Of a stretch of DNA of 59,141 nt, positions 1 through 59,141 are shown one piece after another. The stretch is from a virus (Duplodnaviria > Caudoviricetes), in the IMG/VR virus record IMGVR_UViG_3300035070_001240, positions 1-59,141 of that record, one strand, 5' to 3'. The translations under genes were made by a program, and so were the position numbers. The notes under the pieces were generated by a model. The model made no database searches. It was not told the origin of the DNA and was given only the letters and a program-made list of their open reading frames with translations. The number at the start of each line of letters is the position of its first letter. The first letter of the stretch is position 1.

Positions 1-139
1 ATCCTCTATCTCTACCAGCTAAACCATATCCTGTAAGTCCACCAAGACCAGCCCCTGCTAACGCTGCTGTCGTTCCGGTTAAACCTAAAGCTGGTGGAAA
101 TAAAAATCCTACAGCGGCTGGAGCTAGAGTTTTGATAAT
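1..139. repeat. Terminal overlap copy 1 (matches 59003-59141), circular permutation
   Basis: Direct comparison: 135/139 identical, mismatches at 77, 78, 130, 136. Confidence 0.95.
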
Positions 140-208
140 ACCACCAAGACCGTACTCTTCTACTCCGGTATCTGGATTATAATTTTGACTATAATAATTA
201 TTGTTCAT
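1..208 (-). CDS. 5' part of a wrap-around internal virion/ejection protein (continues 59002 down to 58161, ~349 aa in total)
   Basis: ATG at 208 reads MNNNYYSQNYNPDTGVEEYGLGGIIKTLAPAAVGFLF... and stays in frame across the overlap into the 58161 ORF; Gly/Ala-rich hydrophobic N-terminus. Confidence 0.8.
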   Translation of the reverse strand, partial: MNNNYYSQNYNPDTGVEEYGLGGIIKTLAPAAVGFLFPPALGLTGTTAALAGAGLGGLTGYGLAGRDRG

Positions 209-234
209 TTTTAATTATTCCCTTTTTATATTTA

Positions 235-543
235 TTAATATAAATCATTCCAGCTAGTACCGTCATAACCTTGGTGTTTGTTTGTTAATGTATTAAATCT
301 AATATCACCAGCTTGTGCAGTAACGGATGCTGCCGTATCTCCTACTTTTATTCTTCCATCTACTTGAATACTTTTATTTTGATCAATTAAAACATTAAAG
401 ATATTAAGAGATTCTTTTTCTTCCAATGAACGAACTAGACTTGCCGCCCATCTAATAATTCCATTCCAACCTTCCTCAATTGTTTCTGGAACAATACGAG
501 GAAAGTCTGGATAACGTTGAATATTTCTGTTACCAGTAGACAT
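235..543 (-). CDS. Small tail-associated protein
   Basis: Follows the nozzle gene; C-terminal GDIRFNT...QGYDGTSWNDL resembles tail-fibre/baseplate repeats. Confidence 0.5.
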   Translation of the reverse strand: MSTGNRNIQRYPDFPRIVPETIEEGWNGIIRWAASLVRSLEEKESLNIFNVLIDQNKSIQVDGRIKVGDTAASVTAQAGDIRFNTLTNKHQGYDGTSWNDLY

Positions 544-547
544 TTAC

Positions 548-2413
548 TTAACGTTCCCCGTCTTGAACCATATCTAAACTAATAGTACCAAATCTCCAAC
601 CAGTATTTGCTTTAGTTCCTCTTTCAATTTTAATGATAGCATCTCTTCCTCTTCCACGCATACTAATCTTTTCGGTATTTTGAGATACGTTAAATGGACC
701 TTTATCAGTTTGTGTAGAGGATTGAGGATACTTTTTAAAACTTACTGTAATATTTGCATCACCACCAGTATTAAAGAAATCAAAGTCTGGAATGATACGA
801 TCAACAAATACTAGATTATTTCCAGATGTAGCTTTATCTAAGTCAAATGATCCGCTTTCAACAAAGGAATCAATAGCAGCACCATCACCAGTATACACAT
901 TATCTGGTTCATTATCATAAAGATATGAATCATTACCTGTAGTTAATATTGTATCATATAATTTCTTATCTTCCCATGTAGTCCATTTGGCTTCGCCATA
1001 GCTCCACCAGTTTTCAGCAGGATTATAAGTAACATATTTATTACATTCTGTGCTGCCATTACCAGGATATAACCAAGTTACTTCTGTAAACTCTTTATTA
1101 AATCCGGCAAATACTTTATCAAAGTATGAAGTATTAATATCATCAAAAATATATTGACTGACTGTACAGGGAAGAGCTTTTAATGCACCATCATACATAT
1201 AGAAATCTTTAAAAGACATCCAGAAGGCTCTGCCATCTGCTTCTACCGCTGCATGTAAACCAACAGCTCCACAGTTTGTTCCTAGTTGTTGGAATGAAAA
1301 CACAAATGGAACACCTACATAAGTCATGCTATGAAGAGCGTTATCAGTCCAAACTAGAATTTGGTTACGTGAGTTGATTGCTCCAACAATCTTTGAACCA
1401 TCACCAATTCTTTGTTCACCAGCAGTATTACCAACAGATGTAATCCAGTCGTTATAGTCTTCTTGATTAGACCAACGAATAAGCATTGGATCAAAAACAG
1501 AAGCAAGTGTCATTGTTCCAAAAGCAATAAGATGTCTATCCAATGGAGATACTCGTGCTAAAGTATTTTGTGTTGGACAACTTGTAATAATAGTAGACCT
1601 TTGTCCTGTTCCACCATTTTCATTCCAAATGTAAATAGAACCATTACGTGGACAAGCAATTAAATCTTCACCCCATTGTGACAAGGACCAGTTACGAGGA
1701 AGAACAGCAAATCCTGTACCTACAGAAGCTGGTACACCGTAGCCTTGTCCATTTGCTCTTGGTTCATTCCAAAGATACGTACCATAACCAAGGTCTTCTA
1801 CTTGTGTTTGGCTACCAGCATTTAAAAGAAATTTAAAGTTAGTAGCAGAAGTTCTATTAGAATCAGAGACAGCAGTTGTATTTGTTATAATTTTAAAATA
1901 ACGATTAGTAGAAAGATTAGCAGGAATAGAAGTTCTAAATTGTCCGTCTAAAGAAATACCACCAAGACTATCTCCACCGGAGCTAACAATAACAAAAGTA
2001 TTTTGTGTAAGACCAATTTGAGAAATATCAGGAGTTTGACTTACCCAATCTACTACAATCTTTGTACTTCCTGTACTTGTATACATAATAGGAGAAGTAG
2101 CGGAAGTTGTTGTAGAAGTATTTACAGGAGTAATGTCAAAGATTGCTCCACCATTATAAAGATATAACAGTTGATCAGTACCAAAGGCAGCATATAGATT
2201 ACCAGAAAGAGAAGCCCAGGACGTAATTGTTCTGGCAATTCCGTTATACTGAGTATTTAATTTTTTCTGCCAACCGCGAATGTTTTCTGGTTTACCGTTA
2301 CGAAACCTAATCCGGTTTCCATCATACCAATATCCACCTGTTGTATATTGTGTATTTTCTCGGTTAATACCAGCTTTGAAATCTATAGGTACTCGTTTAG
2401 TATCTGTAGACAT
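548..2413 (-). CDS. Tail nozzle / stabilisation protein (P22 gp10 / T7 gp12-like)
   Basis: 621 aa, beta-rich, IRWSNQED and LVWTDNAL motifs, position in a podovirus tail module. Confidence 0.7.
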   Translation of the reverse strand: MSTDTKRVPIDFKAGINRENTQYTTGGYWYDGNRIRFRNGKPENIRGWQKKLNTQYNGIARTITSWASLSGNLYAAFGTDQLLYLYNGGAIFDITPVNTSTTTSATSPIMYTSTGSTKIVVDWVSQTPDISQIGLTQNTFVIVSSGGDSLGGISLDGQFRTSIPANLSTNRYFKIITNTTAVSDSNRTSATNFKFLLNAGSQTQVEDLGYGTYLWNEPRANGQGYGVPASVGTGFAVLPRNWSLSQWGEDLIACPRNGSIYIWNENGGTGQRSTIITSCPTQNTLARVSPLDRHLIAFGTMTLASVFDPMLIRWSNQEDYNDWITSVGNTAGEQRIGDGSKIVGAINSRNQILVWTDNALHSMTYVGVPFVFSFQQLGTNCGAVGLHAAVEADGRAFWMSFKDFYMYDGALKALPCTVSQYIFDDINTSYFDKVFAGFNKEFTEVTWLYPGNGSTECNKYVTYNPAENWWSYGEAKWTTWEDKKLYDTILTTGNDSYLYDNEPDNVYTGDGAAIDSFVESGSFDLDKATSGNNLVFVDRIIPDFDFFNTGGDANITVSFKKYPQSSTQTDKGPFNVSQNTEKISMRGRGRDAIIKIERGTKANTGWRFGTISLDMVQDGER

Positions 2414-2431
2414 TCCATTCCTTTATTATTC

Positions 2432-2836
2432 TTATGTTCTTTTTTCTTTATTTTTAAATGGAATCTTAGGAGCTTGATAAGCATACAGTCCTGAGTAAAC
2501 AAACGTATCTTTAATTTTACCTTTTACAACTTGTGCTTTTTTCTTTTCGTAATCTACATAATCCATAACTATTGATACAATTTCAATTTGAATAGGATAG
2601 GGAGAAAAAATACATTGTCCAAATTGTACTAGCATTTTAACTACTAAATTAGATTGTTGATAACTAGCTGCATCTGCTTCTGCTATCGCTAACATTGATT
2701 TTTCATCTTTACAGAAAAAATTAATGTATGGAATTTGTCCTACTTTAAAACTTTCTTCAGCCTTTACTTTAAATGTAAAAACACTAATTAATGAAAAAAA
2801 TAAAAATCCAATGAATAACTTTTTAAACTTATTCAT
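2432..2836 (-). CDS. Exported protein with signal peptide
   Basis: Basic N-terminus, hydrophobic stretch, VKA-EE cleavage-like site. Confidence 0.55.
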   Translation of the reverse strand: MNKFKKLFIGFLFFSLISVFTFKVKAEESFKVGQIPYINFFCKDEKSMLAIAEADAASYQQSNLVVKMLVQFGQCIFSPYPIQIEIVSIVMDYVDYEKKKAQVVKGKIKDTFVYSGLYAYQAPKIPFKNKEKRT

Positions 2837-3447
2837 TATTCTTTAGGCCAGTCATTAATTGGCGCATTACCTGTTGGTTTTCTATCTTCATCAACTGGTG
2901 TTACAAATAAAGCTTTGAATTGATCCATTGTTGAACAAGCATTAATGGCTGCTTCAATTTCATTGGCTTTTGCGCGAACAGCAGAACGATATACAGTAAT
3001 TTCATCAGGAACAGTACCACCTGTTTCAGTTGCACGAATTACATACCAATCTGATACAGAAAGTTTTGAGTAACAGGTTTGATTATTTTGATTCTTGTAT
3101 TGAGTCTTTAAACCAGTTTGTACCATTTGTTCGCCAGTGTTAGGATCAATAACTGCATCACCATTTTCATCAACAACAAGAATATCTTCTAAATTCTTGT
3201 CGGTATATTGAGTTACTCCAATCACTTCCGCGCCGTTATCACTAAGATTATTGACAACGCCACCTTCTCTTTGAAAACGAATATCTCCACCCTTTTGAAT
3301 AGAGTAAGGAACAAAACCAATACCACGTAACTCTTCTTTAGACCAAAGCTTAAAGATAGAAGACGGATATTGTGTTCCGTTTACAGTTACACCTCGATTA
3401 CCACGGACAATTCCTACAATCTGTCCATTTTCTACTTTAGCCCACAT
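2836..3447 (-). CDS. Tail fibre assembly chaperone-like protein
   Basis: LSVSDWYVIR...YRSAVR...WP motif pattern; downstream of the fibre genes. Confidence 0.6.
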   Translation of the reverse strand: MWAKVENGQIVGIVRGNRGVTVNGTQYPSSIFKLWSKEELRGIGFVPYSIQKGGDIRFQREGGVVNNLSDNGAEVIGVTQYTDKNLEDILVVDENGDAVIDPNTGEQMVQTGLKTQYKNQNNQTCYSKLSVSDWYVIRATETGGTVPDEITVYRSAVRAKANEIEAAINACSTMDQFKALFVTPVDEDRKPTGNAPINDWPKE

Positions 3448-3449
3448 GA

Positions 3450-3635
3450 TTAATCATCCTTCTTAGTATATTTGTTAATAACATTTTTAACAGTTTCTGT
3501 TTCTAAAATTCTAATTACAACCCAAATTAAAGAAAGTACAGCAGTAATTTCTGGAACCATTTCCAGTATTGCACCAATGGTAACAACACCAGCACTAGCA
3601 TCAATAATTTGTTTTGTTGGTTCTTCTATTTTCAT
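3450..3635 (-). CDS. Small membrane protein (holin-like)
   Basis: 61 aa, hydrophobic core, IRILETETV motif, charged C-terminus. Confidence 0.45.
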   Translation of the reverse strand: MKIEEPTKQIIDASAGVVTIGAILEMVPEITAVLSLIWVVIRILETETVKNVINKYTKKDD

Positions 3636-3638
3636 TTC

Positions 3639-3983
3639 TTATTTAGCTCCTACTGGTGGGTGACTACCGTTATGCATGCTATAAATTTTATCTAAATTTT
3701 TATGAACAACCCTCATTTCAGTTTGTAATTCAGCAATTGCTTTATGGTTTTGTTCTAATTTAGCTGGTGCAAGAATATTTGAAAATACTCCAACTTGATG
3801 TTTAATTACAGCTTGTCCACTTTCTATTTCTTCTAATCTACTTTCTAGTTTACTTACGTAGTTTTGTAGTTGTACTAAATCTTGAATAATTCTAGAAACT
3901 TGAGATTTAACAACTGCAAAAGCACCAGCAAGAGAAGCAAGTAAAGTTACAAACTGAATAAGTTCACGAATACCAAACTCCAT
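3639..3983 (-). CDS. Membrane-anchored coiled-coil protein
   Basis: N-terminal TM helix followed by heptad-like region. Confidence 0.5.
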   Translation of the reverse strand: MEFGIRELIQFVTLLASLAGAFAVVKSQVSRIIQDLVQLQNYVSKLESRLEEIESGQAVIKHQVGVFSNILAPAKLEQNHKAIAELQTEMRVVHKNLDKIYSMHNGSHPPVGAK

Positions 3984-3989
3984 TGTAGT

Positions 3990-6419
3990 TTACCGTGCCC
4001 TCGCCTGCTCAACACCCTCGCCGCCGAATGGATGATCGGCAAATGCGAGGTAGATGAAGGTGCCGCCGGAGCCGTTTAAACCACCTGCGTGCCTTATCTT
4101 AAACCCATTAGCTGTGCCGTCGAGAACCAGAGACGTAGGGCTTGTATTTTCAATATCACTAGTGTCAGCTTGGAGATAAGCTTCCATCGGGTTATATGGG
4201 TCTGACGCTATATTCTTAACAATCCACGAACCCGTAGTATCGGTACGCTTAATCATCAACCAAGCAGGACGGAAGCCACTTGCACCGTCATCAACAACAA
4301 CATACGGCCCATCTGTATTTCCGTTGCCGGTATAGGAACCTATGCCGATTAAGCCGGGGGTACGGGCGAAGCAGTAAGTCAAATATGTACCGCCACTAGC
4401 GTTGTGGATACCGCTGTTGTCTTTAACTGAATAAACAGAAGATGTTGGTGCAGTGTCGTTCCAGTAGTTAGTATCCCCGCTGTCAACAGCAGCAGTGCTG
4501 TTTAGGAACATTGCATCGTGGTTAGTACCGAAATCTTTATGCCAGACCACCCAACCGCCACCTGTGGCACTGTCTGTGCGTTTGTTGATAATCATGTCGG
4601 GTGTTTGGCCTAAACCGTGACCAACCGTACCTGTCGAGCCAACACCGGTATAGGTTCCGATGCTAAAACCACTATGATCAGCAACGTTAACCGTGCTGGT
4701 AATTGAGCCGTCAGTATTTGATGAGCCGGAGCCACCAGCTTTGAGTTGGTAGGCCACAAAGTTTTCTGTGTTGTCGTTGTAACCACCAGCACCAGTACCA
4801 AGCTCAAACCCATCGGCATTGAAAGCAGTTACTCCGTTCGCGTCTGTGCTTTCTGCATTAGTGCTGTCTGAATTAAGTTCTTTGGTAACGCCACGAACAG
4901 CATCAACCCACTTCCATTCATCGGCTTGGTCGCGGTTCTTGATGATGACTAGATCAGGCTGGAACGTGCTGTTGCCCGTCTGCGTAATATCCCGTGAAGC
5001 CGTGGCGTTGCCGGTGTAAAGCGTTGTTTGGAAATATGCGCTTGGATCGGTGATGGTTGGCGCTGGTAGATTTTGGGTGGCAAGCTCTACACTACCTGTG
5101 ACGGTGTAAGTGTGGTCATCAAAATCCACATCGAAATCAAGGACCGCCGAGTTATACGAATTGGCGTAAGCGAACCATATTTTTGATGTGCTGAGTGTAT
5201 AGGTCGCATTACTCTCAGTGCTTGGGTTTCCGGTTGTACCGCCAGAACTATCAAACCATGTATCATTGACCCCGAACCATAATTTGCCGGATGCACCGTC
5301 ATAAACGATCTGACCAATATCGGTGCTGCCCGTGTCAAATCTCGGTGTTAGCGACCCGCCTAATTGCGACGAGTTGTTATATATCCGAGTTAAAGAACCG
5401 CTGTCGTACAGCCCATAATCATCAGCCCCACCAAATCCCGGTGTCGCTGTGTGAGATGTATCGTCAGAGCAAACACCAAAACCTTGAAGCGCCGCTGTGG
5501 TAAGCGGGAACTCTATATAAACTTTGCCAGCGGTCGGAAATGGGATGGTTGATAATGCGCGGCCATGAGCCGCAGAGCTTGTCGATAAGGTGCGGTTGCC
5601 GTTTGAAAATGTACGGTTGCTTGAGGTCGTGCCACCGCCTTGAGACAGAGGATTAAGCGTGGCGCGGTTACTCTTGTCCTCATTATCCATTGGATTGTCA
5701 TTTGTGGCATTGGCACTGGTAATACTATTCAGCGTGAAATCGTTACCGTTCCCGCTGTTGTCGCCCCCAAGATCAGCACTATCCGCAAAGTCGAGCCAGA
5801 AGCCGTTTGATCCGAATGTCAATCCAGAGGGGTCTTTAGGTATCCAAACGCCGTTACTATCAAGCTCTCCAAAATCAGAAGCATCGGTAACATTAGTGCC
5901 ATCCAGCGCGATTACTTCCGCCAGATACCCTTCATAATACTGACCAGCACCGTTCCTGCCGACATACTGGGCCGTGGCGCGAAGCCATCCGCCCATCGTG
6001 CCGCTTTCAGTATTGGTGGCAAAGTCAGTAATTTCGACACCGTCTTTCCACATACGGACATCAGTTGTGTCGTTGAAGGAGATGACCCAGTGTTGCCAAG
6101 CTGTCGTGTCGCGATAAAGCGCCGATGTTTTGACGGACCAATCGTTTCCATCATCTCCAATCGTCTCCATCGCGTCGTTGCTTGAAAAACGGATAAAGTC
6201 TGATTGCGCGGCAGTGGTGATGCCAGCGAGAACGGCACCAAAAGCCGTCAACCCCGAACGCTTCGCCCAAAAGGAAAAGGTGAAATCAGTATTTGACGAT
6301 CCGCTCGAGGGCGTCCAACTAAAATAATCTGCCGAGCCGTCCAACCAGACAGCCCCAGCAGGAACATAGCCGCCAGCACTGCCGCCTGTTAAACTAAAAG
6401 GTACTCTTACGATAGACAT
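3990..6419 (-). CDS. Tail fibre / receptor-binding protein with ConA-like (LamG) and SPRY-like beta domains
   Basis: TFSFWAKR, WQHWVI, YLAEV LamG motifs; repeated YTGNG / PDLVIIK / GTY-Y-AFA units; visibly higher GC than flanks. Confidence 0.75.
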   Translation of the reverse strand: MSIVRVPFSLTGGSAGGYVPAGAVWLDGSADYFSWTPSSGSSNTDFTFSFWAKRSGLTAFGAVLAGITTAAQSDFIRFSSNDAMETIGDDGNDWSVKTSALYRDTTAWQHWVISFNDTTDVRMWKDGVEITDFATNTESGTMGGWLRATAQYVGRNGAGQYYEGYLAEVIALDGTNVTDASDFGELDSNGVWIPKDPSGLTFGSNGFWLDFADSADLGGDNSGNGNDFTLNSITSANATNDNPMDNEDKSNRATLNPLSQGGGTTSSNRTFSNGNRTLSTSSAAHGRALSTIPFPTAGKVYIEFPLTTAALQGFGVCSDDTSHTATPGFGGADDYGLYDSGSLTRIYNNSSQLGGSLTPRFDTGSTDIGQIVYDGASGKLWFGVNDTWFDSSGGTTGNPSTESNATYTLSTSKIWFAYANSYNSAVLDFDVDFDDHTYTVTGSVELATQNLPAPTITDPSAYFQTTLYTGNATASRDITQTGNSTFQPDLVIIKNRDQADEWKWVDAVRGVTKELNSDSTNAESTDANGVTAFNADGFELGTGAGGYNDNTENFVAYQLKAGGSGSSNTDGSITSTVNVADHSGFSIGTYTGVGSTGTVGHGLGQTPDMIINKRTDSATGGGWVVWHKDFGTNHDAMFLNSTAAVDSGDTNYWNDTAPTSSVYSVKDNSGIHNASGGTYLTYCFARTPGLIGIGSYTGNGNTDGPYVVVDDGASGFRPAWLMIKRTDTTGSWIVKNIASDPYNPMEAYLQADTSDIENTSPTSLVLDGTANGFKIRHAGGLNGSGGTFIYLAFADHPFGGEGVEQARAR

Positions 6420-6437
6420 TAATAACTATTCCCTTTT

Positions 6438-7319
6438 TTACTTAAAGTCTGCCTTTAGTTCTGCATCAATTGCTGTTGAAGTACGTACACTATAAGAAAG
6501 AATATCAACAGCGGAAGCAGTTGTAGTAAGAGTTGGAGCAGTCCCACTAGCAAACTTATAAACACTATTATAAGCAAGAGTACGACTACCAGTTCCATCT
6601 TGGTATACATAGATAAGTCCTGTCTGTCCTGGTTGTGCAGGAGTCATTGCTTTTAAAGTACGATTACCGCCTAGAGTTACAACAAAGTTATTTGCGTTGC
6701 TTGAAGAAACTGCAATACAAGCTGCATCTGTAAGAGTAATAATTGTACCTCGTGCTGCACCAGATACGTTTACAACATTATCAAAGTTTGTTACGCTAGT
6801 AAATGTTTTGGAGCCAGTAATTGTTGAATCAGAAGAAGTTTGAACATAACGAGCATCAGCAATTGAAATATCAGGAATTTCAGTTACGCTTGTTCCAATA
6901 TTTCGTGAAGCTCCTGTACCAAAAGCAGATCGTACAGAAACGCCATCACAATACATAATTGCAGCATAACCTTGTGGAACGGCAGTACCGTCTCCACCAG
7001 CACATTTCATTGTAACAGAAAATGCACCAGACGTATTGTTACGTACAAGATACTGTTTTGTTACAGAAGGAATGATGACATCTACACTTGATGTTAGTGT
7101 ACCGTGCAGTTCAAGAATTGCACTACGAGCTTGGTCAACAGAACCATTCTCTACACTAAGAGTTACGCTATCTGCTGCTAAAGCAATTGAGGTATATCCA
7201 GCAACAGCTTGGTCTACAAGTGAAAATACGTTGGAGTTAAGTCGGCTACCCCAAGTATTAGAGTTTTCACCCGTTGCTTGTTTCTCTAGTCGAATACGTG
7301 TGGTATATGTACTAGGCAT
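6438..7319 (-). CDS. Proximal tail fibre / fibre anchor
   Basis: MPSTYT...GENSNTWG N-terminus; C-terminal QDGTGSRTLAY...APTLTTTASAVDILSY domain. Confidence 0.65.
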   Translation of the reverse strand: MPSTYTTRIRLEKQATGENSNTWGSRLNSNVFSLVDQAVAGYTSIALAADSVTLSVENGSVDQARSAILELHGTLTSSVDVIIPSVTKQYLVRNNTSGAFSVTMKCAGGDGTAVPQGYAAIMYCDGVSVRSAFGTGASRNIGTSVTEIPDISIADARYVQTSSDSTITGSKTFTSVTNFDNVVNVSGAARGTIITLTDAACIAVSSSNANNFVVTLGGNRTLKAMTPAQPGQTGLIYVYQDGTGSRTLAYNSVYKFASGTAPTLTTTASAVDILSYSVRTSTAIDAELKADFK

Positions 7320-7321
7320 TT

Positions 7322-7987
7322 TTATCTAGCTCCATCAATTAAAGTATCACCACTTCCTGCGGGTGAAGCTACAGTTTCCATATCGTCTCTGCGATTACGT
7401 CTTGCCTCGTTAACAAGGGTTAGTGAGGCTCGTTGATATTGACCATCCCAAATTTGTGCAGCAGTAAAGTTTTTCATGTAATAACATGCCTCTACCATAG
7501 TAGCATAGAACAATGCATTAGCACAAAAGTTAGTATAGTAATTAGTTTGTTTTCCTGTACTTAAAGTAGAAGGTTGAACAACATACTCTAACTCGACTAC
7601 ACTAGCTGATATAGGAGTTGGTACAATGATAAGTTTATCATTTCTAAATTTGGCATAATATTTAGGAACACCAACAGAAGAACGTACAGGCCAGTAATCT
7701 TCTGTAAATTCTTTTGTACGAAGAAGAAGCGATACACGGCTTCCACTTGAGTTAATGTAATTAACATTCTTTACAATAAGCGTATTGGAAGGCATACTTA
7801 AAAATGGATCAGAAGCAGTAAAGTTACTCGTAGCATATTCAGTTAATCCCTCTGAATCAAGTTCACGAGTTATACGATTTTCTGCCCGTCGAATAAAATC
7901 TGGAATAGCATTTACAAAATCTGTATCATCATTTTCAAGGGTGTCTTGAACTTGTGACACTAAAGTATTATAAGTTAATACTGCCAT
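7322..7987 (-). CDS. Head-tail adaptor-like protein
   Basis: IPDFIRRAENRI, GVPKYYA, ALFYATMVEA motifs. Confidence 0.6.
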   Translation of the reverse strand: MAVLTYNTLVSQVQDTLENDDTDFVNAIPDFIRRAENRITRELDSEGLTEYATSNFTASDPFLSMPSNTLIVKNVNYINSSGSRVSLLLRTKEFTEDYWPVRSSVGVPKYYAKFRNDKLIIVPTPISASVVELEYVVQPSTLSTGKQTNYYTNFCANALFYATMVEACYYMKNFTAAQIWDGQYQRASLTLVNEARRNRRDDMETVASPAGSGDTLIDGAR

Positions 7988-8770
7988 TTACGCTGCCCTT
8001 CTTCTTTCTACTGTCCAGGTTTCCGTTGTACCGCTGCCTAATTCTCTAGTCCAACTTGCACTACCAGTTCCTGGTTCTCTTGTCCAATTTTCTGTTGTTG
8101 CATTTCCACGTTCAATTGACCATAAACCAAATCCAGTAGAAGAATTTACAGTAAAGGTAACCTTTTGTCCTGTTAGAAGTACAAGAGCATTTCCAGTTAC
8201 ACTTACACTTCCTAAACTGTATTTAACTTGTTGGCCTGTAATTGGTACATTAACATCAACAACTGCTGTTGGAGTACCTAGTTCAAAAGTAGCTTGTTGT
8301 CCAGTTATCTCAATAGTAATACTAGCAACAATATCTACACTACCAACAGAGTAAACACTTTCTTGTCCGGTTGGTACTACAGTTGCACCAGCAAAAGTAT
8401 CTACAGTTCCGAGAGAGTAAGTTGCTTCTTGTCCTTGAGGTACAGCGGCATGATCAATAACTACAAGAGGAGTACCAACTCCAAAGATAGCTTGTTGACC
8501 ATCAATGCTAATTAAAGCATCACCAGTTACGTCAACTGTTCCTACAGAATAAGTAGCTTCTTGTCCTGTAATTTCAAAGATAGAACCAATTGTAACTACA
8601 ACTGATCCTAAACTAGATTGTATTTCTCCTACTAAATCAGCTTCACTATAGGCAAAGTCACCATAACCCCAATAACCATACCCTTGTGAATTATTTAAAA
8701 CAACGGTAGCATCCTGAGTATCAATTCCATACCCATAGTAACCATAAGGATTGCTGCCGTAACCAGCCAT
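7988..8770 (-). CDS. Virion structural protein with ~19-aa beta repeats
   Basis: Repeated GQ-x-A-T-Y-S-[VL]-G-[TS]-V units; YG-rich N-terminus. Confidence 0.55.
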   Translation of the reverse strand: MAGYGSNPYGYYGYGIDTQDATVVLNNSQGYGYWGYGDFAYSEADLVGEIQSSLGSVVVTIGSIFEITGQEATYSVGTVDVTGDALISIDGQQAIFGVGTPLVVIDHAAVPQGQEATYSLGTVDTFAGATVVPTGQESVYSVGSVDIVASITIEITGQQATFELGTPTAVVDVNVPITGQQVKYSLGSVSVTGNALVLLTGQKVTFTVNSSTGFGLWSIERGNATTENWTREPGTGSASWTRELGSGTTETWTVERRRAA

Positions 8771-8776
8771 ATATTA

Positions 8777-9199
8777 TTAAGCTAAACGTACAATTGCAGT
8801 TGTAGCACCAGCGGCAGGGAATTGAACAGTAAACGTACCGTTTGTTGCTGTCTTATCACCACCAAAGTCTACAACAGCTACAGTCTTATTTGACTGTGAT
8901 GAGTTATAAATTAGACAACCACGAGCCGTAAAGGTTGCACTTGTCCAAGATACATCTGCAAAGTCTACAATTGCTACACTACCATCTACAGTAACGTTAG
9001 TAACTGAAAGTGCTTCACCACCAGTTGTATAGCCATTACCATTGGCAATTTCAGCCGATGTAATATAAACAGATGTGCCATTACTTAATGAAGCTACACT
9101 GGAATAAAGAGCAATCTTAAATGTTGCACTTGTAAAATCATGTACAGCTTTAAGACTATCTTCTTTAAACCGAATAGCAATTCCAGATGAAATAGCCAT
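8777..9199 (-). CDS. Virion structural protein
   Basis: FKIALY...GYTTGG...DFGGDKT...FTVQFP motifs common in phage structural modules. Confidence 0.55.
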   Translation of the reverse strand: MAISSGIAIRFKEDSLKAVHDFTSATFKIALYSSVASLSNGTSVYITSAEIANGNGYTTGGEALSVTNVTVDGSVAIVDFADVSWTSATFTARGCLIYNSSQSNKTVAVVDFGGDKTATNGTFTVQFPAAGATTAIVRLA

Positions 9200-9226
9200 T
9201 TTTATTTATTCCCTTTTTCTTATCTT

Positions 9227-9517
9227 TTATGATGTTGTAAACATTGTAATACTTGTTGGAACATAGGTTGTCATACTAGGTTGCCAAGTTGCATCTCCAG
9301 TTGTTGCTAGAACTGTATCTGGACGAGCATCTTTTAAAACAATAAAATCAGAAATCCTTGGTGACTTGTTTTGTGGATGGTTTACTCTATCAAATTGTCC
9401 ATCAGATTCATTAGGACCAACTAACGTACCATCTGTTTCTTTTACTCTATCAGCGTACCGATAACGAAATCCACTTCTATCAGAAATAAACCAAGATTGT
9501 ATTCTTCTTCCTGCCAT
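9227..9517 (-). CDS. Hypothetical late protein
   Basis: SDRSGFRY...HPQ...ARPD pattern; tight operon packing. Confidence 0.5.
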   Translation of the reverse strand: MAGRRIQSWFISDRSGFRYRYADRVKETDGTLVGPNESDGQFDRVNHPQNKSPRISDFIVLKDARPDTVLATTGDATWQPSMTTYVPTSITMFTTS

Positions 9518-9521
9518 TGTT

Positions 9522-10193
9522 TTAAACTCTAAAGAATGGTCTTATATATAAACTTTCTCTATCCCTGTCAGATTCAAAAGCTTCATTAAATACTTGATCG
9601 TAAATTTGTTTTAGCAGAGCTACACGAGAATCTGGAACTCCTGGACGTTTTAATGCCATTTTAAAAGCTAATCCTGCCGTAAGAGCAGGAAGCATATGAG
9701 TAGGAACATCCGCATTATATCGTGAAGCAGAACTATCCTCAGTATATCCAAAATAACGATAACGGAAGGTATAAGTAGCTACATCTGGTAAAGGCCAAAA
9801 ATAAACAGTTGGTCCCGCGATTGTGGTTGATTGAACAGCATATTGTAAGGGACGACCTGTTTGAGATTTATTTGGAATCTTTTCGTATTCTTCCATAGTA
9901 ATTCGACGCATTTCAATGTCGGTACTACCAGAACGAATTGTTCCAATAATTAAATCAATTACATTACTTCCAGGTTGAAATGTAGTTTGACCAGTAGATA
10001 GTGTAGTTTCTTCAGTACCTGTTTTCCAAAGTGAGTATCCACGGTTCTGCCATTCACGAAGAAGTAGATCAAGACTACGACGAGCCTCTCTTACATCATC
10101 ACCAAGAGTTACTTCACCGCCAATTTGAGAGATAGCTTCTTCAATGATTTCATCAATTTGTAGATTAAAACTTGTTGTTCCTGAAGTAGCCAT
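9522..10193 (-). CDS. Head-tail adaptor / tail tubular protein A-like
   Basis: MATSGT...ARRSLDLLLREWQNRG...GRP-QY...WPLPD. Confidence 0.65.
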   Translation of the reverse strand: MATSGTTSFNLQIDEIIEEAISQIGGEVTLGDDVREARRSLDLLLREWQNRGYSLWKTGTEETTLSTGQTTFQPGSNVIDLIIGTIRSGSTDIEMRRITMEEYEKIPNKSQTGRPLQYAVQSTTIAGPTVYFWPLPDVATYTFRYRYFGYTEDSSASRYNADVPTHMLPALTAGLAFKMALKRPGVPDSRVALLKQIYDQVFNEAFESDRDRESLYIRPFFRV

Positions 10194-10197
10194 TTAA

Positions 10198-10485
10198 TTA
10201 AATATAAGTTACAAAACCAACAACGTTGGTAGCTACGGAAACATAAACACCGTTATAGCATTTAATACCGCTTAGACCATTATAAGTATGAGTTACTTCT
10301 CCACTTGTGGGAACAGTTAAACTAAAACGACGATTACCTAAAGAACCGTCAGAAGCTAAATCATAAAAAGTAACCTCACCTGGAGATGCTGATTTATTAG
10401 TAAAAGTAAAACCGGAAATACGAACTGAGTCTGCAACTACAGTTCCAGTAGCGGTTACAACAACAGGGGATAATTGAGTTGACAT
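10198..10485 (-). CDS. Small structural protein
   Basis: Beta-rich 95 aa directly downstream of the capsid gene. Confidence 0.45.
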   Translation of the reverse strand: MSTQLSPVVVTATGTVVADSVRISGFTFTNKSASPGEVTFYDLASDGSLGNRRFSLTVPTSGEVTHTYNGLSGIKCYNGVYVSVATNVVGFVTYI

Positions 10486-10516
10486 TCTTTATTCACCTTT
10501 TTATTTATGAAAGGTA

Positions 10517-10550
10517 GGGTAGAAATAACTGCGAACAGCTATCCCTACCC
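10517..10550 (-). other. 15-bp RNA hairpin with UUCG loop after the capsid gene
   Basis: GGGUAGGGAUAGCUG-UUCG-CAGUUAUUUCUACCC; G-U pairs work only on the minus strand. Confidence 0.65.
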
Positions 10551-10596
10551 CTAGTCTTTCAGAAAATCTAATGTTTAATCATTAGATATTTATTGA

Positions 10597-11526
10597 TTAG
10601 ACTTCAGCGCCAAACCACTTGCGCCAATCTGACCAACCAAAACTATAACGCTCACGAGCCTTAAAGCGAAGGTTGCCGGTATCAAAGTCTGGCTCCATCT
10701 TGGTAGCAAGAGGTGCACGAACGAACATCTTGGAACCGTTTGGAACGTCAGTCTTTACGAACCAGTTGTTAGCATCAGTGAAGCGACGGTTTACATAGAA
10801 ACCATCGGGGAATAGACCCATGTTACGAACTGGGTTAATATCGTTTGGAGCGATACCGGAGGTTGGATATGCAACAGTACCGTTTGGTAGACCAGCGGAG
10901 TGTAGAAGCATATCAGTCTCAAAAGCTAGTTCAGGTGGAATGTGGATTGAAACTGGTGAAGCACCAATTAGAATGCCACGATCATCCTTTAGCTTATGAA
11001 TGGCAGTAACTGCTGTTTCAATGGTTGAGATTGAAATTGCAGAAGTACCAATCTTGTTGCTTTGAGTGCCATCACCAATGGTTGGGTGAGAGTCAGAAAT
11101 TAGAGCCACACCGTCGCCACCAACATAGCTGGCAGAGAAAGCATTGTTAAAGGTGTTAGCAGCCTTAACTTGCTTGGTTGAAGCCATAGCACGAGCAAGA
11201 CCCTTGGCACGAACCTTGGCGAAGGTGTCGTAAAGGTTGTCTTCCATAGCTTCTTCAGTGACAGCAAAGGCAAGAGCAACTGTCTCGTGAGTGTAACGAG
11301 AAGTGTAGCTTTCCTTAGCTGAGTCGTATTGTACGGCAGCGCCTTCTGATTTAGTTGGAGCTTCACCGAACATAGTGAATAGAACTTCTTCTTCAAAAGC
11401 CCGATCTGAATTTTCAATTTCGTATAGTGGTGCATGCTCGTCTTCAACAGCACCATATTCTAGACCGAAAATAGCATTTAGACCTGGGAGAAGTTCCTTT
11501 GAAATATCTGAGCGATTAATAGCCAT
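10597..11526 (-). CDS. Major capsid protein
   Basis: LLPGLNAIFGLEY, SDRAFEEEV, KARERYSFGWSDWR motifs; strong SD; codon bias of a highly expressed gene. Confidence 0.85.
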   Translation of the reverse strand: MAINRSDISKELLPGLNAIFGLEYGAVEDEHAPLYEIENSDRAFEEEVLFTMFGEAPTKSEGAAVQYDSAKESYTSRYTHETVALAFAVTEEAMEDNLYDTFAKVRAKGLARAMASTKQVKAANTFNNAFSASYVGGDGVALISDSHPTIGDGTQSNKIGTSAISISTIETAVTAIHKLKDDRGILIGASPVSIHIPPELAFETDMLLHSAGLPNGTVAYPTSGIAPNDINPVRNMGLFPDGFYVNRRFTDANNWFVKTDVPNGSKMFVRAPLATKMEPDFDTGNLRFKARERYSFGWSDWRKWFGAEV

Positions 11527-11541
11527 CTTTCATTCTCCCTA

Positions 11542-12126
11542 TTAAATTGGCCCAACAACGCAAGCAACAACGTCATATTGTTGGTTACGAAGGATACGGA
11601 CTTCTACCTTTGTAGCTGCATCGCCAAATGCATTATCAGGTTGCTCATAAAGAGCTACTGGGCGAACCATAGCAGTGGTAGCAACACGAGAAGCTGCCTT
11701 AATACCAAAGCCGGAACGACCAGTGAAGGTGCTGCCTGTGCCTAGAGTTACATCAAAGTTTAGGGCAAGATCACCGATTGTTAGAGATGCATCAGCCTGT
11801 ACAACGTAAGTTGAGTTAGGATCATCATCTACTAGAGCGTAAGTAATGCTGTCATCTGAAGAAACAGATGCAGGAATATAAGCAGCCCATACAGGTTGCT
11901 TAGAAGTTTTATCGACATATTCTACACCCATTAGTACGCCTACTGCATAGTCAGTAGTTGTGGTAATTGGAGTAACGTAACCACTGTCCATCTTTACTAG
12001 ATCACCTTGGAACATTGCGGAAGAATTGTTCTGGGCAATTTGATAACGACTGAAACCAGTGGAGTTAGCTGCACTACCACGTTTGCGTGAAGGGTGAAAG
12101 CCGGTTAGGTTCTTAGTTGAACTCAT
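11542..12126 (-). CDS. Minor capsid / decoration protein
   Basis: FQGDLV, VGVLMGVEY, VDDDP motifs; immediately upstream of the capsid gene. Confidence 0.55.
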   Translation of the reverse strand: MSSTKNLTGFHPSRKRGSAANSTGFSRYQIAQNNSSAMFQGDLVKMDSGYVTPITTTTDYAVGVLMGVEYVDKTSKQPVWAAYIPASVSSDDSITYALVDDDPNSTYVVQADASLTIGDLALNFDVTLGTGSTFTGRSGFGIKAASRVATTAMVRPVALYEQPDNAFGDAATKVEVRILRNQQYDVVACVVGPI

Positions 12127-12194
12127 TTTGGTTTCTCCTTTTTGTTTATTTTTTTTAACTTAGTCTTTTTTTACAGAAAGAAACTAACTATTAA

Positions 12195-12701
12195 TTAGTT
12201 ATCAAAATCAACTGAACGATTACCTACAGTAACACGAGATTTACTAGCGTTAGAGATAGGCATACGACGATCCTGCATTGACATTAGACGTTGATTAATT
12301 GCTTCATTCATTTCGATATTTCGATCAATACCCCGTTGTTTCCTGGCTTGCCAGATGTCATGAGGAATTTTAGCTAAAGCAACATCACCACGAACAATAC
12401 AATTTTGGAACCTATCGTTTTCCTTATGGTATCCATAACCCATTGTCATCTCTGGTACTTCATCGGAAGTTACGAACTCCCATCCTTCGTTAATTTTCTT
12501 ACCAACTGACTTAAAATCTTCATCACCATTAATAAAAATTCGTAGCCATCCTAATTTGAAATTTTGGTCTAGGAAATTTTTTTCAATATGGGGAGGAATA
12601 TCTAGCCAGTTTTCAGAGTCATAGTAAGTTCGTTGTTTGGTATCCCTCGTTGAGGCTTCACGAGCTTCACGAGTAACTGCATCATTAATTTTATTAGTCA
12701 T
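12195..12701 (-). CDS. Head-module protein of unknown function
   Basis: WLR...EGWEFV...GDVALAKIP; between scaffold and capsid genes. Confidence 0.5.
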   Translation of the reverse strand: MTNKINDAVTREAREASTRDTKQRTYYDSENWLDIPPHIEKNFLDQNFKLGWLRIFINGDEDFKSVGKKINEGWEFVTSDEVPEMTMGYGYHKENDRFQNCIVRGDVALAKIPHDIWQARKQRGIDRNIEMNEAINQRLMSMQDRRMPISNASKSRVTVGNRSVDFDN

Positions 12702-12717
12702 TAGTTTCTATCCTTTA

Positions 12718-13803
12718 TCACGCACGTTTAGTTTCAATAGTTGTATAATTGCCGTTAAGGTTATCTACCTTATGTTTTTCTGCGGCATACCTGTCAAGTG
12801 GAATCCCCCATTTCTTAGCAAGGTCAACATCTTTTTGAGTTAACTTGACCTTATTACCTTTGGGAGAGGATTTACGTGATGTTCCTGCTACCACTTGAGA
12901 CGGTTTTTTCGCATCCGTCCCACGATTAAATTTATTAGGTAGTTCTGCTTTAAGCAGCCTATCTATTTCATTATAAAACTCTTTTGTCTGTGGATCATAG
13001 CCTTCATTCTTTAATTTTTGATCCAAAGCTAAAGCAACAGTAGTTGCAACTTCATCTTGTCCAAACCAACTAGAATTTTTTTCAAACCATTCTGAAGCAA
13101 GAAGGTCTAAATTCCTTTGTGCTTGAGGTTGAGTTTGTTGTTGTTGTTGGTGTTGTGCTGGACGTTGCTCTTCTTGATATGTTTGATACTGTTCTAATTC
13201 TTTTGTATATTTTGATTCTTCTTGTTCCCGTGCATCCTCTAGCTGGGCCTTACGAGCTTGAATAATTTTAAGATCAGTCTTTGCATCATTTAAAACATTC
13301 TGTGCTTCTAGTAATTTTTCTTTTTCACCGTCATCATAGGCACGAAGATAATTTGATTCTGCCATTCTGATTCGTTCATTTAATTCATTTTCACGAGAAT
13401 ATAAAGAAGAAATCTCATATGACTTTGTTGTTTGCTGTGTCTTAATAAGTTCTGAACGAAGTTTATTTAGTTCAGAAGACATATCCTCAAGTTGAGCTTC
13501 ACGTTCCTTACGTTGTTGAACAAGTTGACGAATACGTTTTTCGGCACCCTTACTGTTAATACCTTCTAGCTCTGAAATTTGTTCCTTTTCAGAAACCTCT
13601 TGTACATTTTCACTATTATCTTGTTCGTTATCTTCCGAAACAATCTCATAATTAGATTCATTATCTACATTAGTTTTTGTTTCTACCTCTTCAGTATTTT
13701 CAACCTCATCTTCTAAATCGTAAGATACTTCTGGTTCTTTAGCTACGGCAGCTTTCTCAGGATCAATACTGGTCCAACCACCGTTATCATTTTCTGTTGA
13801 CAT
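12718..13803 (-). CDS. Capsid scaffolding protein
   Basis: Acidic N-terminus, long coiled coil, WFG motif, C-terminal AKKWGIPLDRYA. Confidence 0.7.
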   Translation of the reverse strand: MSTENDNGGWTSIDPEKAAVAKEPEVSYDLEDEVENTEEVETKTNVDNESNYEIVSEDNEQDNSENVQEVSEKEQISELEGINSKGAEKRIRQLVQQRKEREAQLEDMSSELNKLRSELIKTQQTTKSYEISSLYSRENELNERIRMAESNYLRAYDDGEKEKLLEAQNVLNDAKTDLKIIQARKAQLEDAREQEESKYTKELEQYQTYQEEQRPAQHQQQQQTQPQAQRNLDLLASEWFEKNSSWFGQDEVATTVALALDQKLKNEGYDPQTKEFYNEIDRLLKAELPNKFNRGTDAKKPSQVVAGTSRKSSPKGNKVKLTQKDVDLAKKWGIPLDRYAAEKHKVDNLNGNYTTIETKRA

Positions 13804-13841
13804 AAGTCACTCCTTTTATACGTAGGCAACGATACTACGAG

Positions 13842-14267
13842 TTACGCTGCATTAGCTGAAAGATTAAACATAATGTCTAAACTCTCTGGGCTTTCAACTT
13901 TCATGATTACTTGGTCATCAAAGATAAGTAGAAGGCGAACACCCTTATACATAAACTTATGACCTACATGCCGACCATATGCAATATAATCTCCCTCTTT
14001 ACACCAAGGACCATTAGGAAACTTATTTTCATCTTGATAAGCACTTTGTCCTACAGCTAAGACTTTACCCACTGTAGTAAGGTATTTTACATCTTCTTGA
14101 AATTGATCAGGAAGAAGAATGCCGCCTTTAGTTTCCTTACGAATTGAAACAGGGCGAATGAGAATATGGTATCCAGGAAGTGCTGGAAGTGGATCAGGAT
14201 CAGGTACTAGCTTTTCCGTAATCCAATCATCATTCTTAACGGCTCCACTATATTTAACGTTCTGCAT
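13842..14267 (-). CDS. groES: Co-chaperonin GroES/Cpn10-like
   Basis: PGYHILIRP...TKGGILLP mobile loop, GKVLAVG, GDYI, D-VI. Confidence 0.85.
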   Translation of the reverse strand: MQNVKYSGAVKNDDWITEKLVPDPDPLPALPGYHILIRPVSIRKETKGGILLPDQFQEDVKYLTTVGKVLAVGQSAYQDENKFPNGPWCKEGDYIAYGRHVGHKFMYKGVRLLLIFDDQVIMKVESPESLDIMFNLSANAA

Positions 14268-14472
14268 CTTCTAGTTCATCCTTTAAATATCTATGTTTAA
14301 GATCATCAACAATTCCAATTAAAGTACTGATACCATCATATACTCCAATTAGATAACGATAGTCATCGTATGATGAACAAGAGCCAGATGCAAGGTTATT
14401 TTTAACATTTTCTAAAGCAGTATCTAATTCTTTTTCAATATAAAAAGAATCAATTAGTTGACTAGGTTTCAT
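14254..14472 (-). CDS. Hypothetical late protein
   Basis: LASG...YDDYRYLIG; between portal and GroES-like genes. Confidence 0.55.
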   Translation of the reverse strand: MKPSQLIDSFYIEKELDTALENVKNNLASGSCSSYDDYRYLIGVYDGISTLIGIVDDLKHRYLKDELEDAER

Positions 14473-14588
14473 TACTTTTTCTTTTTAGGTTTTCCCTTAG
14501 AAGCCTTACCTTGTTGTGGGGCAGTTTCTGAAAACCATTTGTTTCCACCCTTGCCACCAGCTTGCCATTCTTGTTTAATTGCAGCCAT
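14472..14588 (-). CDS. 38-aa basic peptide (not in ORF track)
   Basis: MAAIKQEWQAGGKGGNKWFSETAPQQGKASKGKPKKKK; fills the gap exactly and its stop overlaps the next ATG. Confidence 0.55.
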   Translation of the reverse strand: MAAIKQEWQAGGKGGNKWFSETAPQQGKASKGKPKKKK

Positions 14589-14589
14589 T

Positions 14590-14787
14590 TTATTTTTTCC
14601 TTTTTTTCTGTACGTTTCTTGCTTCACTCAAAGCAATAGCCATTGCTTGTTTTTTAGATTTTACTTTTGGTCCTTTCTTTGAACCAGAATGTAATTTACC
14701 AGCCTTATACTCACGCATAACCTTAGAGATTTTCTTTTGTCCTGGCTTGGTAATTTGTTGAGAAATATTTGATCTATTGATAGTCAT
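14590..14787 (-). CDS. Small basic protein with capsid-like N-terminus
   Basis: KVMREYKAGKLHSGS...KQAMAIALSEAR; start reassigned to MTINRS. Confidence 0.65.
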   Translation of the reverse strand: MTINRSNISQQITKPGQKKISKVMREYKAGKLHSGSKKGPKVKSKKQAMAIALSEARNVQKKRKK

Positions 14788-17700
14788 AAGATAACACTCT
14801 AATACGATTAGCAACTTCTCTAGCTCTGTTTGGAGTCTGTTTTAACCAATCAGATTCTCCACCAGATTTATTTTTTAAAACTTCTTCAGCAGCTTCTTCA
14901 AATTTTCCTTCTTTATATAGTTTTAAAGTTTTTGTAAATTCTTTAACTTTTGGTTTACCCATTTGATAAATCATTTCTGCTAAAGGCCTAGCTCGTCTAT
15001 CTTTAAATCCTGATAATTCTTCAGCATCTTTAATAGCATTAACCCAACGTTCTTGGCTTAAATTATCTACTAAGTCAGAAGAAAATTTATCTCCAACTTT
15101 AATATTTTCTTTACCAACTAATTTTTTAAATGCATCATCTACTAAAACACCAGGACCAACAGTTAATTTTTTTCTAGTATCTCCATAAATAACGTATTCA
15201 TTTGATGCCTTATCAAAATATTTTGGGTTTTTATAAAATTCTGTATTAAATTCATTTGGTTTAACAATAAGATTAAAATAATCTTTGTTAGTATTAAAAT
15301 TTAAGGAATCGCCTTCACCGGCTTGTTCTATAGTTTGATTTTCTTTTACTAAATCAACCAATTCAGAAGGTAACATTTCTTCTAAAGTAGGTCCACGAGT
15401 AATATCTGAATCCATTTTTACTTCTTCTTGTGGAAGATATGTTTCTTCTAATTCAGGTACATAAGGAATTTTTTGTTCTTGTTGTTCTTTCAAAAGAGTA
15501 TCTACAAAATTTTGTAACTCTGGGCTAAGTTGAACATCTCCACCTTCAGCAAATTGTGGAGTAAGGTCTACTTTTTCTTTTAATTCTTCCACGCTAGTTC
15601 CTGTTTCCTTCATAAGAAGTTTCATGACTTCAATAAGGAACTTATCATCACGATCTTTTGTCTTGTTAGTATCACCAGAACGTAGCTTGGCTATTTTTTC
15701 AGCGGCTGAAATCTCTAGATCATCACGTTGAAGATCAAGTTTCTCTTCATCAATAGCAATCTTAGCAGCAGACTGTAGAGACGATAGTTTCAGTTTTTCT
15801 TTTTCTAGGTCTAGTTGTTGCCGTTGTAGTTCAAGGGTCATACGCTCTAGGTCTTCTACAGTACCCATCTCAGCCATACGTTCATTGTTTTGTAGAATTT
15901 CTTGAGCAGCGCCTTGAGTGATTGTAGAAATAGCAGATTCATCACCAGAACCAGCTTGTTCAACACCGGAACGAAGCATACCAGCCATTTGTTCTTCATA
16001 TTGCATAATCATATGGTCACGAATATTTGCTTGAAGAATTGGAACAACTTGTTGCATTAGCGGGTTTTGTCCAAGTGTAGGATCAGCAATAAAAGATTGT
16101 TTTACAATAATGTGAGATTGATGATCTTGACCTGAAAAAGCTTGAATAGGTTGTCCTTTTACAGCTTGTCGAATATCTGAAACTGGATCAAGAGGCTGTG
16201 GTTGAGGCATATCAGGATTAAGGAACCTATTTGGATCAGTGATATTTAAAGCCTCTAGAATTGTACGATTAACTTCCTTCATGTTGTACATACCAGCAGG
16301 AGATTGAGAAGCTAGTTGTAAAACAGTTTGTGCCATTGCAATACGATGGGCAGAAGAAGGAACGTTTGGATCAGATACAGGAATAATATCAATACGACCA
16401 TCGAAGTCTGCTTTAAAGATTTGACCTGTAATCATAGGAATATCAAAAGGATATTCATTTGGCAGATAATCATAGTTAATACGAGCTAGAATTTGAAACT
16501 CGTTACGTTGGCTATGATGTAGACGTTTATGGATTGCACTAAAGAATTTAGTAGAAGCTTCTAGTAGAGCAAGTGTAGTACCTACTGGACCATAGTTAGT
16601 AGAATCAGCTACAACTTGTTCCGTTGTATCAGCAAACTTTTGACCAGTTGCAGATACAAAATTAAGCATTTGCATAAGAGTATTTGATGGCTCTTTATAA
16701 GGTAGAGGAATAATAGCTTTGCTAAGATCAACACCAGTTGCTTCTACTTCTCTAAACTCGCCTGGAGCAATAGGATCGTTTGCACCTACAACTCGTACAC
16801 CACGAGCTTTAAAACCACCAGGAAGATTTGCGAATTGACCTGCATCAACTAGGTTTCGCATTGCAGCCGTAGCTGTGGCTGTAAGGTTTCCAAGAAAATG
16901 GATGTAGCCTAGACCATAAAAACCAAAGCCAGGAACAAACTTATAATGAGTGAACCAGCAAAGTTTTTCTTTTCTTTCATCACTTTCTCTCCAGTTACGA
17001 CGAATTGAAAGAACAGTACGAGAATCAAGATCAACAGTAACAATATAAGGAAGTGCTACTGTAATTTTATCTTCTTCCTCACTCTCATTTTCTTCTTCAA
17101 TCTCCAAATAACAATGATGTTCAAGAAGAGTATATTGTGGATCACTTGTATAGTTTGGAGACATACCAAGAATAGTATCCATCTTCTTACGAAGACTTGT
17201 TGGAGTTACTTCTGTAGGTTCTGGTAATTCTGAGTCAATATAGTCTGGCAGACCATAGAATCCAGTAACAATATCACGCTTTAAATCATTTGGACTGCGA
17301 TAGATAACATGAGTATATCGGTCTGCCTTACGTAGATCAGGAGCATTGTTTGAAACAACGAATTGATCAATAGTTACAAACTCAGAAACAGGACGTTCTA
17401 AAGAAGGATCATAGTAAATCTTTTTAAATGCAGAACCAAAAATTGGTAGATGGAACAACATACGTTCCAGTTCATCAAAATATTCAGTCATTTGGTCTGT
17501 TAGCTGATAGTTCATAAAGTTCTGAACACGATTAGCTTGTTGCTCCTTTTCAGGAGTAGAAAGACCAACAACTTGAGCCTTTACTGGACCTTTTGATGGA
17601 AATAGTTCTTGAATAGCTTTTGATTGAAACTTAACGGAAGATTCAATAATAAGGGGATGAACGGCTGTGCAAGCACCTTCAAATGGTTCAGAAGCTTCTT

Positions 17701-18013
17701 CTAGTTTTAGACCAAGAAGATCAAAGCCACGTTCAAAAGTATCTTCCCAATCTGCACGGCTTTCACGATCTGCTTCATACTCGTCAATTACTTTGTTAGC
17801 AATTTCTTGAAGTTCATCTTTATCTAAAGAAAAGATTAGATTCTCATAATGATCATAAGTTAATTCTTCCATAATTTCATGAAGATCACTCTCAACATTA
17901 TCTTCTTCCATTTCAATTTCTAATTCAAAAGGCTCACTATCAGTCTCTACATTAAAATCAATAATGTTAGAGTTACTTCCTTGTTCTGCAAAAGGATTAC
18001 GTTCAATAGCCAT
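14774..18013 (-). CDS. Portal protein with C-terminal lysozyme-like domain
   Basis: FMNYQL, GSAFKKIYYD, PGFGFYGLG, LPYKEPS portal motifs; C-terminal NE...YGDT..LTVGPG and MIYQMG...W-KQTPNRA match T4-lysozyme-like muramidases. Confidence 0.85.
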   Translation of the reverse strand: MAIERNPFAEQGSNSNIIDFNVETDSEPFELEIEMEEDNVESDLHEIMEELTYDHYENLIFSLDKDELQEIANKVIDEYEADRESRADWEDTFERGFDLLGLKLEEASEPFEGACTAVHPLIIESSVKFQSKAIQELFPSKGPVKAQVVGLSTPEKEQQANRVQNFMNYQLTDQMTEYFDELERMLFHLPIFGSAFKKIYYDPSLERPVSEFVTIDQFVVSNNAPDLRKADRYTHVIYRSPNDLKRDIVTGFYGLPDYIDSELPEPTEVTPTSLRKKMDTILGMSPNYTSDPQYTLLEHHCYLEIEEENESEEEDKITVALPYIVTVDLDSRTVLSIRRNWRESDERKEKLCWFTHYKFVPGFGFYGLGYIHFLGNLTATATAAMRNLVDAGQFANLPGGFKARGVRVVGANDPIAPGEFREVEATGVDLSKAIIPLPYKEPSNTLMQMLNFVSATGQKFADTTEQVVADSTNYGPVGTTLALLEASTKFFSAIHKRLHHSQRNEFQILARINYDYLPNEYPFDIPMITGQIFKADFDGRIDIIPVSDPNVPSSAHRIAMAQTVLQLASQSPAGMYNMKEVNRTILEALNITDPNRFLNPDMPQPQPLDPVSDIRQAVKGQPIQAFSGQDHQSHIIVKQSFIADPTLGQNPLMQQVVPILQANIRDHMIMQYEEQMAGMLRSGVEQAGSGDESAISTITQGAAQEILQNNERMAEMGTVEDLERMTLELQRQQLDLEKEKLKLSSLQSAAKIAIDEEKLDLQRDDLEISAAEKIAKLRSGDTNKTKDRDDKFLIEVMKLLMKETGTSVEELKEKVDLTPQFAEGGDVQLSPELQNFVDTLLKEQQEQKIPYVPELEETYLPQEEVKMDSDITRGPTLEEMLPSELVDLVKENQTIEQAGEGDSLNFNTNKDYFNLIVKPNEFNTEFYKNPKYFDKASNEYVIYGDTRKKLTVGPGVLVDDAFKKLVGKENIKVGDKFSSDLVDNLSQERWVNAIKDAEELSGFKDRRARPLAEMIYQMGKPKVKEFTKTLKLYKEGKFEEAAEEVLKNKSGGESDWLKQTPNRAREVANRIRVLSYDYQ

Positions 18014-18026
18014 GATTTATTTCTTT

Positions 18027-18296
18027 CTAATCTTTTAAATTCTTTTTACCAGCATTTTTAGTTCTACTAAAAGACCTATTCTTACTTGCTGGTTTGACAG
18101 CTAAATTTTTACTTGTAGTTTTGCCGCCAACGTGATGAACATCATTTCCATCACCTTTTGAAACTTTACCTAAACGAAGCATCTTCCGTCTGGCGTTATT
18201 ACGCCTAGCACGATCTTTTTTACTTTTAGATTGAGACTGATATTTACCCTCACCGTTCTTACTGTAGTCTCTTTTGTAATTAGGAGAAGATGGCAT
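18027..18296 (-). CDS. HNH endonuclease-like basic protein
   Basis: GDGNDVHH...NL.....NRS motif. Confidence 0.6.
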   Translation of the reverse strand: MPSSPNYKRDYSKNGEGKYQSQSKSKKDRARRNNARRKMLRLGKVSKGDGNDVHHVGGKTTSKNLAVKPASKNRSFSRTKNAGKKNLKD

Positions 18297-18592
18297 TAGC
18301 GGCATCTCCAACGTTTACGAGCTTGCCGTAGACGGCTATTAGGGTCTTTTGCTGCACTTGGAAACTTCTTCATTTGTCCTTTTGATCTAGCACAAAAACT
18401 CTTACGCCGTTTAGCACGTTTACCAGTTGGATTAGCTTCCGTAACGGCGGTTTGTAGTTTACTTCCTGGGTTTTGGCGACGATACTTTGCAACACCTTTA
18501 GCAGTTAATCCTGCACCTTTTTTAGTGGGACGTTTATCTCCACTACCAATGGTCATGCCTTTCATGCCCTTACCAGTTTGCTTACGTGCCAT
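18296..18592 (-). CDS. Small Lys/Arg-rich late protein
   Basis: RRKSFCARSKG...DPNSR...RWRC. Confidence 0.65.
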   Translation of the reverse strand: MARKQTGKGMKGMTIGSGDKRPTKKGAGLTAKGVAKYRRQNPGSKLQTAVTEANPTGKRAKRRKSFCARSKGQMKKFPSAAKDPNSRLRQARKRWRCR

Positions 18593-18595
18593 CTA

Positions 18596-18754
18596 TTATT
18601 TTCCCTGTCCACGATACTTTTTGTAAGAACGTCTTTTACTTTTATTAAGATTACTTCTTTTAATCATAGAAGAATTATTTCCAATAGTAGTCTTTTTTCG
18701 TACTGAACTATGTTTAATCTTTAAACCAATTGTACCTTTAGGAGCTTTAGCCAT
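18596..18754 (-). CDS. 52-aa basic protein (not in ORF track)
   Basis: MAKAPKGTIG...YKKYRGQGK; fills the operon gap. Confidence 0.65.
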   Translation of the reverse strand: MAKAPKGTIGLKIKHSSVRKKTTIGNNSSMIKRSNLNKSKRRSYKKYRGQGK

Positions 18755-18763
18755 TTTTTAAAA

Positions 18764-18931
18764 CTACTTCTTTACTTTCTTTTTAGCTGCTGCGCTTAAA
18801 TCTTTATAATGAAATACTTGTTTTGATGACTTGCTATGTGTAGCACCACTGTGAATTTGACCATTCATCTTATGTGTTTTACCGGAATACTTAGTCCCGT
18901 TCTTAAAATAATGCATTACATTAGCAGCCAT
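18764..18931 (-). CDS. 55-aa basic His-rich protein (not in ORF track)
   Basis: MAANVMHYFKNGTKYSGKTHKMNGQIHSGATHSKSSKQVFHYKDLS...; ATG overlaps the upstream stop. Confidence 0.65.
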   Translation of the reverse strand: MAANVMHYFKNGTKYSGKTHKMNGQIHSGATHSKSSKQVFHYKDLSAAAKKKVKK

Positions 18932-19179
18932 TATTTTACCTTTCTATATTTCTTTACTTTTTTAGCAATACGTGCTGGCTGTTTTACAAATTGCTTACCA
19001 GACTTTGTTCCTTCTCGCTTTGCTTTAGTTGTAGCAGCATATTCTGAAGGTGACAATGCTTTTATAGCAGAAGAAGGTAAATATCTTTCTCCAGTTTTAC
19101 TAGAAGGTTTACCAGACTTGGTACGCCATTTCTGTTTAGTCCAAGCTTTTAAACTTTTTTGACTTTTTTTAAGAGCCAT
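18931..19179 (-). CDS. Small basic late protein
   Basis: QKSLKAWTKQKWRTKSGK...GERYLP...GKQFVKQP. Confidence 0.65.
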   Translation of the reverse strand: MALKKSQKSLKAWTKQKWRTKSGKPSSKTGERYLPSSAIKALSPSEYAATTKAKREGTKSGKQFVKQPARIAKKVKKYRKVK

Positions 19180-19181
19180 TT

Positions 19182-19961
19182 TTAACTCTCATTTTTAATA
19201 TAGATTATTTCAAAGTCAGCAAAGACAAGGTTATTAGACCCTGAACTATATGCTCGTGCCTCAATATCAGTTTTTTCTGAAAAAGCTACTGGTACTTCAA
19301 AATTAAAAGCTATTTCACCAGTTTGAAGAGTTACCTTTGCAGCGGTTCTAAATACACCACCAAAGGGACGTTGAACAAAACGAGCGACAAGATACTGGTT
19401 TGTGTTTGGTGTGCCTGTGCCTAAATTACCTTTAAGAATATAACCAGTATATCCCGCTGGAATAGTCCAAATAGCCATAAGTGTTTGGTTTTGACCTAAT
19501 GTTATTTTAGCATAAATAGTAGCTGGAACACCCGCAGTTACTGTACCAGTACCTACATAAATATCGCCAGCGGCTGTTCCACCACTTCCTGCTGTTGCAA
19601 CATAAGCACGGTTTACGCGAATAAAAGTTGTTGTCGTTAAAACTTCAGTTTGTCCATTGAGAGAAACAGTTTCAGATGCTTCATTCCAATTTTGATCTAA
19701 ACCAGAAACTACAACAGTTCTTGCACCAGTACCAGCAGATGTATCATTTGTACTGCTGCTGGATACCTTCATTTGAATTGCAGCAGCGGGATAAGCATAA
19801 ATACCACCAGCATCCCAAATCGTTTCTTCTGTACCATTAACGTCTGAATTAAACCCAAACTTAAAAATAGCTTTATGATAAGGAATTTGATCACGAGCTA
19901 TTTGAAGATTAAATGGTTCATATGTTGCTAAACGAGTAATGCTATGAGGAAAATTTACCAT
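19182..19961 (-). CDS. Virion structural protein
   Basis: KFGFN...ETIWD, TGARTV..GLD, beta-rich. Confidence 0.5.
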   Translation of the reverse strand: MVNFPHSITRLATYEPFNLQIARDQIPYHKAIFKFGFNSDVNGTEETIWDAGGIYAYPAAAIQMKVSSSSTNDTSAGTGARTVVVSGLDQNWNEASETVSLNGQTEVLTTTTFIRVNRAYVATAGSGGTAAGDIYVGTGTVTAGVPATIYAKITLGQNQTLMAIWTIPAGYTGYILKGNLGTGTPNTNQYLVARFVQRPFGGVFRTAAKVTLQTGEIAFNFEVPVAFSEKTDIEARAYSSGSNNLVFADFEIIYIKNES

Positions 19962-19963
19962 AA

Positions 19964-20173
19964 TTATTTATATCCTCCTCCAGCTTTTTTATATTCAGCG
20001 GCTAATAGTTGTGCTTTACGTGCTGACCATTGTCCAGGCTTACCGCCTTTTCCGCCAGCCTTAATACTTTCAAATAAACGCTTACGCATTCCTGGCTTTG
20101 TGTAATTACCAGCTTCGTTTACTTTACTCTTCTGTTGAGTCTTCTTTTGAGTTGTCTGTTTTCTTACAATCAC
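19964..20173 (-). CDS. Small basic late protein
   Basis: NYTKP...GQWSARKAQ...YKKAGGGYK; GTG start with GGAG 7 nt upstream. Confidence 0.6.
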   Translation of the reverse strand: MIVRKQTTQKKTQQKSKVNEAGNYTKPGMRKRLFESIKAGGKGGKPGQWSARKAQLLAAEYKKAGGGYK

Positions 20174-20243
20174 AACTATCTCCACAGTTTACACAATTAC
20201 AATCTGGTCCACATTCTTTACAATTACAATTTTTACAGGACAT
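20124..20243 (-). CDS. 39-aa Cys-rich, metallothionein-like peptide
   Basis: MSCKNCNCKECGPDCNCVNCGDSCDCKK...; 9 Cys within residues 3-26; ATG 4 nt after the upstream stop. Confidence 0.55.
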   Translation of the reverse strand: MSCKNCNCKECGPDCNCVNCGDSCDCKKTDNSKEDSTEE

Positions 20244-20247
20244 TTTA

Positions 20248-20709
20248 TTAAATATTCTTCTTACTATAGTTTGCTCGACCATAGCCACGCATGGCTTTAC
20301 CACAACCACGAACAGAACCACCCATATTATATTTTTTAATATGTCCACCTGATTTATTTACTGACATTATTTCTTCCAACCAATCAGGTTGGTCCTCATC
20401 AATTTCAAATAGACCAAGAAACTTCTCACGAGTCTTTTTAGGAGCTTTTACTTCTGAACGTTCTAATGCTTCTTGTGAAGGTGAAGAAGCACGACGACTA
20501 GGCATCTCTATATCTGACCGTTCTAAAGCTTCTTGTGAAGGTGAAGAAGCACGACGAACAGACTTTAATTTATCAATAGGAGCTTTTCTAATTGTCCTTG
20601 GTTTTCTGCTTTTTTCAATTAGCTTTTTTTCTTCTTCAAAAAGCTCATCTGCTTCTTTTTTTGCTTTTGCTTTTTTTCGTTCTTTTCTTAATGTTTCCAT
20701 AAGTGCCAT
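20248..20709 (-). CDS. Charged late protein with tandem repeat and GG motifs
   Basis: RRASSPSQEALERS x2; ends NKSGGHIKKYNMGGSVRGCGKAMRG. Confidence 0.6.
   Translation of the reverse strand: MALMETLRKERKKAKAKKEADELFEEEKKLIEKSRKPRTIRKAPIDKLKSVRRASSPSQEALERSDIEMPSRRASSPSQEALERSEVKAPKKTREKFLGLFEIDEDQPDWLEEIMSVNKSGGHIKKYNMGGSVRGCGKAMRGYGRANYSKKNI
20455..20556. repeat. Two-copy coding repeat, 60-bp period
   Basis: gcttcttgtgaaggtgaagaagcacgacg occurs twice, 60 bp apart. Confidence 0.85.
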
Positions 20710-20713
20710 TTTA

Positions 20714-22297
20714 TTAAAATCTCCAATATCCAATTCGTTTCTGGTTTGAATTATTATTATTATCTTGCATTTCTTCTATGAGGTAAGCATCCAATGGATG
20801 CTCTACTCTCCAAGAATCCTTCAAATATAAAATAGCCATTACCATCGCATCAACTTGGTCATCATATGTTGCGTTGGGAAAACTAACGGCTTCGTTAATT
20901 AAATCCTTTGCAAAAGGTTTATCTGGAAGATAGACCCGACCAGATTCTAGAATAGGAGTAGAAGCATTAACACGAGCTACTTTATCTCTATCTGGATTGT
21001 ATTCAAGAACAGGCAATCCAGCCCTTCGCATATCTTGAATAAGCGACTGACCGGATGCCTTTTTTTCAATTATAACAACGTCTGGTTCATATCTATCATA
21101 CATCTCTTGAGCAGTCATACGCAACTCTGGATATTCTAATCTATCTCTTTTATTTGAAAGAAGAATTAGATTATGAGTAAGATGTTCAAACCCGCCACTG
21201 TCTATTTGAATATTTTTAAAAATTCCCCACGTTTGAATAACAGAATAATCCGCTGAAGTTCTAGTTGAAAAAGCAGTATCATATGTTTGAATAACGAAGT
21301 CACAGTCTGGCGGCTCATCCATAAACTCCCAAGTTTTAAACCAATCCTTTTTAATGATTCCACCTTCATCTGGTGTTGGGTCTTGCATGTAGAGAGATTG
21401 CCAGTATTTGGTTCCGTTCTGTGAACGAATTTCAATCTCGTCCTTTTTTAAAAGATCGTTTGGTTTCCATTCAGGAAAATAAGAAGAACCAATTGGAAGA
21501 TTTAAAAGATTAGCTGAATCTTCATCCAACCAAGCTGGAATTTTAACAACTTCCCATTCATCAATTTTTACGTTGTCTTTGTCATCATCATCATCACTAA
21601 ATATATTTTCTTTTTTATGTTTAGCTTGTGTCTCTAAAAGCCAGCCGCAAATATCATCTTCATGATACCTTGTGTTAATGATTACGACACTACCATTAGG
21701 CATCAAACGTGTTCGTAGACCAGCGGGATACCATTCCTTGATGTATCTACGACCAGCTTCTGAGAATGCATCTTCTTCTGACATAACATCATCTAGAAGA
21801 GCAATGTGTGCACCTCGACCAGCAATTTGTGATCTAACGCCAGCAGCAATATAAACACCATTCTGGTTTGTTTGCCATTTACCAGCGGCACGTACATCTG
21901 ATCTAAGTGTAGTTTGTGGAAAGATTTCTTTATATAGTTCGTTGTTTACAATATCACGAACAGATCGTCCAAAGTCTGCTGCTAATTGGTCAGAGTGAGA
22001 GACAGAAAGTATTTCATGATTTGAATGTTTACCCATATACCAAGCAGGGAAAAGCTTAGAACAAATAACAGACTTAGAGGAACGAGGAGGAAGAAACACC
22101 ATAAGTCTTTTGATTTTTCCTTCATGTACTTTTTGAAGCTTGTCAGCAAGTAACTCAATATGCCTTCCTAATTTAAAATCAGCAATGAGTGAAGGAGCTA
22201 ATAGTTTAACGAATGTAAGAAAGTTTGAGCGAGATTTTAAGATAGCTTGCTCAAACAGTTTCTCTCGCAATTCCAGGTAGTCTTGTTTTTTTGACAA
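20714..22297 (-). CDS. terL: Terminase large subunit
   Basis: PPRSSKS Walker A, LLDD Walker B, TRYHEDD, YDTA, IEKKASG, DDQVDA nuclease motifs; TTG start. Confidence 0.93.
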   Translation of the reverse strand: MSKKQDYLELREKLFEQAILKSRSNFLTFVKLLAPSLIADFKLGRHIELLADKLQKVHEGKIKRLMVFLPPRSSKSVICSKLFPAWYMGKHSNHEILSVSHSDQLAADFGRSVRDIVNNELYKEIFPQTTLRSDVRAAGKWQTNQNGVYIAAGVRSQIAGRGAHIALLDDVMSEEDAFSEAGRRYIKEWYPAGLRTRLMPNGSVVIINTRYHEDDICGWLLETQAKHKKENIFSDDDDDKDNVKIDEWEVVKIPAWLDEDSANLLNLPIGSSYFPEWKPNDLLKKDEIEIRSQNGTKYWQSLYMQDPTPDEGGIIKKDWFKTWEFMDEPPDCDFVIQTYDTAFSTRTSADYSVIQTWGIFKNIQIDSGGFEHLTHNLILLSNKRDRLEYPELRMTAQEMYDRYEPDVVIIEKKASGQSLIQDMRRAGLPVLEYNPDRDKVARVNASTPILESGRVYLPDKPFAKDLINEAVSFPNATYDDQVDAMVMAILYLKDSWRVEHPLDAYLIEEMQDNNNNSNQKRIGYWRF

Positions 22298-22303
22298 AGA
22301 AAA

Positions 22304-22660
22304 TTACTCTTTTAATTTTTTTAAATTTTCTTCAAATTGTTCTTTAGAAGGAATAGTATCAGATAACAATCCAAGTAATGCTACAGCGGGTATTCTACTA
22401 CCTAGCTTACGAAGTATGGAAGATAGTCCAGAAGGTGAGGAAGTTTTTACTTCATTATTTGCTTGGGCTTTCTCAAAATCAGACATATCAATTGATTTTA
22501 GACCCTGGCTTTTCTGCCATTCATTAATCTTTTTAAGTTGTCGATATTTTTCTAAATCAACAGGTCCACCTTCTTGATAATTATTATTTAGATAAAACTT
22601 TAAACCATCTAAAATTTCATCATATGTTAACGAATGTGAGCCTTTACTTTTTTCCGCCAT
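22304..22660 (-). CDS. Hypothetical late protein with YQEGGPV motif
   Basis: ORF between terS and terL. Confidence 0.5.
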   Translation of the reverse strand: MAEKSKGSHSLTYDEILDGLKFYLNNNYQEGGPVDLEKYRQLKKINEWQKSQGLKSIDMSDFEKAQANNEVKTSSPSGLSSILRKLGSRIPAVALLGLLSDTIPSKEQFEENLKKLKE

Positions 22661-23465
22661 CGACAACTCGCAGTCCTACCATATCGGCTAGGTCTTCAAT
22701 GTCTTTTGAAATCTTTTCTTCTGCATCTGAATCAGCAAAATGAGACATCTTGATCTTTTGTTCAGACTTGTCAACAAACATACCAAGGTGCCGAGCAATG
22801 GTTTCTATGCTACGATTGGCGTTGGTGAAGTCCTGTTCGGTCATGGCCTGTTCATACACAGCCGCAACCTTTTCTAAAACCTTTTCAGCATTCCAACTCA
22901 TTCTACGTAAAGCCTCCTCCTTGAGATGTTCAATTCGTCTTTTGATCTTCTTGTTATTATAAAACAAATTCTTAGCAGCTTGCAAAGTTAATTTATCTGT
23001 TTTCATTTTTGAATAACCAGCAGCTAAATATGCATGAACCAGATTACCAGTAGCAACACATTCCATAGCAAACTTTTCCTGCTTTGCCGTCATACCACCA
23101 ACAACTCTTGACCGTTTGGCGTAGTTGCTTTTTACCTTATCCGTATCTTCTAACATTTTTGCAAAATCCTCTGGTTCATCCTTTACATAGTCAAAATGTT
23201 TCTTTGATCGTTTTTGCCCCTTGACATGCTTAACTTTTCGTCTATTATATTCCTTACGCATGGAATGCAAGTCCTTACCAGCGGAAGCCATAGAACGAGT
23301 AGCAGCAGTTTTCTTGATAAGTTCCTTTAGTTCTTCAGTCTCCATGTGGCAATAGAGAATTTGAGCCTCATGATCTAAATTACTTTCATAATCCTGATGT
23401 GTAACAGGAACAGTATAATTCTCATTAAAATGTTTTAGAATCTTATCGTTTTTTGTTATAGGCAT
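22644..23465 (-). CDS. terS: Terminase small subunit with N-terminal extension
   Basis: MTAKQEKFA...AYLAAGYS...A..L HTH and IARHLGMFVDK. Confidence 0.8.
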   Translation of the reverse strand: MPITKNDKILKHFNENYTVPVTHQDYESNLDHEAQILYCHMETEELKELIKKTAATRSMASAGKDLHSMRKEYNRRKVKHVKGQKRSKKHFDYVKDEPEDFAKMLEDTDKVKSNYAKRSRVVGGMTAKQEKFAMECVATGNLVHAYLAAGYSKMKTDKLTLQAAKNLFYNNKKIKRRIEHLKEEALRRMSWNAEKVLEKVAAVYEQAMTEQDFTNANRSIETIARHLGMFVDKSEQKIKMSHFADSDAEEKISKDIEDLADMVGLRVVDGGKK

Positions 23466-23501
23466 ATACGTAAACCAAAATTTTTTTTTAAAAAAAACTT
23501 G

Positions 23502-23530
23502 TTGACTTTTATTTTATGGTAACATATAAT
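23502..23530 (+). promoter_or_regulatory. Sigma70-type promoter for the hsp20 gene
   Basis: TTGACT-N17-TATAAT with upstream T/A tracts. Confidence 0.75.
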
Positions 23531-23537
23531 CATACAT

Positions 23538-23615
23538 GGATGCCATAAAAAAAGGGATAACTAAGGTTTTCCTTTCGGGTCCAAATGAAAATAAATTTTG
23601 CTAATCAATAGGAGA
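23538..23615 (+). promoter_or_regulatory. Structured 5' UTR with ROSE-like RNA thermometer hairpin
   Basis: UUUUGCUA-AUCAA-UAGGAGA pairs the SD with a bulged G; upstream nested hairpin at 23538-23582. Confidence 0.6.
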
Positions 23616-23623
23616 TTTATAAA

Positions 23624-24139
23624 ATGACTAGCTTACTAAAACAAATCAACGACTACATGGAAACACAGAAGAACGAGATGATGTCAATCACAAACATGGT
23701 TGACTACATGAATAATCTGTTCTTCAACTACAATGACGATTCTCGTCAAATTGCTAACATGACTAATAAAGCTTTAAAGAAACTACCATTTAACGGACTA
23801 AAGAATGAAATTGTTCATTATGGTGGTGATTACGTAATTACCAACTCACTAAAAGACGATGACAAGGACTACATTATGCACTTTGTTCTTCCAGGTCATA
23901 ATCACAAGACCGTTGACGTAGCAAAGCGTGATCGTAACATTATCATCAAGTCAAAAGAATTAAACAAAGATGATGCAGATTATAGCTCAACTTCCTATTA
24001 CTTCTATAAGTCCATTCCTCTTATCAAGAAGAGTTTTGAAGTTCAATCCGTTGTATTCAAAGATGGCATTCTAAGTATTGCCCTCAAGGATATGGAAGAA
24101 CCACCAAAGGAAGAACTACTGGAGATTACTCAGGGCTAA
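23624..24139 (+). CDS. Small heat-shock protein (Hsp20/alpha-crystallin family)
   Basis: LPG...V-V...I-IK, FKDGILSI-L, C-terminal LEI motif. Confidence 0.8.
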   Translation: MTSLLKQINDYMETQKNEMMSITNMVDYMNNLFFNYNDDSRQIANMTNKALKKLPFNGLKNEIVHYGGDYVITNSLKDDDKDYIMHFVLPGHNHKTVDVAKRDRNIIIKSKELNKDDADYSSTSYYFYKSIPLIKKSFEVQSVVFKDGILSIALKDMEEPPKEELLEITQG

Positions 24140-24800
24140 ATCCAAATCTTTCTATCTCTTGTTTAAAAGAGCTGGTTACAAGGTCGATCAATTCGTTGTC
24201 TCGACCAAAGTAACTGGCTCTTTTTATTTTTAAATCCTTTTGAGATGGAAGACCTTGAAAGCTTGGTAGAGTTATTCTTGACAATTCAAACAGCTTATTC
24301 AACAAAGGCGTAGTTTGTTCCATACAGAAAACATCATTCACTTCAGATAACCAAACCATTTGAGAAGTTAGTCTAGGTCCACAAAATGGAGATGAATGAA
24401 GGTAGTCATAATCCCTATCATTCAACAACCAGTTTCTAAAGCCTCTACTTTTAAGCCTGTATTGTTCCTTTACGGCATCCTTTGTTTCCTTTATACCTCT
24501 ACACCAAGCCACACGATCCGGTGGACCTTCTGTAAAAAACTCATACATGTCAATCAAATAATCAAAGGGACTACGAACAATACCAAAGGTATAGTTGTTG
24601 TTCCACTCATCCTCGCCAATAGCATGTTTGATATTCAAAGAATAACAAAGATTAGGAAGAATATTCTTTTTATTCTTATATTCGTTTACCTCACTATCCT
24701 TGCCACCAAGAATGTAATGACGAATGTTTTCTGGAATAGCAGAAACAATCAAAGGTGTGTAAACAAAGATAAAGTTATATTTATTGTTATGAAAAAACAT
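24126..24800 (-). CDS. Sulfotransferase family 2-like protein, degenerate motifs
   Basis: FIFVYTP, FGIVRSPFD, SQ..W, EIERFGF layout; the PKT/GTS loop is not conserved. Confidence 0.55.
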   Translation of the reverse strand: MFFHNNKYNFIFVYTPLIVSAIPENIRHYILGGKDSEVNEYKNKKNILPNLCYSLNIKHAIGEDEWNNNYTFGIVRSPFDYLIDMYEFFTEGPPDRVAWCRGIKETKDAVKEQYRLKSRGFRNWLLNDRDYDYLHSSPFCGPRLTSQMVWLSEVNDVFCMEQTTPLLNKLFELSRITLPSFQGLPSQKDLKIKRASYFGRDNELIDLVTSSFKQEIERFGFSPE

Positions 24801-24801
24801 C

Positions 24802-25902
24802 TTATTTAAATAAATTCCTTTTAATTTGTTCAATATCATTTTCAACCATATCAAATACAAGCTGCTTGAATGAAATAGATGGTTGCCAATTTAGATTTTC
24901 TCTAATCTTTGTACTGTCTCCTAGTAAATACTCAACATCAGAAGGACGATAGAAACGAGAATCAATCTTAATCAAAACTTCCTTTGTCGTACCATTCTTG
25001 TTAACAGCATATTCATACAGTCCCTTTCCTTGCCAATTTAGAATAATTCCAATCTTCTCAAAGGCCATATTGCAGAAATCCTTGACACTGTATGTTTCAC
25101 CAGAAGAAACAACATAATCCGTAATCTTACTTCCAGAAGTATTCAACATCAAATGCATTGCCTTGACATAATCCCTAGCATCTCCCCAATCTCTACGAGC
25201 ATGAACATTTCCTAACATGATTGGACCTTTGTTCTTGCCCGTAGCATATTGAGCAACACCATTGGTAATCTTTCTTGTTACAAAGTCCAATCCCCTACGA
25301 GGAGATTCATGATTAAACAGAATACCATTGACTGCATATGTGTTATATGTTTCACGATAATGTTTCACAGTTAGAAAAGCAGATAACTTGGCAATGGCAT
25401 AAGGAGACGTAGGCTTAAATGATGATTGTTCAGATAAACTTTTTTCAGTCCCTGTAGCTTCGTTACCAAATAATTCAGACGTAGAAGCTTGATAAAATCT
25501 AAACTGTTTTTTAAATACCTCTGTAAAGGCTTCCAGAAGCCCTACAACAGCAACTGCATTAATCTGGTGGGTGAGTACAGGAATTTTAAAACTCTCTCCT
25601 ACGTGGCTCTGAGCGGCTAGATTATACACTTCAATATAATTATCCATGATTGTCATGTAACTTGTCACGTAAGACTTAATAGTTTCCACAAATGATTTGA
25701 TAGAACCGTTATCTAAAAGATCAAGATTGATCAAAGTTAGATTAGGATGATCAATTAAATTGTGTAAACGAGTGTTATTGGATAGTGGAATGGATGTACG
25801 TCGAATACCAGCATAGACCTTATATCCGTTTTCTAGAAGATATTCCGCAAGATATGAGCCATCTTGTCCTGTAATACCAGTTATAGCAGCTAGTTTTTGC
25901 AT
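24802..25902 (-). CDS. gmd: GDP-mannose 4,6-dehydratase
   Basis: ITGITGQDGSYLAE, NLAAQSHV, YQASTSELFG, SPYAIAK, GILFNHESPRRG, FVTRKIT, RDWG. Confidence 0.95.
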   Translation of the reverse strand: MQKLAAITGITGQDGSYLAEYLLENGYKVYAGIRRTSIPLSNNTRLHNLIDHPNLTLINLDLLDNGSIKSFVETIKSYVTSYMTIMDNYIEVYNLAAQSHVGESFKIPVLTHQINAVAVVGLLEAFTEVFKKQFRFYQASTSELFGNEATGTEKSLSEQSSFKPTSPYAIAKLSAFLTVKHYRETYNTYAVNGILFNHESPRRGLDFVTRKITNGVAQYATGKNKGPIMLGNVHARRDWGDARDYVKAMHLMLNTSGSKITDYVVSSGETYSVKDFCNMAFEKIGIILNWQGKGLYEYAVNKNGTTKEVLIKIDSRFYRPSDVEYLLGDSTKIRENLNWQPSISFKQLVFDMVENDIEQIKRNLFK

Positions 25903-25965
25903 ATTTATTAAATACTCCTATGGGTACCCTAAAAATAAAATAGAGGGGTGTTTTCCTAGAAACAA

Positions 25966-25994
25966 AGAATAGAGGTAGTTTGTAGAATTGGCAA
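25966..25994 (-). promoter_or_regulatory. Sigma70-type promoter for gmd
   Basis: TTGCCA-N17-TATTCT with upstream T tracts. Confidence 0.55.
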
Positions 25995-26200
25995 GAGCAG
26001 AAAAATACAAAAAAAAATTTAGAAGGTGGTATATATATACTTTTTGTGTGGATATAAAGAGCTAAAATTTTGAAATTTATGTCTGTTCATATACGACACC
26101 GACAGCGCCGCCAAATTTTTCCCCTCCCCCTACTCAAAACCAAAGAGTGGCCGCAAGGCCTCCGTTTGCGAATTAGAATTATTCTAAGGTAGATTTTAGA

Positions 26201-26236
26201 CAAGAAAACGCCCCGCTCTTAGGCGAGGCGCTTCCT
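26201..26236 (-). terminator. Intrinsic terminator of the 26553 gene
   Basis: GCGCCUCGC-CUAAGA-GCGGGGCGU followed by UUUCUU. Confidence 0.75.
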
Positions 26237-26253
26237 CGTTGACTAGGTGAAGC

Positions 26254-26553
26254 TTAGATAAGCTTGCTCAAGTTAACTGCGTTCGGCTTGGCTGTCGGCG
26301 CGGCGTCCTTGCCCCGCTTGGCCCGGCCTTGTGCCGTCGGTAGGATGACACGGCCTTTTGAGATAAAAGCAGGCACTTCGTTTTTGCCATGGGTCATGCA
26401 CCCGTTAACCAAGTAGGGGAGATTGAAATAATCCCCACCAGGAGCCAGTGTGAGAGAATTAACGTCAATCTCAAACGTCAATGTGACCTTGCCAGTACCG
26501 GCAACAGCGGTGGATGTCTTAACGGGGGTAGTCTTGATTGTCTTGCGAGCCAT
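26254..26553 (-). CDS. Stand-alone GC-rich small basic protein
   Basis: 99 aa, AAGGA SD, own promoter and terminator. Confidence 0.7.
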   Translation of the reverse strand: MARKTIKTTPVKTSTAVAGTGKVTLTFEIDVNSLTLAPGGDYFNLPYLVNGCMTHGKNEVPAFISKGRVILPTAQGRAKRGKDAAPTAKPNAVNLSKLI

Positions 26554-26615
26554 GATAAAGGTTCCTTTCGTGGTTCGCGGTTATGGCGTCGGGTTCATCC
26601 CGTCGCCTGATGATC

Positions 26616-26643
26616 AATATAATGATTTTTTTCGACATATCAA
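26616..26643 (-). promoter_or_regulatory. Sigma70-type promoter
   Basis: TTGATA-N16-TATATT with T tract upstream; leader hairpin GGCGACGGG-ATGAA-CCCGACGCC. Confidence 0.6.
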
Positions 26644-26760
26644 GAAAAAAAATGGCTTAGTTCACCATGCATAGGACTATACCGTTAGTCATACTCCTAG
26701 TCTATGACCCATATTATTACCATAATTTTCATATGATTTCCCGACAAGTGTACGAAACAA

Positions 26761-26842
26761 CAACACAATTCACCGACACGTTATTGAATTAACAATACAA
26801 TTAACCGACACGTTATTGAATTAACAATATGATTAACCGACA
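26761..26842. repeat. 32-bp tandem repeat, ~2.5 copies
   Basis: caa(c/t)acaatt(c/a)accgacacgttattgaattaa x2 plus a partial copy. Confidence 0.9.
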
Positions 26843-26897
26843 AGAACATCTGAAGAACAAATCATAAATGAAACGTGAATGTTGTATATACCTTATG

Positions 26898-26910
26898 TAA
26901 GTTATTGATA
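26898..26910 (-). promoter_or_regulatory. IHF consensus site
   Basis: TATCAATAACTTA matches WATCAANNNNTTR. Confidence 0.45.
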
Positions 26911-26988
26911 CTAATACGTTATTTATATGGTTATTACCTTGGTTATGTCAAGAACTATTAAGATATATGCGTAAATAAAGGGATTTTA

Positions 26989-27061
26989 ATGCAGTTAAGC
27001 TAGATAATATGGAATATTTATGCAGTTAAGCTAGATAATATGGAATATTTATTCAGTTAAG
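26989..27061. repeat. 31-bp tandem repeat, ~2.3 copies
   Basis: atgcagttaagctagataatatggaatattt x2 exact, then attcagttaag. Confidence 0.9.
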
Positions 27062-27290
27062 GGAGGAGAATTAGATAATTTGTTTGTGATATGCAATAAA
27101 CGCATAACAAATACGCATATACATTCCTTAAATACATAACAAAAACAACGTACATAATATATTCATGGTCATATTATAAAAGTATTATAAGTAATTACGC
27201 CGATCCGCCACTCCTGAACGGGGTTTCGCAGCTTGGAACCGTTCCAAGGTTTTGGCCAAGCCATTGAAATCGCTGGCAAAAAAAAAATCG

Positions 27291-27319
27291 TTGACAGGCT
27301 GGCTGGACCGTGGGATTAT
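27291..27319 (+). promoter_or_regulatory. Major early sigma70-type promoter
   Basis: A10 tract, TTGACA-N17-GATTAT, ahead of the first early ORF with AGGAGG SD. Confidence 0.7.
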
Positions 27320-27385
27320 ACTGGACCAAGCCGGGGTTCCGACCCTATTATTAATCATCCTTACTATTATTAGGAGGAAACAACT

Positions 27386-27565
27386 ATGACTAAACTTACT
27401 GAACAGCAAAAGCTTGCGTTGTACAGGATTTATTCTCGTGATTGGAATAAACCTTCTAGCTATCTAGCGTTTCGGCGTACTGTTCAACAAGGGTTTGATT
27501 GTATCATGGTGCCATACTGCGGTATGTGGCTTGGCATCGAAACAGATGGATATACACACTCTTAA
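27386..27565 (+). CDS. 59-aa early protein (not in ORF track)
   Basis: MTKLTEQQKLAL...GMWLGIETDGYTHS; AGGAGG SD. Confidence 0.75.
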   Translation: MTKLTEQQKLALYRIYSRDWNKPSSYLAFRRTVQQGFDCIMVPYCGMWLGIETDGYTHS

Positions 27566-27579
27566 CATAGGAGGTAATC

Positions 27580-27753
27580 ATGGATAGCCTATATCGTTTC
27601 GCATTCAACGGTCGTAAGAATGAATACGATGAATATGTTATTAAGGCTTGGCGTAATGGTAAGCGTTATGAAAAGGGTGACTATTACACTGATAACTACG
27701 ATGACGCTGTAAATACTATGAACTTGCTTCGCAAGGAGTATTACGATGACTAA
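27580..27753 (+). CDS. 57-aa early protein (not in ORF track)
   Basis: MDSLYRFAFNGRKNEYDEY...; AGGAGGT SD. Confidence 0.7.
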   Translation: MDSLYRFAFNGRKNEYDEYVIKAWRNGKRYEKGDYYTDNYDDAVNTMNLLRKEYYDD

Positions 27754-27949
27754 AAATTTCTATCAAAAATCACCTAGCATTCAGTTGTTTCTTAAATCAA
27801 TATCTGTGGGGGATATTGATAAAGGCGAGTGTCCTACCTGTGGTGATAAGATAGGATCATTTAGGGATACATTATCTGAAAAAGAATATTCTATCTCAGG
27901 TATGTGTCAGTCATGTCAGGATAATGTTTTTGGATTGGAGGAAGAATAA
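27746..27949 (+). CDS. Small zinc-binding protein
   Basis: CPTC...EYSISGMCQSCQD. Confidence 0.7.
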   Translation: MTKNFYQKSPSIQLFLKSISVGDIDKGECPTCGDKIGSFRDTLSEKEYSISGMCQSCQDNVFGLEEE

Positions 27950-28566
27950 TGACTAATATGCATATAACTAAACTTACTGGCAAGCTTGATGGGTTTCGTT
28001 CGTTGTCTTCAAATACAACAACTAATCCTTTCTGCATCAAGATGAACGCAACGACCAAAGATAACATTATCTGCAAAGAATGTTATAGCATGTCTATGCT
28101 CAAAGGATTTCGTAAGAATGCTGCACCAGCCTTACAACGAAACAATGATCTATTAGCTAGTCGTATTCTTGAACCCCATGAAATACCTACGATCCTTGAT
28201 AGGTTCTTTCGTATTCATGCTCATGGTGAAATCCTAAACCTTACACATGCTATTAATATTCTGAACCTTGTTAAAGCTAATCCGCATACTACATTCGGTT
28301 GGTGGAGCAAGCGTAAGGATATTATCAACAAGCTATTCTCTCCGTCTTATGGTGGGTTTGGATTTAAGAAACCATCCAATCTAATCATGATCTATAGCAA
28401 TCCTAAGATTGATGATGTTATTGATACGCCACCTAAATGGTTTGATAAGACGTTCAACAACGTTACCAGCCATCCGTCTGAGAACTGTACTGGACAACGC
28501 TGCAAGGATTGTCTAGTCTGCTACACCAACAACGACACCAACACTATTATTGAGAAGGTAAAATAA
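27949..28566 (+). CDS. Gp88-like Cys-rich protein (radical-SAM-related fold suspected)
   Basis: C...C..CY, RIHAHGE, WSKR, PSNL, C-terminal C....C..C..C. Confidence 0.6.
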   Translation: MTNMHITKLTGKLDGFRSLSSNTTTNPFCIKMNATTKDNIICKECYSMSMLKGFRKNAAPALQRNNDLLASRILEPHEIPTILDRFFRIHAHGEILNLTHAINILNLVKANPHTTFGWWSKRKDIINKLFSPSYGGFGFKKPSNLIMIYSNPKIDDVIDTPPKWFDKTFNNVTSHPSENCTGQRCKDCLVCYTNNDTNTIIEKVK

Positions 28567-28568
28567 CA

Positions 28569-28757
28569 ATGATTATAGATAGTCAACTAGAACAAGGTCG
28601 TATTGTAGCTATTAAAGCTCTACGTACTTTGATTGAACGTGACGAGTGGAATCCGATTGAAGCGTTGGATCATGTTATTATTGAATATGGTTTAACGCCA
28701 ATGGAAATTGTAGAGTTTGAGAAAAAAGTAAAGGAGAAATACCATGATTTTATCTAA
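28569..28757 (+). CDS. Hypothetical early protein
   Basis: Operon packing. Confidence 0.5.
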   Translation: MIIDSQLEQGRIVAIKALRTLIERDEWNPIEALDHVIIEYGLTPMEIVEFEKKVKEKYHDFI

Positions 28758-28923
28758 TCTTGAGCTTTCTATCTTCAATAATATTAAAGATAAAAAGCCT
28801 GAGATTACGTTTTGTTCTCGATTACATGACAATGAGTTAACAATCTGGAACAAGATGATTTTCAAGTCTATCGTCCTAGAATACTGGTATGAGGAGTATC
28901 CTGAGTATGTCGAATCCCTTTGA
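28744..28923 (+). CDS. 59-aa hypothetical (not in ORF track)
   Basis: AAGGAG SD; MILSNLELSIF...EYVESL. Confidence 0.55.
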   Translation: MILSNLELSIFNNIKDKKPEITFCSRLHDNELTIWNKMIFKSIVLEYWYEEYPEYVESL

Positions 28924-29170
28924 TAAAGAACGTGAAGCTTACAACGCCTATGCTGTGTATGTTAATCCATTAGACTTAGCTGAATACAGGATCATTAAAA
29001 CATTCGATGATCCTAAATTGGAAAACGATAACAGTAACTGGCTAGTCGTAACTCGTAACATGTGGAGTGGTGATTATGATGATGTAAAAAAGATTAAGGC
29101 AAGAGAAGTAAAAAACTATTCTTTCCTGTTATCCTGTACAGACGATTGGAGTAAACACTATGCGTCTTGA
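28907..29170 (+). CDS. Hypothetical early protein
   Basis: GAGGAG SD before MSNPFDK. Confidence 0.55.
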   Translation: MSNPFDKEREAYNAYAVYVNPLDLAEYRIIKTFDDPKLENDNSNWLVVTRNMWSGDYDDVKKIKAREVKNYSFLLSCTDDWSKHYAS

Positions 29171-29261
29171 TGACAAGATTGAACTAGTTATTATCCTAGC
29201 CGTAGTTGCTATCGTTGTTTCAACTCTTCTGATTATGAAAGATCACACATGGCCTATCTGA
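29160..29261 (+). CDS. 33-aa single-TM peptide
   Basis: GGAG SD; MRLDDKIELVIILAVVAIVVSTLLIMKDHTWPI. Confidence 0.5.
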   Translation: MRLDDKIELVIILAVVAIVVSTLLIMKDHTWPI

Positions 29262-29320
29262 TGCTAAAACAAATAGCTATCATCTCTATCTGTGTAACTA
29301 TTCTAATCCTTCTAACATAA
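29249..29320 (+). CDS. 23-aa hydrophobic peptide
   Basis: MAYLMLKQIAIISICVTILILLT; overlaps the upstream ORF end. Confidence 0.3.
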   Translation: MAYLMLKQIAIISICVTILILLT

Positions 29321-29343
29321 ACTAATAGAGGAGCATGAAACTT

Positions 29344-29514
29344 ATGACTAGTGCCATTAAAATCTACAACAATTATGAGGAGATTCCTTGGATAGTAACA
29401 GACTACATTCTATCTGTTAGTGACGCAGATAATATCTACGAAATACCCCTTGACGAAATCAACGATTTTCTATACAACTTAGAAGATCACTATGAAACGG
29501 CTAATCAGGAGTAA
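29344..29514 (+). CDS. 56-aa acidic protein (not in ORF track)
   Basis: GAGGAG SD; MTSAIKIYNNYEEIPW... Confidence 0.55.
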   Translation: MTSAIKIYNNYEEIPWIVTDYILSVSDADNIYEIPLDEINDFLYNLEDHYETANQE

Positions 29515-29521
29515 CATAGCC

Positions 29522-30454
29522 ATGAACAACATCGTAAATCTTAACAACGTCATCATGAACCCGTTTGAACAGAGCTTTAATGGAAGCGTCTTAGACTTCA
29601 GCATCACAACTGGTGAAGTATTTACACCAATGTTTGAAGAGTCTTCTGGTGAGAAGAAGGCTGTAATCAAGATGGATGATAATGGTAATCCTGTTGATTG
29701 GTGGGTAGTGGGTAAAGACTACTACGTAAAATCACATAGGGATTTCTTTGGATCAATCGAACGTGAGCTTATGAATAACATTGATCCTAATCATCTGTCT
29801 GGTGTTGAGATTACGACAAAGTCTAGTCGAGGTGGGCGTTGGGGTATGCGTCAATATGTTTTCCCCAACGTTACTTGTCCCGTTGAAACCAATACAGGAT
29901 TTACAACTGATATTAATCTTCGTATTGTTTCCTGGTCAGGATTGGATGGAGGTACTGCAAACAATTACATCATCGGATTGTTTGATGGGTACTGTCTAAA
30001 CGGTTGTGTGTTTACTAGAGCAGCTAATAAAAAAGATGCTTATGTAAAGCGATACAAGCGTAACAGTAAGAACTTCAATCTTGATTTCTTCTGCGCTGAT
30101 ATTATGAATGCTGTAGAGGTATTCTATGAACAGTCAAAAGAGTTTCAGTTGATGGCTCAAAAGCCTCTATCCCTTCAACAAGGATGGGATTTTATTGAGA
30201 ATATCAAAACATTCTCTGAGGCTAAAAAAGAGTCAATGAAGGAGTTGTTTACTCGTGAATTAACTGTACGGGGTAACAACGTATTCAGTCTGCATAGTGC
30301 CTTCACTAACTATTCTTCACACAAGAATGATGATCTGTTTCGTAGTCGTACTACTAAACACGAAGATGTAGAGGCAGAAATCCTCTTCAAGCGTGAAGAA
30401 GAAATTACTAACATTCTCAACAGCAATAGCTGGCGTGAATTGTTAGCAGCCTAA
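29522..30454 (+). CDS. DUF932-like early protein
   Basis: VGKDY...H..FF, SGLDG, CLNG, NVFSLHSAFTNY..H; start moved to the ATG after AGGAG. Confidence 0.6.
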   Translation: MNNIVNLNNVIMNPFEQSFNGSVLDFSITTGEVFTPMFEESSGEKKAVIKMDDNGNPVDWWVVGKDYYVKSHRDFFGSIERELMNNIDPNHLSGVEITTKSSRGGRWGMRQYVFPNVTCPVETNTGFTTDINLRIVSWSGLDGGTANNYIIGLFDGYCLNGCVFTRAANKKDAYVKRYKRNSKNFNLDFFCADIMNAVEVFYEQSKEFQLMAQKPLSLQQGWDFIENIKTFSEAKKESMKELFTRELTVRGNNVFSLHSAFTNYSSHKNDDLFRSRTTKHEDVEAEILFKREEEITNILNSNSWRELLAA

Positions 30455-30465
30455 TCTTACAAATA

Positions 30466-30500
30466 GTCTAGGCCAGTCTGTTATTCGGGCTGGCCTAGAC
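30466..30500 (+). other. 15-bp hairpin without U tail (processing or stabilising stem)
   Basis: GUCUAGGCCAGUCUG-UUAUU-CGGGCUGGCCUAGAC. Confidence 0.6.
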
Positions 30501-30546
30501 ATGTAATCTAAACATTTTATGGAAGTTAAAGAAAGACAACTAAGCA

Positions 30547-30663
30547 ATGAGTATCATCAAATGTTCTAAATGTGAAACAACTGCAACTGTAATTCTGGAC
30601 AATATGTATTATTGTTCAGTGTGTGGACTTAAAAAAGTAAAAGGAAACCATCGTCATGACTAA
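30547..30663 (+). CDS. 38-aa zinc-ribbon peptide
   Basis: CSKC...YCSVC. Confidence 0.5.
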   Translation: MSIIKCSKCETTATVILDNMYYCSVCGLKKVKGNHRHD

Positions 30664-31093
30664 TCCAATCAAGCGTGTTCAAGTCTATTGGAACGTTCAC
30701 AAAGAATGCTGGTCAGTACGTGATAAGAAAACAAACAAAGTAATTGCTCATACTGATTCTATCATGTTGGATAATGCTAGATTTGTAGTACATGAATCTG
30801 GTCGTAAACGTGTGCTACGTGAACAGCGAAAGAATGTACATGCCTATGTAGAAGGTGATGTTTGTATTCGTAGCTATACTAATACAGATTATGCCATCTA
30901 TAAAAAGATGGATAATCCTGTACAAGTACGTTATAATCCATACCAAGGTAATAGCTTCTATCTAAACAATCCTAACTTCCATAACGATAAGATTAAAAAA
31001 GCTATTACTGAAGCTAACTCTACCGTTGTTATGAAAAAGTCTAATAACGGCAAAGGTAAAGTCTACATTGATTATAACAAGGAGTTTATCTAA
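30656..31093 (+). CDS. Phage protein of unknown function
   Basis: VYWNVHK..WS...GRKRVLRE.RKNVHAYV.G...YNPY. Confidence 0.65.
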   Translation: MTNPIKRVQVYWNVHKECWSVRDKKTNKVIAHTDSIMLDNARFVVHESGRKRVLREQRKNVHAYVEGDVCIRSYTNTDYAIYKKMDNPVQVRYNPYQGNSFYLNNPNFHNDKIKKAITEANSTVVMKKSNNGKGKVYIDYNKEFI

Positions 31094-31267
31094 GCACATG
31101 GATACATCAATACTATATCCTTCGTATGTTGAACAGTCTATTCGCAAGTCTGATGGTGCTGTCTGTACTTGGGTAAAGGCATATGCTGTATTACCTAAGC
31201 ATGAAATAGTAAACTATTCCAGCGAATGGATTCTTGTGAACGTAAAGAAACCGTAAGAGTAATAACT

Positions 31268-31672
31268 ATGACAAAGATATCTTCTTTGTCTAAGGGAATA
31301 GAGGCGGCTAGGTTAGTCGCCTCTTTTTCTGATAGGCATAAACATAAGATGGGTAGTGTAATAACAGATAAAAATAATAATATTATATCAATGGGATGTA
31401 ATAGTACTAAGTCTCATCCTATTCAATATCACTACGCAAAACATATAAATAACAAGAAGATATATCTACATGCTGAAATATCTAGTATTATTAAATTAAA
31501 TAACAAACAAAGCTCTAAACCTTATAGGCTATTTGTTACTAGGCTTTTAGCCAATGGTAATATATCCATGTCTAAACCCTGTCCTATATGTCTAGCAGCT
31601 ATTATAGAAGTTGGTATAAAAGAAATTATATATACTGACAGCAATGGAATTATTAGGAGGATCGAACTATGA
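31268..31672 (+). CDS. Cytidine/deoxycytidylate deaminase-family protein
   Basis: HAE and SKPCPIC zinc motifs. Confidence 0.8.
   Translation: MTKISSLSKGIEAARLVASFSDRHKHKMGSVITDKNNNIISMGCNSTKSHPIQYHYAKHINNKKIYLHAEISSIIKLNNKQSSKPYRLFVTRLLANGNISMSKPCPICLAAIIEVGIKEIIYTDSNGIIRRIEL
31300..31330 (+). terminator. Intrinsic terminator-like element inside the deaminase 5' end
   Basis: AGAGGCGGCUA-GGU-UAGUCGCCUCU then UUUUCU. Confidence 0.6.
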
Positions 31673-31857
31673 AAATAGATATAACAAAGATACCTAACGT
31701 TGGTTATAAGGTACACAAAGTACGTATGTCAAAGGATATGTTTACAAAGGATAGTCCATATAAACCAAAAACATATAATGGGAAAACAAAGAAGAGTATA
31801 TCTAAAAAACAATGTAGGAATAATCTTAAAAGAATATGTCTAGACATATCTGTATAA
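31669..31857 (+). CDS. Small basic protein
   Basis: AGGAGG SD; SPYKPK motif. Confidence 0.5.
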   Translation: MKIDITKIPNVGYKVHKVRMSKDMFTKDSPYKPKTYNGKTKKSISKKQCRNNLKRICLDISV

Positions 31858-32000
31858 TTATTTATAGAGATATGTCTAGACATATGTCTAGAGAATAAGA
31901 TTATAAAGATAATGTATAAAGAATAAGATTATAAATATAATGTCTAGACATATGTCTAAACATTATCTATATAAATATTTCTATAAATATCTATATAATA
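31834..32000. repeat. AT-rich palindrome/direct-repeat array, candidate replication origin
   Basis: Repeated palindrome ATGTCTAGACAT and direct repeat agaataagattataaa(g/t)ataatgt x2. Confidence 0.6.
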
Positions 32001-32025
32001 TTCTCTTCCCTTCGCCTCCTTCCCC

Positions 32026-32088
32026 ATCCTAGCATACCCGACACGGGTTTGTCAAGGGGTTGACAAAAATTTTTTTTGGGGGTAGGTT
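32026..32088. promoter_or_regulatory. Back-to-back divergent sigma70 promoters
   Basis: TTGTCAA-GGGG-TTGACAA; plus strand TTGACA-N17-TAGGTT, minus strand TTGACA-N18-TAGGAT with extended TG. Confidence 0.65.
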
Positions 32089-32147
32089 TCGCCGTGTCAC
32101 CAAAACATGTTCAATCTTTAAGCTAACTTAACTGGAGAAACAAGGAA

Positions 32148-32450
32148 ATGACAACTACTTTTGATTTTAAGAACGGTAACGGTCCAGTTCCTGCTCATAG
32201 ACACTCTAATGGTGGGGGTTGGATAGCAGATACAGCCACAGTAGCAGATACAGCTTATGTTGGTCCTGATGCTCAGGTCTATGACAATGCTTGGGTCTAT
32301 GGCAAGGCTAGGGTCTATGGCAAGGCTAGGGTCTATGACGATACATGTAATCGACTCTCTGACCGTGCAGAAAAGTCTGATACCAATGAAAACATCTTTA
32401 TTGAAATGAATGACAAGCGATACAAACTTGTAGAGGTAGAAAAATCATGA
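32148..32450 (+). CDS. Hexapeptide-repeat (beta-helix) protein
   Basis: AQVYDN AWVYGK ARVYGK ARVYDD; 18-bp tandem repeats. Confidence 0.7.
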   Translation: MTTTFDFKNGNGPVPAHRHSNGGGWIADTATVADTAYVGPDAQVYDNAWVYGKARVYGKARVYDDTCNRLSDRAEKSDTNENIFIEMNDKRYKLVEVEKS

Positions 32451-32932
32451 ACATCTTCTATTTACATTCTGATCCTGTTACATGTGCCGAATGGCATTGT
32501 GATAAGCACGTAGTCAAGATGATCCTTGAATACGCTCAGTTGCTGTCTACAGCTCATCATGAACTTGATGGTACACCATCAGTCAACTGCTACAAATCAA
32601 CGCACAGAAACCATCCTAGTGCCATCTGGGTCAGGACTAATCGCAAGAACTATCGTTGGTTATGGCGTTTACTTGATGCTACAGCCACTGAATACACTCA
32701 TCGCTATGGTAAGGTACATGCTACAAAACTAAAAGGCATTGTAGACAGTCTTAAATCCTGCCCATATGAATTATTAGAAGGTATCTCAATGACACCTATG
32801 CCTCAATGTATGCCTGATGAATACAAGGTTGACAACGATCCAATTCAAGGATATCGTAACTATTATCTAAATGATAAAGCATACATGGCTAAGTGGACTA
32901 ATCGTAAACAACCTGAGTGGTGGGCAGTATAA
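32447..32932 (+). CDS. Pyrimidine-dimer DNA glycosylase-like protein
   Basis: MNIFYL...DKHVVKMILEYAQLL, H.NHP, YRNYY. Confidence 0.75.
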   Translation: MNIFYLHSDPVTCAEWHCDKHVVKMILEYAQLLSTAHHELDGTPSVNCYKSTHRNHPSAIWVRTNRKNYRWLWRLLDATATEYTHRYGKVHATKLKGIVDSLKSCPYELLEGISMTPMPQCMPDEYKVDNDPIQGYRNYYLNDKAYMAKWTNRKQPEWWAV

Positions 32933-33453
32933 TGTTTGAAAAAATATTTAGCATTTCAAAAGATTTTCTATCAACAGAACAACGTGACAAGATGCTTGTT
33001 GATTTGTTTATCAACAAGAAGTTTTCCTTTCCACCTAAGTCTGACATTGGTAGAGAAATAAAGAATATAATCAAGGATCATAACAAGTCAAACAACTGGT
33101 ACTTCAATCTAGATCGTATTGAACATATTAAACTGTACTACATGGATAACGATAAGCCTTCTTCGTTTCCTATTATGCTGCCTTCTCTTGAAGTACCAAA
33201 GTCTATGCAGTATCATCAGAAGCAACGAAAGATTGTTGCATTTAGCAAGATCAACGATAACGTAGAAAATGTTATGGGTGGTGATCTTTATATCAAATCG
33301 TTTGATGGTATTAATCTAAATCTTACAGAGGTATCTAAACCTGGAGATTTGATTATCTTCCCTTCCTTTGTACCTTTCAACATTATACCCGTAGGTAAGA
33401 ATGAACGTGCTGTTTATCTACAGTGTATCATTCAAGGATTATCGTTTAGATAA
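32932..33453 (+). CDS. Degenerate 2OG-Fe(II) oxygenase-like protein
   Basis: RKI, GGDL, GDLIIFPSF..., PV..R fold motifs but no HxD or distal His. Confidence 0.55.
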   Translation: MFEKIFSISKDFLSTEQRDKMLVDLFINKKFSFPPKSDIGREIKNIIKDHNKSNNWYFNLDRIEHIKLYYMDNDKPSSFPIMLPSLEVPKSMQYHQKQRKIVAFSKINDNVENVMGGDLYIKSFDGINLNLTEVSKPGDLIIFPSFVPFNIIPVGKNERAVYLQCIIQGLSFR

Positions 33454-33465
33454 AAGGATTGAAGA

Positions 33466-34023
33466 ATGTTTATTGACCCATTTTATTATATTCAAAGATC
33501 ATTCATTGACAATGATGAAGCGGAATATCTCGTTGATATTTTAAATAATAATTCCAATAATAAATTAAAAGCTTCAATAGAAAATGGAAGTGATTATAAC
33601 ATTAGATCAACTAATGTTTATTTTATGCCAGATGAAATATATAGTGATTTCAATAATATGTTCTATACTTATTGCCTTAATATAAATAATTTATTGGGAT
33701 GGAATTTTGATATTACTAATACTGAAACAGTACAATTACTTGAATATAAACAAGGTGATTTTTATAAACAGCATATAGATATATTAAATAAGAATAATAA
33801 AAATCAACAAAGAAAAATTACTGTAGTTGTTTTTCTTTCTAGCCCCGACACGTATGAGAGTGGCGAGTTTGTTTTGTTTGACGGCGGTGACGAGTTTTCT
33901 TTTCGGCTTGACAGGGGCGATGCGATTGTGCTACCGTCCTTCGTTCCTCACGAAGTTCGACAAGTTAGTAGTGGAACAAGATATTCTTTAACAGCCTGGA
34001 TCAGTGGACCCACATGGAGATAG
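33466..34023 (+). CDS. 2OG-Fe(II) oxygenase (prolyl-hydroxylase-like)
   Basis: Y..HID, RKIT, PSFVPHEV..V..G.RYSL..W..GP. Confidence 0.88.
   Translation: MFIDPFYYIQRSFIDNDEAEYLVDILNNNSNNKLKASIENGSDYNIRSTNVYFMPDEIYSDFNNMFYTYCLNINNLLGWNFDITNTETVQLLEYKQGDFYKQHIDILNKNNKNQQRKITVVVFLSSPDTYESGEFVLFDGGDEFSFRLDRGDAIVLPSFVPHEVRQVSSGTRYSLTAWISGPTWR
33908..33937 (+). promoter_or_regulatory. Possible internal promoter
   Basis: TTGACA-N18-TACCGT with extended TG, ~90 nt before the 34027 ORF. Confidence 0.35.
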
Positions 34024-34026
34024 GAT

Positions 34027-34410
34027 ATGAACGATGATGATCTTTTGGAAATACCAGACTTTCTAAAAAGAAAGTATGATCCTTCTAAAAAATTTAAAGA
34101 ATATAAAATAGAAAAGCGTACATGGGTCATGCCTGATATGGAATCGTTCAAGCGTGAAAGGGAAGAAAGAGAAAAAAGAAAACATGAAATCATTATAGAG
34201 AAGCAAGAAAGAAAACAAAGAAAGAGAAACAAGTTTAAGATTGAAGGATATGTTATTGAAGCTATGTCAAAAGGACATAACACTTTTGGACAAATTAAAA
34301 ATAACATTCCTTCTGATATTGAAGATAAAGATATTAAGACAGCTATAACTAGACTTATAAATAAAAATAAAGTAATCAAAGTAACAAGACGTATTTATAA
34401 ACTTAAATGA
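34027..34410 (+). CDS. Protein with FtsZ-tail-like N-terminus, charged helix and possible winged helix
   Basis: MNDDDLLEIPDFLKRK; C-terminal TFGQI...IKTAITRLINKNKVIKVTRRIYKL. Confidence 0.6.
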   Translation: MNDDDLLEIPDFLKRKYDPSKKFKEYKIEKRTWVMPDMESFKREREEREKRKHEIIIEKQERKQRKRNKFKIEGYVIEAMSKGHNTFGQIKNNIPSDIEDKDIKTAITRLINKNKVIKVTRRIYKLK

Positions 34411-34426
34411 AAGTAAAGAATAAGTA

Positions 34427-34666
34427 ATGATAAAATATGCTCTTGTTATTTGGATGGACGCAGCGACAGTAAATGATTGGCATGATTCAAAAGATGACGG
34501 CCCAACTATTGTTTATAGCTGTGGCTTGTTAATCAAGGACGAGCCAGAATATATCACTTTGTCATCCTGTCAGGAACAAGACGACATGACAGTCAACGGA
34601 AGTATTTCAATTCCACGATCTTACATTATTAAAATGGAGACACATGAATGGAAGTTCAAGTCATAG
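34427..34666 (+). CDS. Small phage protein
   Basis: WMDA...S.G.L...IPRSYI. Confidence 0.6.
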   Translation: MIKYALVIWMDAATVNDWHDSKDDGPTIVYSCGLLIKDEPEYITLSSCQEQDDMTVNGSISIPRSYIIKMETHEWKFKS

Positions 34667-35316
34667 ACTTTATGGGTTCTGATCTTACTGTAGTGAATGC
34701 AGCAAGAGTCAGTTTTGAAAAAGAAAGTGAAGCAGAATATTGGGAGTATCTAGATTTAGGACAAACGTCTGGTGACCTTGTAGCTGTCTTAAATGAAAAA
34801 GATCAGAAGCTTATTAAGTATCTAGCAAAGCATAATCACTGGACACCCTTTGGACACCCTCAAGTTACCTTCCGTATCAAAGCACCTATCTTTGTAGCAA
34901 GACAGTTAGGTAAGCATCAGGTAGGTATGGTATGGAATGAGGTTAGTCGTAGATACGTCGATAGTAAACCTGAGTTCTACCGACCATCTTCTTACAGACT
35001 ACGTGCGGATAATGTAAAGCAAGGGTCAAGTGACGAGACTACAGCGTGGATAAATAATGATTATTATGATACGTGTACATATGAATATGAGATGATGATT
35101 GAGGAGGGCATCTGCCCTGAACAGGCTCGTATGGTGCTGCCACAATCTATGTACACCAAATTCTTTTGGACCGGAAGTTTAGCAGCTTGGATGCGTGTGA
35201 TTAACTTACGATTGGATAGTCATACTCAGCAAGAGACAAGAGAAGTTGCGGAACAGATTGCAGGTCACATAAAGACCTTATTTCCTGTTTCCTACGAGGC
35301 TTTAATAAATGTCTGA
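34648..35316 (+). CDS. thyX: Flavin-dependent thymidylate synthase
   Basis: VVNAARVS, HWTPF, APIFVARQL.KH, NEVSRRY, EQARMVLP, HTQQE. Confidence 0.95.
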   Translation: MEVQVIDFMGSDLTVVNAARVSFEKESEAEYWEYLDLGQTSGDLVAVLNEKDQKLIKYLAKHNHWTPFGHPQVTFRIKAPIFVARQLGKHQVGMVWNEVSRRYVDSKPEFYRPSSYRLRADNVKQGSSDETTAWINNDYYDTCTYEYEMMIEEGICPEQARMVLPQSMYTKFFWTGSLAAWMRVINLRLDSHTQQETREVAEQIAGHIKTLFPVSYEALINV

Positions 35317-35653
35317 TATGTACACTGTGGCGTGGTTAGCTGGTTTATTTGAAGGCGAAGCTTGTTTCTCTATGTCTGTGGATAAAAGGTCAGGAGTACC
35401 TAGTTGTCGTATCCACTTCGAATCTACAGACTTGGATATTGTTAAGCGAGTTAAGAGCAACTTTAGAGGTAACTACTATGAAAATAAGGCCCCTTCTAAA
35501 CCCAAGCATTATCAACGTAGTTGGCGATGGCAATTAAATAAAAAACAGGAGGTATATGATCTTCTTATCTTAATAAAGCCATATATGTCTGTTAGAAGGA
35601 GGAAGCGTATTAACGAGTTACTTGTGTGTCTTAAGAAGAAGGGGGTAGATTAA
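35309..35653 (+). mobile_element. Free-standing single-motif LAGLIDADG homing endonuclease
   Basis: WLAGLFEGEACF, STDLDIV, L..IKPYM..RR. Confidence 0.8.
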
Positions 35654-35805
35654 TGTATTGGACTGGATCATTGGCAGCATGGGCTAGAGTATGTAAGCTA
35701 AGGCTTGACCCACATTCACAGAAGGAAACCAGAGAAGTAGCTGAAATGGTTTCCGGTTACATGGGTGATTTGTTTCCGGTTAGTTGGAAGGAGTTAATGA
35801 AGTGA
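35653..35805 (+). pseudogene. thyX: Second, divergent copy of the ThyX C-terminus (50-aa ORF, not in ORF track)
   Basis: MYWTGSLAAWARVCKLRLDPHSQKETREVAEMVSGYMGDLFPVSWKELMK; 30/49 identical to the ThyX C-terminus by hand alignment. Confidence 0.88.
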
Positions 35806-36038
35806 GTATCAAGATTACTCTAGAGCTTAAAGAAACTGATATGCAGGATCAGATTACTGTACAGGTATTACAGAAGATTGTGTACGATACTAAAGCTGAT
35901 CTAAAAACCTGTTGGCATACAAACGATATTAAGCGTAGAAAGAAAGTATCTAAAGCTGCGAAGTATCTGCTTAAGAATTGGTTACTTGACCAGTCAGAAG
36001 CAGACAAGTTTGAACGTGACCTTGAGGAGGTAGGGTAA
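35802..36038 (+). CDS. Hypothetical protein
   Basis: GTG start overlapping the remnant stop, AAGGAG SD. Confidence 0.55.
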   Translation: MSIKITLELKETDMQDQITVQVLQKIVYDTKADLKTCWHTNDIKRRKKVSKAAKYLLKNWLLDQSEADKFERDLEEVG

Positions 36039-36424
36039 TGGATTATTGCGACCAGTGTACTGATCATGAAGAATGTCGTTCCGCAGGATGTTCAAATCCT
36101 CGGAGACACCCCCAACAATTATCAAATAATGGAAACATCGTATATCCCAAACGGGGTACAACGCAACAGGAAGGTGACAAATTACTATTCTGTCATCAAT
36201 GGATTGCGGAACAGGCAAGAAATATCGAACGCCTACAGCAGATCATTGCCGAGAAAGACGCCCAGCTTGATGCCTTTGGTATAAAGTACCCTCAAATGCT
36301 CGACAACGTGTACAACGATGCACTGGAAAAAGCAGCGACTATTGTCGAAAGCAGGGGTGTTGATGGAACTCGCTACACAATCGCCGGGATCATACGAGAT
36401 AATAAGCGGAAATATAGAGGGTGA
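36038..36424 (+). CDS. Hypothetical protein (Cys-rich N-terminus, coiled coil)
   Basis: GAGGAGG SD; NDALEKAA motif. Confidence 0.55.
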   Translation: MDYCDQCTDHEECRSAGCSNPRRHPQQLSNNGNIVYPKRGTTQQEGDKLLFCHQWIAEQARNIERLQQIIAEKDAQLDAFGIKYPQMLDNVYNDALEKAATIVESRGVDGTRYTIAGIIRDNKRKYRG

Positions 36425-36428
36425 CGCA

Positions 36429-36629
36429 GTGAAAGACGTTGAGGCCGTACACAGAGAGAATGGCATCGCTCTGTTTAACGATGGGACAACGGCAGAGATC
36501 ATCGACTGGTACGATGACAGCGGAGACTACTGCGAACCGGAAGACGCATCTTTCGCCATCGTCGGAGATATCAGGACGGGGTACTGGACTATTGATCTGA
36601 GTAAATTTGAGAAAGTGAAGACACAATGA
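36429..36629 (+). CDS. Hypothetical acidic protein
   Basis: Probable GTG start (VKDVEAV) after GAGGG; 3' part of the 36318 ORF. Confidence 0.5.
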   Translation: MKDVEAVHRENGIALFNDGTTAEIIDWYDDSGDYCEPEDASFAIVGDIRTGYWTIDLSKFEKVKTQ

Positions 36630-36853
36630 CAAAATGTAACCAATGTGATGATGGTACGCTTCCATGCTCTTGTAACAAAGCCCAGTTGCCTACACCGCAC
36701 CCGCAGCCAAGCCTAATAGATCGTCTTAAATTTCAGCGCAAAAGTGCATTAGAAAAACTGGCCGATATCGACGAAGCAATGAGATTGCTGGCTGACAATC
36801 CTGATCTGGAAAAGGCGTTCTTGCGGCTAAAAGAATTAGATGAGAGGTGGTAA
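36626..36853 (+). CDS. Hypothetical protein
   Basis: ATGA overlap; CxxC N-terminus. Confidence 0.55.
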   Translation: MTKCNQCDDGTLPCSCNKAQLPTPHPQPSLIDRLKFQRKSALEKLADIDEAMRLLADNPDLEKAFLRLKELDERW

Positions 36854-36873
36854 TAAATGAGCGAGGACGAGAC

Positions 36874-37098
36874 ATGAAAGAAACTGTTCTAAACGGCCCG
36901 ACGGTACAGCAGATGATCGACCACCTATCCCAATACCCGATGGATGCGCCGTTGCGTATTGAAGACGCCGACACCTACTGGACGATCCACAAGATACACG
37001 TCAGCCAAGGAGGTGGTGTCGTCTGGCTTAAAGGCGAATACACCGAAATGAACAGCGGCGGTCGCTTCGATAACGTGCCGGAGCCGGAATCAAAATAG
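36874..37098 (+). CDS. Hypothetical protein
   Basis: TVQQMI..LSQYP.D pattern; GAGG SD. Confidence 0.55.
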   Translation: MKETVLNGPTVQQMIDHLSQYPMDAPLRIEDADTYWTIHKIHVSQGGGVVWLKGEYTEMNSGGRFDNVPEPESK

Positions 37099-37104
37099 AG
37101 GAAT

Positions 37105-37581
37105 TTGACTATGCCTAGAAATCTGACGAATATGGATACTATTGATATTCTTAAAAAGAACATATACGATCTACAGCTATCTTTGGCAAGGGCTTATAAA
37201 AGAATTAAAGACCTAACTAATAAAACTTCCATTGTCACTAGACAGTGGGGATATTATGAAGTCTACGATGATAAGTTAGGAGATAGCAGTGAAAAAGTTA
37301 AACTTAAAAAACTTGTTGTCTACCCTGGTAAAAAACTTTCTATGCAGAAACATAAAAATCGTGCAGAGCTTTGGTTCTGTGCGGAAGGGATTGCCGATGT
37401 TTACTCCCTCGATGACAAGGGAAACACCATCGAAACTTTTAACTTGACACCGGGGGAGACTGTGACTATCCTGCCGGAAAAGTGGCACAGGCTTACTAAC
37501 AATACATCTCATAAAGTGGTAATCATAGAAATTCAATATGGTAAAGAATGTGAGGAGAATGACATTGAGCGATATGTTTAA
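37105..37581 (+). CDS. Cupin, type II mannose-6-phosphate isomerase C-terminal-like
   Basis: RQWG.Y, LSMQKH..RAE.W, WHRL.N, IEIQYG....E.DIER. Confidence 0.8.
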   Translation: MTMPRNLTNMDTIDILKKNIYDLQLSLARAYKRIKDLTNKTSIVTRQWGYYEVYDDKLGDSSEKVKLKKLVVYPGKKLSMQKHKNRAELWFCAEGIADVYSLDDKGNTIETFNLTPGETVTILPEKWHRLTNNTSHKVVIIEIQYGKECEENDIERYV

Positions 37582-38128
37582 TGATAGTGAAGCAAAGGAA
37601 ATAAAGAATTATTGTAACGCTGTATTTGATGGATTGAGAAAAGCGAAGGCTAAAGAACGAGTACAAAGTCCACATATGGATGGAAGACAAATTAATCTCC
37701 AAGGACTAGCAGCGGAGATTTGGTTTAAAAAGAAACATAAAATTCCATATGATTTATCCATCATTGATGATAAACCAAGGTCATATCTAAATGACATTGA
37801 TGTTAAAGTAAACGGAAAGATATTTGAATTAAAACAAACAGCTCACGAGAATGGCTGTTTATTTTTAAGACATGTAGATTGGTATGGTAAACCAATGAAG
37901 TTTATCGCTGATGTATATGTTCTTATTATCGGTAGCTTTCCAAACTATAAGAATGATTTATTTATAACTCGTGAAGAGTTTGTATCATTAAATCAAAAAC
38001 CTAGAATGCACAAACGTATTGGAAAATACGGGTTCTTTGTAGAACAATCCGACATGTATGAAACAATTGAAGAGGCTATGCAATACAATGTCATCAGAAA
38101 TAGTCAAGTCTCACCAACCATGTCCTGA
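37574..38128 (+). CDS. PD-(D/E)xK nuclease-like protein
   Basis: G..AE....D.....ELK pattern. Confidence 0.5.
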   Translation: MFNDSEAKEIKNYCNAVFDGLRKAKAKERVQSPHMDGRQINLQGLAAEIWFKKKHKIPYDLSIIDDKPRSYLNDIDVKVNGKIFELKQTAHENGCLFLRHVDWYGKPMKFIADVYVLIIGSFPNYKNDLFITREEFVSLNQKPRMHKRIGKYGFFVEQSDMYETIEEAMQYNVIRNSQVSPTMS

Positions 38129-39788
38129 CTGTGGAAGCAGTGACGCCTTAGCGTACTACCCTGAAAATACCTATTGCTTTTCCTGTAAAGCACATAGACA
38201 TCTAAAATCTACAGGAGAAGTAGATCATTCAATTCCAGTAACCTACATTGAAAAAGGAACCTTTAAATCTATGGCTGCTGTTCAACAACAATTTAACTCT
38301 GATCGTTTAAATTTTTCTCCAATCATTGATCGTAAGATTGATGTAGATACTTGTAGAAAGTATGGAGTAAAACAAGGAACAACCAATGGAAAAGCCTGTC
38401 ATGTTTATCCTTACTACGACAAGGACACAAAGGAACACATTGTAAACAAGATTAGAATTGTAGATACAAAAGAGTTCTTCTCAGAAGGAGAGAAGCATAA
38501 AAAGACAGGGCTGTTTGGTCAGCATCTTTTCTCGGAAGGTGGTAAGTTTATTACAATTACAGAAGGCGAACTTGATTGCCTTGCTGCTTATCAAATGATG
38601 GGTAGTAAATGGCCTGTCATCTCTATACGAAATGGAGCAGCATCTGCTCTTAATGAAATTAAGTACAATCTAGATTATCTAGGATCATTCCAACATGTCG
38701 TACTTTGTTTCGATAATGATGAGCCTGGAATAAAGGCAACAAGAGAAATAGCTAATCTTCTTGAGCCTGGGCGTTGTAAGATCATGCATCTATCAAAGAA
38801 GGATGCCTGTGAATATCTGATGCATGGACAGACACAAAAGTTTGTACAGGACTTTTGGAATGCTAGAACCTATACACCAGAAGGTATTCTATGTGGACCT
38901 GATATTGAAAAGATTCTATTCTCTGAGGAGAAGATTGAAAGCTATCCGTATCCTTGGGACAGTTTGAATAGTATGACCTACGGTATGCGTAGAGGTGAGC
39001 TTGTTCTTGTTACAGCCGGTAGCGGTATTGGTAAGTCAAGTGTTATGCGTGAACTTGCACATTATCTAATGAAGACTGCTAATGAAAAAGTAGGCTGCTT
39101 GTTTCTTGAAGAGTCTGTACGTAAGACTAGTGATGGTATTCTATCTATTGAAGCTGATAAGAAGTTTCATATACCAGCATCTGAGCAAAATGTTTGGACA
39201 CAGGAAGAGCGTAAACAAGCATATGAAGGTATGAACAGACTAGAGAATGCTGTGTTCTGGAACCACTTTGGTTCGACAAGTTTAGATAATCTACTTAGCC
39301 GTATTAGATATATGGCAAAGGGACTAGACTGTAAGTACATTATTCTAGATCATATTTCAATTGTTGTATATGATTTAGGTGATGAACGTAAAGCAATTGA
39401 TACGGCTATGTTAAAGCTCCGTACACTTGTACAGGAGTTGAATGTCCATCTCATGGTTGTCTGTCATCTTAGCAGACCTAGCGGTACAGGGCATGAAGAA
39501 GGCGCATCTGTAAGCCTCAAGGAGCTACGAGGAAGCCATAGTCTAGCACAATTACCTGACATAATCTTCGCACTTGAACGTAACAACCAAGCGGTAAGTG
39601 AACAGGAACGTAGCCGTACTCTAATTCGTATTTTGAAGAACCGTTTCTCCGGTGAAACAGGACCAGTAACTATGCTTCTATGGAACAAGAACAATGGTCG
39701 TTTGACAGAGGTGCCAATTGATGATAGTAGTATTCTAGAAAATGTAGATGGTCTAGGAGAACTTCACGATGATAGAGAATTTGATTAA
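38088..39788 (+). CDS. DNA primase-helicase (T7 gp4-like)
   Basis: CPDC...CFSC zinc ribbon, TEGELD and DND TOPRIM, GSGIGKS, ILDH, LRGS, KNR. Confidence 0.95.
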   Translation: MSSEIVKSHQPCPDCGSSDALAYYPENTYCFSCKAHRHLKSTGEVDHSIPVTYIEKGTFKSMAAVQQQFNSDRLNFSPIIDRKIDVDTCRKYGVKQGTTNGKACHVYPYYDKDTKEHIVNKIRIVDTKEFFSEGEKHKKTGLFGQHLFSEGGKFITITEGELDCLAAYQMMGSKWPVISIRNGAASALNEIKYNLDYLGSFQHVVLCFDNDEPGIKATREIANLLEPGRCKIMHLSKKDACEYLMHGQTQKFVQDFWNARTYTPEGILCGPDIEKILFSEEKIESYPYPWDSLNSMTYGMRRGELVLVTAGSGIGKSSVMRELAHYLMKTANEKVGCLFLEESVRKTSDGILSIEADKKFHIPASEQNVWTQEERKQAYEGMNRLENAVFWNHFGSTSLDNLLSRIRYMAKGLDCKYIILDHISIVVYDLGDERKAIDTAMLKLRTLVQELNVHLMVVCHLSRPSGTGHEEGASVSLKELRGSHSLAQLPDIIFALERNNQAVSEQERSRTLIRILKNRFSGETGPVTMLLWNKNNGRLTEVPIDDSSILENVDGLGELHDDREFD

Positions 39789-41535
39789 TGATAGAAGGGT
39801 TGTTGTATTTGATATTGAAACTGATGGGCTTCTAGATACCGTATCAACAATTTTTTGCATCGTTTGCAAAGAGTACCCATCAAAAACAACGACCGTGTTT
39901 CGTGGTGACGAGTGTTATAAGGAGTTTCTTGAATACGTAAATACCGATACAGTTTTGGTTGGTCATAACATTCTAAGCTATGATCTACCAGTTCTTTCAA
40001 AGCTTCTTAAATACAAACACCCAATCTCTAAAACTCTAGATACTTTGTTATTATCTCAACTACGTTTTCCATTGATTGAGACAGGACACTCTCTAGCATC
40101 TTGGGGAACACGACTAAATTTTCCAAAGATGGATCAACCATTATTTACGCATCTATCTGAAGAAATGGTTGAGTATTGTATTCGGGATGTTGATCTTACG
40201 TACAAAGTTTTTGATCTTCTCATAACAGACAAGATGAAGAAGTATTCAGATGATTGTGTTCTACGTGAACATAGGTTTCGTTATCTGATGGATCAACAAG
40301 AGCGTACTGGTTTCTACTTTGATCTACCTTATGCTACTGAGTTTCTAGCAATTCTAACAGACAAGTATCTTGAGATTGAACGTAATCTACAGAAAATCTT
40401 TCCTCCAACGATTATTGAAATGAATAGTTATTGGTGGGAAGATGATAACGGTAATCTTTGGAAAACCAAAAAGGAAGCACTAGATAATGGCGTTAAAAAC
40501 GTTGTTCCTGGTAAGTTGAAGACCAAGGAAATACCGTTTAATCCTGGATCAAGACAACAGATAGCAGAACGTTTGATAGAAAAAGGATGGAAGCCAAAGG
40601 AAAAAACAGAGAAAGGAAATATCATTGTAAATGAAACTGTTCTTGAATCTGTTGATATACCAGAGGCTCAAGCAATTAAAGAATACCTTTTGCTTCAAAA
40701 ACGTGTAGCTCAAGTCAAGTCTTGGATTAAGTTCTGTGATCCTGTTACATCAAGAGTACATGGTAGAGTTATGACACTTGGTACTGTATCAACTAGATGC
40801 AGTCACAATGATCCTAACGTTGCTCAAACTCCTGCTTCATACTCTCCTTATGGAAAGGAATGTAGAACTTGCTGGACTGTGGAAAACAAAAAAGATTACA
40901 GATTACTTGGTTGTGATGCTTCTCAACTTGAACTTCGTATTCTAGCTCACTACATGAAGGATGAAGATTACATAAAAGAAATTCTACACGGTGATATTCA
41001 TACAGCTAATCAAAGAATGGCTGGATTGGAAACCCGTGACCAAGCAAAAACATTTATCTATGCTCTGATCTATGGTGCTGGTCCAGCTAAGATTGCTAGT
41101 ATCATTGGACAATCTAAAGCCAAAGGAAAGCTGATCAGAGATAAGTTTCTCTCCAACGTACCGTCGCTCAACAAAGTGTTGACAAGCGTGAACGACTGTG
41201 CTACAAGGACGGGAAGGCTGCGAGGCTTGGATGGTAGGTATCTTCAAGTTCGTAGTTTACATGCCGCTCTGAATGTGTTAATTCAAGGTGGTGGAGCAAT
41301 CGTTTGTAAAGAATGGTTGATCCAAATTATGAAGGAAGTGTATAGATTAAAAATAGACGCCAGACCTGTTGCAAACATTCATGATGAAATTCAGTTTGAG
41401 GTTCATAAGGATCAAGCTGACATTCTTGGAGAGGTAACAAAGACGGCAATGAAGAATGTGGAGTCTGTTTTAAATTTAAATTGTCCACTTGACAGTGATT
41501 TTAAAATAGGCTATACATGGGCAGAAACGCATTAA
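39769..41535 (+). CDS. Family A DNA polymerase with 3'-5' exonuclease
   Basis: DIET, HN...YD, YC..DV; DASQLELR, AKTFIYALIYG, HDE. Confidence 0.95.
   Translation: MIENLINDRRVVVFDIETDGLLDTVSTIFCIVCKEYPSKTTTVFRGDECYKEFLEYVNTDTVLVGHNILSYDLPVLSKLLKYKHPISKTLDTLLLSQLRFPLIETGHSLASWGTRLNFPKMDQPLFTHLSEEMVEYCIRDVDLTYKVFDLLITDKMKKYSDDCVLREHRFRYLMDQQERTGFYFDLPYATEFLAILTDKYLEIERNLQKIFPPTIIEMNSYWWEDDNGNLWKTKKEALDNGVKNVVPGKLKTKEIPFNPGSRQQIAERLIEKGWKPKEKTEKGNIIVNETVLESVDIPEAQAIKEYLLLQKRVAQVKSWIKFCDPVTSRVHGRVMTLGTVSTRCSHNDPNVAQTPASYSPYGKECRTCWTVENKKDYRLLGCDASQLELRILAHYMKDEDYIKEILHGDIHTANQRMAGLETRDQAKTFIYALIYGAGPAKIASIIGQSKAKGKLIRDKFLSNVPSLNKVLTSVNDCATRTGRLRGLDGRYLQVRSLHAALNVLIQGGGAIVCKEWLIQIMKEVYRLKIDARPVANIHDEIQFEVHKDQADILGEVTKTAMKNVESVLNLNCPLDSDFKIGYTWAETH
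41489..41517 (+). promoter_or_regulatory. Possible internal promoter for the HTH/SSB genes
   Basis: TTGACA-N17-TATACA in the pol 3' end. Confidence 0.5.
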
Positions 41536-41556
41536 AGCAAAGGAGATATTATAATT

Positions 41557-41787
41557 ATGCGTACTAATGAAGACCGACTACTGACAGCTTTACGTAAGCG
41601 TATGCGAGTTACTCGTAAGACTGCTATTGAGAATGGCTGGTGCGAGAATCTCACCGCCACTATTTCAGACCTTCGTAGAAAAGGGTTTGACATTCATACA
41701 AAGACTAACTATACAGAAGATGGTAAGTCTTATACCCGATACAGTCTCGTATCGGAACCACTAGAAAATCTATCAAACGTAATCTAA
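41557..41787 (+). CDS. Small winged helix-turn-helix protein
   Basis: L.ATISDLRRKGFDI.T......Y..Y.L. Confidence 0.7.
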   Translation: MRTNEDRLLTALRKRMRVTRKTAIENGWCENLTATISDLRRKGFDIHTKTNYTEDGKSYTRYSLVSEPLENLSNVI

Positions 41788-41820
41788 CAACTTTATCATT
41801 CATATAGGAGTAAATGAACT

Positions 41821-42309
41821 ATGGCTGTTGTAAAAGGCAAATCACACTGGGCTAAACTTGATCGTGCAGTAAATGTATTTGATCCTTCTAAACCTCGCTG
41901 GTCTATTGATCTTCAACTAGACAAGGAAGGTATTAAGCAAATGAAGGAACTTGGTATTCCTGTAAAGAACAAGGACGATGATCGTGGAGACTTCGTTACT
42001 TTTCAAAAGGACCAGTTCTTATCCAATGGACAAGAGCTTCCAAAGCCTCGTGTTCTTGATGCTAAGAAGAACGATATTTCCGGTACACTAATTGGCAACG
42101 GTTCTATCGTTAAAGTATCCTTCTATCCAAAGGAATGGAAGTATGCTAATCGTACTGGAGTACGTGGCGTACTGAAGGATGTACAGGTCATTGAACTTGT
42201 AGAATATGCTCGTAAGGACGAGTTTGAAGAGGAAGACGGGTACGTTTCATCTACTCCTAATGTAGCTCAGAAAGTAGATTCTGTCGAAGATACTTTAGAG
42301 TTTGACTAA
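41821..42309 (+). CDS. Single-stranded DNA-binding protein (T7 gp2.5-like)
   Basis: IGNGS.V, VQVIELVEY, acidic tail ending EFD. Confidence 0.8.
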   Translation: MAVVKGKSHWAKLDRAVNVFDPSKPRWSIDLQLDKEGIKQMKELGIPVKNKDDDRGDFVTFQKDQFLSNGQELPKPRVLDAKKNDISGTLIGNGSIVKVSFYPKEWKYANRTGVRGVLKDVQVIELVEYARKDEFEEEDGYVSSTPNVAQKVDSVEDTLEFD

Positions 42310-42335
42310 GAGAATACGGAAGGGGCATTATCGTA

Positions 42336-43175
42336 ATGGGTAAACTTGATAATTTAGTTTTAGATATTGGAAGAATATTCAAAGAAGGTAAACAACCTTC
42401 TGAGAAGGATTTGAAACAGTTTACTGATGATGTCTCTTCCGTTATTCGTAAGTCGTTTGAAACGAGAGATGTAGCTCCAGAAGAGGCAATTAGATTTTCC
42501 AGTATAGGAAAACCTGACAGGATGTTGTGGTACATTAACAACAATCCTGAGATTGCAGAGGAGCTACATCTTTCAACTCGTATTAAGTTTATGTATGGTG
42601 ACTTGATTGAACAGCTTCTCGTTCTGTTGATCAAAACTGCTGGATACGAGGTGACTGATCAACAAAAAGAAATAAACATTGATGGAGCTAAAGGACATAC
42701 TGATGGTCGAGTTAATGGTGTTGTTGTTGATTATAAATCTGCCTCTCCACATTCATTCAATAAATTTCTTAGTGGCGCTATTTTTACAGACGATCCATTT
42801 GGCTATGTTGCTCAGTTATCAGGATATGCAGATGGAGAAGATGAAGCGGCTTGGATCGTAGCTAATAAAGTAACAGGACATATTCATGTTCTAACTCTTG
42901 ATAGTCTTGAAATGATAGACTTCAAAGAAAGACTATCTCATGTACGTTCTGTTATTAAAAACGATACTCCACCAGAGAGATGCTACGAAGACAAACCGGA
43001 AGGGAAGTCAGGAAACAGAGTGTTGGCTATTGGCTGTATGTACTGCGACTACAAATATGACTGCTGGAAGGATTCAAACGAAGGTAAAGGATTACGAAAG
43101 TTTGTATATTCAAATGGTCCTAAGTTCTTTACAAAAGTAGAGAAAGAACCTAAAGTAGAAGAAGTGCCTTTATAA
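42336..43175 (+). CDS. Cas4-like / PD-(D/E)xK exonuclease
   Basis: GHTD...DYKS, Y..QL..Y, C..CDY...CW. Confidence 0.8.
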   Translation: MGKLDNLVLDIGRIFKEGKQPSEKDLKQFTDDVSSVIRKSFETRDVAPEEAIRFSSIGKPDRMLWYINNNPEIAEELHLSTRIKFMYGDLIEQLLVLLIKTAGYEVTDQQKEINIDGAKGHTDGRVNGVVVDYKSASPHSFNKFLSGAIFTDDPFGYVAQLSGYADGEDEAAWIVANKVTGHIHVLTLDSLEMIDFKERLSHVRSVIKNDTPPERCYEDKPEGKSGNRVLAIGCMYCDYKYDCWKDSNEGKGLRKFVYSNGPKFFTKVEKEPKVEEVPL

Positions 43176-43553
43176 ATGAATAACTACAGAAGTAAAGCAG
43201 AACAGTTTTTTGCAGAGTATCTTGAAACAAATTCTATTAAATTTGAATACGAAAATTTTAGTATTCCTTATGTTATTACTAAACATTATTATCCAGATTT
43301 TTTTATTGCTGATTATAATTTCTTTGTTGAATATAAGGGATACTTCAAACCCTCAGATAGAGGTAAACATTTACTATTTAAACAACAACATCCTAACATA
43401 GACATTAGATTTGTTTTTCAAAACGCGAGGAATAAGATAAACAAAAAATCCAAAACAACTTATGGCGATTGGTGTGATAGGCATGGATTTATGTGGGCAG
43501 AAGGAACCATACCTAAATCATGGCTACGAAAAAACAAAAAATTGAAACACTAA
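43176..43553 (+). CDS. Endonuclease I / Holliday junction resolvase (T7 gp3-like)
   Basis: YRS..E, YYPDF, EYKG, DIRFVF, TTY..WC. Confidence 0.88.
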   Translation: MNNYRSKAEQFFAEYLETNSIKFEYENFSIPYVITKHYYPDFFIADYNFFVEYKGYFKPSDRGKHLLFKQQHPNIDIRFVFQNARNKINKKSKTTYGDWCDRHGFMWAEGTIPKSWLRKNKKLKH

Positions 43554-43948
43554 TTAGCTATAAAAATGAATACGTTAGTAGCGATTCATTATTATATCAA
43601 TATTTTTCTTCCGTAACTAGCGTAAGCAATGTTATTCTTAATCCTGTAGATGATGACAAAGAAGAGTCATCTCCAGAAAGATTATTATTTCTCGCTGTTA
43701 TCTATCAAGCAATCCTAGACGTAAGCCGTGAAGAATTACCGGATGAGTCTGATATTATCAAACGCCAGCGACGGGAAGCCCTAAGCTGGTTCTTCGATGA
43801 AAAATATATTGACAATCTTGACGAGATTTGCTATCTAGCTGGTATCAATTCTAGATGGCTTGTCAGAATTGTTAAACAAATCGTAGACGGTGAATTAGAG
43901 TTTGACCGTAAGCGTATTAACGTTCTTATCAATTCAACAAATACATAA
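43520..43948 (+). CDS. Hypothetical protein
   Basis: LF.AVI.QAI.D...A..WF...IC.LAG. Confidence 0.6.
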   Translation: MATKKQKIETLISYKNEYVSSDSLLYQYFSSVTSVSNVILNPVDDDKEESSPERLLFLAVIYQAILDVSREELPDESDIIKRQRREALSWFFDEKYIDNLDEICYLAGINSRWLVRIVKQIVDGELEFDRKRINVLINSTNT

Positions 43949-43959
43949 GGAATAAAGAA

Positions 43960-44244
43960 ATGTATAATGTTCAATTCCCTTTGTTCGACGATAAAGAACC
44001 TTGGAATGAAGGTTCTGACAATGTAAACTCTCCATCACATTATAATAAAGGATTAGTAGAATGTATTGACGCCATTCAATCTACTACTGATGATGGATTT
44101 GAGTATTATCTACAAGGTAATATCATTAAGTATTTATGGCGTTACCGTTATAAGAATGGTGTAGAAGATTTAAGAAAAGCAAAATGGTACCTAAACAAGT
44201 TAATTGAAATCAAGGAGAAGCCTCTATGCACGGACCAGAAGTAA
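43960..44244 (+). CDS. DUF3310 protein (T7 gp1.7-like nucleotide kinase)
   Basis: VNSPSHY, ECIDAI, GNIIKYLWRY, EDL.KA.WYL. Confidence 0.85.
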   Translation: MYNVQFPLFDDKEPWNEGSDNVNSPSHYNKGLVECIDAIQSTTDDGFEYYLQGNIIKYLWRYRYKNGVEDLRKAKWYLNKLIEIKEKPLCTDQK

Positions 44245-45944
44245 AAGCATGTGATGATCTTCATGCTCAAAAATATAGATTACCTAATGAAAGTTTTGAA
44301 GAGGCTATGCACCGTGTCGCAGGAGCTTTAAGCGATGATGAAGAACATTTTAACGACCTTAAAGAAATTCTTAAAGACATGCGTTTCATGCCAGCGGGAC
44401 GTATTCAATCGGCTATGGGAAGTCCCAAGAACGTTACAGCATACAATTGTTTTGTTTCTGGTACGATTCACGACTCAATGGAAAGCATTATGGAAAGGGC
44501 TTCCCAAGCCGCTGAGACTATGCGTAGAGGTGGTGGAATTGGTTATGACTTTAGCCACATTCGCCCTAGCGGTGATCGTATTGTATCCCTTGACTCTCAT
44601 GCTTCTGGCCCTGTATCATTCATGTATATCTTTGATGCAATATGTAGGACGATTGTTTCGGCGGGACACAGGCGCGGAGCAATGATGGGTGTTCTACGTG
44701 TAGATCATCCAGATATTGAAAGCTTTATTCGCGCTAAACAAAATGACAACTCACTAACAAACTTCAACATCTCTGTAGGCGTAACAGACGAGTTTATGGA
44801 TTGTGTTATTAAACAAAAGCCATTTGAGCTAAAGTTCAATGGTAAGGTTTATAAACATATCAACGCCAACGCTCTTTGGAATGAGATTATGCGAGCCAAC
44901 TGGGATTGGGCAGAACCTGGAGTTCTGTTTATTGATCGTATCAACGATGATAATCCCTTGAGCTACATTGAAACTATTGAAGCAACTAATCCATGTGGTG
45001 AGCAGCCACTTCCACCATTTGGTGCATGCCTACTTGGTAGTTTTAATCTTGTTAAATATACATCTATCAACAGAGTTGGTAGTGATATAAAGTTTACATT
45101 TGACTTTAATAAACTACGTGAGGATGTTCCAATTGTTGTCCGTGCAATGGATAACGTTATTGATCGTACTCAATATCCTCTGAATGAACAGGAGAAGGAA
45201 GCTAAGAACAAGAGGCGTATGGGTCTAGGTGTTACAGGTGTAGGAAATGTTATTGCTCTTATGGAATTACGATATGGTGAGAAGGAATCTCTTAGCTTTA
45301 TTCGTAAGGTTCTAAAGACAATCTGTTATGCTGCATATGAAGCTAGTTCTGATCTTGCAAAGGAGAAAGGATCGTTTCCATTCTTTGATAAGGAAAAGTA
45401 CACAGCCTCTGGCTTTGTCTCCCGTCTTCCAGAAGACTTGATTGAAAAGATCAAGAAGCAAGGTATGCGTAACAGCCATCTTATGTCTATTGCTCCTACC
45501 GGCACTATCAGCTTCTGTGCAGATAACATTTCAAGTGGACTGGAGCCTGTCTTTGCACATGATCTTGATCGTACAGTCCTTACAGAAACAGGACATACCA
45601 TCGTTAAACTAAAGGATTATGTGTGGAATAAGTATGGTGTTCGTTCACAAACTACGGACAATCTTAGTGTAGACAATCATCTTGATATGCAGATAGCAGT
45701 ACAACCCTTCATTGACAGTGCTATTTCAAAGACTATCAACGTAGGTGATGCTGTAACGTTTGAAGAATTTAAGAATATCTATACCAATGCCTGGAAAGGA
45801 AAGCTCAAGGGTGTAACAACCTTTAGGCTTGCTGGTAAACGGTATGGCATTCTTAATAAGATTGACGCCCCTATCAAAGATGAACAAGAAGGGGCAGCTT
45901 GTTTCTACGATCCAGAAACAGGTAAAAAGGAATGTGATTTATAA
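44226..45944 (+). CDS. nrdJ: Class II (B12-dependent) ribonucleotide reductase
   Basis: NCF, TNPCGEQPL, IAPTGTIS, C-terminal Cys pair; compact, no ATP cone, no small-subunit gene in the genome. Confidence 0.85.
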   Translation: MHGPEVKACDDLHAQKYRLPNESFEEAMHRVAGALSDDEEHFNDLKEILKDMRFMPAGRIQSAMGSPKNVTAYNCFVSGTIHDSMESIMERASQAAETMRRGGGIGYDFSHIRPSGDRIVSLDSHASGPVSFMYIFDAICRTIVSAGHRRGAMMGVLRVDHPDIESFIRAKQNDNSLTNFNISVGVTDEFMDCVIKQKPFELKFNGKVYKHINANALWNEIMRANWDWAEPGVLFIDRINDDNPLSYIETIEATNPCGEQPLPPFGACLLGSFNLVKYTSINRVGSDIKFTFDFNKLREDVPIVVRAMDNVIDRTQYPLNEQEKEAKNKRRMGLGVTGVGNVIALMELRYGEKESLSFIRKVLKTICYAAYEASSDLAKEKGSFPFFDKEKYTASGFVSRLPEDLIEKIKKQGMRNSHLMSIAPTGTISFCADNISSGLEPVFAHDLDRTVLTETGHTIVKLKDYVWNKYGVRSQTTDNLSVDNHLDMQIAVQPFIDSAISKTINVGDAVTFEEFKNIYTNAWKGKLKGVTTFRLAGKRYGILNKIDAPIKDEQEGAACFYDPETGKKECDL

Positions 45945-45966
45945 GTAAAAAAGATTTAAAGGTTTT

Positions 45967-46010
45967 AAAGATAGGCTGTACGATAATTTTTATTGTATGG
46001 TCTATCTTTT
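45967..46010. terminator. Hairpin/terminator where the two arms converge
   Basis: AAAGATAGGCTGTACGATAA-TTT-TTATTGTATGGTCTATCTTTT. Confidence 0.65.
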
Positions 46011-46450
46011 TAACGAGCATTCTTAACCATAGATGCACCAAAATACAGTCCTATGATAGCGGAAAGAAGGTGAGTATCAAGTGGTGTAATCACTAAGCCC
46101 GTTAAAGCTTGCCATTTAATTGCTTCCTTTCCTTCTGTAAAGAAAAGAAAACCTGGGTTCCATTCTGTATAACCAATGTTAACAGGAATCTCAGGCCAAA
46201 ATACTGATACAATCTTAGGCCAAACAATAATTGCAAATACAGCAGCGATGGCAATGATGCGGCGAGTAATCTGAAAGCCTTTGCTTTCGTATTTACGTGC
46301 ATCATTGATAGCCTTGCGTTGAGCGTATAGTCCGGTAATTGCTCTATCAAATGCTTGCTGTTTTGCTTCTTGACTTCTGCTCCACATTGTCATAAGACCA
46401 GACATAAGACCAGAGCCTAGCATTGTTATAAGTTCTAAAGGTATGCCCAT
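46010..46450 (-). CDS. Holin-like membrane protein (3 TM)
   Basis: Three hydrophobic segments, TRRIIA, IIGLYFG. Confidence 0.6.
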   Translation of the reverse strand: MGIPLELITMLGSGLMSGLMTMWSRSQEAKQQAFDRAITGLYAQRKAINDARKYESKGFQITRRIIAIAAVFAIIVWPKIVSVFWPEIPVNIGYTEWNPGFLFFTEGKEAIKWQALTGLVITPLDTHLLSAIIGLYFGASMVKNAR

Positions 46451-46451
46451 A

Positions 46452-46757
46452 CTAATCGGTTTCCTCTGTTGCGTAAATATCCAAGAGATTCCGTCTATAA
46501 AGGGAAAGAACGGTATAAAGCCTACTGACTGAGATGCTTCCCATGATGTAATTGTCTGTTCTCCCTTCCTCGTTAAATAATACTACCATAGCTCCTGTTA
46601 TTTTCTTGTCGTTTCTGACACTCTCTAGAACATCGTCTAGGTTCTTTAACACAAAGCCATGTATATCGTCTATTTCCTTTTCGGATAACTCTTGATCATC
46701 TTGTACTGTTAGTAAGCTTTTTTTAAAAGGGATTACATTATCTATTTTATCATCCAT
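46452..46757 (-). CDS. Hypothetical protein
   Basis: DNVIPF N-terminal motif; operon packing. Confidence 0.55.
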   Translation of the reverse strand: MDDKIDNVIPFKKSLLTVQDDQELSEKEIDDIHGFVLKNLDDVLESVRNDKKITGAMVVLFNEEGRTDNYIMGSISVSRLYTVLSLYRRNLLDIYATEETD

Positions 46758-46762
46758 ATTTT

Positions 46763-49045
46763 TTATTCACCATACAGAGATTTAAAATCTGGTTTTATTG
46801 TATAGTTAGACCCTCTAAACAACGAAGGGGCTACACCTTCTCCATAAACAAATATATCCATATCAACCTCATTCTCTCTGTTTAGCAAAGCCTCAAAGTC
46901 TTGAGACAAGGCTAATAGCTCACCAGTTGTATAGAATATATCTTCTTCCTTTGTCTTTGGATTTAGAATACCAATTTTAATCCATTTCTTCTTTCCATAC
47001 ATATCGACTTCATCAAGGTCTTCTGGAACACCTTCATGGCAGCAGTCCATACCAAAGATATGAAACTCTCTGAAGCCTAGTGTATGTCCGATACCAATTG
47101 TACGCATTGCAGAGCAAGTACCGCCAGTAATAAGTTCCTGATCCTGTAACTCTTGCATGTCAATAAGAGCGTTTGTGTAAGCATGCCAGCCAATAATGTT
47201 AGCCCCTTTCTCAACAAGATACTTTGTAACATCAATGTTAGTCATGCTTGCGACAAAGTACTTTACCTTTGGATGAGGATCAGCTAACAATTCTCTACGA
47301 ACAATACCGTGCGTAGATGTTCCATCAAATGGACGAGGATCAAGAATAACACAACCCCAAGGAATGATACCATTCTCAATCAATGTATTATGAGAATGCT
47401 TAACACAGAAAACCTTTGCTCCGTGCTTCTGAAGTTCCTTAATCTTATCTAGATTTTTTACAAGAGAAGGACCAGCGGAAGCTAAGACAAGTTTACCATG
47501 ATGCCAGTGGCAACGCTGTACCATATTATCATTGAACAACTTCATGTTTTCACGAACGTTGTTTTGAATGTTATCAGGGGGTACACAATCTCTTGGATTA
47601 ACTTGAACAGGAACCTTGTGTGTATCTGGTGGATTTGGAAGGCTAAGATCATTCAGAACAACAGCAAGGTTTACATGTCCACCACCGGCTACTCTATCGC
47701 CCGTAGAGATAATGAACCTACGTTGTTCACCCGTACGATCAGTACCACCTAGTTCCTTATAAATATCGTTGACGCCTAAAAACTCTGTAGGCATTTTTCC
47801 TTGTTCATCTTCTGTATAATAATCATCCAGAACGATAACAGGAATGTCCTTACAAAGCTCATAGTCACTACGTACAGTTTCAGTAGAATGTCCACCATCA
47901 ATGAAAACAAAGTCAGGCTTTACATTATACATATTACAAAGGCTAGGATCGTTTAGAATACTTAACTTACTTTTTGAGTCGCCCTTCATTAGATAAAATG
48001 TTAAAGTCTTATTTATCTTTGCGTACTCTTTAGCAAGATCAGTTAGCTTTAGTTCAACAGACTTCTTTGTATAATGCTTCTTTACATTAAACTCTTCCTT
48101 ATCTGTTTCATCCGTAGCGTCTTCAAATAGATCAATACCAGTGTAGTGAACAGTGTCGTTAGCCTCAAAGGCAGATTGGATCATTGCACAAGCTGTATCG
48201 CCATTCCATGTGCCAATCTCTAGAATGTTCTTACGCTTATAGTGTTTGACCATAGCACATAGATCAACATACCTACGTGCCTTGAAGTTTGGATTATTTC
48301 CAGAGCCGTACTTCTTGTTACCCTTTAGATGAACAATATGATTACCTAGAGGAGATAAATCAAAAGCATCTAGTCCTTCACAGTTCGGTGTAAGATCATG
48401 TGTAACCATGCCATGAGCTTCATGTAGAATGCGAAGACGATCAAAGACATAGTTATCAGCAAAGCATTGTAGCTTTAGAACCTCGTCTGAATTATAGTAG
48501 TTAACATAATCAGTCATGAAGACTTCTACTATGCCAGGATTGATATTATAACCAATAAGAGAAGAACATGTGGCATAGGCATTCTTACGGCCTAGATAGA
48601 CTATATCAGCTTCATCGTTAAATGTCTGGCTTAACAACTCTTCTGTGATAGGCTCATACGTTACACTGTCCGCATCCAACCAAATCAACCACTGTGCATT
48701 TCCACCATCACGGTCTAGAAGATAATTCATAGCCATGTGTTGAGCGTATACCTTGTGGCTAAACTTCACGGCATCTTGATAGAAGTTATACGTATTCTTT
48801 CCAGCCTTACCATCAAACTGTTTGTTACGTTCCTTAAATTCAATTAGCCGGTCATTGTCTAGTAGATCAAAGTAATGAATGTTATCGGCTTTAGGAGCGT
48901 TGTCTGGTAGGGGATAACCATCACAATAACAAAGAAGTTGAATATCCTTCGGCCAATATTCAATGAAGCTATTTAGAAAACGTTCACCATATACATCCCA
49001 ACTTTTAACTGGAAAAGATGTAACAATCGTGTATTTATTTGACAT
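46763..49045 (-). CDS. Tri-domain glycosyltransferase-like + SAM methyltransferase + DUF115/Maf-like protein
   Basis: WLDAD; LEIGTWNG, FIDGGHS, LDDY; ASAGPSL and LGFREFHIFGMDC. Confidence 0.75.
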   Translation of the reverse strand: MSNKYTIVTSFPVKSWDVYGERFLNSFIEYWPKDIQLLCYCDGYPLPDNAPKADNIHYFDLLDNDRLIEFKERNKQFDGKAGKNTYNFYQDAVKFSHKVYAQHMAMNYLLDRDGGNAQWLIWLDADSVTYEPITEELLSQTFNDEADIVYLGRKNAYATCSSLIGYNINPGIVEVFMTDYVNYYNSDEVLKLQCFADNYVFDRLRILHEAHGMVTHDLTPNCEGLDAFDLSPLGNHIVHLKGNKKYGSGNNPNFKARRYVDLCAMVKHYKRKNILEIGTWNGDTACAMIQSAFEANDTVHYTGIDLFEDATDETDKEEFNVKKHYTKKSVELKLTDLAKEYAKINKTLTFYLMKGDSKSKLSILNDPSLCNMYNVKPDFVFIDGGHSTETVRSDYELCKDIPVIVLDDYYTEDEQGKMPTEFLGVNDIYKELGGTDRTGEQRRFIISTGDRVAGGGHVNLAVVLNDLSLPNPPDTHKVPVQVNPRDCVPPDNIQNNVRENMKLFNDNMVQRCHWHHGKLVLASAGPSLVKNLDKIKELQKHGAKVFCVKHSHNTLIENGIIPWGCVILDPRPFDGTSTHGIVRRELLADPHPKVKYFVASMTNIDVTKYLVEKGANIIGWHAYTNALIDMQELQDQELITGGTCSAMRTIGIGHTLGFREFHIFGMDCCHEGVPEDLDEVDMYGKKKWIKIGILNPKTKEEDIFYTTGELLALSQDFEALLNRENEVDMDIFVYGEGVAPSLFRGSNYTIKPDFKSLYGE

Positions 49046-49052
49046 TTATTGA

Positions 49053-49820
49053 TTAGTCCATTAAATGGTTGATGATAAAATTCTTTGGAATTGATTGTAG
49101 ATAGTCAATCCAAACCTCTCCAAAGTCACAGTTCTTGTACTCCTCAAACCAAGGTCCACCCTTTGTAAAGTGAATAGCCTTTGGCTTCTTTCCGTTGTTG
49201 GTTACACCAGGAACAAAGTTCCACTCTTCTGGTAAAGGACCAATGGCTTCATTTTTAGTCCATTTAAACTTATGAAGATGGGAACCTTTAGAATTATTTA
49301 CTGTGATATGATCTAGTTTCTGTACATCAGGATGGCTCAGATTGAACATCATCAATGATGACCAAAGCTTCTTTGTGTAACGAGTTTGTAAAACGTTATC
49401 CATTTTGTATCGTTCTTTTTCATCTGGAATCCAGTTAAACTTTACACACATTACAGAATAACGATCATCAGCTAATTCAAATAGCTTTTTGATGTTTTCA
49501 AGAAACACAACATCACCATCAACAAAGATAGCCCAGCCATCCTTTCCTTGTTGCCTACATATTTCAGGTACTAGAAATCTACTAAAGGAAAACTCAGTAG
49601 AGAAAGGCTTACTGTCGATAGTATCGAAGTACTGTCCAGTCTCTGAAATAAAAGCTTTACGATAGTAGAGTTTTTGTTGTTGAAGGTTTTTCTTATTGAG
49701 AAAGTCTACTGATACGTTATCATCACCTACTTTTAGATTTGAGATAATGCTGTATTTGCAGACAATAGAAGCCAGGGCTTCACGAGGGTCATAACCCACG
49801 AAGACATGCTTGTTTGACAT
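49053..49820 (-). CDS. GT-A glycosyltransferase (GT8-related)
   Basis: VFVGYDPRE, STEFSFSRFLVP, FVDGD, WSSLM, HFTKGGPWF. Confidence 0.8.
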   Translation of the reverse strand: MSNKHVFVGYDPREALASIVCKYSIISNLKVGDDNVSVDFLNKKNLQQQKLYYRKAFISETGQYFDTIDSKPFSTEFSFSRFLVPEICRQQGKDGWAIFVDGDVVFLENIKKLFELADDRYSVMCVKFNWIPDEKERYKMDNVLQTRYTKKLWSSLMMFNLSHPDVQKLDHITVNNSKGSHLHKFKWTKNEAIGPLPEEWNFVPGVTNNGKKPKAIHFTKGGPWFEEYKNCDFGEVWIDYLQSIPKNFIINHLMD

Positions 49821-49865
49821 TTTGATTATGTATATTAAATTTAAGTTGTTAAAGACAGTAACGTA

Positions 49866-49894
49866 ATATTATAAGGTATAAGGATTATATGCAA
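49866..49894 (-). promoter_or_regulatory. Possible sigma70 promoter for the glycosyltransferase genes
   Basis: TTGCAT-N17-TAATAT (a TATAAT overlaps it) in the intergenic gap. Confidence 0.45.
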
Positions 49895-49903
49895 ATATTA
49901 ATT

Positions 49904-52900
49904 TTAATCTCTTGTAAGAAGTCCTAGCCTACGTAGAGTAGCCTCCTCTGCCATTGGCCGTGCATTCTTTCTTATGCTACGCATGGCTACACCCCTATCT
50001 GTTTGACCCAGAAGTTCTGTAGCAATTCTATTTCTTAGGGCTTCACTTTGAATATTAATAATTAAGTCTGGACGTTTTTCAGTTGCAGCCTCTCTATTAA
50101 GATCAGCTATTTCTTTATAAATATCCCGAACAATATCAGTTTGTTTTTTATAGTTTGACATATCACCCTTAGTATATTCCAGGTTAGCTAGATTGATATG
50201 CTTTGCAAGTTGTGAATAATAGTAATCTTGAATACCCTTTGTTTCACCTTGTAAGAATTTATAATATTGCCGTTGTTGCCTAGCTTCTGCAACAGACTTA
50301 GGAGTAAAGCCAAAAGCTTTAGCAAGGTTTTCAAGTGTTCCAATTTCTTTAGAAGGCATTAATACTCTGCCTTGAGTTGTACGTACTGGTTTATCAAGGA
50401 ATTGAGTAGCGGCTGCATCGTAGGCATTTCTAACACCAATGGGTAGGAAAGCAGTTGCAAATTCAACAGCATTAAATTCTTTTTGTTTTAACGCCTCACG
50501 TGCCTTACGAGCAGAATCAATAACAACGCTTCCAGTTGGTCCATATGCAACGGATAGATCACCAGCCATAAGATCAAATGGAATAACTTCACCAACACCT
50601 ACACGGCGTCTAAGGTCAATGCCGGTAAGCTGTCCAAATACACCGCTCATTAAGATGTCGTTAGCTACGCCTGTAATTCCAAAGTTAGCTAAGGTTTGTC
50701 TCATTCCGGTTTCAAGATCAAACTCATAGTCACTTACTTCTTTAGACAGCATTTGGAGAAGTTGTTTCATATTCTCCATCCAAGGAAGTCCCATAGCTCC
50801 AGCAAAGAAAAGCATACTTAAAACCATAGAACCTAGTAATGCGCTTCCTAGTTTCTTGTCTACCTTTGCAATTGATAGTGCTTGAGCATACAAACCAACA
50901 TAGTTAATAACATAAGGCATAAACTGTGTAGCAACATTCAAAAATCCTTTATGGAATAGCTCTGGCCTGTTTTCCTTACTAATTAGAAACTGTGTCTTCA
51001 TAACCATCATTTCAGCGGCTTGAGTTGGAGTTGTCTTACGAGTAGAATACACAGTATATTTTGAATAATCGTCAAGCTTCTTGAGATTACTTGGAGATTT
51101 CTTTGCTAATCTGTATGCCGTTAAGGCAGTTGTGATACGGTTAATTTGCTCTATCGCACCAAACATGAAAGAACTAGCTTCTAAAATTTTTGCACCAGCT
51201 TGAGCAGCGTTAGGTGGTAAGCTATTGTTCAACTCTCCCAATGTTCTTGTTAGATTGGCTCCAGAGTCGATACTTGTTACAGCTTGAATAATGCCACGAG
51301 AGTGAAGATCACGTAGCATGTTCCATTCATCTTGATTAATTTTACCTTTTACTTGTTGAGGAACTGTTGGGCTTTCAAAATTAAAACCATAAGTATCTAA
51401 ACGATCCTTAGAAAGCTTAAATAAAAGTCTAGCATCGTTCATTGCTTTGAGTAGTTCTCTTGTTGAGCCTTTTCCAACAACAACTTTTAGAACTGGAAGA
51501 GTAGCAACAAATAGCTGTGTTAAGTTAACAATAGCAGAACTAAAGTTCATGCCAATTGTATAATGGAATGTTAGTCCTTTTAAAACAGAACCAGCATCAG
51601 CAGGATCATTGATATTTTCAACTAGCTTTTCAGCAGTTGTAACTAGTTTATTATTTTTTCCTACTTTTTCTGCAAGGTTATTTAAAGCTGTTCTCATAGG
51701 ACGATAGTATTCAAGGTTTGAGGCAGTATCTGAACCTGTACGAATATAATTACTTAAAGAATATGCAAGATAATTATCAGCAGTAGCAGGAGTATAATAA
51801 CCATTAACGACATTTTTAGCTTCTCTAGTTTCAAGAAACTTATTAAAGCCATCTGTAGTAATCACTGTTTCTAACTGTCCAATAAATTTTTTTACTTCAT
51901 CACTATTCTTGTTATATCCAAAAGCATCTGCCAGTCTTTGAAGTATACCAATATCCTTAACATCTAATTTTTTTAGAATATCATCCTTAGCTTCTACTCT
52001 GTTGTCTATTTCAGATATTGTATATCTTTTTGAATCAGCATAAATACCACTTTCTTTTAGTTGTTTTAATCTTTCATTTAATCTCTTTCTTTGATCTCGG
52101 ATAAAACGAGGAGTAAAATCGCTATCTAAAATTCTTGGAGTACTGGTTTCATAGTGAATAATCTTTTTAAGTTTATTATCACGGACAGTAAAGAAAAAAT
52201 CTCCTTGACGTTGGCGAGGAATATAATATGGATTACGGGTTTTTGTTGTTTCGTAATCATTAATAAATTTAATAATATTAAGCTGAGATATTACATTATC
52301 TATTAAAAGATTTTCTCTACTTCCTTTTTTAAATGTATCTTTATTATCATCTTTAAATTTAGTTAAAATTTGAGTTGCTAGTTGATTACTATTTAAATCT
52401 TTTGTATATGATTCTAAATCCATAATATTAACAGTAATTGGATTTTTATTTCCTCTTGGAATAATTTCAAAATTTAAAGTAGAAAGAGGAACTAATTTTG
52501 CAAGATCATTTAGATACATACGAACTGACTGTCTAATCTTATCATTAAGAACAGTCATTGTATCTCCCTGTGCCTCTTTAATATTTCCATATAGAGGAGC
52601 TTTTTGTAAGAAGAAGCGAATGAAGCTACGACCAACCGTTTCATACATACGGTCAAATCCTTGTCTTGCTTCATTATATTTATCAAAAAGCTTTTTAGGT
52701 AAGCGAATGGTTCCAGGCTGAACATTAAGATTAGCTAGAATAGTTCTGTATTGATCTGCATCAATATCCGTAGATACTTCATTTGTTTCAGGATCAATCG
52801 TAGCAACTGGTTCTGGAGCAATAGTTAGAATTGCATCTCCAGTTTCTTTATCTACAGTTAATTTAACTTGTTTAGAAGTACCAAGAGCATCAAGAATAAC

Positions 52901-55711
52901 AGCAAACTTACTAAGTGTCTTCTGTTCTTCACCAGTTGTTTTAGTAAAGAAATCTCTTAACCCTTGAAAACCAAAGATATTCTTTTGTTCACGACTTGCT
53001 CGTCTTCCCAATATATAATCATAGAATTTTCTAAATGCTGGAACTTTTTCTGCAATTCTAGTTGGCAGAGTAAGGCTCCATGCATTTGACCATAGGGTTT
53101 TACCGCTTTTTGCTAAATCTAAACCTTCATAATATTCTTTTAATTGTGGTGCTGCTGCTGCTATTTCCTCTTCAGTTACTAGTTCTGGAGAAAAGAATAG
53201 TTTATTAGCTGGGTCTTTAATATCGTTTAAATATGTATCTTCGATATTATTTTGATTTAAGTCTTGAGATACAGGTTGAGCAGGATCAAGAACCTCTGAT
53301 ACAGACTGCATAGTTTTAATTTCATCAACTAGCTGTTCTTCAGAATCAGGGTCTTCTAGTAATTTAATTTTTTCTTTATCAACAAAAGCTTGTAAATCAA
53401 CATCAAGAATTACATCACCAGGAGCTTTAATCTTCTCTGGAAGAATAGAAACATTTGGATCATTAAGAGCAAACTTTGTATTGATGTTATCAATTCGCTG
53501 TTGTCTTTCTGGGCTTTGGCTGTCCATTTCAAAGTAAGGAGTAGGAATTACAACATCGTTTTCTCTACTAGTTCTTTTCCAAATACCAGATTTAAAAATA
53601 TTCTCCATACGTTTTAAACGATCTTGAATATTCTTCGACGCATTCTTTTGTTGCTCAGTTTGTTGAGTATTTGTAGCGTCATTGACAGCTTGTTGTTCTT
53701 CAATAAGTTTCTGTGTTTCTTTTAATTCAGTATACTCATTGGCAATATCTTGTGCAGATGCAAATGGTTTACCAGTACGATCATTCTGTAATCCAACTCG
53801 TTTAAGAACACCATCAAGAGAAGTCTTGATGCGATTAGGAAGAATAAAAGGTCTTTCTCTTTCTAGAATTTGTTTTTCTCTAGCATCTAAACGTTGAGCT
53901 AGATAATCTTGATATAATCCCTCACCAAGACGATATGTAAGTTTTCCAATTAGATTTGGAATTTGATCTTCTGAAATATTATTTTGTTCTGCAAATGTTC
54001 TAGCTTGTCCCTCTGTTGTTATGTAACTTGGAACAAAACCAGCTTGTTTTATATCAGTATATTTTATATCTTCTGGAGCAATCTGTCTTTGACGAGTGGC
54101 TTGCATATGCCATTCTGGAGATGGCTTATCCGTAGCTGCATAACGATACCTTTGTTGTTCTTCTTCTACAGCTTGAATTTCTCTCCGAAGTCTAGGAGCA
54201 GAACGCCCATCAGCAGTTTTTAATTGTCTTGTTAGCTCACCCTTTAATTGGCCTAAATCATAATATGTTTTTCTATCTTTCTCTTTATTTAGAGAAGCTT
54301 GATATTCAATATTAAATTCTTCTTCTGCTTTAGCAGTCCAATCTAAAAGATTTTTAGAACCTTTCTTTGGTTCGACATAACCTTCTTTAACAAGATATTC
54401 CGTTAAAGCTTCCTTGCTTTTCTTGTTTTCAAAACCAAAGATATTATCAAAATTCTTTTTAACAATCCAGTTATCTTTTTTAATTTCACTTGGATTTACC
54501 CAATTAAGAATACGATCAAGATATGGTTTAGCTTTATCACCACCAGCAGATAAATCTCTAAGAACTGTATTAAGTTCATCATCTGCTGAGATACTATCAA
54601 CGAATTTAAGTTGAGCCGTGGCAGAACCCATACCACGAACTTCTTCTGAAACAGGATTTTCTACAGTAGTCTCTCTGGCTTCAGTATCTTCCTGTCCCTT
54701 ATTACGAGACATTAAACCAAGGCCAATTTCAAAAGTACCGCCTGGAATTTCTGCTACACCTTCAAGAAGAATTTCACCTAGTTTAACATCTTGACCAGAT
54801 GCAATTTGTGCAGCAAATTCACCCGTACCTCCAAGAGTAGGCTGAATAACAAGAGCTTCCGTACCAACAGCAGCGGGTACTTTAAGTTTAGAATATGTTT
54901 TTCCTGCTTCTTCCGCTGCCTTCTTTGACCTTTGAACTGCACCTACTAATTTACCAGCAAAACCAACAGAAAGAGCATCAACGGCAGCAATTGGAATACC
55001 ACGTTTAACAGCAAAGGCTTCAAACTCAGCCATTCTGTCTTCATCTTTAAGAAGGTCTGCTACTAACTTATCATCTTTTAAAGGAGATTGTTTTCCTGTT
55101 TGTTCTACAAGATATTCATTCATAGCCTCAAGAGTAGAAGCACCTACTTCTGTTGCTAAACTACCAAGACCAGCTACAGAGGCTAAGGCAACAGGACCAG
55201 CACCACCAATTGCAGCTAAAGCTGTTGCGCCTAAAGCTGGAGCAAACGTAGCAAAGGATTCGCCAACAACAGTTCCAATAGCTTTTAGGCCAGCGGTTGT
55301 TGTAGCTGCATCCCAAAACTCTCCAACGCTTTCAGCAGTACCAAGAGCGGTGATAGCTTCTTCTACTTCTTCACTGTAAGGAACCTGAGCTAAATAGTTT
55401 TGATAATCTTGAATATCTTTTGCAGCATTTTCTGGATTGTCAAAACCAAGGCGAACTTGAGCAACATTAGCCATTTCCCCAAGGCGATAGAAACCTCGTG
55501 CAGCCCAATCAGGAAGGGATGAGAATGGATGATCAGGAGCTTCAGCTACTGTTTTAGCTTGATCTGCCGCCCAAAGACCAGAGGTATAATAAGGAATAAA
55601 TACATTATTAACATATCCTGCTTCTTTATCGCCGCCATCAGCATAAGCTTCTGGAATGTCAATTTGTACTTCTTTTTCTTCTGGGCCAATAAGATAAGTT
55701 TCAATTGGCAT
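49904..55711 (-). CDS. Large internal virion / DNA ejection protein
   Basis: 1935 aa, helical, YIPR..GD and NFSSA.VNLTQ motifs, last gene of the ejection cluster. Confidence 0.7.
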   Translation of the reverse strand: MPIETYLIGPEEKEVQIDIPEAYADGGDKEAGYVNNVFIPYYTSGLWAADQAKTVAEAPDHPFSSLPDWAARGFYRLGEMANVAQVRLGFDNPENAAKDIQDYQNYLAQVPYSEEVEEAITALGTAESVGEFWDAATTTAGLKAIGTVVGESFATFAPALGATALAAIGGAGPVALASVAGLGSLATEVGASTLEAMNEYLVEQTGKQSPLKDDKLVADLLKDEDRMAEFEAFAVKRGIPIAAVDALSVGFAGKLVGAVQRSKKAAEEAGKTYSKLKVPAAVGTEALVIQPTLGGTGEFAAQIASGQDVKLGEILLEGVAEIPGGTFEIGLGLMSRNKGQEDTEARETTVENPVSEEVRGMGSATAQLKFVDSISADDELNTVLRDLSAGGDKAKPYLDRILNWVNPSEIKKDNWIVKKNFDNIFGFENKKSKEALTEYLVKEGYVEPKKGSKNLLDWTAKAEEEFNIEYQASLNKEKDRKTYYDLGQLKGELTRQLKTADGRSAPRLRREIQAVEEEQQRYRYAATDKPSPEWHMQATRQRQIAPEDIKYTDIKQAGFVPSYITTEGQARTFAEQNNISEDQIPNLIGKLTYRLGEGLYQDYLAQRLDAREKQILERERPFILPNRIKTSLDGVLKRVGLQNDRTGKPFASAQDIANEYTELKETQKLIEEQQAVNDATNTQQTEQQKNASKNIQDRLKRMENIFKSGIWKRTSRENDVVIPTPYFEMDSQSPERQQRIDNINTKFALNDPNVSILPEKIKAPGDVILDVDLQAFVDKEKIKLLEDPDSEEQLVDEIKTMQSVSEVLDPAQPVSQDLNQNNIEDTYLNDIKDPANKLFFSPELVTEEEIAAAAPQLKEYYEGLDLAKSGKTLWSNAWSLTLPTRIAEKVPAFRKFYDYILGRRASREQKNIFGFQGLRDFFTKTTGEEQKTLSKFAVILDALGTSKQVKLTVDKETGDAILTIAPEPVATIDPETNEVSTDIDADQYRTILANLNVQPGTIRLPKKLFDKYNEARQGFDRMYETVGRSFIRFFLQKAPLYGNIKEAQGDTMTVLNDKIRQSVRMYLNDLAKLVPLSTLNFEIIPRGNKNPITVNIMDLESYTKDLNSNQLATQILTKFKDDNKDTFKKGSRENLLIDNVISQLNIIKFINDYETTKTRNPYYIPRQRQGDFFFTVRDNKLKKIIHYETSTPRILDSDFTPRFIRDQRKRLNERLKQLKESGIYADSKRYTISEIDNRVEAKDDILKKLDVKDIGILQRLADAFGYNKNSDEVKKFIGQLETVITTDGFNKFLETREAKNVVNGYYTPATADNYLAYSLSNYIRTGSDTASNLEYYRPMRTALNNLAEKVGKNNKLVTTAEKLVENINDPADAGSVLKGLTFHYTIGMNFSSAIVNLTQLFVATLPVLKVVVGKGSTRELLKAMNDARLLFKLSKDRLDTYGFNFESPTVPQQVKGKINQDEWNMLRDLHSRGIIQAVTSIDSGANLTRTLGELNNSLPPNAAQAGAKILEASSFMFGAIEQINRITTALTAYRLAKKSPSNLKKLDDYSKYTVYSTRKTTPTQAAEMMVMKTQFLISKENRPELFHKGFLNVATQFMPYVINYVGLYAQALSIAKVDKKLGSALLGSMVLSMLFFAGAMGLPWMENMKQLLQMLSKEVSDYEFDLETGMRQTLANFGITGVANDILMSGVFGQLTGIDLRRRVGVGEVIPFDLMAGDLSVAYGPTGSVVIDSARKAREALKQKEFNAVEFATAFLPIGVRNAYDAAATQFLDKPVRTTQGRVLMPSKEIGTLENLAKAFGFTPKSVAEARQQRQYYKFLQGETKGIQDYYYSQLAKHINLANLEYTKGDMSNYKKQTDIVRDIYKEIADLNREAATEKRPDLIINIQSEALRNRIATELLGQTDRGVAMRSIRKNARPMAEEATLRRLGLLTRD

Positions 55712-55718
55712 TTATAAA

Positions 55719-57692
55719 TTATTCCTCTGGTTTTTTCTTAAATTCAAATGTAGGAAGTGTACCAAAATTTTTCTGATAAGCATTTACTAATGCTTGGTAA
55801 TAAATCAATTGTTGATCATATATTGCTTGAGCTTTTGAAGTATCTGTTCCAGGAACAGCTTTTGATATTTGTTCAGATGCTGTTTCAAGAATTGGTTTTA
55901 ATGCTTTCATTTGTTCAAGAAGAGTATCTCTATCTAAAGTCATTGCATCTCTGTTAGCTTTAGCCCTAGCAGCGCGTGTTTGACCTTCATAGTATTTATT
56001 AAGTCCTGCAACTTGTTGACGTTTTAGTTCAAGTTTTTCAGCTTCTGTTTCAGCTTCTCTCATTAGCTTTTTTGCACCAGCAAATTCTTTTAGACCAGCT
56101 AGAGCAGCAGTAGCTGTATCTTGCCCTGGTCTAGTAAATTGTGCGGCAGCTTGAAAATAAGGAAGTGCAGCTTCAAGATTAAAGAATGGTTTTTCTTTTT
56201 TATCGTCTTGATTAGGCTTACCACCTTTTTCTTCATCATAAGGAATATTTAAAGAATCACCCTCACCAGCTTGTTCCATAGCTTGTAACATTTCAGACGA
56301 TAGAGGAAGATCAGCTATATCCTCCATAGGAGTTTTTACACTATAATCTAAAGTTGATACATCAAATTCATCAAGTACAGGTATAATTCCTTCTTCCTCT
56401 GCCTTTATGTATCTTTGCCTTATTCTTTCATCACGTACTTCTCTTGGTTCGCTTATAAACTCAATCAATGGTCTAGTATACCAAGGTTTTGTTGATCCAC
56501 CCTTGTCATATTTCTCTACCATTCCACCATTGGCTAGTCCTACTAAGCCACCCTCGGCACCAAATAAAGGCTTACCAAGACCAGAGGCAATACCAGCAGC
56601 AACTGAACCAGCACCAAGAAGTTGTTGACCAAGGCTAGGTGGTGCTTGATAAGTAGCAGCAGTTTTATAAGTAGATGGTTGCATTTGGAATCCACGATAG
56701 ATACCGCTAAGGTCTTGAATTTGCTGTAATGGATAAGTTTGCTGTCTTGCAAATTCTTCATAAGCAATGTCAAGAGGCTGTTGTTGTAAACCACGTTGAG
56801 CTTCACCAGCAGCTTGTAAAGCACCTAGACCTGATAATCCAAGAGCTTGTTCTGATTGACCTAACTGAGCAAATTGAGTAGCTCCTGCCATTTTAGTAGC
56901 TTGATCTGCACGGAATTGTTGAAGTGCAGATTCATATGCTTTTTGAGAACCTGTAGCTTGAATATCACTTAATCCACGTTGAGTAGCTTCTTCACCAAGC
57001 ATACGCTCTAAAACATCACGACTACCACCAAAAGCTCGTGCCTTTCCAGCAAGAGCAGCGCGTTGTTGTTCACGCCTTGTAGCTTCTTTTGCAAATTCAC
57101 GTTTTTGAATATCTGTAACAGCTTGTTGAAAAGGTGACATATATTTTTCTTGAAGCTGTGTTGCACTAATATCACCAAGTCCAGCTACTCCTTGAGCAGC
57201 TAGTCCTTTAGCAATATCTAATTCTTGTTGAGCAGGGGCTTTGAAAGTACGTTCACCAGTTACAGGATCAACTTCAGTAAGAAAAGACTCAAGACCAGAA
57301 AAAGCTACACGTTGTTCTGGAGTTACTTCAGCGAGACGTTGACCAGTATAGGGTACATAAGGTTCTTCATAAGCTTCTTCTGCACGAGCAAAAAGACGTT
57401 CTACATATGGCTTTGCATATTCTGGAAGATCAGATACTTGTTTAACAACCTGTTCTGAAGCAGGAGGAGGAGGAGGAGGTGAACCGCCACCACCAAAGTA
57501 CTGAACAAGATTAGTACACTTGTTTACAGTACCTGATCCACCCATAGCACGAAGAACAGCGGCTTCATATTTATTAACATGAGCAAGTTCTGTGTCACCA
57601 TTAATACCACAATCAGCAATATCATTATAAAGCTGATTAAATAGTTTAATCTTTTGTTTAATTGTTAGCTTATCAAGAACGATCTTTTTCAT
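55719..57692 (-). CDS. Internal virion / DNA pilot protein
   Basis: GDTELAHVN..EA..L...GGSGT, PYTGQR.A, YMSPFQ..V, AFGGSR; Q/A/G-rich. Confidence 0.7.
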   Translation of the reverse strand: MKKIVLDKLTIKQKIKLFNQLYNDIADCGINGDTELAHVNKYEAAVLRAMGGSGTVNKCTNLVQYFGGGGSPPPPPPASEQVVKQVSDLPEYAKPYVERLFARAEEAYEEPYVPYTGQRLAEVTPEQRVAFSGLESFLTEVDPVTGERTFKAPAQQELDIAKGLAAQGVAGLGDISATQLQEKYMSPFQQAVTDIQKREFAKEATRREQQRAALAGKARAFGGSRDVLERMLGEEATQRGLSDIQATGSQKAYESALQQFRADQATKMAGATQFAQLGQSEQALGLSGLGALQAAGEAQRGLQQQPLDIAYEEFARQQTYPLQQIQDLSGIYRGFQMQPSTYKTAATYQAPPSLGQQLLGAGSVAAGIASGLGKPLFGAEGGLVGLANGGMVEKYDKGGSTKPWYTRPLIEFISEPREVRDERIRQRYIKAEEEGIIPVLDEFDVSTLDYSVKTPMEDIADLPLSSEMLQAMEQAGEGDSLNIPYDEEKGGKPNQDDKKEKPFFNLEAALPYFQAAAQFTRPGQDTATAALAGLKEFAGAKKLMREAETEAEKLELKRQQVAGLNKYYEGQTRAARAKANRDAMTLDRDTLLEQMKALKPILETASEQISKAVPGTDTSKAQAIYDQQLIYYQALVNAYQKNFGTLPTFEFKKKPEE

Positions 57693-57704
57693 TTTTATTA
57701 TTTC

Positions 57705-58145
57705 CTACAATTCTTTTTCGTAGCTATATCCTGTTACTTTCATATTTATTTTAGAAAGAATTTTACTCCAACCTTTTCTTCCGTTAAAAATTACAGATTT
57801 TTTACAGTTATTATCTCTTCCATATTGTGCTAGAGTTTCACAATGTTCAAGATAACAATCCATCCAGGAATTTAAATCCTTACCAGCGCATGATTCAATT
57901 TGTAAAATATTATCATAAATTCTCGTTTGAAGAACCATGACAACATCATTAAAATCTTTTTTATTCCAAGCTATCCAAAGTGTATGGCTTTTATTTATCG
58001 CTAGTTTTTTAAATTCTTCCTCTAAAGAAGAAAACCCTTGTCTTTCAATTAATCTTTCTAATAAAGGTGCAATGTTATTCCAAACTTTTAAAATATGTTC
58101 CGAAGGAATAATAGAAAACTCTGTTTCCATTTTTTCATTAGACAT
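57705..58145 (-). CDS. GNAT-fold-like virion assembly protein
   Basis: VW..I.P.L, LWI, AG..L..W, GRKGW. Confidence 0.5.
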   Translation of the reverse strand: MSNEKMETEFSIIPSEHILKVWNNIAPLLERLIERQGFSSLEEEFKKLAINKSHTLWIAWNKKDFNDVVMVLQTRIYDNILQIESCAGKDLNSWMDCYLEHCETLAQYGRDNNCKKSVIFNGRKGWSKILSKINMKVTGYSYEKEL

Positions 58146-58160
58146 TTAAACTCCATAATT

Positions 58161-59141
58161 TTAAGCCATCATGCCTCGTAGACCTTGAAGAGTTAGACTA
58201 TTTTGAGGCTGTTGTGTCTTACCAGTTTTGTTTAATCTAATATTCTTCATGAAAGTATACAACTTTTCTGCACCTTCTTTATTGCTTCCGTCACCTAATC
58301 TACTAACAGCATCACGATTAACAACAAACTCACCATCTGAAAGAGCGGCTGCACGTTTTCCATCAATCGTTGTTTGACGTAGATCATCCAATCCACCAGT
58401 TGGTCCTTTAACACCACCGCCAAGTGCATAGGAAGCTGAACCACCACCAAAAAGTTTGTTTAGACGGAAAATACCAGCATCTGTATTACCATCACCAGCA
58501 TGGGAAACAACATCAGCGGGTAATACAAAGCTACCACTCTCTAAACCTTCTCCTGGAATTTTACCACCACCAGCGGCAAATACTGGACCTTTGGTAGAAC
58601 CAATACCAACATTAGGAGCGGTATAAGGTGTTCTGCCAAGGCTTTTTAAATAAGCTTCTTTTTGTTCTTCAGTCATTCCACCAGTAGGTGCAGACATATC
58701 ATCACCAAAGGCTACACTTGATCCACCCATCTCAGCGGGAGTTTGTATAGATTGTCCAGCTAGAGAAAGAGGAGTAGCATATGGTAAAGCTCCTTCAGCA
58801 CTTCCTGTAATAATTGATTTTAAGCCACCTTCTTGGCCTAGAACACTTCCTAAACCTTCTACAGATGATTCAACACTTGGAGTAAACGCTACACTTTCGC
58901 CTATTTCTTCTCCTGGAAAGAAGTATTGACTTTCTGCTGTTCCAATACCACTTAGAGAAGCGCCACCATAGCCGCCTAAAGCACTTTTTACAAAATCAAG
59001 AAATCCTCTATCTCTACCAGCTAAACCATATCCTGTAAGTCCACCAAGACCAGCCCCTGCTAACGCTGCTGTCGTTCCACTTAAACCTAAAGCTGGTGGA
59101 AATAAAAATCCTACAGCGGCTGGAGCTAGAGCTTTGACAAT
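58161..59141 (-). CDS. 3' part of the wrap-around internal virion protein
   Basis: Open frame from the window end to the stop at 58161; two related domains SFVLPADVV..GDG and LSDGEFVV..D.V..GDG. Confidence 0.8.
   Translation of the reverse strand: MVKALAPAAVGFLFPPALGLSGTTAALAGAGLGGLTGYGLAGRDRGFLDFVKSALGGYGGASLSGIGTAESQYFFPGEEIGESVAFTPSVESSVEGLGSVLGQEGGLKSIITGSAEGALPYATPLSLAGQSIQTPAEMGGSSVAFGDDMSAPTGGMTEEQKEAYLKSLGRTPYTAPNVGIGSTKGPVFAAGGGKIPGEGLESGSFVLPADVVSHAGDGNTDAGIFRLNKLFGGGSASYALGGGVKGPTGGLDDLRQTTIDGKRAAALSDGEFVVNRDAVSRLGDGSNKEGAEKLYTFMKNIRLNKTGKTQQPQNSLTLQGLRGMMA
59003..59141. repeat. Terminal overlap copy 2
   Basis: Matches 1-139 with 4 mismatches. Confidence 0.95.

Follow-up and report, generated by a model that had tools for sequence, protein, structure and literature searches.

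The stretch of DNA analysed here (59,141 bp, hereafter the window) corresponds to a complete IMG/VR virus record and carries a podophage-like (short-tailed) gene set together with T7-like replication genes. The phage is marine. Its portal is ~40% identical to those of the pelagiphages HTVC023P and HTVC027P and the Roseobacter phages CRP-901 and CRP-902. The head module encodes a scaffold-like protein of 361 aa as a separate product and an HK97-fold capsid protein of 309 aa, and a protease gene is missing from its usual place. Two virion genes of the window, encoding the portal and an ejection protein, share the decapeptide EQAGEGDSLN within the following features.

14774..18013, minus strand: portal gene, 1079 aa (from sequence, a portal fold followed by a coiled-coil barrel, a tether and a hydrolase at the C-terminus; phrog_1216)
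14777..15283, minus strand: putative T4-lysozyme-like (GH24) cargo domain, ~aa 911-1079 (phrog_13211 and T4 lysozyme matches)
15299..15328, minus strand: decapeptide EQAGEGDSLN, portal copy, aa 896-905 (GAA CAA GCC GGT GAA GGC GAT TCC TTA AAT)
15299..15553, minus strand: acidic portal tether, aa 821-905, with the decapeptide at its end
15533..15553, minus strand: FAEGGDV, aa 821-827, the [FLM]xxGGxV motif at the start of the portal tether
15941..15961, minus strand: weak copy EQAGSGD, aa 685-691, in the stretch after a conserved QYEEQ/QYQET block
55719..57692, minus strand: 657-aa ejection protein (phrog_4287 'DNA ejection protein', aa 88-373, E=2e-13)
56193..56507, minus strand: hypervariable mosaic acidic linker, ejection protein aa 396-500 (alignment, DNA mosaic pattern, AF2)
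56235..56294, minus strand: 20-aa present/absent block EMLQAMEQAGEGDSLNIPYD, ejection protein aa 467-486
56247..56276, minus strand: decapeptide EQAGEGDSLN, ejection-protein copy, aa 473-482 (GAA CAA GCT GGT GAG GGT GAT TCT TTA AAT)
56517..56537, minus strand: LANGGMV, aa 386-392, the GGxV motif at the start of the ejection-protein linker

The phrog_1216 portal profile matches aa 157-765 (E=4.4e-36), and hundreds of portal genes are 37-58% identical to the window portal, with 597 relatives in IMG/VR. Behind the portal fold lies a charged heptad-like stretch that reads as coiled-coil-type. The stretch with the weak copy EQAGSGD, which follows the QYEEQ/QYQET block, varies in sequence and length among relatives, as seen in portals of 52-57% identity. 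The lysozyme-like domain starts five residues past the decapeptide. It is matched by phrog_13211 over aa 931-1071 (E=1e-6) and by T4 lysozyme chains over aa 961/1007-1077 (E=5.7e-6), and has no Pfam match at E up to 0.01. On these matches, the domain likely belongs to the GH24 or T4-type lysozymes.

Among the best 80 IMG/VR portal loci of the 597 relatives, 18 have frames of at least 900 aa and the remaining portals end behind the barrel. The long-portal tails examined begin with the [FLM]xxGGxV motif and end in differing hydrolases (GH24-like, SLT-like and others), and the motif is absent from all short portals with C-termini examined (7/7). The portal extension is an accessory cargo arm whose tether carries a swappable peptidoglycan hydrolase. 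A search of 15 further records with ejection-protein homologues found a portal in 13, none with a frame above 900 aa (803-877 aa, or split at contig ends). Two genomes with short portals encode hydrolases elsewhere, as an N-terminal SLT domain of a separate basic protein with 485 aa (G012) and as a 168-aa lysozyme (G008), and no tether-like context was found around either hydrolase.

The ejection-protein gene is located directly upstream of the gene for a 1935-aa giant protein, in the same gene order as in the related genome G001. We presume that its place recalls T7 gp15 and the order T7 genes 14-16. Past aa 373, the protein continues with a Gly/Ala-rich hydrophobic stretch closing in LANGGMV, the hypervariable acidic linker, a conserved segment and a coiled-coil C-terminus. 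AF2 assigns pLDDT values of 24-49 over linker residues 396-500, and at the motif it draws a short helix (466-474) followed by coil with pLDDT 26-33. The model of the whole protein is poor (mean pLDDT 39) and is used here for the low confidence at the motif only. Solved structures contain no homologue of the protein (P0002; 0 matches at E up to 1). The motif, a conserved island in a hypervariable segment predicted with low confidence, would thus qualify as a short linear motif (SLiM).

Identity and probable kinship of the two copies

Both copies of the decapeptide are found on the minus strand where the initial annotation had placed them, and the details that accompanied its claim hold as well. 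The four nucleotide differences between the copies are third-position transitions and all synonymous, a GG motif stands ahead of each peptide (FAEGGDV and LANGGMV), the linkers resemble each other at LPSE / LPLSSE, and the weaker EQAGSGD occurs earlier in the portal. The window contains 114 stop-to-stop ORFs with 80 aa or more, and EQAGEGDSLN is the sole exact word of at least seven residues that any two different ORFs in this set have in common. In 300 shuffles of ORF residues, the longest shared word had six (173 shuffles), seven (116) or eight (11) residues and never nine or more. Chance origin of the shared decapeptide is thus excluded. The likeness exceeds ten residues and reads Q[T/A][I/M]EQAGEGDSLN, followed by a residue that is always hydrophobic (F, L or I). 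Searches with the back-translated decapeptide in IMG/VR and the JGI metagenomes recovered portal and ejection-protein contexts only. Resemblances to the GDSL-lipase block, the RTX nonapeptide, the EF-hand loop and the GxGD protease motif were dropped because of mismatches in downstream domains, spacing or (non-membranous) context.

The initial annotation regarded the two proteins as unrelated. This remains adequate for their folded domains, but the linkers are probably kin, because the likeness exceeds the ten residues and BLASTP aligns 81 aa around and including the motif (32% identity, E=0.002). Among all other ORFs of the genome, the best match to the portal tail is the ejection protein (E=3.5e-4). 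The two linkers are likely paralogous copies of one tether module, and much of the identity would then stem from shared ancestry and ectopic recombination, not from convergence in unrelated proteins.

The codons of the copies fall into two types. Portal-type copies (six distinct contigs, the window included) all read GCC..GAA GGC and ejection-type copies (five contigs) all read GCT..GAG GGT, which amounts to three fixed synonymous differences and zero replacements in ten residues. Differences that lie at third codon positions throughout indicate conservation of the protein and not of the DNA. Codon identity between the window copies is 6/10 (7 in comparison with relatives), with 4.8 expected from codon usage (P(>=6)=0.32). 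Three to four changes that are all synonymous have a probability of ~0.002-0.03 under neutrality, and including the three upstream codons adds two conservative replacements. The evidence for selection appears real but modest, as it consists of three to four substitutions. Selection on the peptide itself, as initially inferred, thus finds support in the synonymous-only divergence, but has to be tempered by the share of identity that likely comes from ancestry and recombination and by the 11 of 21 ejection-protein clusters that do without the peptide.

Module exchange at the island

In the portal gene, the end of the decapeptide coincides with the border of exchanged modules. Portals that match the window portal at 97-98% identity as far as ...EQAGEGDSLN switch to an unrelated SLT-like domain directly after N905 (L001, L002, L096, P0025, P0026). 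The portal cluster P0027 (35 member sequences) has two tandem decapeptide copies with hybrid flanks (...IEQAGEGDSLNLDTVKDYSYMEQAGEGDSLNFNTNEYY...). In L103, the second copy has portal-type codons and is decayed (G to D, S to F, N to K), with the first copy intact. The tail of P0028 (41% identical, same lysozyme type) has no decapeptide, its linker consists of three PEEMQP repeats, and the alignment of the window cargo to it begins at DYFNLIVKPNEF.

The ejection gene is similarly mosaic. Across 21 ejection-protein clusters, the first 395 residues align nearly gap-free and G389, G390, M391 and V392 are invariant in all 21 sequences. The decapeptide block is present in ten clusters and missing in 11, which indicates that the decapeptide is dispensable or replaceable in this protein. 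A looser relative of the motif, GGFEDDLNI or SGEGDII, occurs in many of the sequences, including some without the block, and P0011 has no linker at all. Three different sequences occur behind SLN[I]; in P0014, one of the ten clusters with the block, the residues following SLNI differ. The block and the next ~270 nt are 97-100% identical in ejection-gene backbones that are only 60-70% identical upstream, and have therefore spread recently by recombination. The uniform DNA of the ejection-type copies likewise points to recent spread and not to long conservation.

The initial annotation proposed that related genomes be searched for peptides shared by the same two proteins. The G002 clade, with portals 52-53% identical to the window portal, provides such a case under a different sequence. 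Its portal tail reads ...KPGGTV-(14 aa)-EQLGTGSDIY... and its ejection protein ...KGGGEV-(11 aa)-EELGTGANLY.... The best 10-residue window score of this pair is 39, reached by 0/500 shuffles, and that of the window genome pair is 51, also reached by 0/500 shuffles. The G002 match emerged under similarity scoring only; exact 7-mers shared between portal and ejection protein are absent from G001, G002 and G003. The pattern of the G002 island matches 15 stretches in IMG/VR, nine portal tails and six ejection proteins, and none elsewhere. The search was negative in the G001 clade, where no significant shared peptide was found (53/500 shuffles reach the best score) and portal and ejection protein show only an E[AS]G[MF]G.D resemblance. 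G003 has the decapeptide in the portal and none in the ejection protein, and the GxG island is missing in 11/18 long portals, which belong to other sub-lineages.

One ejection gene with a G002-type island (L188) is a chimera of the two genes. Its island has ejection-type codons (29/30), and the 33 nt behind the island are portal DNA encoding PDEARAMAEAA. In two scored bins, 30/30 positions match the portal and 9/30 the ordinary allele of the ejection gene. The island is therefore a site of crossover between the two genes. Both kinds of footprint expected at a recombination junction, module breakpoints that coincide with the motif and chimeras that cross over at it (L188, and the tandem copies in P0027 and L103), are apparent in the alignments.

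Possible roles of the shared peptide

The flexible segments of the two proteins are probably related, swap DNA and need the peptide for a common job in the virus particle. We suggest that the decapeptide is a SLiM in paralogous tethers, homogenised by ectopic recombination, kept by purifying selection and used for docking, a reading to which we give an even chance of being correct. The tether module consists of the [FLM]xxGGxV motif, an acidic spacer and the island E-[QE]-x-G-x-G-x-x-[LI]-x plus a hydrophobic residue. One copy extends the portal at its C-terminus and bridges the barrel end and the swappable peptidoglycan hydrolase, and the other lies midway in the 657-aa ejection protein. Short stretches are exchanged ectopically between both genes with the island as crossover point, which would keep the copies alike within a clade, with purifying selection preserving the peptide as codons drift. 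As a docking motif, the island may insert both tethers into one common socket of a pre-ejectosome stacked on the barrel. Packaging, and at a later point release, would then be joint for the ejection protein and the hydrolase borne by the portal.

The module anatomy, the traces of recombination, the synonymous-only divergence and the replicate in a second clade are results of the comparison; binding of the peptide to a partner, and the identity of that partner, are what we infer here, and docking into the pre-ejectosome seems the likeliest function. Docking is preferred because the island looks like a typical short linear motif and because the portal tail emerges exactly at the place where the ejection proteins of structurally solved podophages interlock with the barrel and carry a hydrolase. 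A complex prediction of ejection-protein residues 448-500 with the capsid protein (a 128-row alignment), the scaffold-like 361-aa protein and a 146-aa neighbour scored 0.00 and is read as no verdict, neither for nor against binding.

The peptide could instead be a relic of recombination with no function of its own, serving as microhomology between paralogous linkers and between alleles. Gene conversion and ordinary constraint on a coding linker would then account for the identity. The direct chimera L188, the tandem duplication in P0027, the ~270-nt mosaic of the ejection gene, the presence/absence polymorphism of the block and the statistically modest signal of selection are all consistent with such an origin. 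Yet three synonymous sites are fixed differently by context without a single replacement in ten residues, and conversion is therefore not recent in the clade. Furthermore, the E-Q-x-G-x-G pattern persists between clades whose linkers are otherwise unalignable, and in L103 it is the redundant copy that decays with the primary copy intact. We thus consider a relic without function rather doubtful.

Processing of the chain at or beside the motif, perhaps behind the invariant Asn or between E and Q, is the main rival to docking, although an unlikely role by our assessment. A cut would free the hydrolases tethered to the portal, twelve in all, along with the part of the ejection protein from its middle to the C-terminus, through a host protease, an unrecognised protease or assembly-triggered self-cleavage. 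Several viral capsid proteins self-cleave after Asn, and head proteases of the T4 and phiKZ type cut after x-x-E. Processing would solve the exit of a portal-bound hydrolase from the head. The ~85-90-residue tether seems, by our estimate, too short for a barrel-bound hydrolase to reach the periplasm. The end of the motif is also the exact start of the exchangeable cargo, with F, L or I always following. However, no protease family was matched by any of the 57 ORFs of the window genome scanned against PHROGs or the 14 scanned against Pfam, and the head module, with its separate scaffold-like protein, looks protease-independent. The site is missing in many ejection proteins, the position after the island differs between the two proteins of the G002 clade except in the chimera, and no split-gene forms starting or ending at the motif were seen. 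A chance resemblance or a DNA- or RNA-level signal, for which the shortness of the motif alone would speak, is extremely improbable given the lack of shared 9-mers in shuffles, the restriction of every difference to third codon positions and the absence of any opposite-strand ORF of at least 100 aa at either site.

Comparison with known systems

Docking into a pre-ejectosome, the reading we prefer, can be compared with the architecture of other podophages. Ejection proteins of cyanopodophage A4 interleave with the helices of the portal barrel, and one of them bears the hydrolase domains (PMC12002296). A lysozyme domain is positioned modularly among the ejection proteins of phiKMV-like Ar-KM (10.64898/2026.05.18.726046). 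The pre-ejectosomes of T7 (gp14/15/16), A4 (gp26-29) and Ar-KM have ejection proteins that stack on and interlock with the barrel, and a movable hydrolase module. The clade of the window differs from T7, A4 and Ar-KM in that the portal itself carries the hydrolase, fused by way of a tether.

Encapsulin targeting peptides offer a second comparison. They include the native NTGGDLGIRK and the consensus DGSLGIGSLKG (PMC7925596). Like these, the island is short and Gly/Ser/Asp-rich (GDSLN-I/F/L and DDLNI here, compared with GSLGI and GDLGI), and it is associated with an HK97-fold shell, as encapsulin cargo is. The two hydrophobic residues one apart after G/D-S/D that characterize encapsulin peptides are found in SLN-F/L/I and DLN-I. 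The island departs from these C-terminal peptides in being internal and acidic without a terminal basic residue. The peptide might nonetheless act as a clade-specific 'address peptide' into a common socket in the pre-ejectosome or capsid interior, co-varying between the two proteins of each genome, such that any enzyme domain recombined behind it is loaded onto the portal in an encapsulin-like manner, possibly with scission after Asn. We regard this elaboration as improbable. In T4 and phiKZ-like phages, short peptides common to internal head proteins direct loading or cutting. In contrast to those phages, neither a head protease nor a scaffolding core of the T4 type could be detected here.

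The full-text literature searched, which covers sources other than subscription journals, contains no description of a portal-hydrolase fusion, of a tether paralogous to an ejection-protein linker or of concerted evolution of a peptide island between portal and ejection genes. Should the island signal docking or release, it would account for the way in which a podophage can load, and then discharge, a hydrolase bound covalently to its portal, and would provide a minimal tag for bringing foreign domains into phage heads. On a conservative reading, the locus is a clean natural case of concerted evolution between two structural genes of one phage, and of module exchange guided by a ten-residue island.

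Motif-guided exchange of modules and movable hydrolase domains are both already known. Recombination at conserved motifs in mosaic phage genes belongs with Botstein's modular theory, and crossovers at His-box or glycine-island motifs occur in T-even tail-fibre genes. The island resembles the T-even tail-fibre motifs in that a short conserved coding motif borders exchanged modules and chimeras cross over there. Unlike in T-even fibres, exchange here also takes place between two genes of one genome, the portal and the ejection protein, and the place of the motif is a disordered linker in internal virion proteins, not a fibre shaft.

Portal extensions and the GGxV motif

A long C-terminal extension of the portal protein is found in 18 of the 80 best loci of this portal lineage; the remaining portals end after the barrel. 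Among these 18 loci, the extensions terminate in differing peptidoglycan hydrolases, including GH24-like, SLT-like and other types.

Window 14774-15553, minus strand: portal C-terminal extension, also present in the relatives' loci L003-L008, L014, L035, L054, L055, L060 and L063-L067

The portal tethers of another clade (L063, L065, L067 and L054) contain tandem repeats of about 20 aa each, LSPTDASMFEAMQSLPEVKP. The S-M-F-E-A-M-Q part of the LSPTDASMFEAMQSLPEVKP repeat resembles SEMLQAMEQ, which is found upstream of the motif in the ejection protein of the window. Across distant clades, portal tails begin with a recurrent [FLM]xxGGxV motif, which is also present in a number of internal or ejection proteins; examples are FKEGGAV, LKDGGEV, MKDGGSV and FAGGGSV.

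Window 15533-15553 and 56517-56537: [FLM]xxGGxV sites
G001 (genome of a third clade) 27328-31262: [FLM]xxGGxV sites
G002 (genome of a second clade) 3-971 and 51362-53269: [FLM]xxGGxV sites

The 77.8-kb IMG/VR record G014 by itself encodes two separate portal-like frames, of 812 aa and 803 aa; its assembly may be chimeric or have been concatenated.

Chaperone-like and enzyme genes

The window has two chaperone-like genes.

Window 13842-14267, minus strand: Cpn10/GroES-like gene (PF00166, E=4.5e-9), between the portal and scaffold genes
Window 23624-24139, plus strand: gene for an Hsp20-like small heat-shock protein (phrog_432, E=7e-7), adjoining the terminase genes

The Cpn10/GroES-like gene is kept at the same position in all seven short-portal relatives inspected. 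The late-gene region on the minus strand holds three scattered enzyme genes (window 46763-49820 and 24802-25902, both minus strand), which encode a 760-aa product with methyltransferase and MptE-like domains, a GT8-like glycosyltransferase and a nucleotide-sugar epimerase. The three enzymes may serve in glyco-modification of the virion or of DNA.

Ends of the ejection protein

Otherwise near-identical homologues of the ejection protein carry two alternative and unrelated C-terminal ends, as seen in the alignment of 21 ejection-protein clusters (columns about 640-768). Over the same columns, the ejection protein of cluster P0010 contains three tandem copies of DIADLPLSSDIS. At the other end, the N-terminal 65 residues of the window's ejection protein read GINGDTELAHVNKYEAAVL...GGSGT and are followed by a poly-Gly/Pro hinge. 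Residues 2-65 (window 57498-57689, minus strand) share 51% identity with part of a protein from the Methylophilales phage Venkman.

Follow-up and report, generated by a model that had tools for sequence, protein, structure and literature searches.

Phage interference with host cell division or the host cytoskeleton is well known, and the described phage inhibitors of division (phage lambda Kil, T7 Gp0.4, DicB and similar proteins) act on the assembly of FtsZ. To our knowledge, none of these inhibitors has been reported to mimic the FtsZ tail and thereby compete for the membrane anchors of FtsZ. In the FtsZ tail, the Leu, Ile-Pro, Phe-Leu and basic positions provide the contacts seen in solved ZipA and FtsA complexes. 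Mimicry of host short linear motifs is well documented for eukaryotic viruses. For Kil, an action on FtsZ assembly itself is described in PMC11762379. Our search of open-access papers and bioRxiv returned no description of a phage-borne FtsZ-tail copy, and interference with division by means of such a copy, the mechanism suggested by the sequence considered here, appears not yet to have been described. Here, we analyze a 127-residue phage protein that begins with a peptide resembling the FtsZ tail and continues into a long charged helix and a winged helix, and that, judging from its sequence, probably plugs into or jams the host division machinery.

The protein is encoded in an IMG/VR virus record whose full length of 59,141 bp is the stretch of DNA analyzed here (the window). 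The record is rated complete and represents an uncultured marine podovirus of ~37% GC that encodes a T7-like primase-helicase, a family-A DNA polymerase, a ribonucleotide reductase, ThyX, a terminase, a portal protein and ejection proteins. Among deposited phages, its TerL is best matched by HTVC027P and HTVC023P (38-39% identity; genomes of similar size, 57-61 kb) together with a metagenomic relative, and its primase-helicase by the Pelagibacter phages HTVC104P, 115P and 103P at 44%, with Ralstonia phages at 43%. By these TerL and primase-helicase matches, the phage is to be placed as a distant relative of the HTVC023P/HTVC103P-type pelagiphages, and a SAR11 host appears likely. The phage ThyX, only ~41% identical to SAR11 ThyX, is uninformative on the host. 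An IPxFL-type peptide was found in none of four cultured or assembled relatives (HTVC023P, HTVC027P, HTVC104P and 023Pt_psg01; any frame), and the gene is therefore accessory rather than essential to this kind of phage. Many uncultivated HTVC023P-type pelagiphages have been reported (PMC9599517), and the main text of that paper makes no mention of FtsZ or cell division.

The gene lies within a tightly packed run of co-directional genes that extends from ~27.9 to 46 kb of the window (Table 1). A preliminary description of this DNA had placed a protein at positions 34027-34410, and both the sequence and the list of open reading frames bear this out: the frame encodes 127 residues with the N-terminus MNDDDLLEIPDFLKRK, and no upstream extension is possible because the listed frame opens at the first start after a stop. 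The frame is a real gene under purifying selection, as judged from dN/dS values of 0.04-0.26 in all seven pairs of related genes from viral contigs; values so far below 1 rule out a non-coding artefact. The stop codon of the preceding gene, which encodes a 2OG-Fe(II) oxygenase, occupies positions 34021-34023, and the gene studied here starts 4 nt later, a spacing that makes co-transcription with the upstream gene more likely. The preliminary description had also placed a candidate promoter directly upstream, which did not prove meaningful: the element probably meant is a 9/12 match, and sigma-70-like matches of this quality number 38 in the region vs 27.4 +/- 5.7 in shuffled sequences, so we do not count it as promoter evidence.

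Table 1. Position of the gene, its upstream signals and the parts of its product in the 59,141-bp window.
Feature	Position	Strand	Basis
Gene for the 127-residue protein, stop codon included	34027..34410	+	ORF list, sequence, homologues, dN/dS
Shine-Dalgarno-like GGAG, 7 nt ahead of the ATG	34016..34019	+	Read from sequence
Weak sigma-70-like match, 9/12 positions	33957..33985	+	Not supported as promoter
FtsZ-tail-like peptide, residues 4-16, DDLLEIPDFLKRK	34036..34074	+	Conservation, BLASTP to Pelagibacter FtsZ; pLDDT 66-74
Variable linker, residues 17-37, ending in a semi-conserved W-x-M-P-D-[LM] patch	34075..34137	+	Alignment; coil in model
Single long helix (spacer), residues 38-81, rich in E, R and K	34138..34269	+	AlphaFold2, pLDDT 82-96; composition from sequence
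Winged-helix domain, residues 82-127: helices 87-93 and 100-112, beta hairpin 116-126	34270..34407	+	Model, Foldseek

At E <= 0.1, neither Pfam nor PHROGs provides a family for the protein, and among 50,697 deposited phage records tblastn (E <= 10) and megablast found no match. Two protein searches yielded homologues, five in a word-indexed collection and 15 representatives in an exhaustive search (E <= 0.001), all of 109-141 residues and without names or Pfam domains. When residues 1-40 alone were used in the word-indexed search, the near-identical protein P0001 was the sole match; phmmer matched residues 1-30 to no PDB sequence, and no fused form of the family was found among longer proteins, which by the tool's own note is weak evidence. 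We aligned 19 family sequences, down to 24% identity. In this alignment, L110 and Y124 are invariant and L7, I9, P10, R15 and T86 nearly so. The motif on which the preliminary description relied is conserved across the homologues, in the strict form L.IP.FL[KRQ]R in 15/19 members and in a relaxed form in 18/19; only P0002 departs from it, through a deletion that takes out the motif's second half. Mean top-residue fraction is highest in the motif segment (0.69), with 0.53 in the winged helix, 0.47 in the long helix and 0.36 in the linker, and the six frames of the window contain a single match to the motif. On this sequence evidence, the FtsZ-tail-like peptide of the family is not a product of chance.

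An AlphaFold2 model computed from the family alignment (mean pLDDT 86.1) separates the protein into a flexible N-terminus and a folded remainder. Residues 1-37 have no fixed structure (pLDDT 66-82), and the rest is confidently folded: the charged helix noted in the preliminary description, which the model shows as continuous over 44 residues, leads into a helix-turn-helix with a beta-hairpin wing (residues 82-126; strands E116-118 and E123-126). The end of the long helix, together with helices 87-93 and 100-112, makes up the three-helix bundle of this domain. Foldseek searches of the PDB and of viral models (BFVD) returned winged-helix domains only, with weak E values of 0.02-0.15 (0.035 at best in one of the searches) and TM-scores to the target of 0.77 for 1j75_A and 0.80 for 9f2a_C; the matches are Z-alpha, the IclR and MarR N-domains, the cullin WHB domain and the RPA32 winged helix. 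The family profile gave weak matches among PDB sequences to Sul7s (E 0.027) and the RPA32 winged helix (E 0.031), and the ESM Atlas only sub-threshold winged-helix leads. Because the modeled elements are those of a winged helix and the Foldseek matches are all winged helices, we assign the predicted C-terminal fold as a winged helix, so that what had been noted earlier as a possible domain of this type is now upheld by a structural model. Residues 70-127 carry 14 K/R vs 6 D/E. Among the closest folds, those of RPA32 and the cullins are winged helices whose ligands are proteins and not DNA.

This fold and its basic charge, together with the gene's place among early genes, would suit a small winged-helix regulator of transcription or replication whose N-terminal peptide has no docking role. 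We find this account very improbable, since conservation is higher in the peptide than in the winged helix that would do the regulating (0.69 vs 0.53), and since the same peptide is 12 times commoner on unrelated phage proteins, described below, than a reversed control.

The resemblance of the peptide to the FtsZ tail, the central claim of the preliminary description, is real and extends to the probable host group. Four Pelagibacter genomes, located with a published SAR11 16S probe, all encode FtsZ, and in 4/4 its C-terminus reads ...[ED]DDLEIPAFLRRQK[NS]. When the phage protein was compared with one of these FtsZ proteins by BLASTP, the best local alignment paired residues 4-16 with FtsZ 479-491, with 8/13 positions identical, 11/13 positive and an E value of 0.032 for that single comparison. 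Phage residues L7, I9, P10 and R15, with F12 and L13 in most members, fall on the core Leu, Ile-Pro, Phe-Leu and basic positions of FtsZ. The phage protein thus shows each element of an FtsZ-tail-type motif: the core L-[DE]-I-P-x-F-L-[RK]-[RK], preceding acidic residues, a conserved segment between varying flanks, and a disordered terminus. The protein is not itself an FtsZ (TIGR00065 or another tubulin-like GTPase), given its length of 127 residues, the lack of any Pfam match at E <= 0.1 and a model consisting of a helix and a winged helix.

FtsZ is also a substrate of ClpXP, with C-terminal determinants, and a terminal position is shared by the phage peptide and by degrons. The peptide could accordingly be a degradation or turnover tag, read by a ClpX-type host protease adaptor that also reads the FtsZ tail, that shortens the lifetime of an early phage protein. 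This is the least probable of the explanations we weighed: nothing in our analysis supports it, a degron would not need the whole anchor-binding core with its Ile-Pro and Phe-Leu pairs, and conservation peaks exactly at the positions that contact anchors in solved FtsZ-tail complexes.

The peptide is not confined to this family. We scanned viral contigs with a DNA pattern coding for DLL[DE]IPxFL followed by two mostly basic codons, taking the same codons reversed as a control. The forward pattern occurs in 49 contigs and the reversed control in 4; the peptide can be read in frame in 48 of the 49, the remaining one lying outside the regular expression. Among the 48 in-frame loci, 33 have the peptide no more than 13 residues from the closest start codon (some of them also offer an in-frame start farther away), 14 have it no more than 20 residues from the stop codon, and one has it internally. 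With the motif masked, BLASTP (E <= 1e-3) sorts the carrier proteins into 13 clusters. The 127-residue family accounts for eight loci (73-152 bits with the family profile); 12 others encode a protein of ~300 residues assigned to PHROG 11903, of unknown function, and 10 a protein of ~100-120 residues. Among the remaining carriers are three methyltransferases, one of the MT-A70 type and two N6/N4 DNA methyltransferases (906 aa in one case), as well as two primosomal or replication-initiation proteins with DUF1376 and an enzyme of DpdA type that resembles queuine-tRNA-ribosyltransferase. Also in this group are a small protein in which the motif occurs twice and an open reading frame of 30 residues. 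We considered whether the C-terminal carriers might be phage homologues of FtsZ or tubulin and rejected this, as none has such a domain. The terminal placement of the peptide on 13 unrelated clusters and its excess over the control (49 vs 4) mark it as a portable terminal docking motif. Portability between unrelated proteins is the expected behavior of a docking motif for a conserved host hub, and the clusters bear the signature of repeated, separate gains of a short linear motif that gives access to a conserved partner in the host.

The genomic setting of the family bears on what that partner might be. In nine related loci with enough flanking DNA, genes for a primase-helicase, a DNA polymerase, an SSB-like protein and an exonuclease are found no more than a few kb from the family gene, and this neighborhood persists where strand or gene order differs. 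A conserved position beside the phage's own replication genes, along with the second semi-conserved patch (W-x-MPD) that follows the peptide, could indicate that no host protein is involved and that the peptide instead binds another phage protein or folds back on the winged helix of its own chain, where it might serve in autoinhibition or assembly. We judge this quite unlikely, given that the same peptide appears on 13 unrelated clusters, in phages whose contigs range from 34% to 67% GC and whose replication genes differ, that no common phage partner is evident, and that the peptide makes no contact with the folded part of the protein in the model.

A host partner other than the division machinery would also fit much of this pattern. 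The peptide might dock on the sliding clamp or on another replisome or nucleoid protein, its likeness to FtsZ being convergent, and bring the winged helix to replicating DNA for reasons unrelated to division. Carriers with a recognizable domain all act on DNA, as DNA enzymes or replication initiators (the three methyltransferases, the DpdA/TGT-like enzyme, the two DUF1376 proteins and the 127-residue winged-helix protein), and a replisome-linked hub would account for them no less well than one in the divisome. The family gene always adjoins the replication module, the RPA32 winged helix to which the family profile weakly matches is a protein-protein module that recruits to the replisome, and DNA enzymes that partner the clamp typically carry a docking peptide at a terminus. 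We nevertheless think such a hub unlikely. The match to the FtsZ tail spans nine positions in order, preceded by acidic and followed by basic residues, and is far closer than the match to any clamp-binding consensus we know; the published consensus starts with a conserved glutamine and lacks a proline core, and no glutamine is conserved in the family. The nature of the cargo is itself weak evidence, as a role in DNA transactions is the rule for annotated phage proteins that are not structural.

If the peptide addresses receptors of the FtsZ tail, the next consideration is which of these receptors a SAR11 cell contains. FtsA and ZipA, the partners named in the preliminary description, turn out to fit the probable host poorly. 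A 2025 preprint on the SAR11 cell cycle lists zipA, ftsE, mipZ, minC, minD and sepF as mostly missing. The FtsA model matches MreB best in each of the four Pelagibacter genomes, and no full-length FtsA was found there. A search of 101 Pelagibacterales genomes gave 9 with a match above the curated FtsA cut-off and 47 with an FtsA-like match better than E 1e-20 (47/100 when the unpublished genome G069 is dropped), the other 54 having only MreB-level matches. Two intermediate matches (~80 bits, 369-371 aa) occupy the ddl-ftsQ-[ftsA]-lpxC slot and have a Pfam FtsA domain, and on these grounds they are genuine, divergent FtsA proteins. In one of the four Pelagibacter genomes, the ddl-ftsQ-lpxC slot holds a 235-aa open reading frame without a Pfam match, which from its position looks like an FtsA remnant.

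A different candidate is more widely present in these genomes. Each of the four Pelagibacter genomes encodes, in single copy, a protein of ~540 residues with a heparinase II/III C-terminal domain (PF07940), a heparinase-like family to which Caulobacter FzlC probably belongs. PF07940 proteins, hereafter FzlC-like, occur in 89/101 Pelagibacterales genomes (88/100 without G069), and 11 of the 12 genomes that lack one have an FtsA-like gene; among genomes sampled from the class, the family is present in 46/81 (45/80 without the unpublished G133), with a control search that matches Caulobacter and on which the equation of PF07940 with FzlC partly rests. None of our claims depends on the two unpublished genomes. 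Caulobacter FzlC is described in bioRxiv 10.1101/171280 as binding the FtsZ C-terminal peptide and as recruiting and anchoring FtsZ at membranes, and PMC11244171 describes FzlC as specific to alphaproteobacteria. Given an FzlC-like protein in 89/101 genomes and an FtsA that is divergent or reduced in many, we propose that in a SAR11 host both the FtsZ tail and its phage copy would most probably be received by the FzlC-like protein, an intact FtsA being the next candidate in cells that have one. The FzlC-like protein may even be the main membrane anchor of FtsZ in SAR11 cells whose FtsA has decayed.

These observations suggest a model in which the peptide docks on the host's FtsZ-tail receptors, FzlC-like proteins and/or FtsA, where it would both compete with FtsZ and tether the winged-helix cargo; we give this reading a probability of about 0.5. 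The protein would be a three-part adaptor, made early and together with the T7-like replication genes of the phage. Its first 16 residues would serve as a short linear motif copying the conserved C-terminal peptide of host FtsZ, and the flexible linker and ~44-residue E/R/K helix would keep this peptide away from the basic winged-helix domain, which in turn would bind either DNA or a replication protein. We infer that the peptide fills the pocket that host receptors offer to the FtsZ tail, a receptor that in SAR11-like hosts would most likely be the FzlC-like membrane anchor, and FtsA where intact. Two consequences would follow, and they are not mutually exclusive. Competition with FtsZ for its membrane anchors could stop or delay division of the infected cell, and phage DNA or the replisome, held by the winged helix, could become tethered to membrane-bound anchors. 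The preliminary description had proposed the same two roles, a division inhibitor or a tether linking phage DNA to divisome anchors. In favor of docking, we count the match to the Pelagibacter FtsZ tail, the conservation and portability of the peptide, the candidate receptors in the probable host group, the unstructured state of the peptide beside a folded remainder, the replication genes that surround the gene, and the basic character of the winged helix; against it, we count the lack of the peptide in HTVC023P and the other relatives (0/4), the loss of half the motif in P0002, the DNA-acting nature of the carriers, and the distance of the phage from cultured pelagiphages (39% in TerL, 44% in the primase-helicase) and of its ThyX from that of SAR11. 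A broader proposal, which we offer tentatively and consider rather doubtful, is that FtsZ-tail copies form a widespread, portable docking tag on the ends of phage DNA-handling proteins, and that the copy studied here plugs into an FzlC-like anchor, arrests SAR11 division and moors the replication complex at the membrane.

If docking on FtsZ-tail receptors is correct, the protein would embody a different principle from that of the inhibitors of FtsZ assembly, namely competition at the membrane anchors or the hijacking of those anchors as a mooring site. In a SAR11 host, this could mean that the division of the ocean's most abundant bacterium is arrested and the phage replication complex moored to its membrane. 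That so many phage proteins without kinship to one another carry the motif suggests a strategy of general use rather than an isolated oddity. The peptide could also serve as a natural probe for the FtsZ anchor in SAR11, where several of the usual division genes are missing or decayed.

The element that the phage protein appears to copy is the FtsZ C-terminal tail (CTC/CCTP), which docks FtsA, ZipA, FzlC and others and which has the same core, L-[DE]-I-P-x-F-L-[KR]-[KR], with preceding acidic residues. In both proteins the peptide lies at an end of the chain, is disordered and is separated by a spacer from the folded part, but the FtsZ tail is C-terminal whereas the phage peptide is N-terminal, and the spacer is a disordered linker in FtsZ and a charged helix in the phage protein. 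FtsZ also possesses a tubulin/GTPase domain, which the phage winged-helix protein, without a Pfam match, lacks, so that the likeness to FtsZ goes no further than the shared docking peptide. Lambda Kil, T7 Gp0.4 and DicB resemble the phage protein in being small early phage proteins, and a block of division, which they exert, is in its case possible. They have no sequence relation to it by PHROG or Pfam matching, and we rejected its membership in a described family of phage division inhibitors, having found no PHROG at E <= 0.1 and no tblastn match in the 50,697 records.

A comparable design is found in SlmA, Noc and, for replication, phi29 p16.7: as in the adaptor proposed here, one part binds nucleic acid and another makes contact with the machinery of division or of the membrane. 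Of these, SlmA works through the FtsZ tail, with the polarity reversed: SlmA binds the tail, while the phage protein carries a copy of it. None of the three is homologous to the phage protein, in which DNA binding by the winged helix is putative. A parallel in principle lies outside bacterial systems, in the short-linear-motif mimicry of eukaryotic viruses, where, as here, a host docking peptide is imitated by a handful of residues at a disordered chain end that unrelated viral proteins have gained independently. If the broader proposal above holds, this form of mimicry, familiar from eukaryotic viruses, would extend to bacterial viruses, and the phage peptide would be their first known short-linear-motif mimic of a cytoskeletal tail.

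Across the 101 Pelagibacterales (SAR11) genomes that we surveyed for FtsA and for an FzlC-like protein carrying PF07940 (G001-G101, including the unpublished G069; loci inspected: L130, L136, L137-L140, L194-L217 and L256-L258), ftsZ lies with mraZ on one side and rsmH on the other, and FtsA occurs in three forms. The first, of 397-411 aa, scores about 120-237 bits against TIGR01174; the second is divergent (369-394 aa, about 71-94 bits) and keeps its slot in the order ddl-ftsQ-ftsA-lpxC; and the third is a 235-aa remnant in one genome (G004) that has no match in Pfam. The FzlC-like protein is present in 89 of the genomes, and 11 of the 12 that lack it have an FtsA-like gene. Together, the forms of FtsA decay and the distribution of PF07940 suggest that the FzlC-like protein is the main FtsZ anchor in SAR11 with a decayed FtsA.

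The FtsZ-tail peptide is also found on other viral proteins. Six of these, in GC-rich phages, are enzymes or primosomal proteins: three DNA methyltransferases (one MT-A70, two N6_N4_Mtase), a DpdA/TGT-like enzyme and two DUF1376 primosomal proteins. The peptide is terminal in five of these carriers (contigs L142, L157, L160, L145 and L171) and internal in the sixth (L175). A further carrier, a 132-aa protein without a match in Pfam or PHROG, has a zinc-ribbon-like CxxC...CxxC pair and ends in two tandem motifs, the full peptide coming first and a shorter copy, D-L-P-A-F-L-P-K, following four residues later. Finally, a 40-kb viral contig (L154) contains a 30-residue ORF comprising little beyond the peptide; its product could serve as a free decoy, or the ORF could have arisen by chance.

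Feature coordinates in the window and in related viral contigs
Feature	Position	Strand	Details
Upstream gene	window 32917-33453		no match in Pfam search
2OG-Fe(II) oxygenase gene	window 33466-34023		clear; PF13640, E 1.2e-16
thyX	window 34648-35316		complete Thy1 domain
LAGLIDADG endonuclease gene	window 35309-35653		PF00961, E 4.4e-06
50-aa ORF	window 35653-35805		diverged repeat of ThyX's last ~50 residues
Primase-helicase C-terminal end	window 39699-39788		...HDDREFD
SSB-like protein (162 aa) C-terminal end	window 42220-42309		...EDTLEFD
1,935-aa ORF	window 49904-55711	-	no Pfam family at E <= 0.001
132-aa viral protein	L144:3478-3873	+	also in L151, L173, L186
30-residue ORF	L154:691-780	+

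In the window, two tandem genes (32917-34023) lie immediately upstream of the FtsZ-tail gene, and relatives of the first of them precede its homologues in two related viral loci, L002 and L003. Further downstream, thyX is followed by the LAGLIDADG endonuclease gene and then by the 50-aa ORF; this arrangement (34648-35805) resembles the trace that a homing endonuclease would leave on inserting together with a piece of a donor thyX. The 1,935-aa ORF probably encodes an internal or ejected virion protein, since it adjoins a 657-aa protein with a weak PHROG match to 'DNA ejection protein'.

The phage's primase-helicase and SSB-like protein both end in acidic tails with a penultimate Phe, and by these termini the phage appears to employ at least one terminal docking peptide besides the FtsZ-tail peptide. 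Acidic tails with a penultimate Phe are likewise a feature of the T7 replisome.
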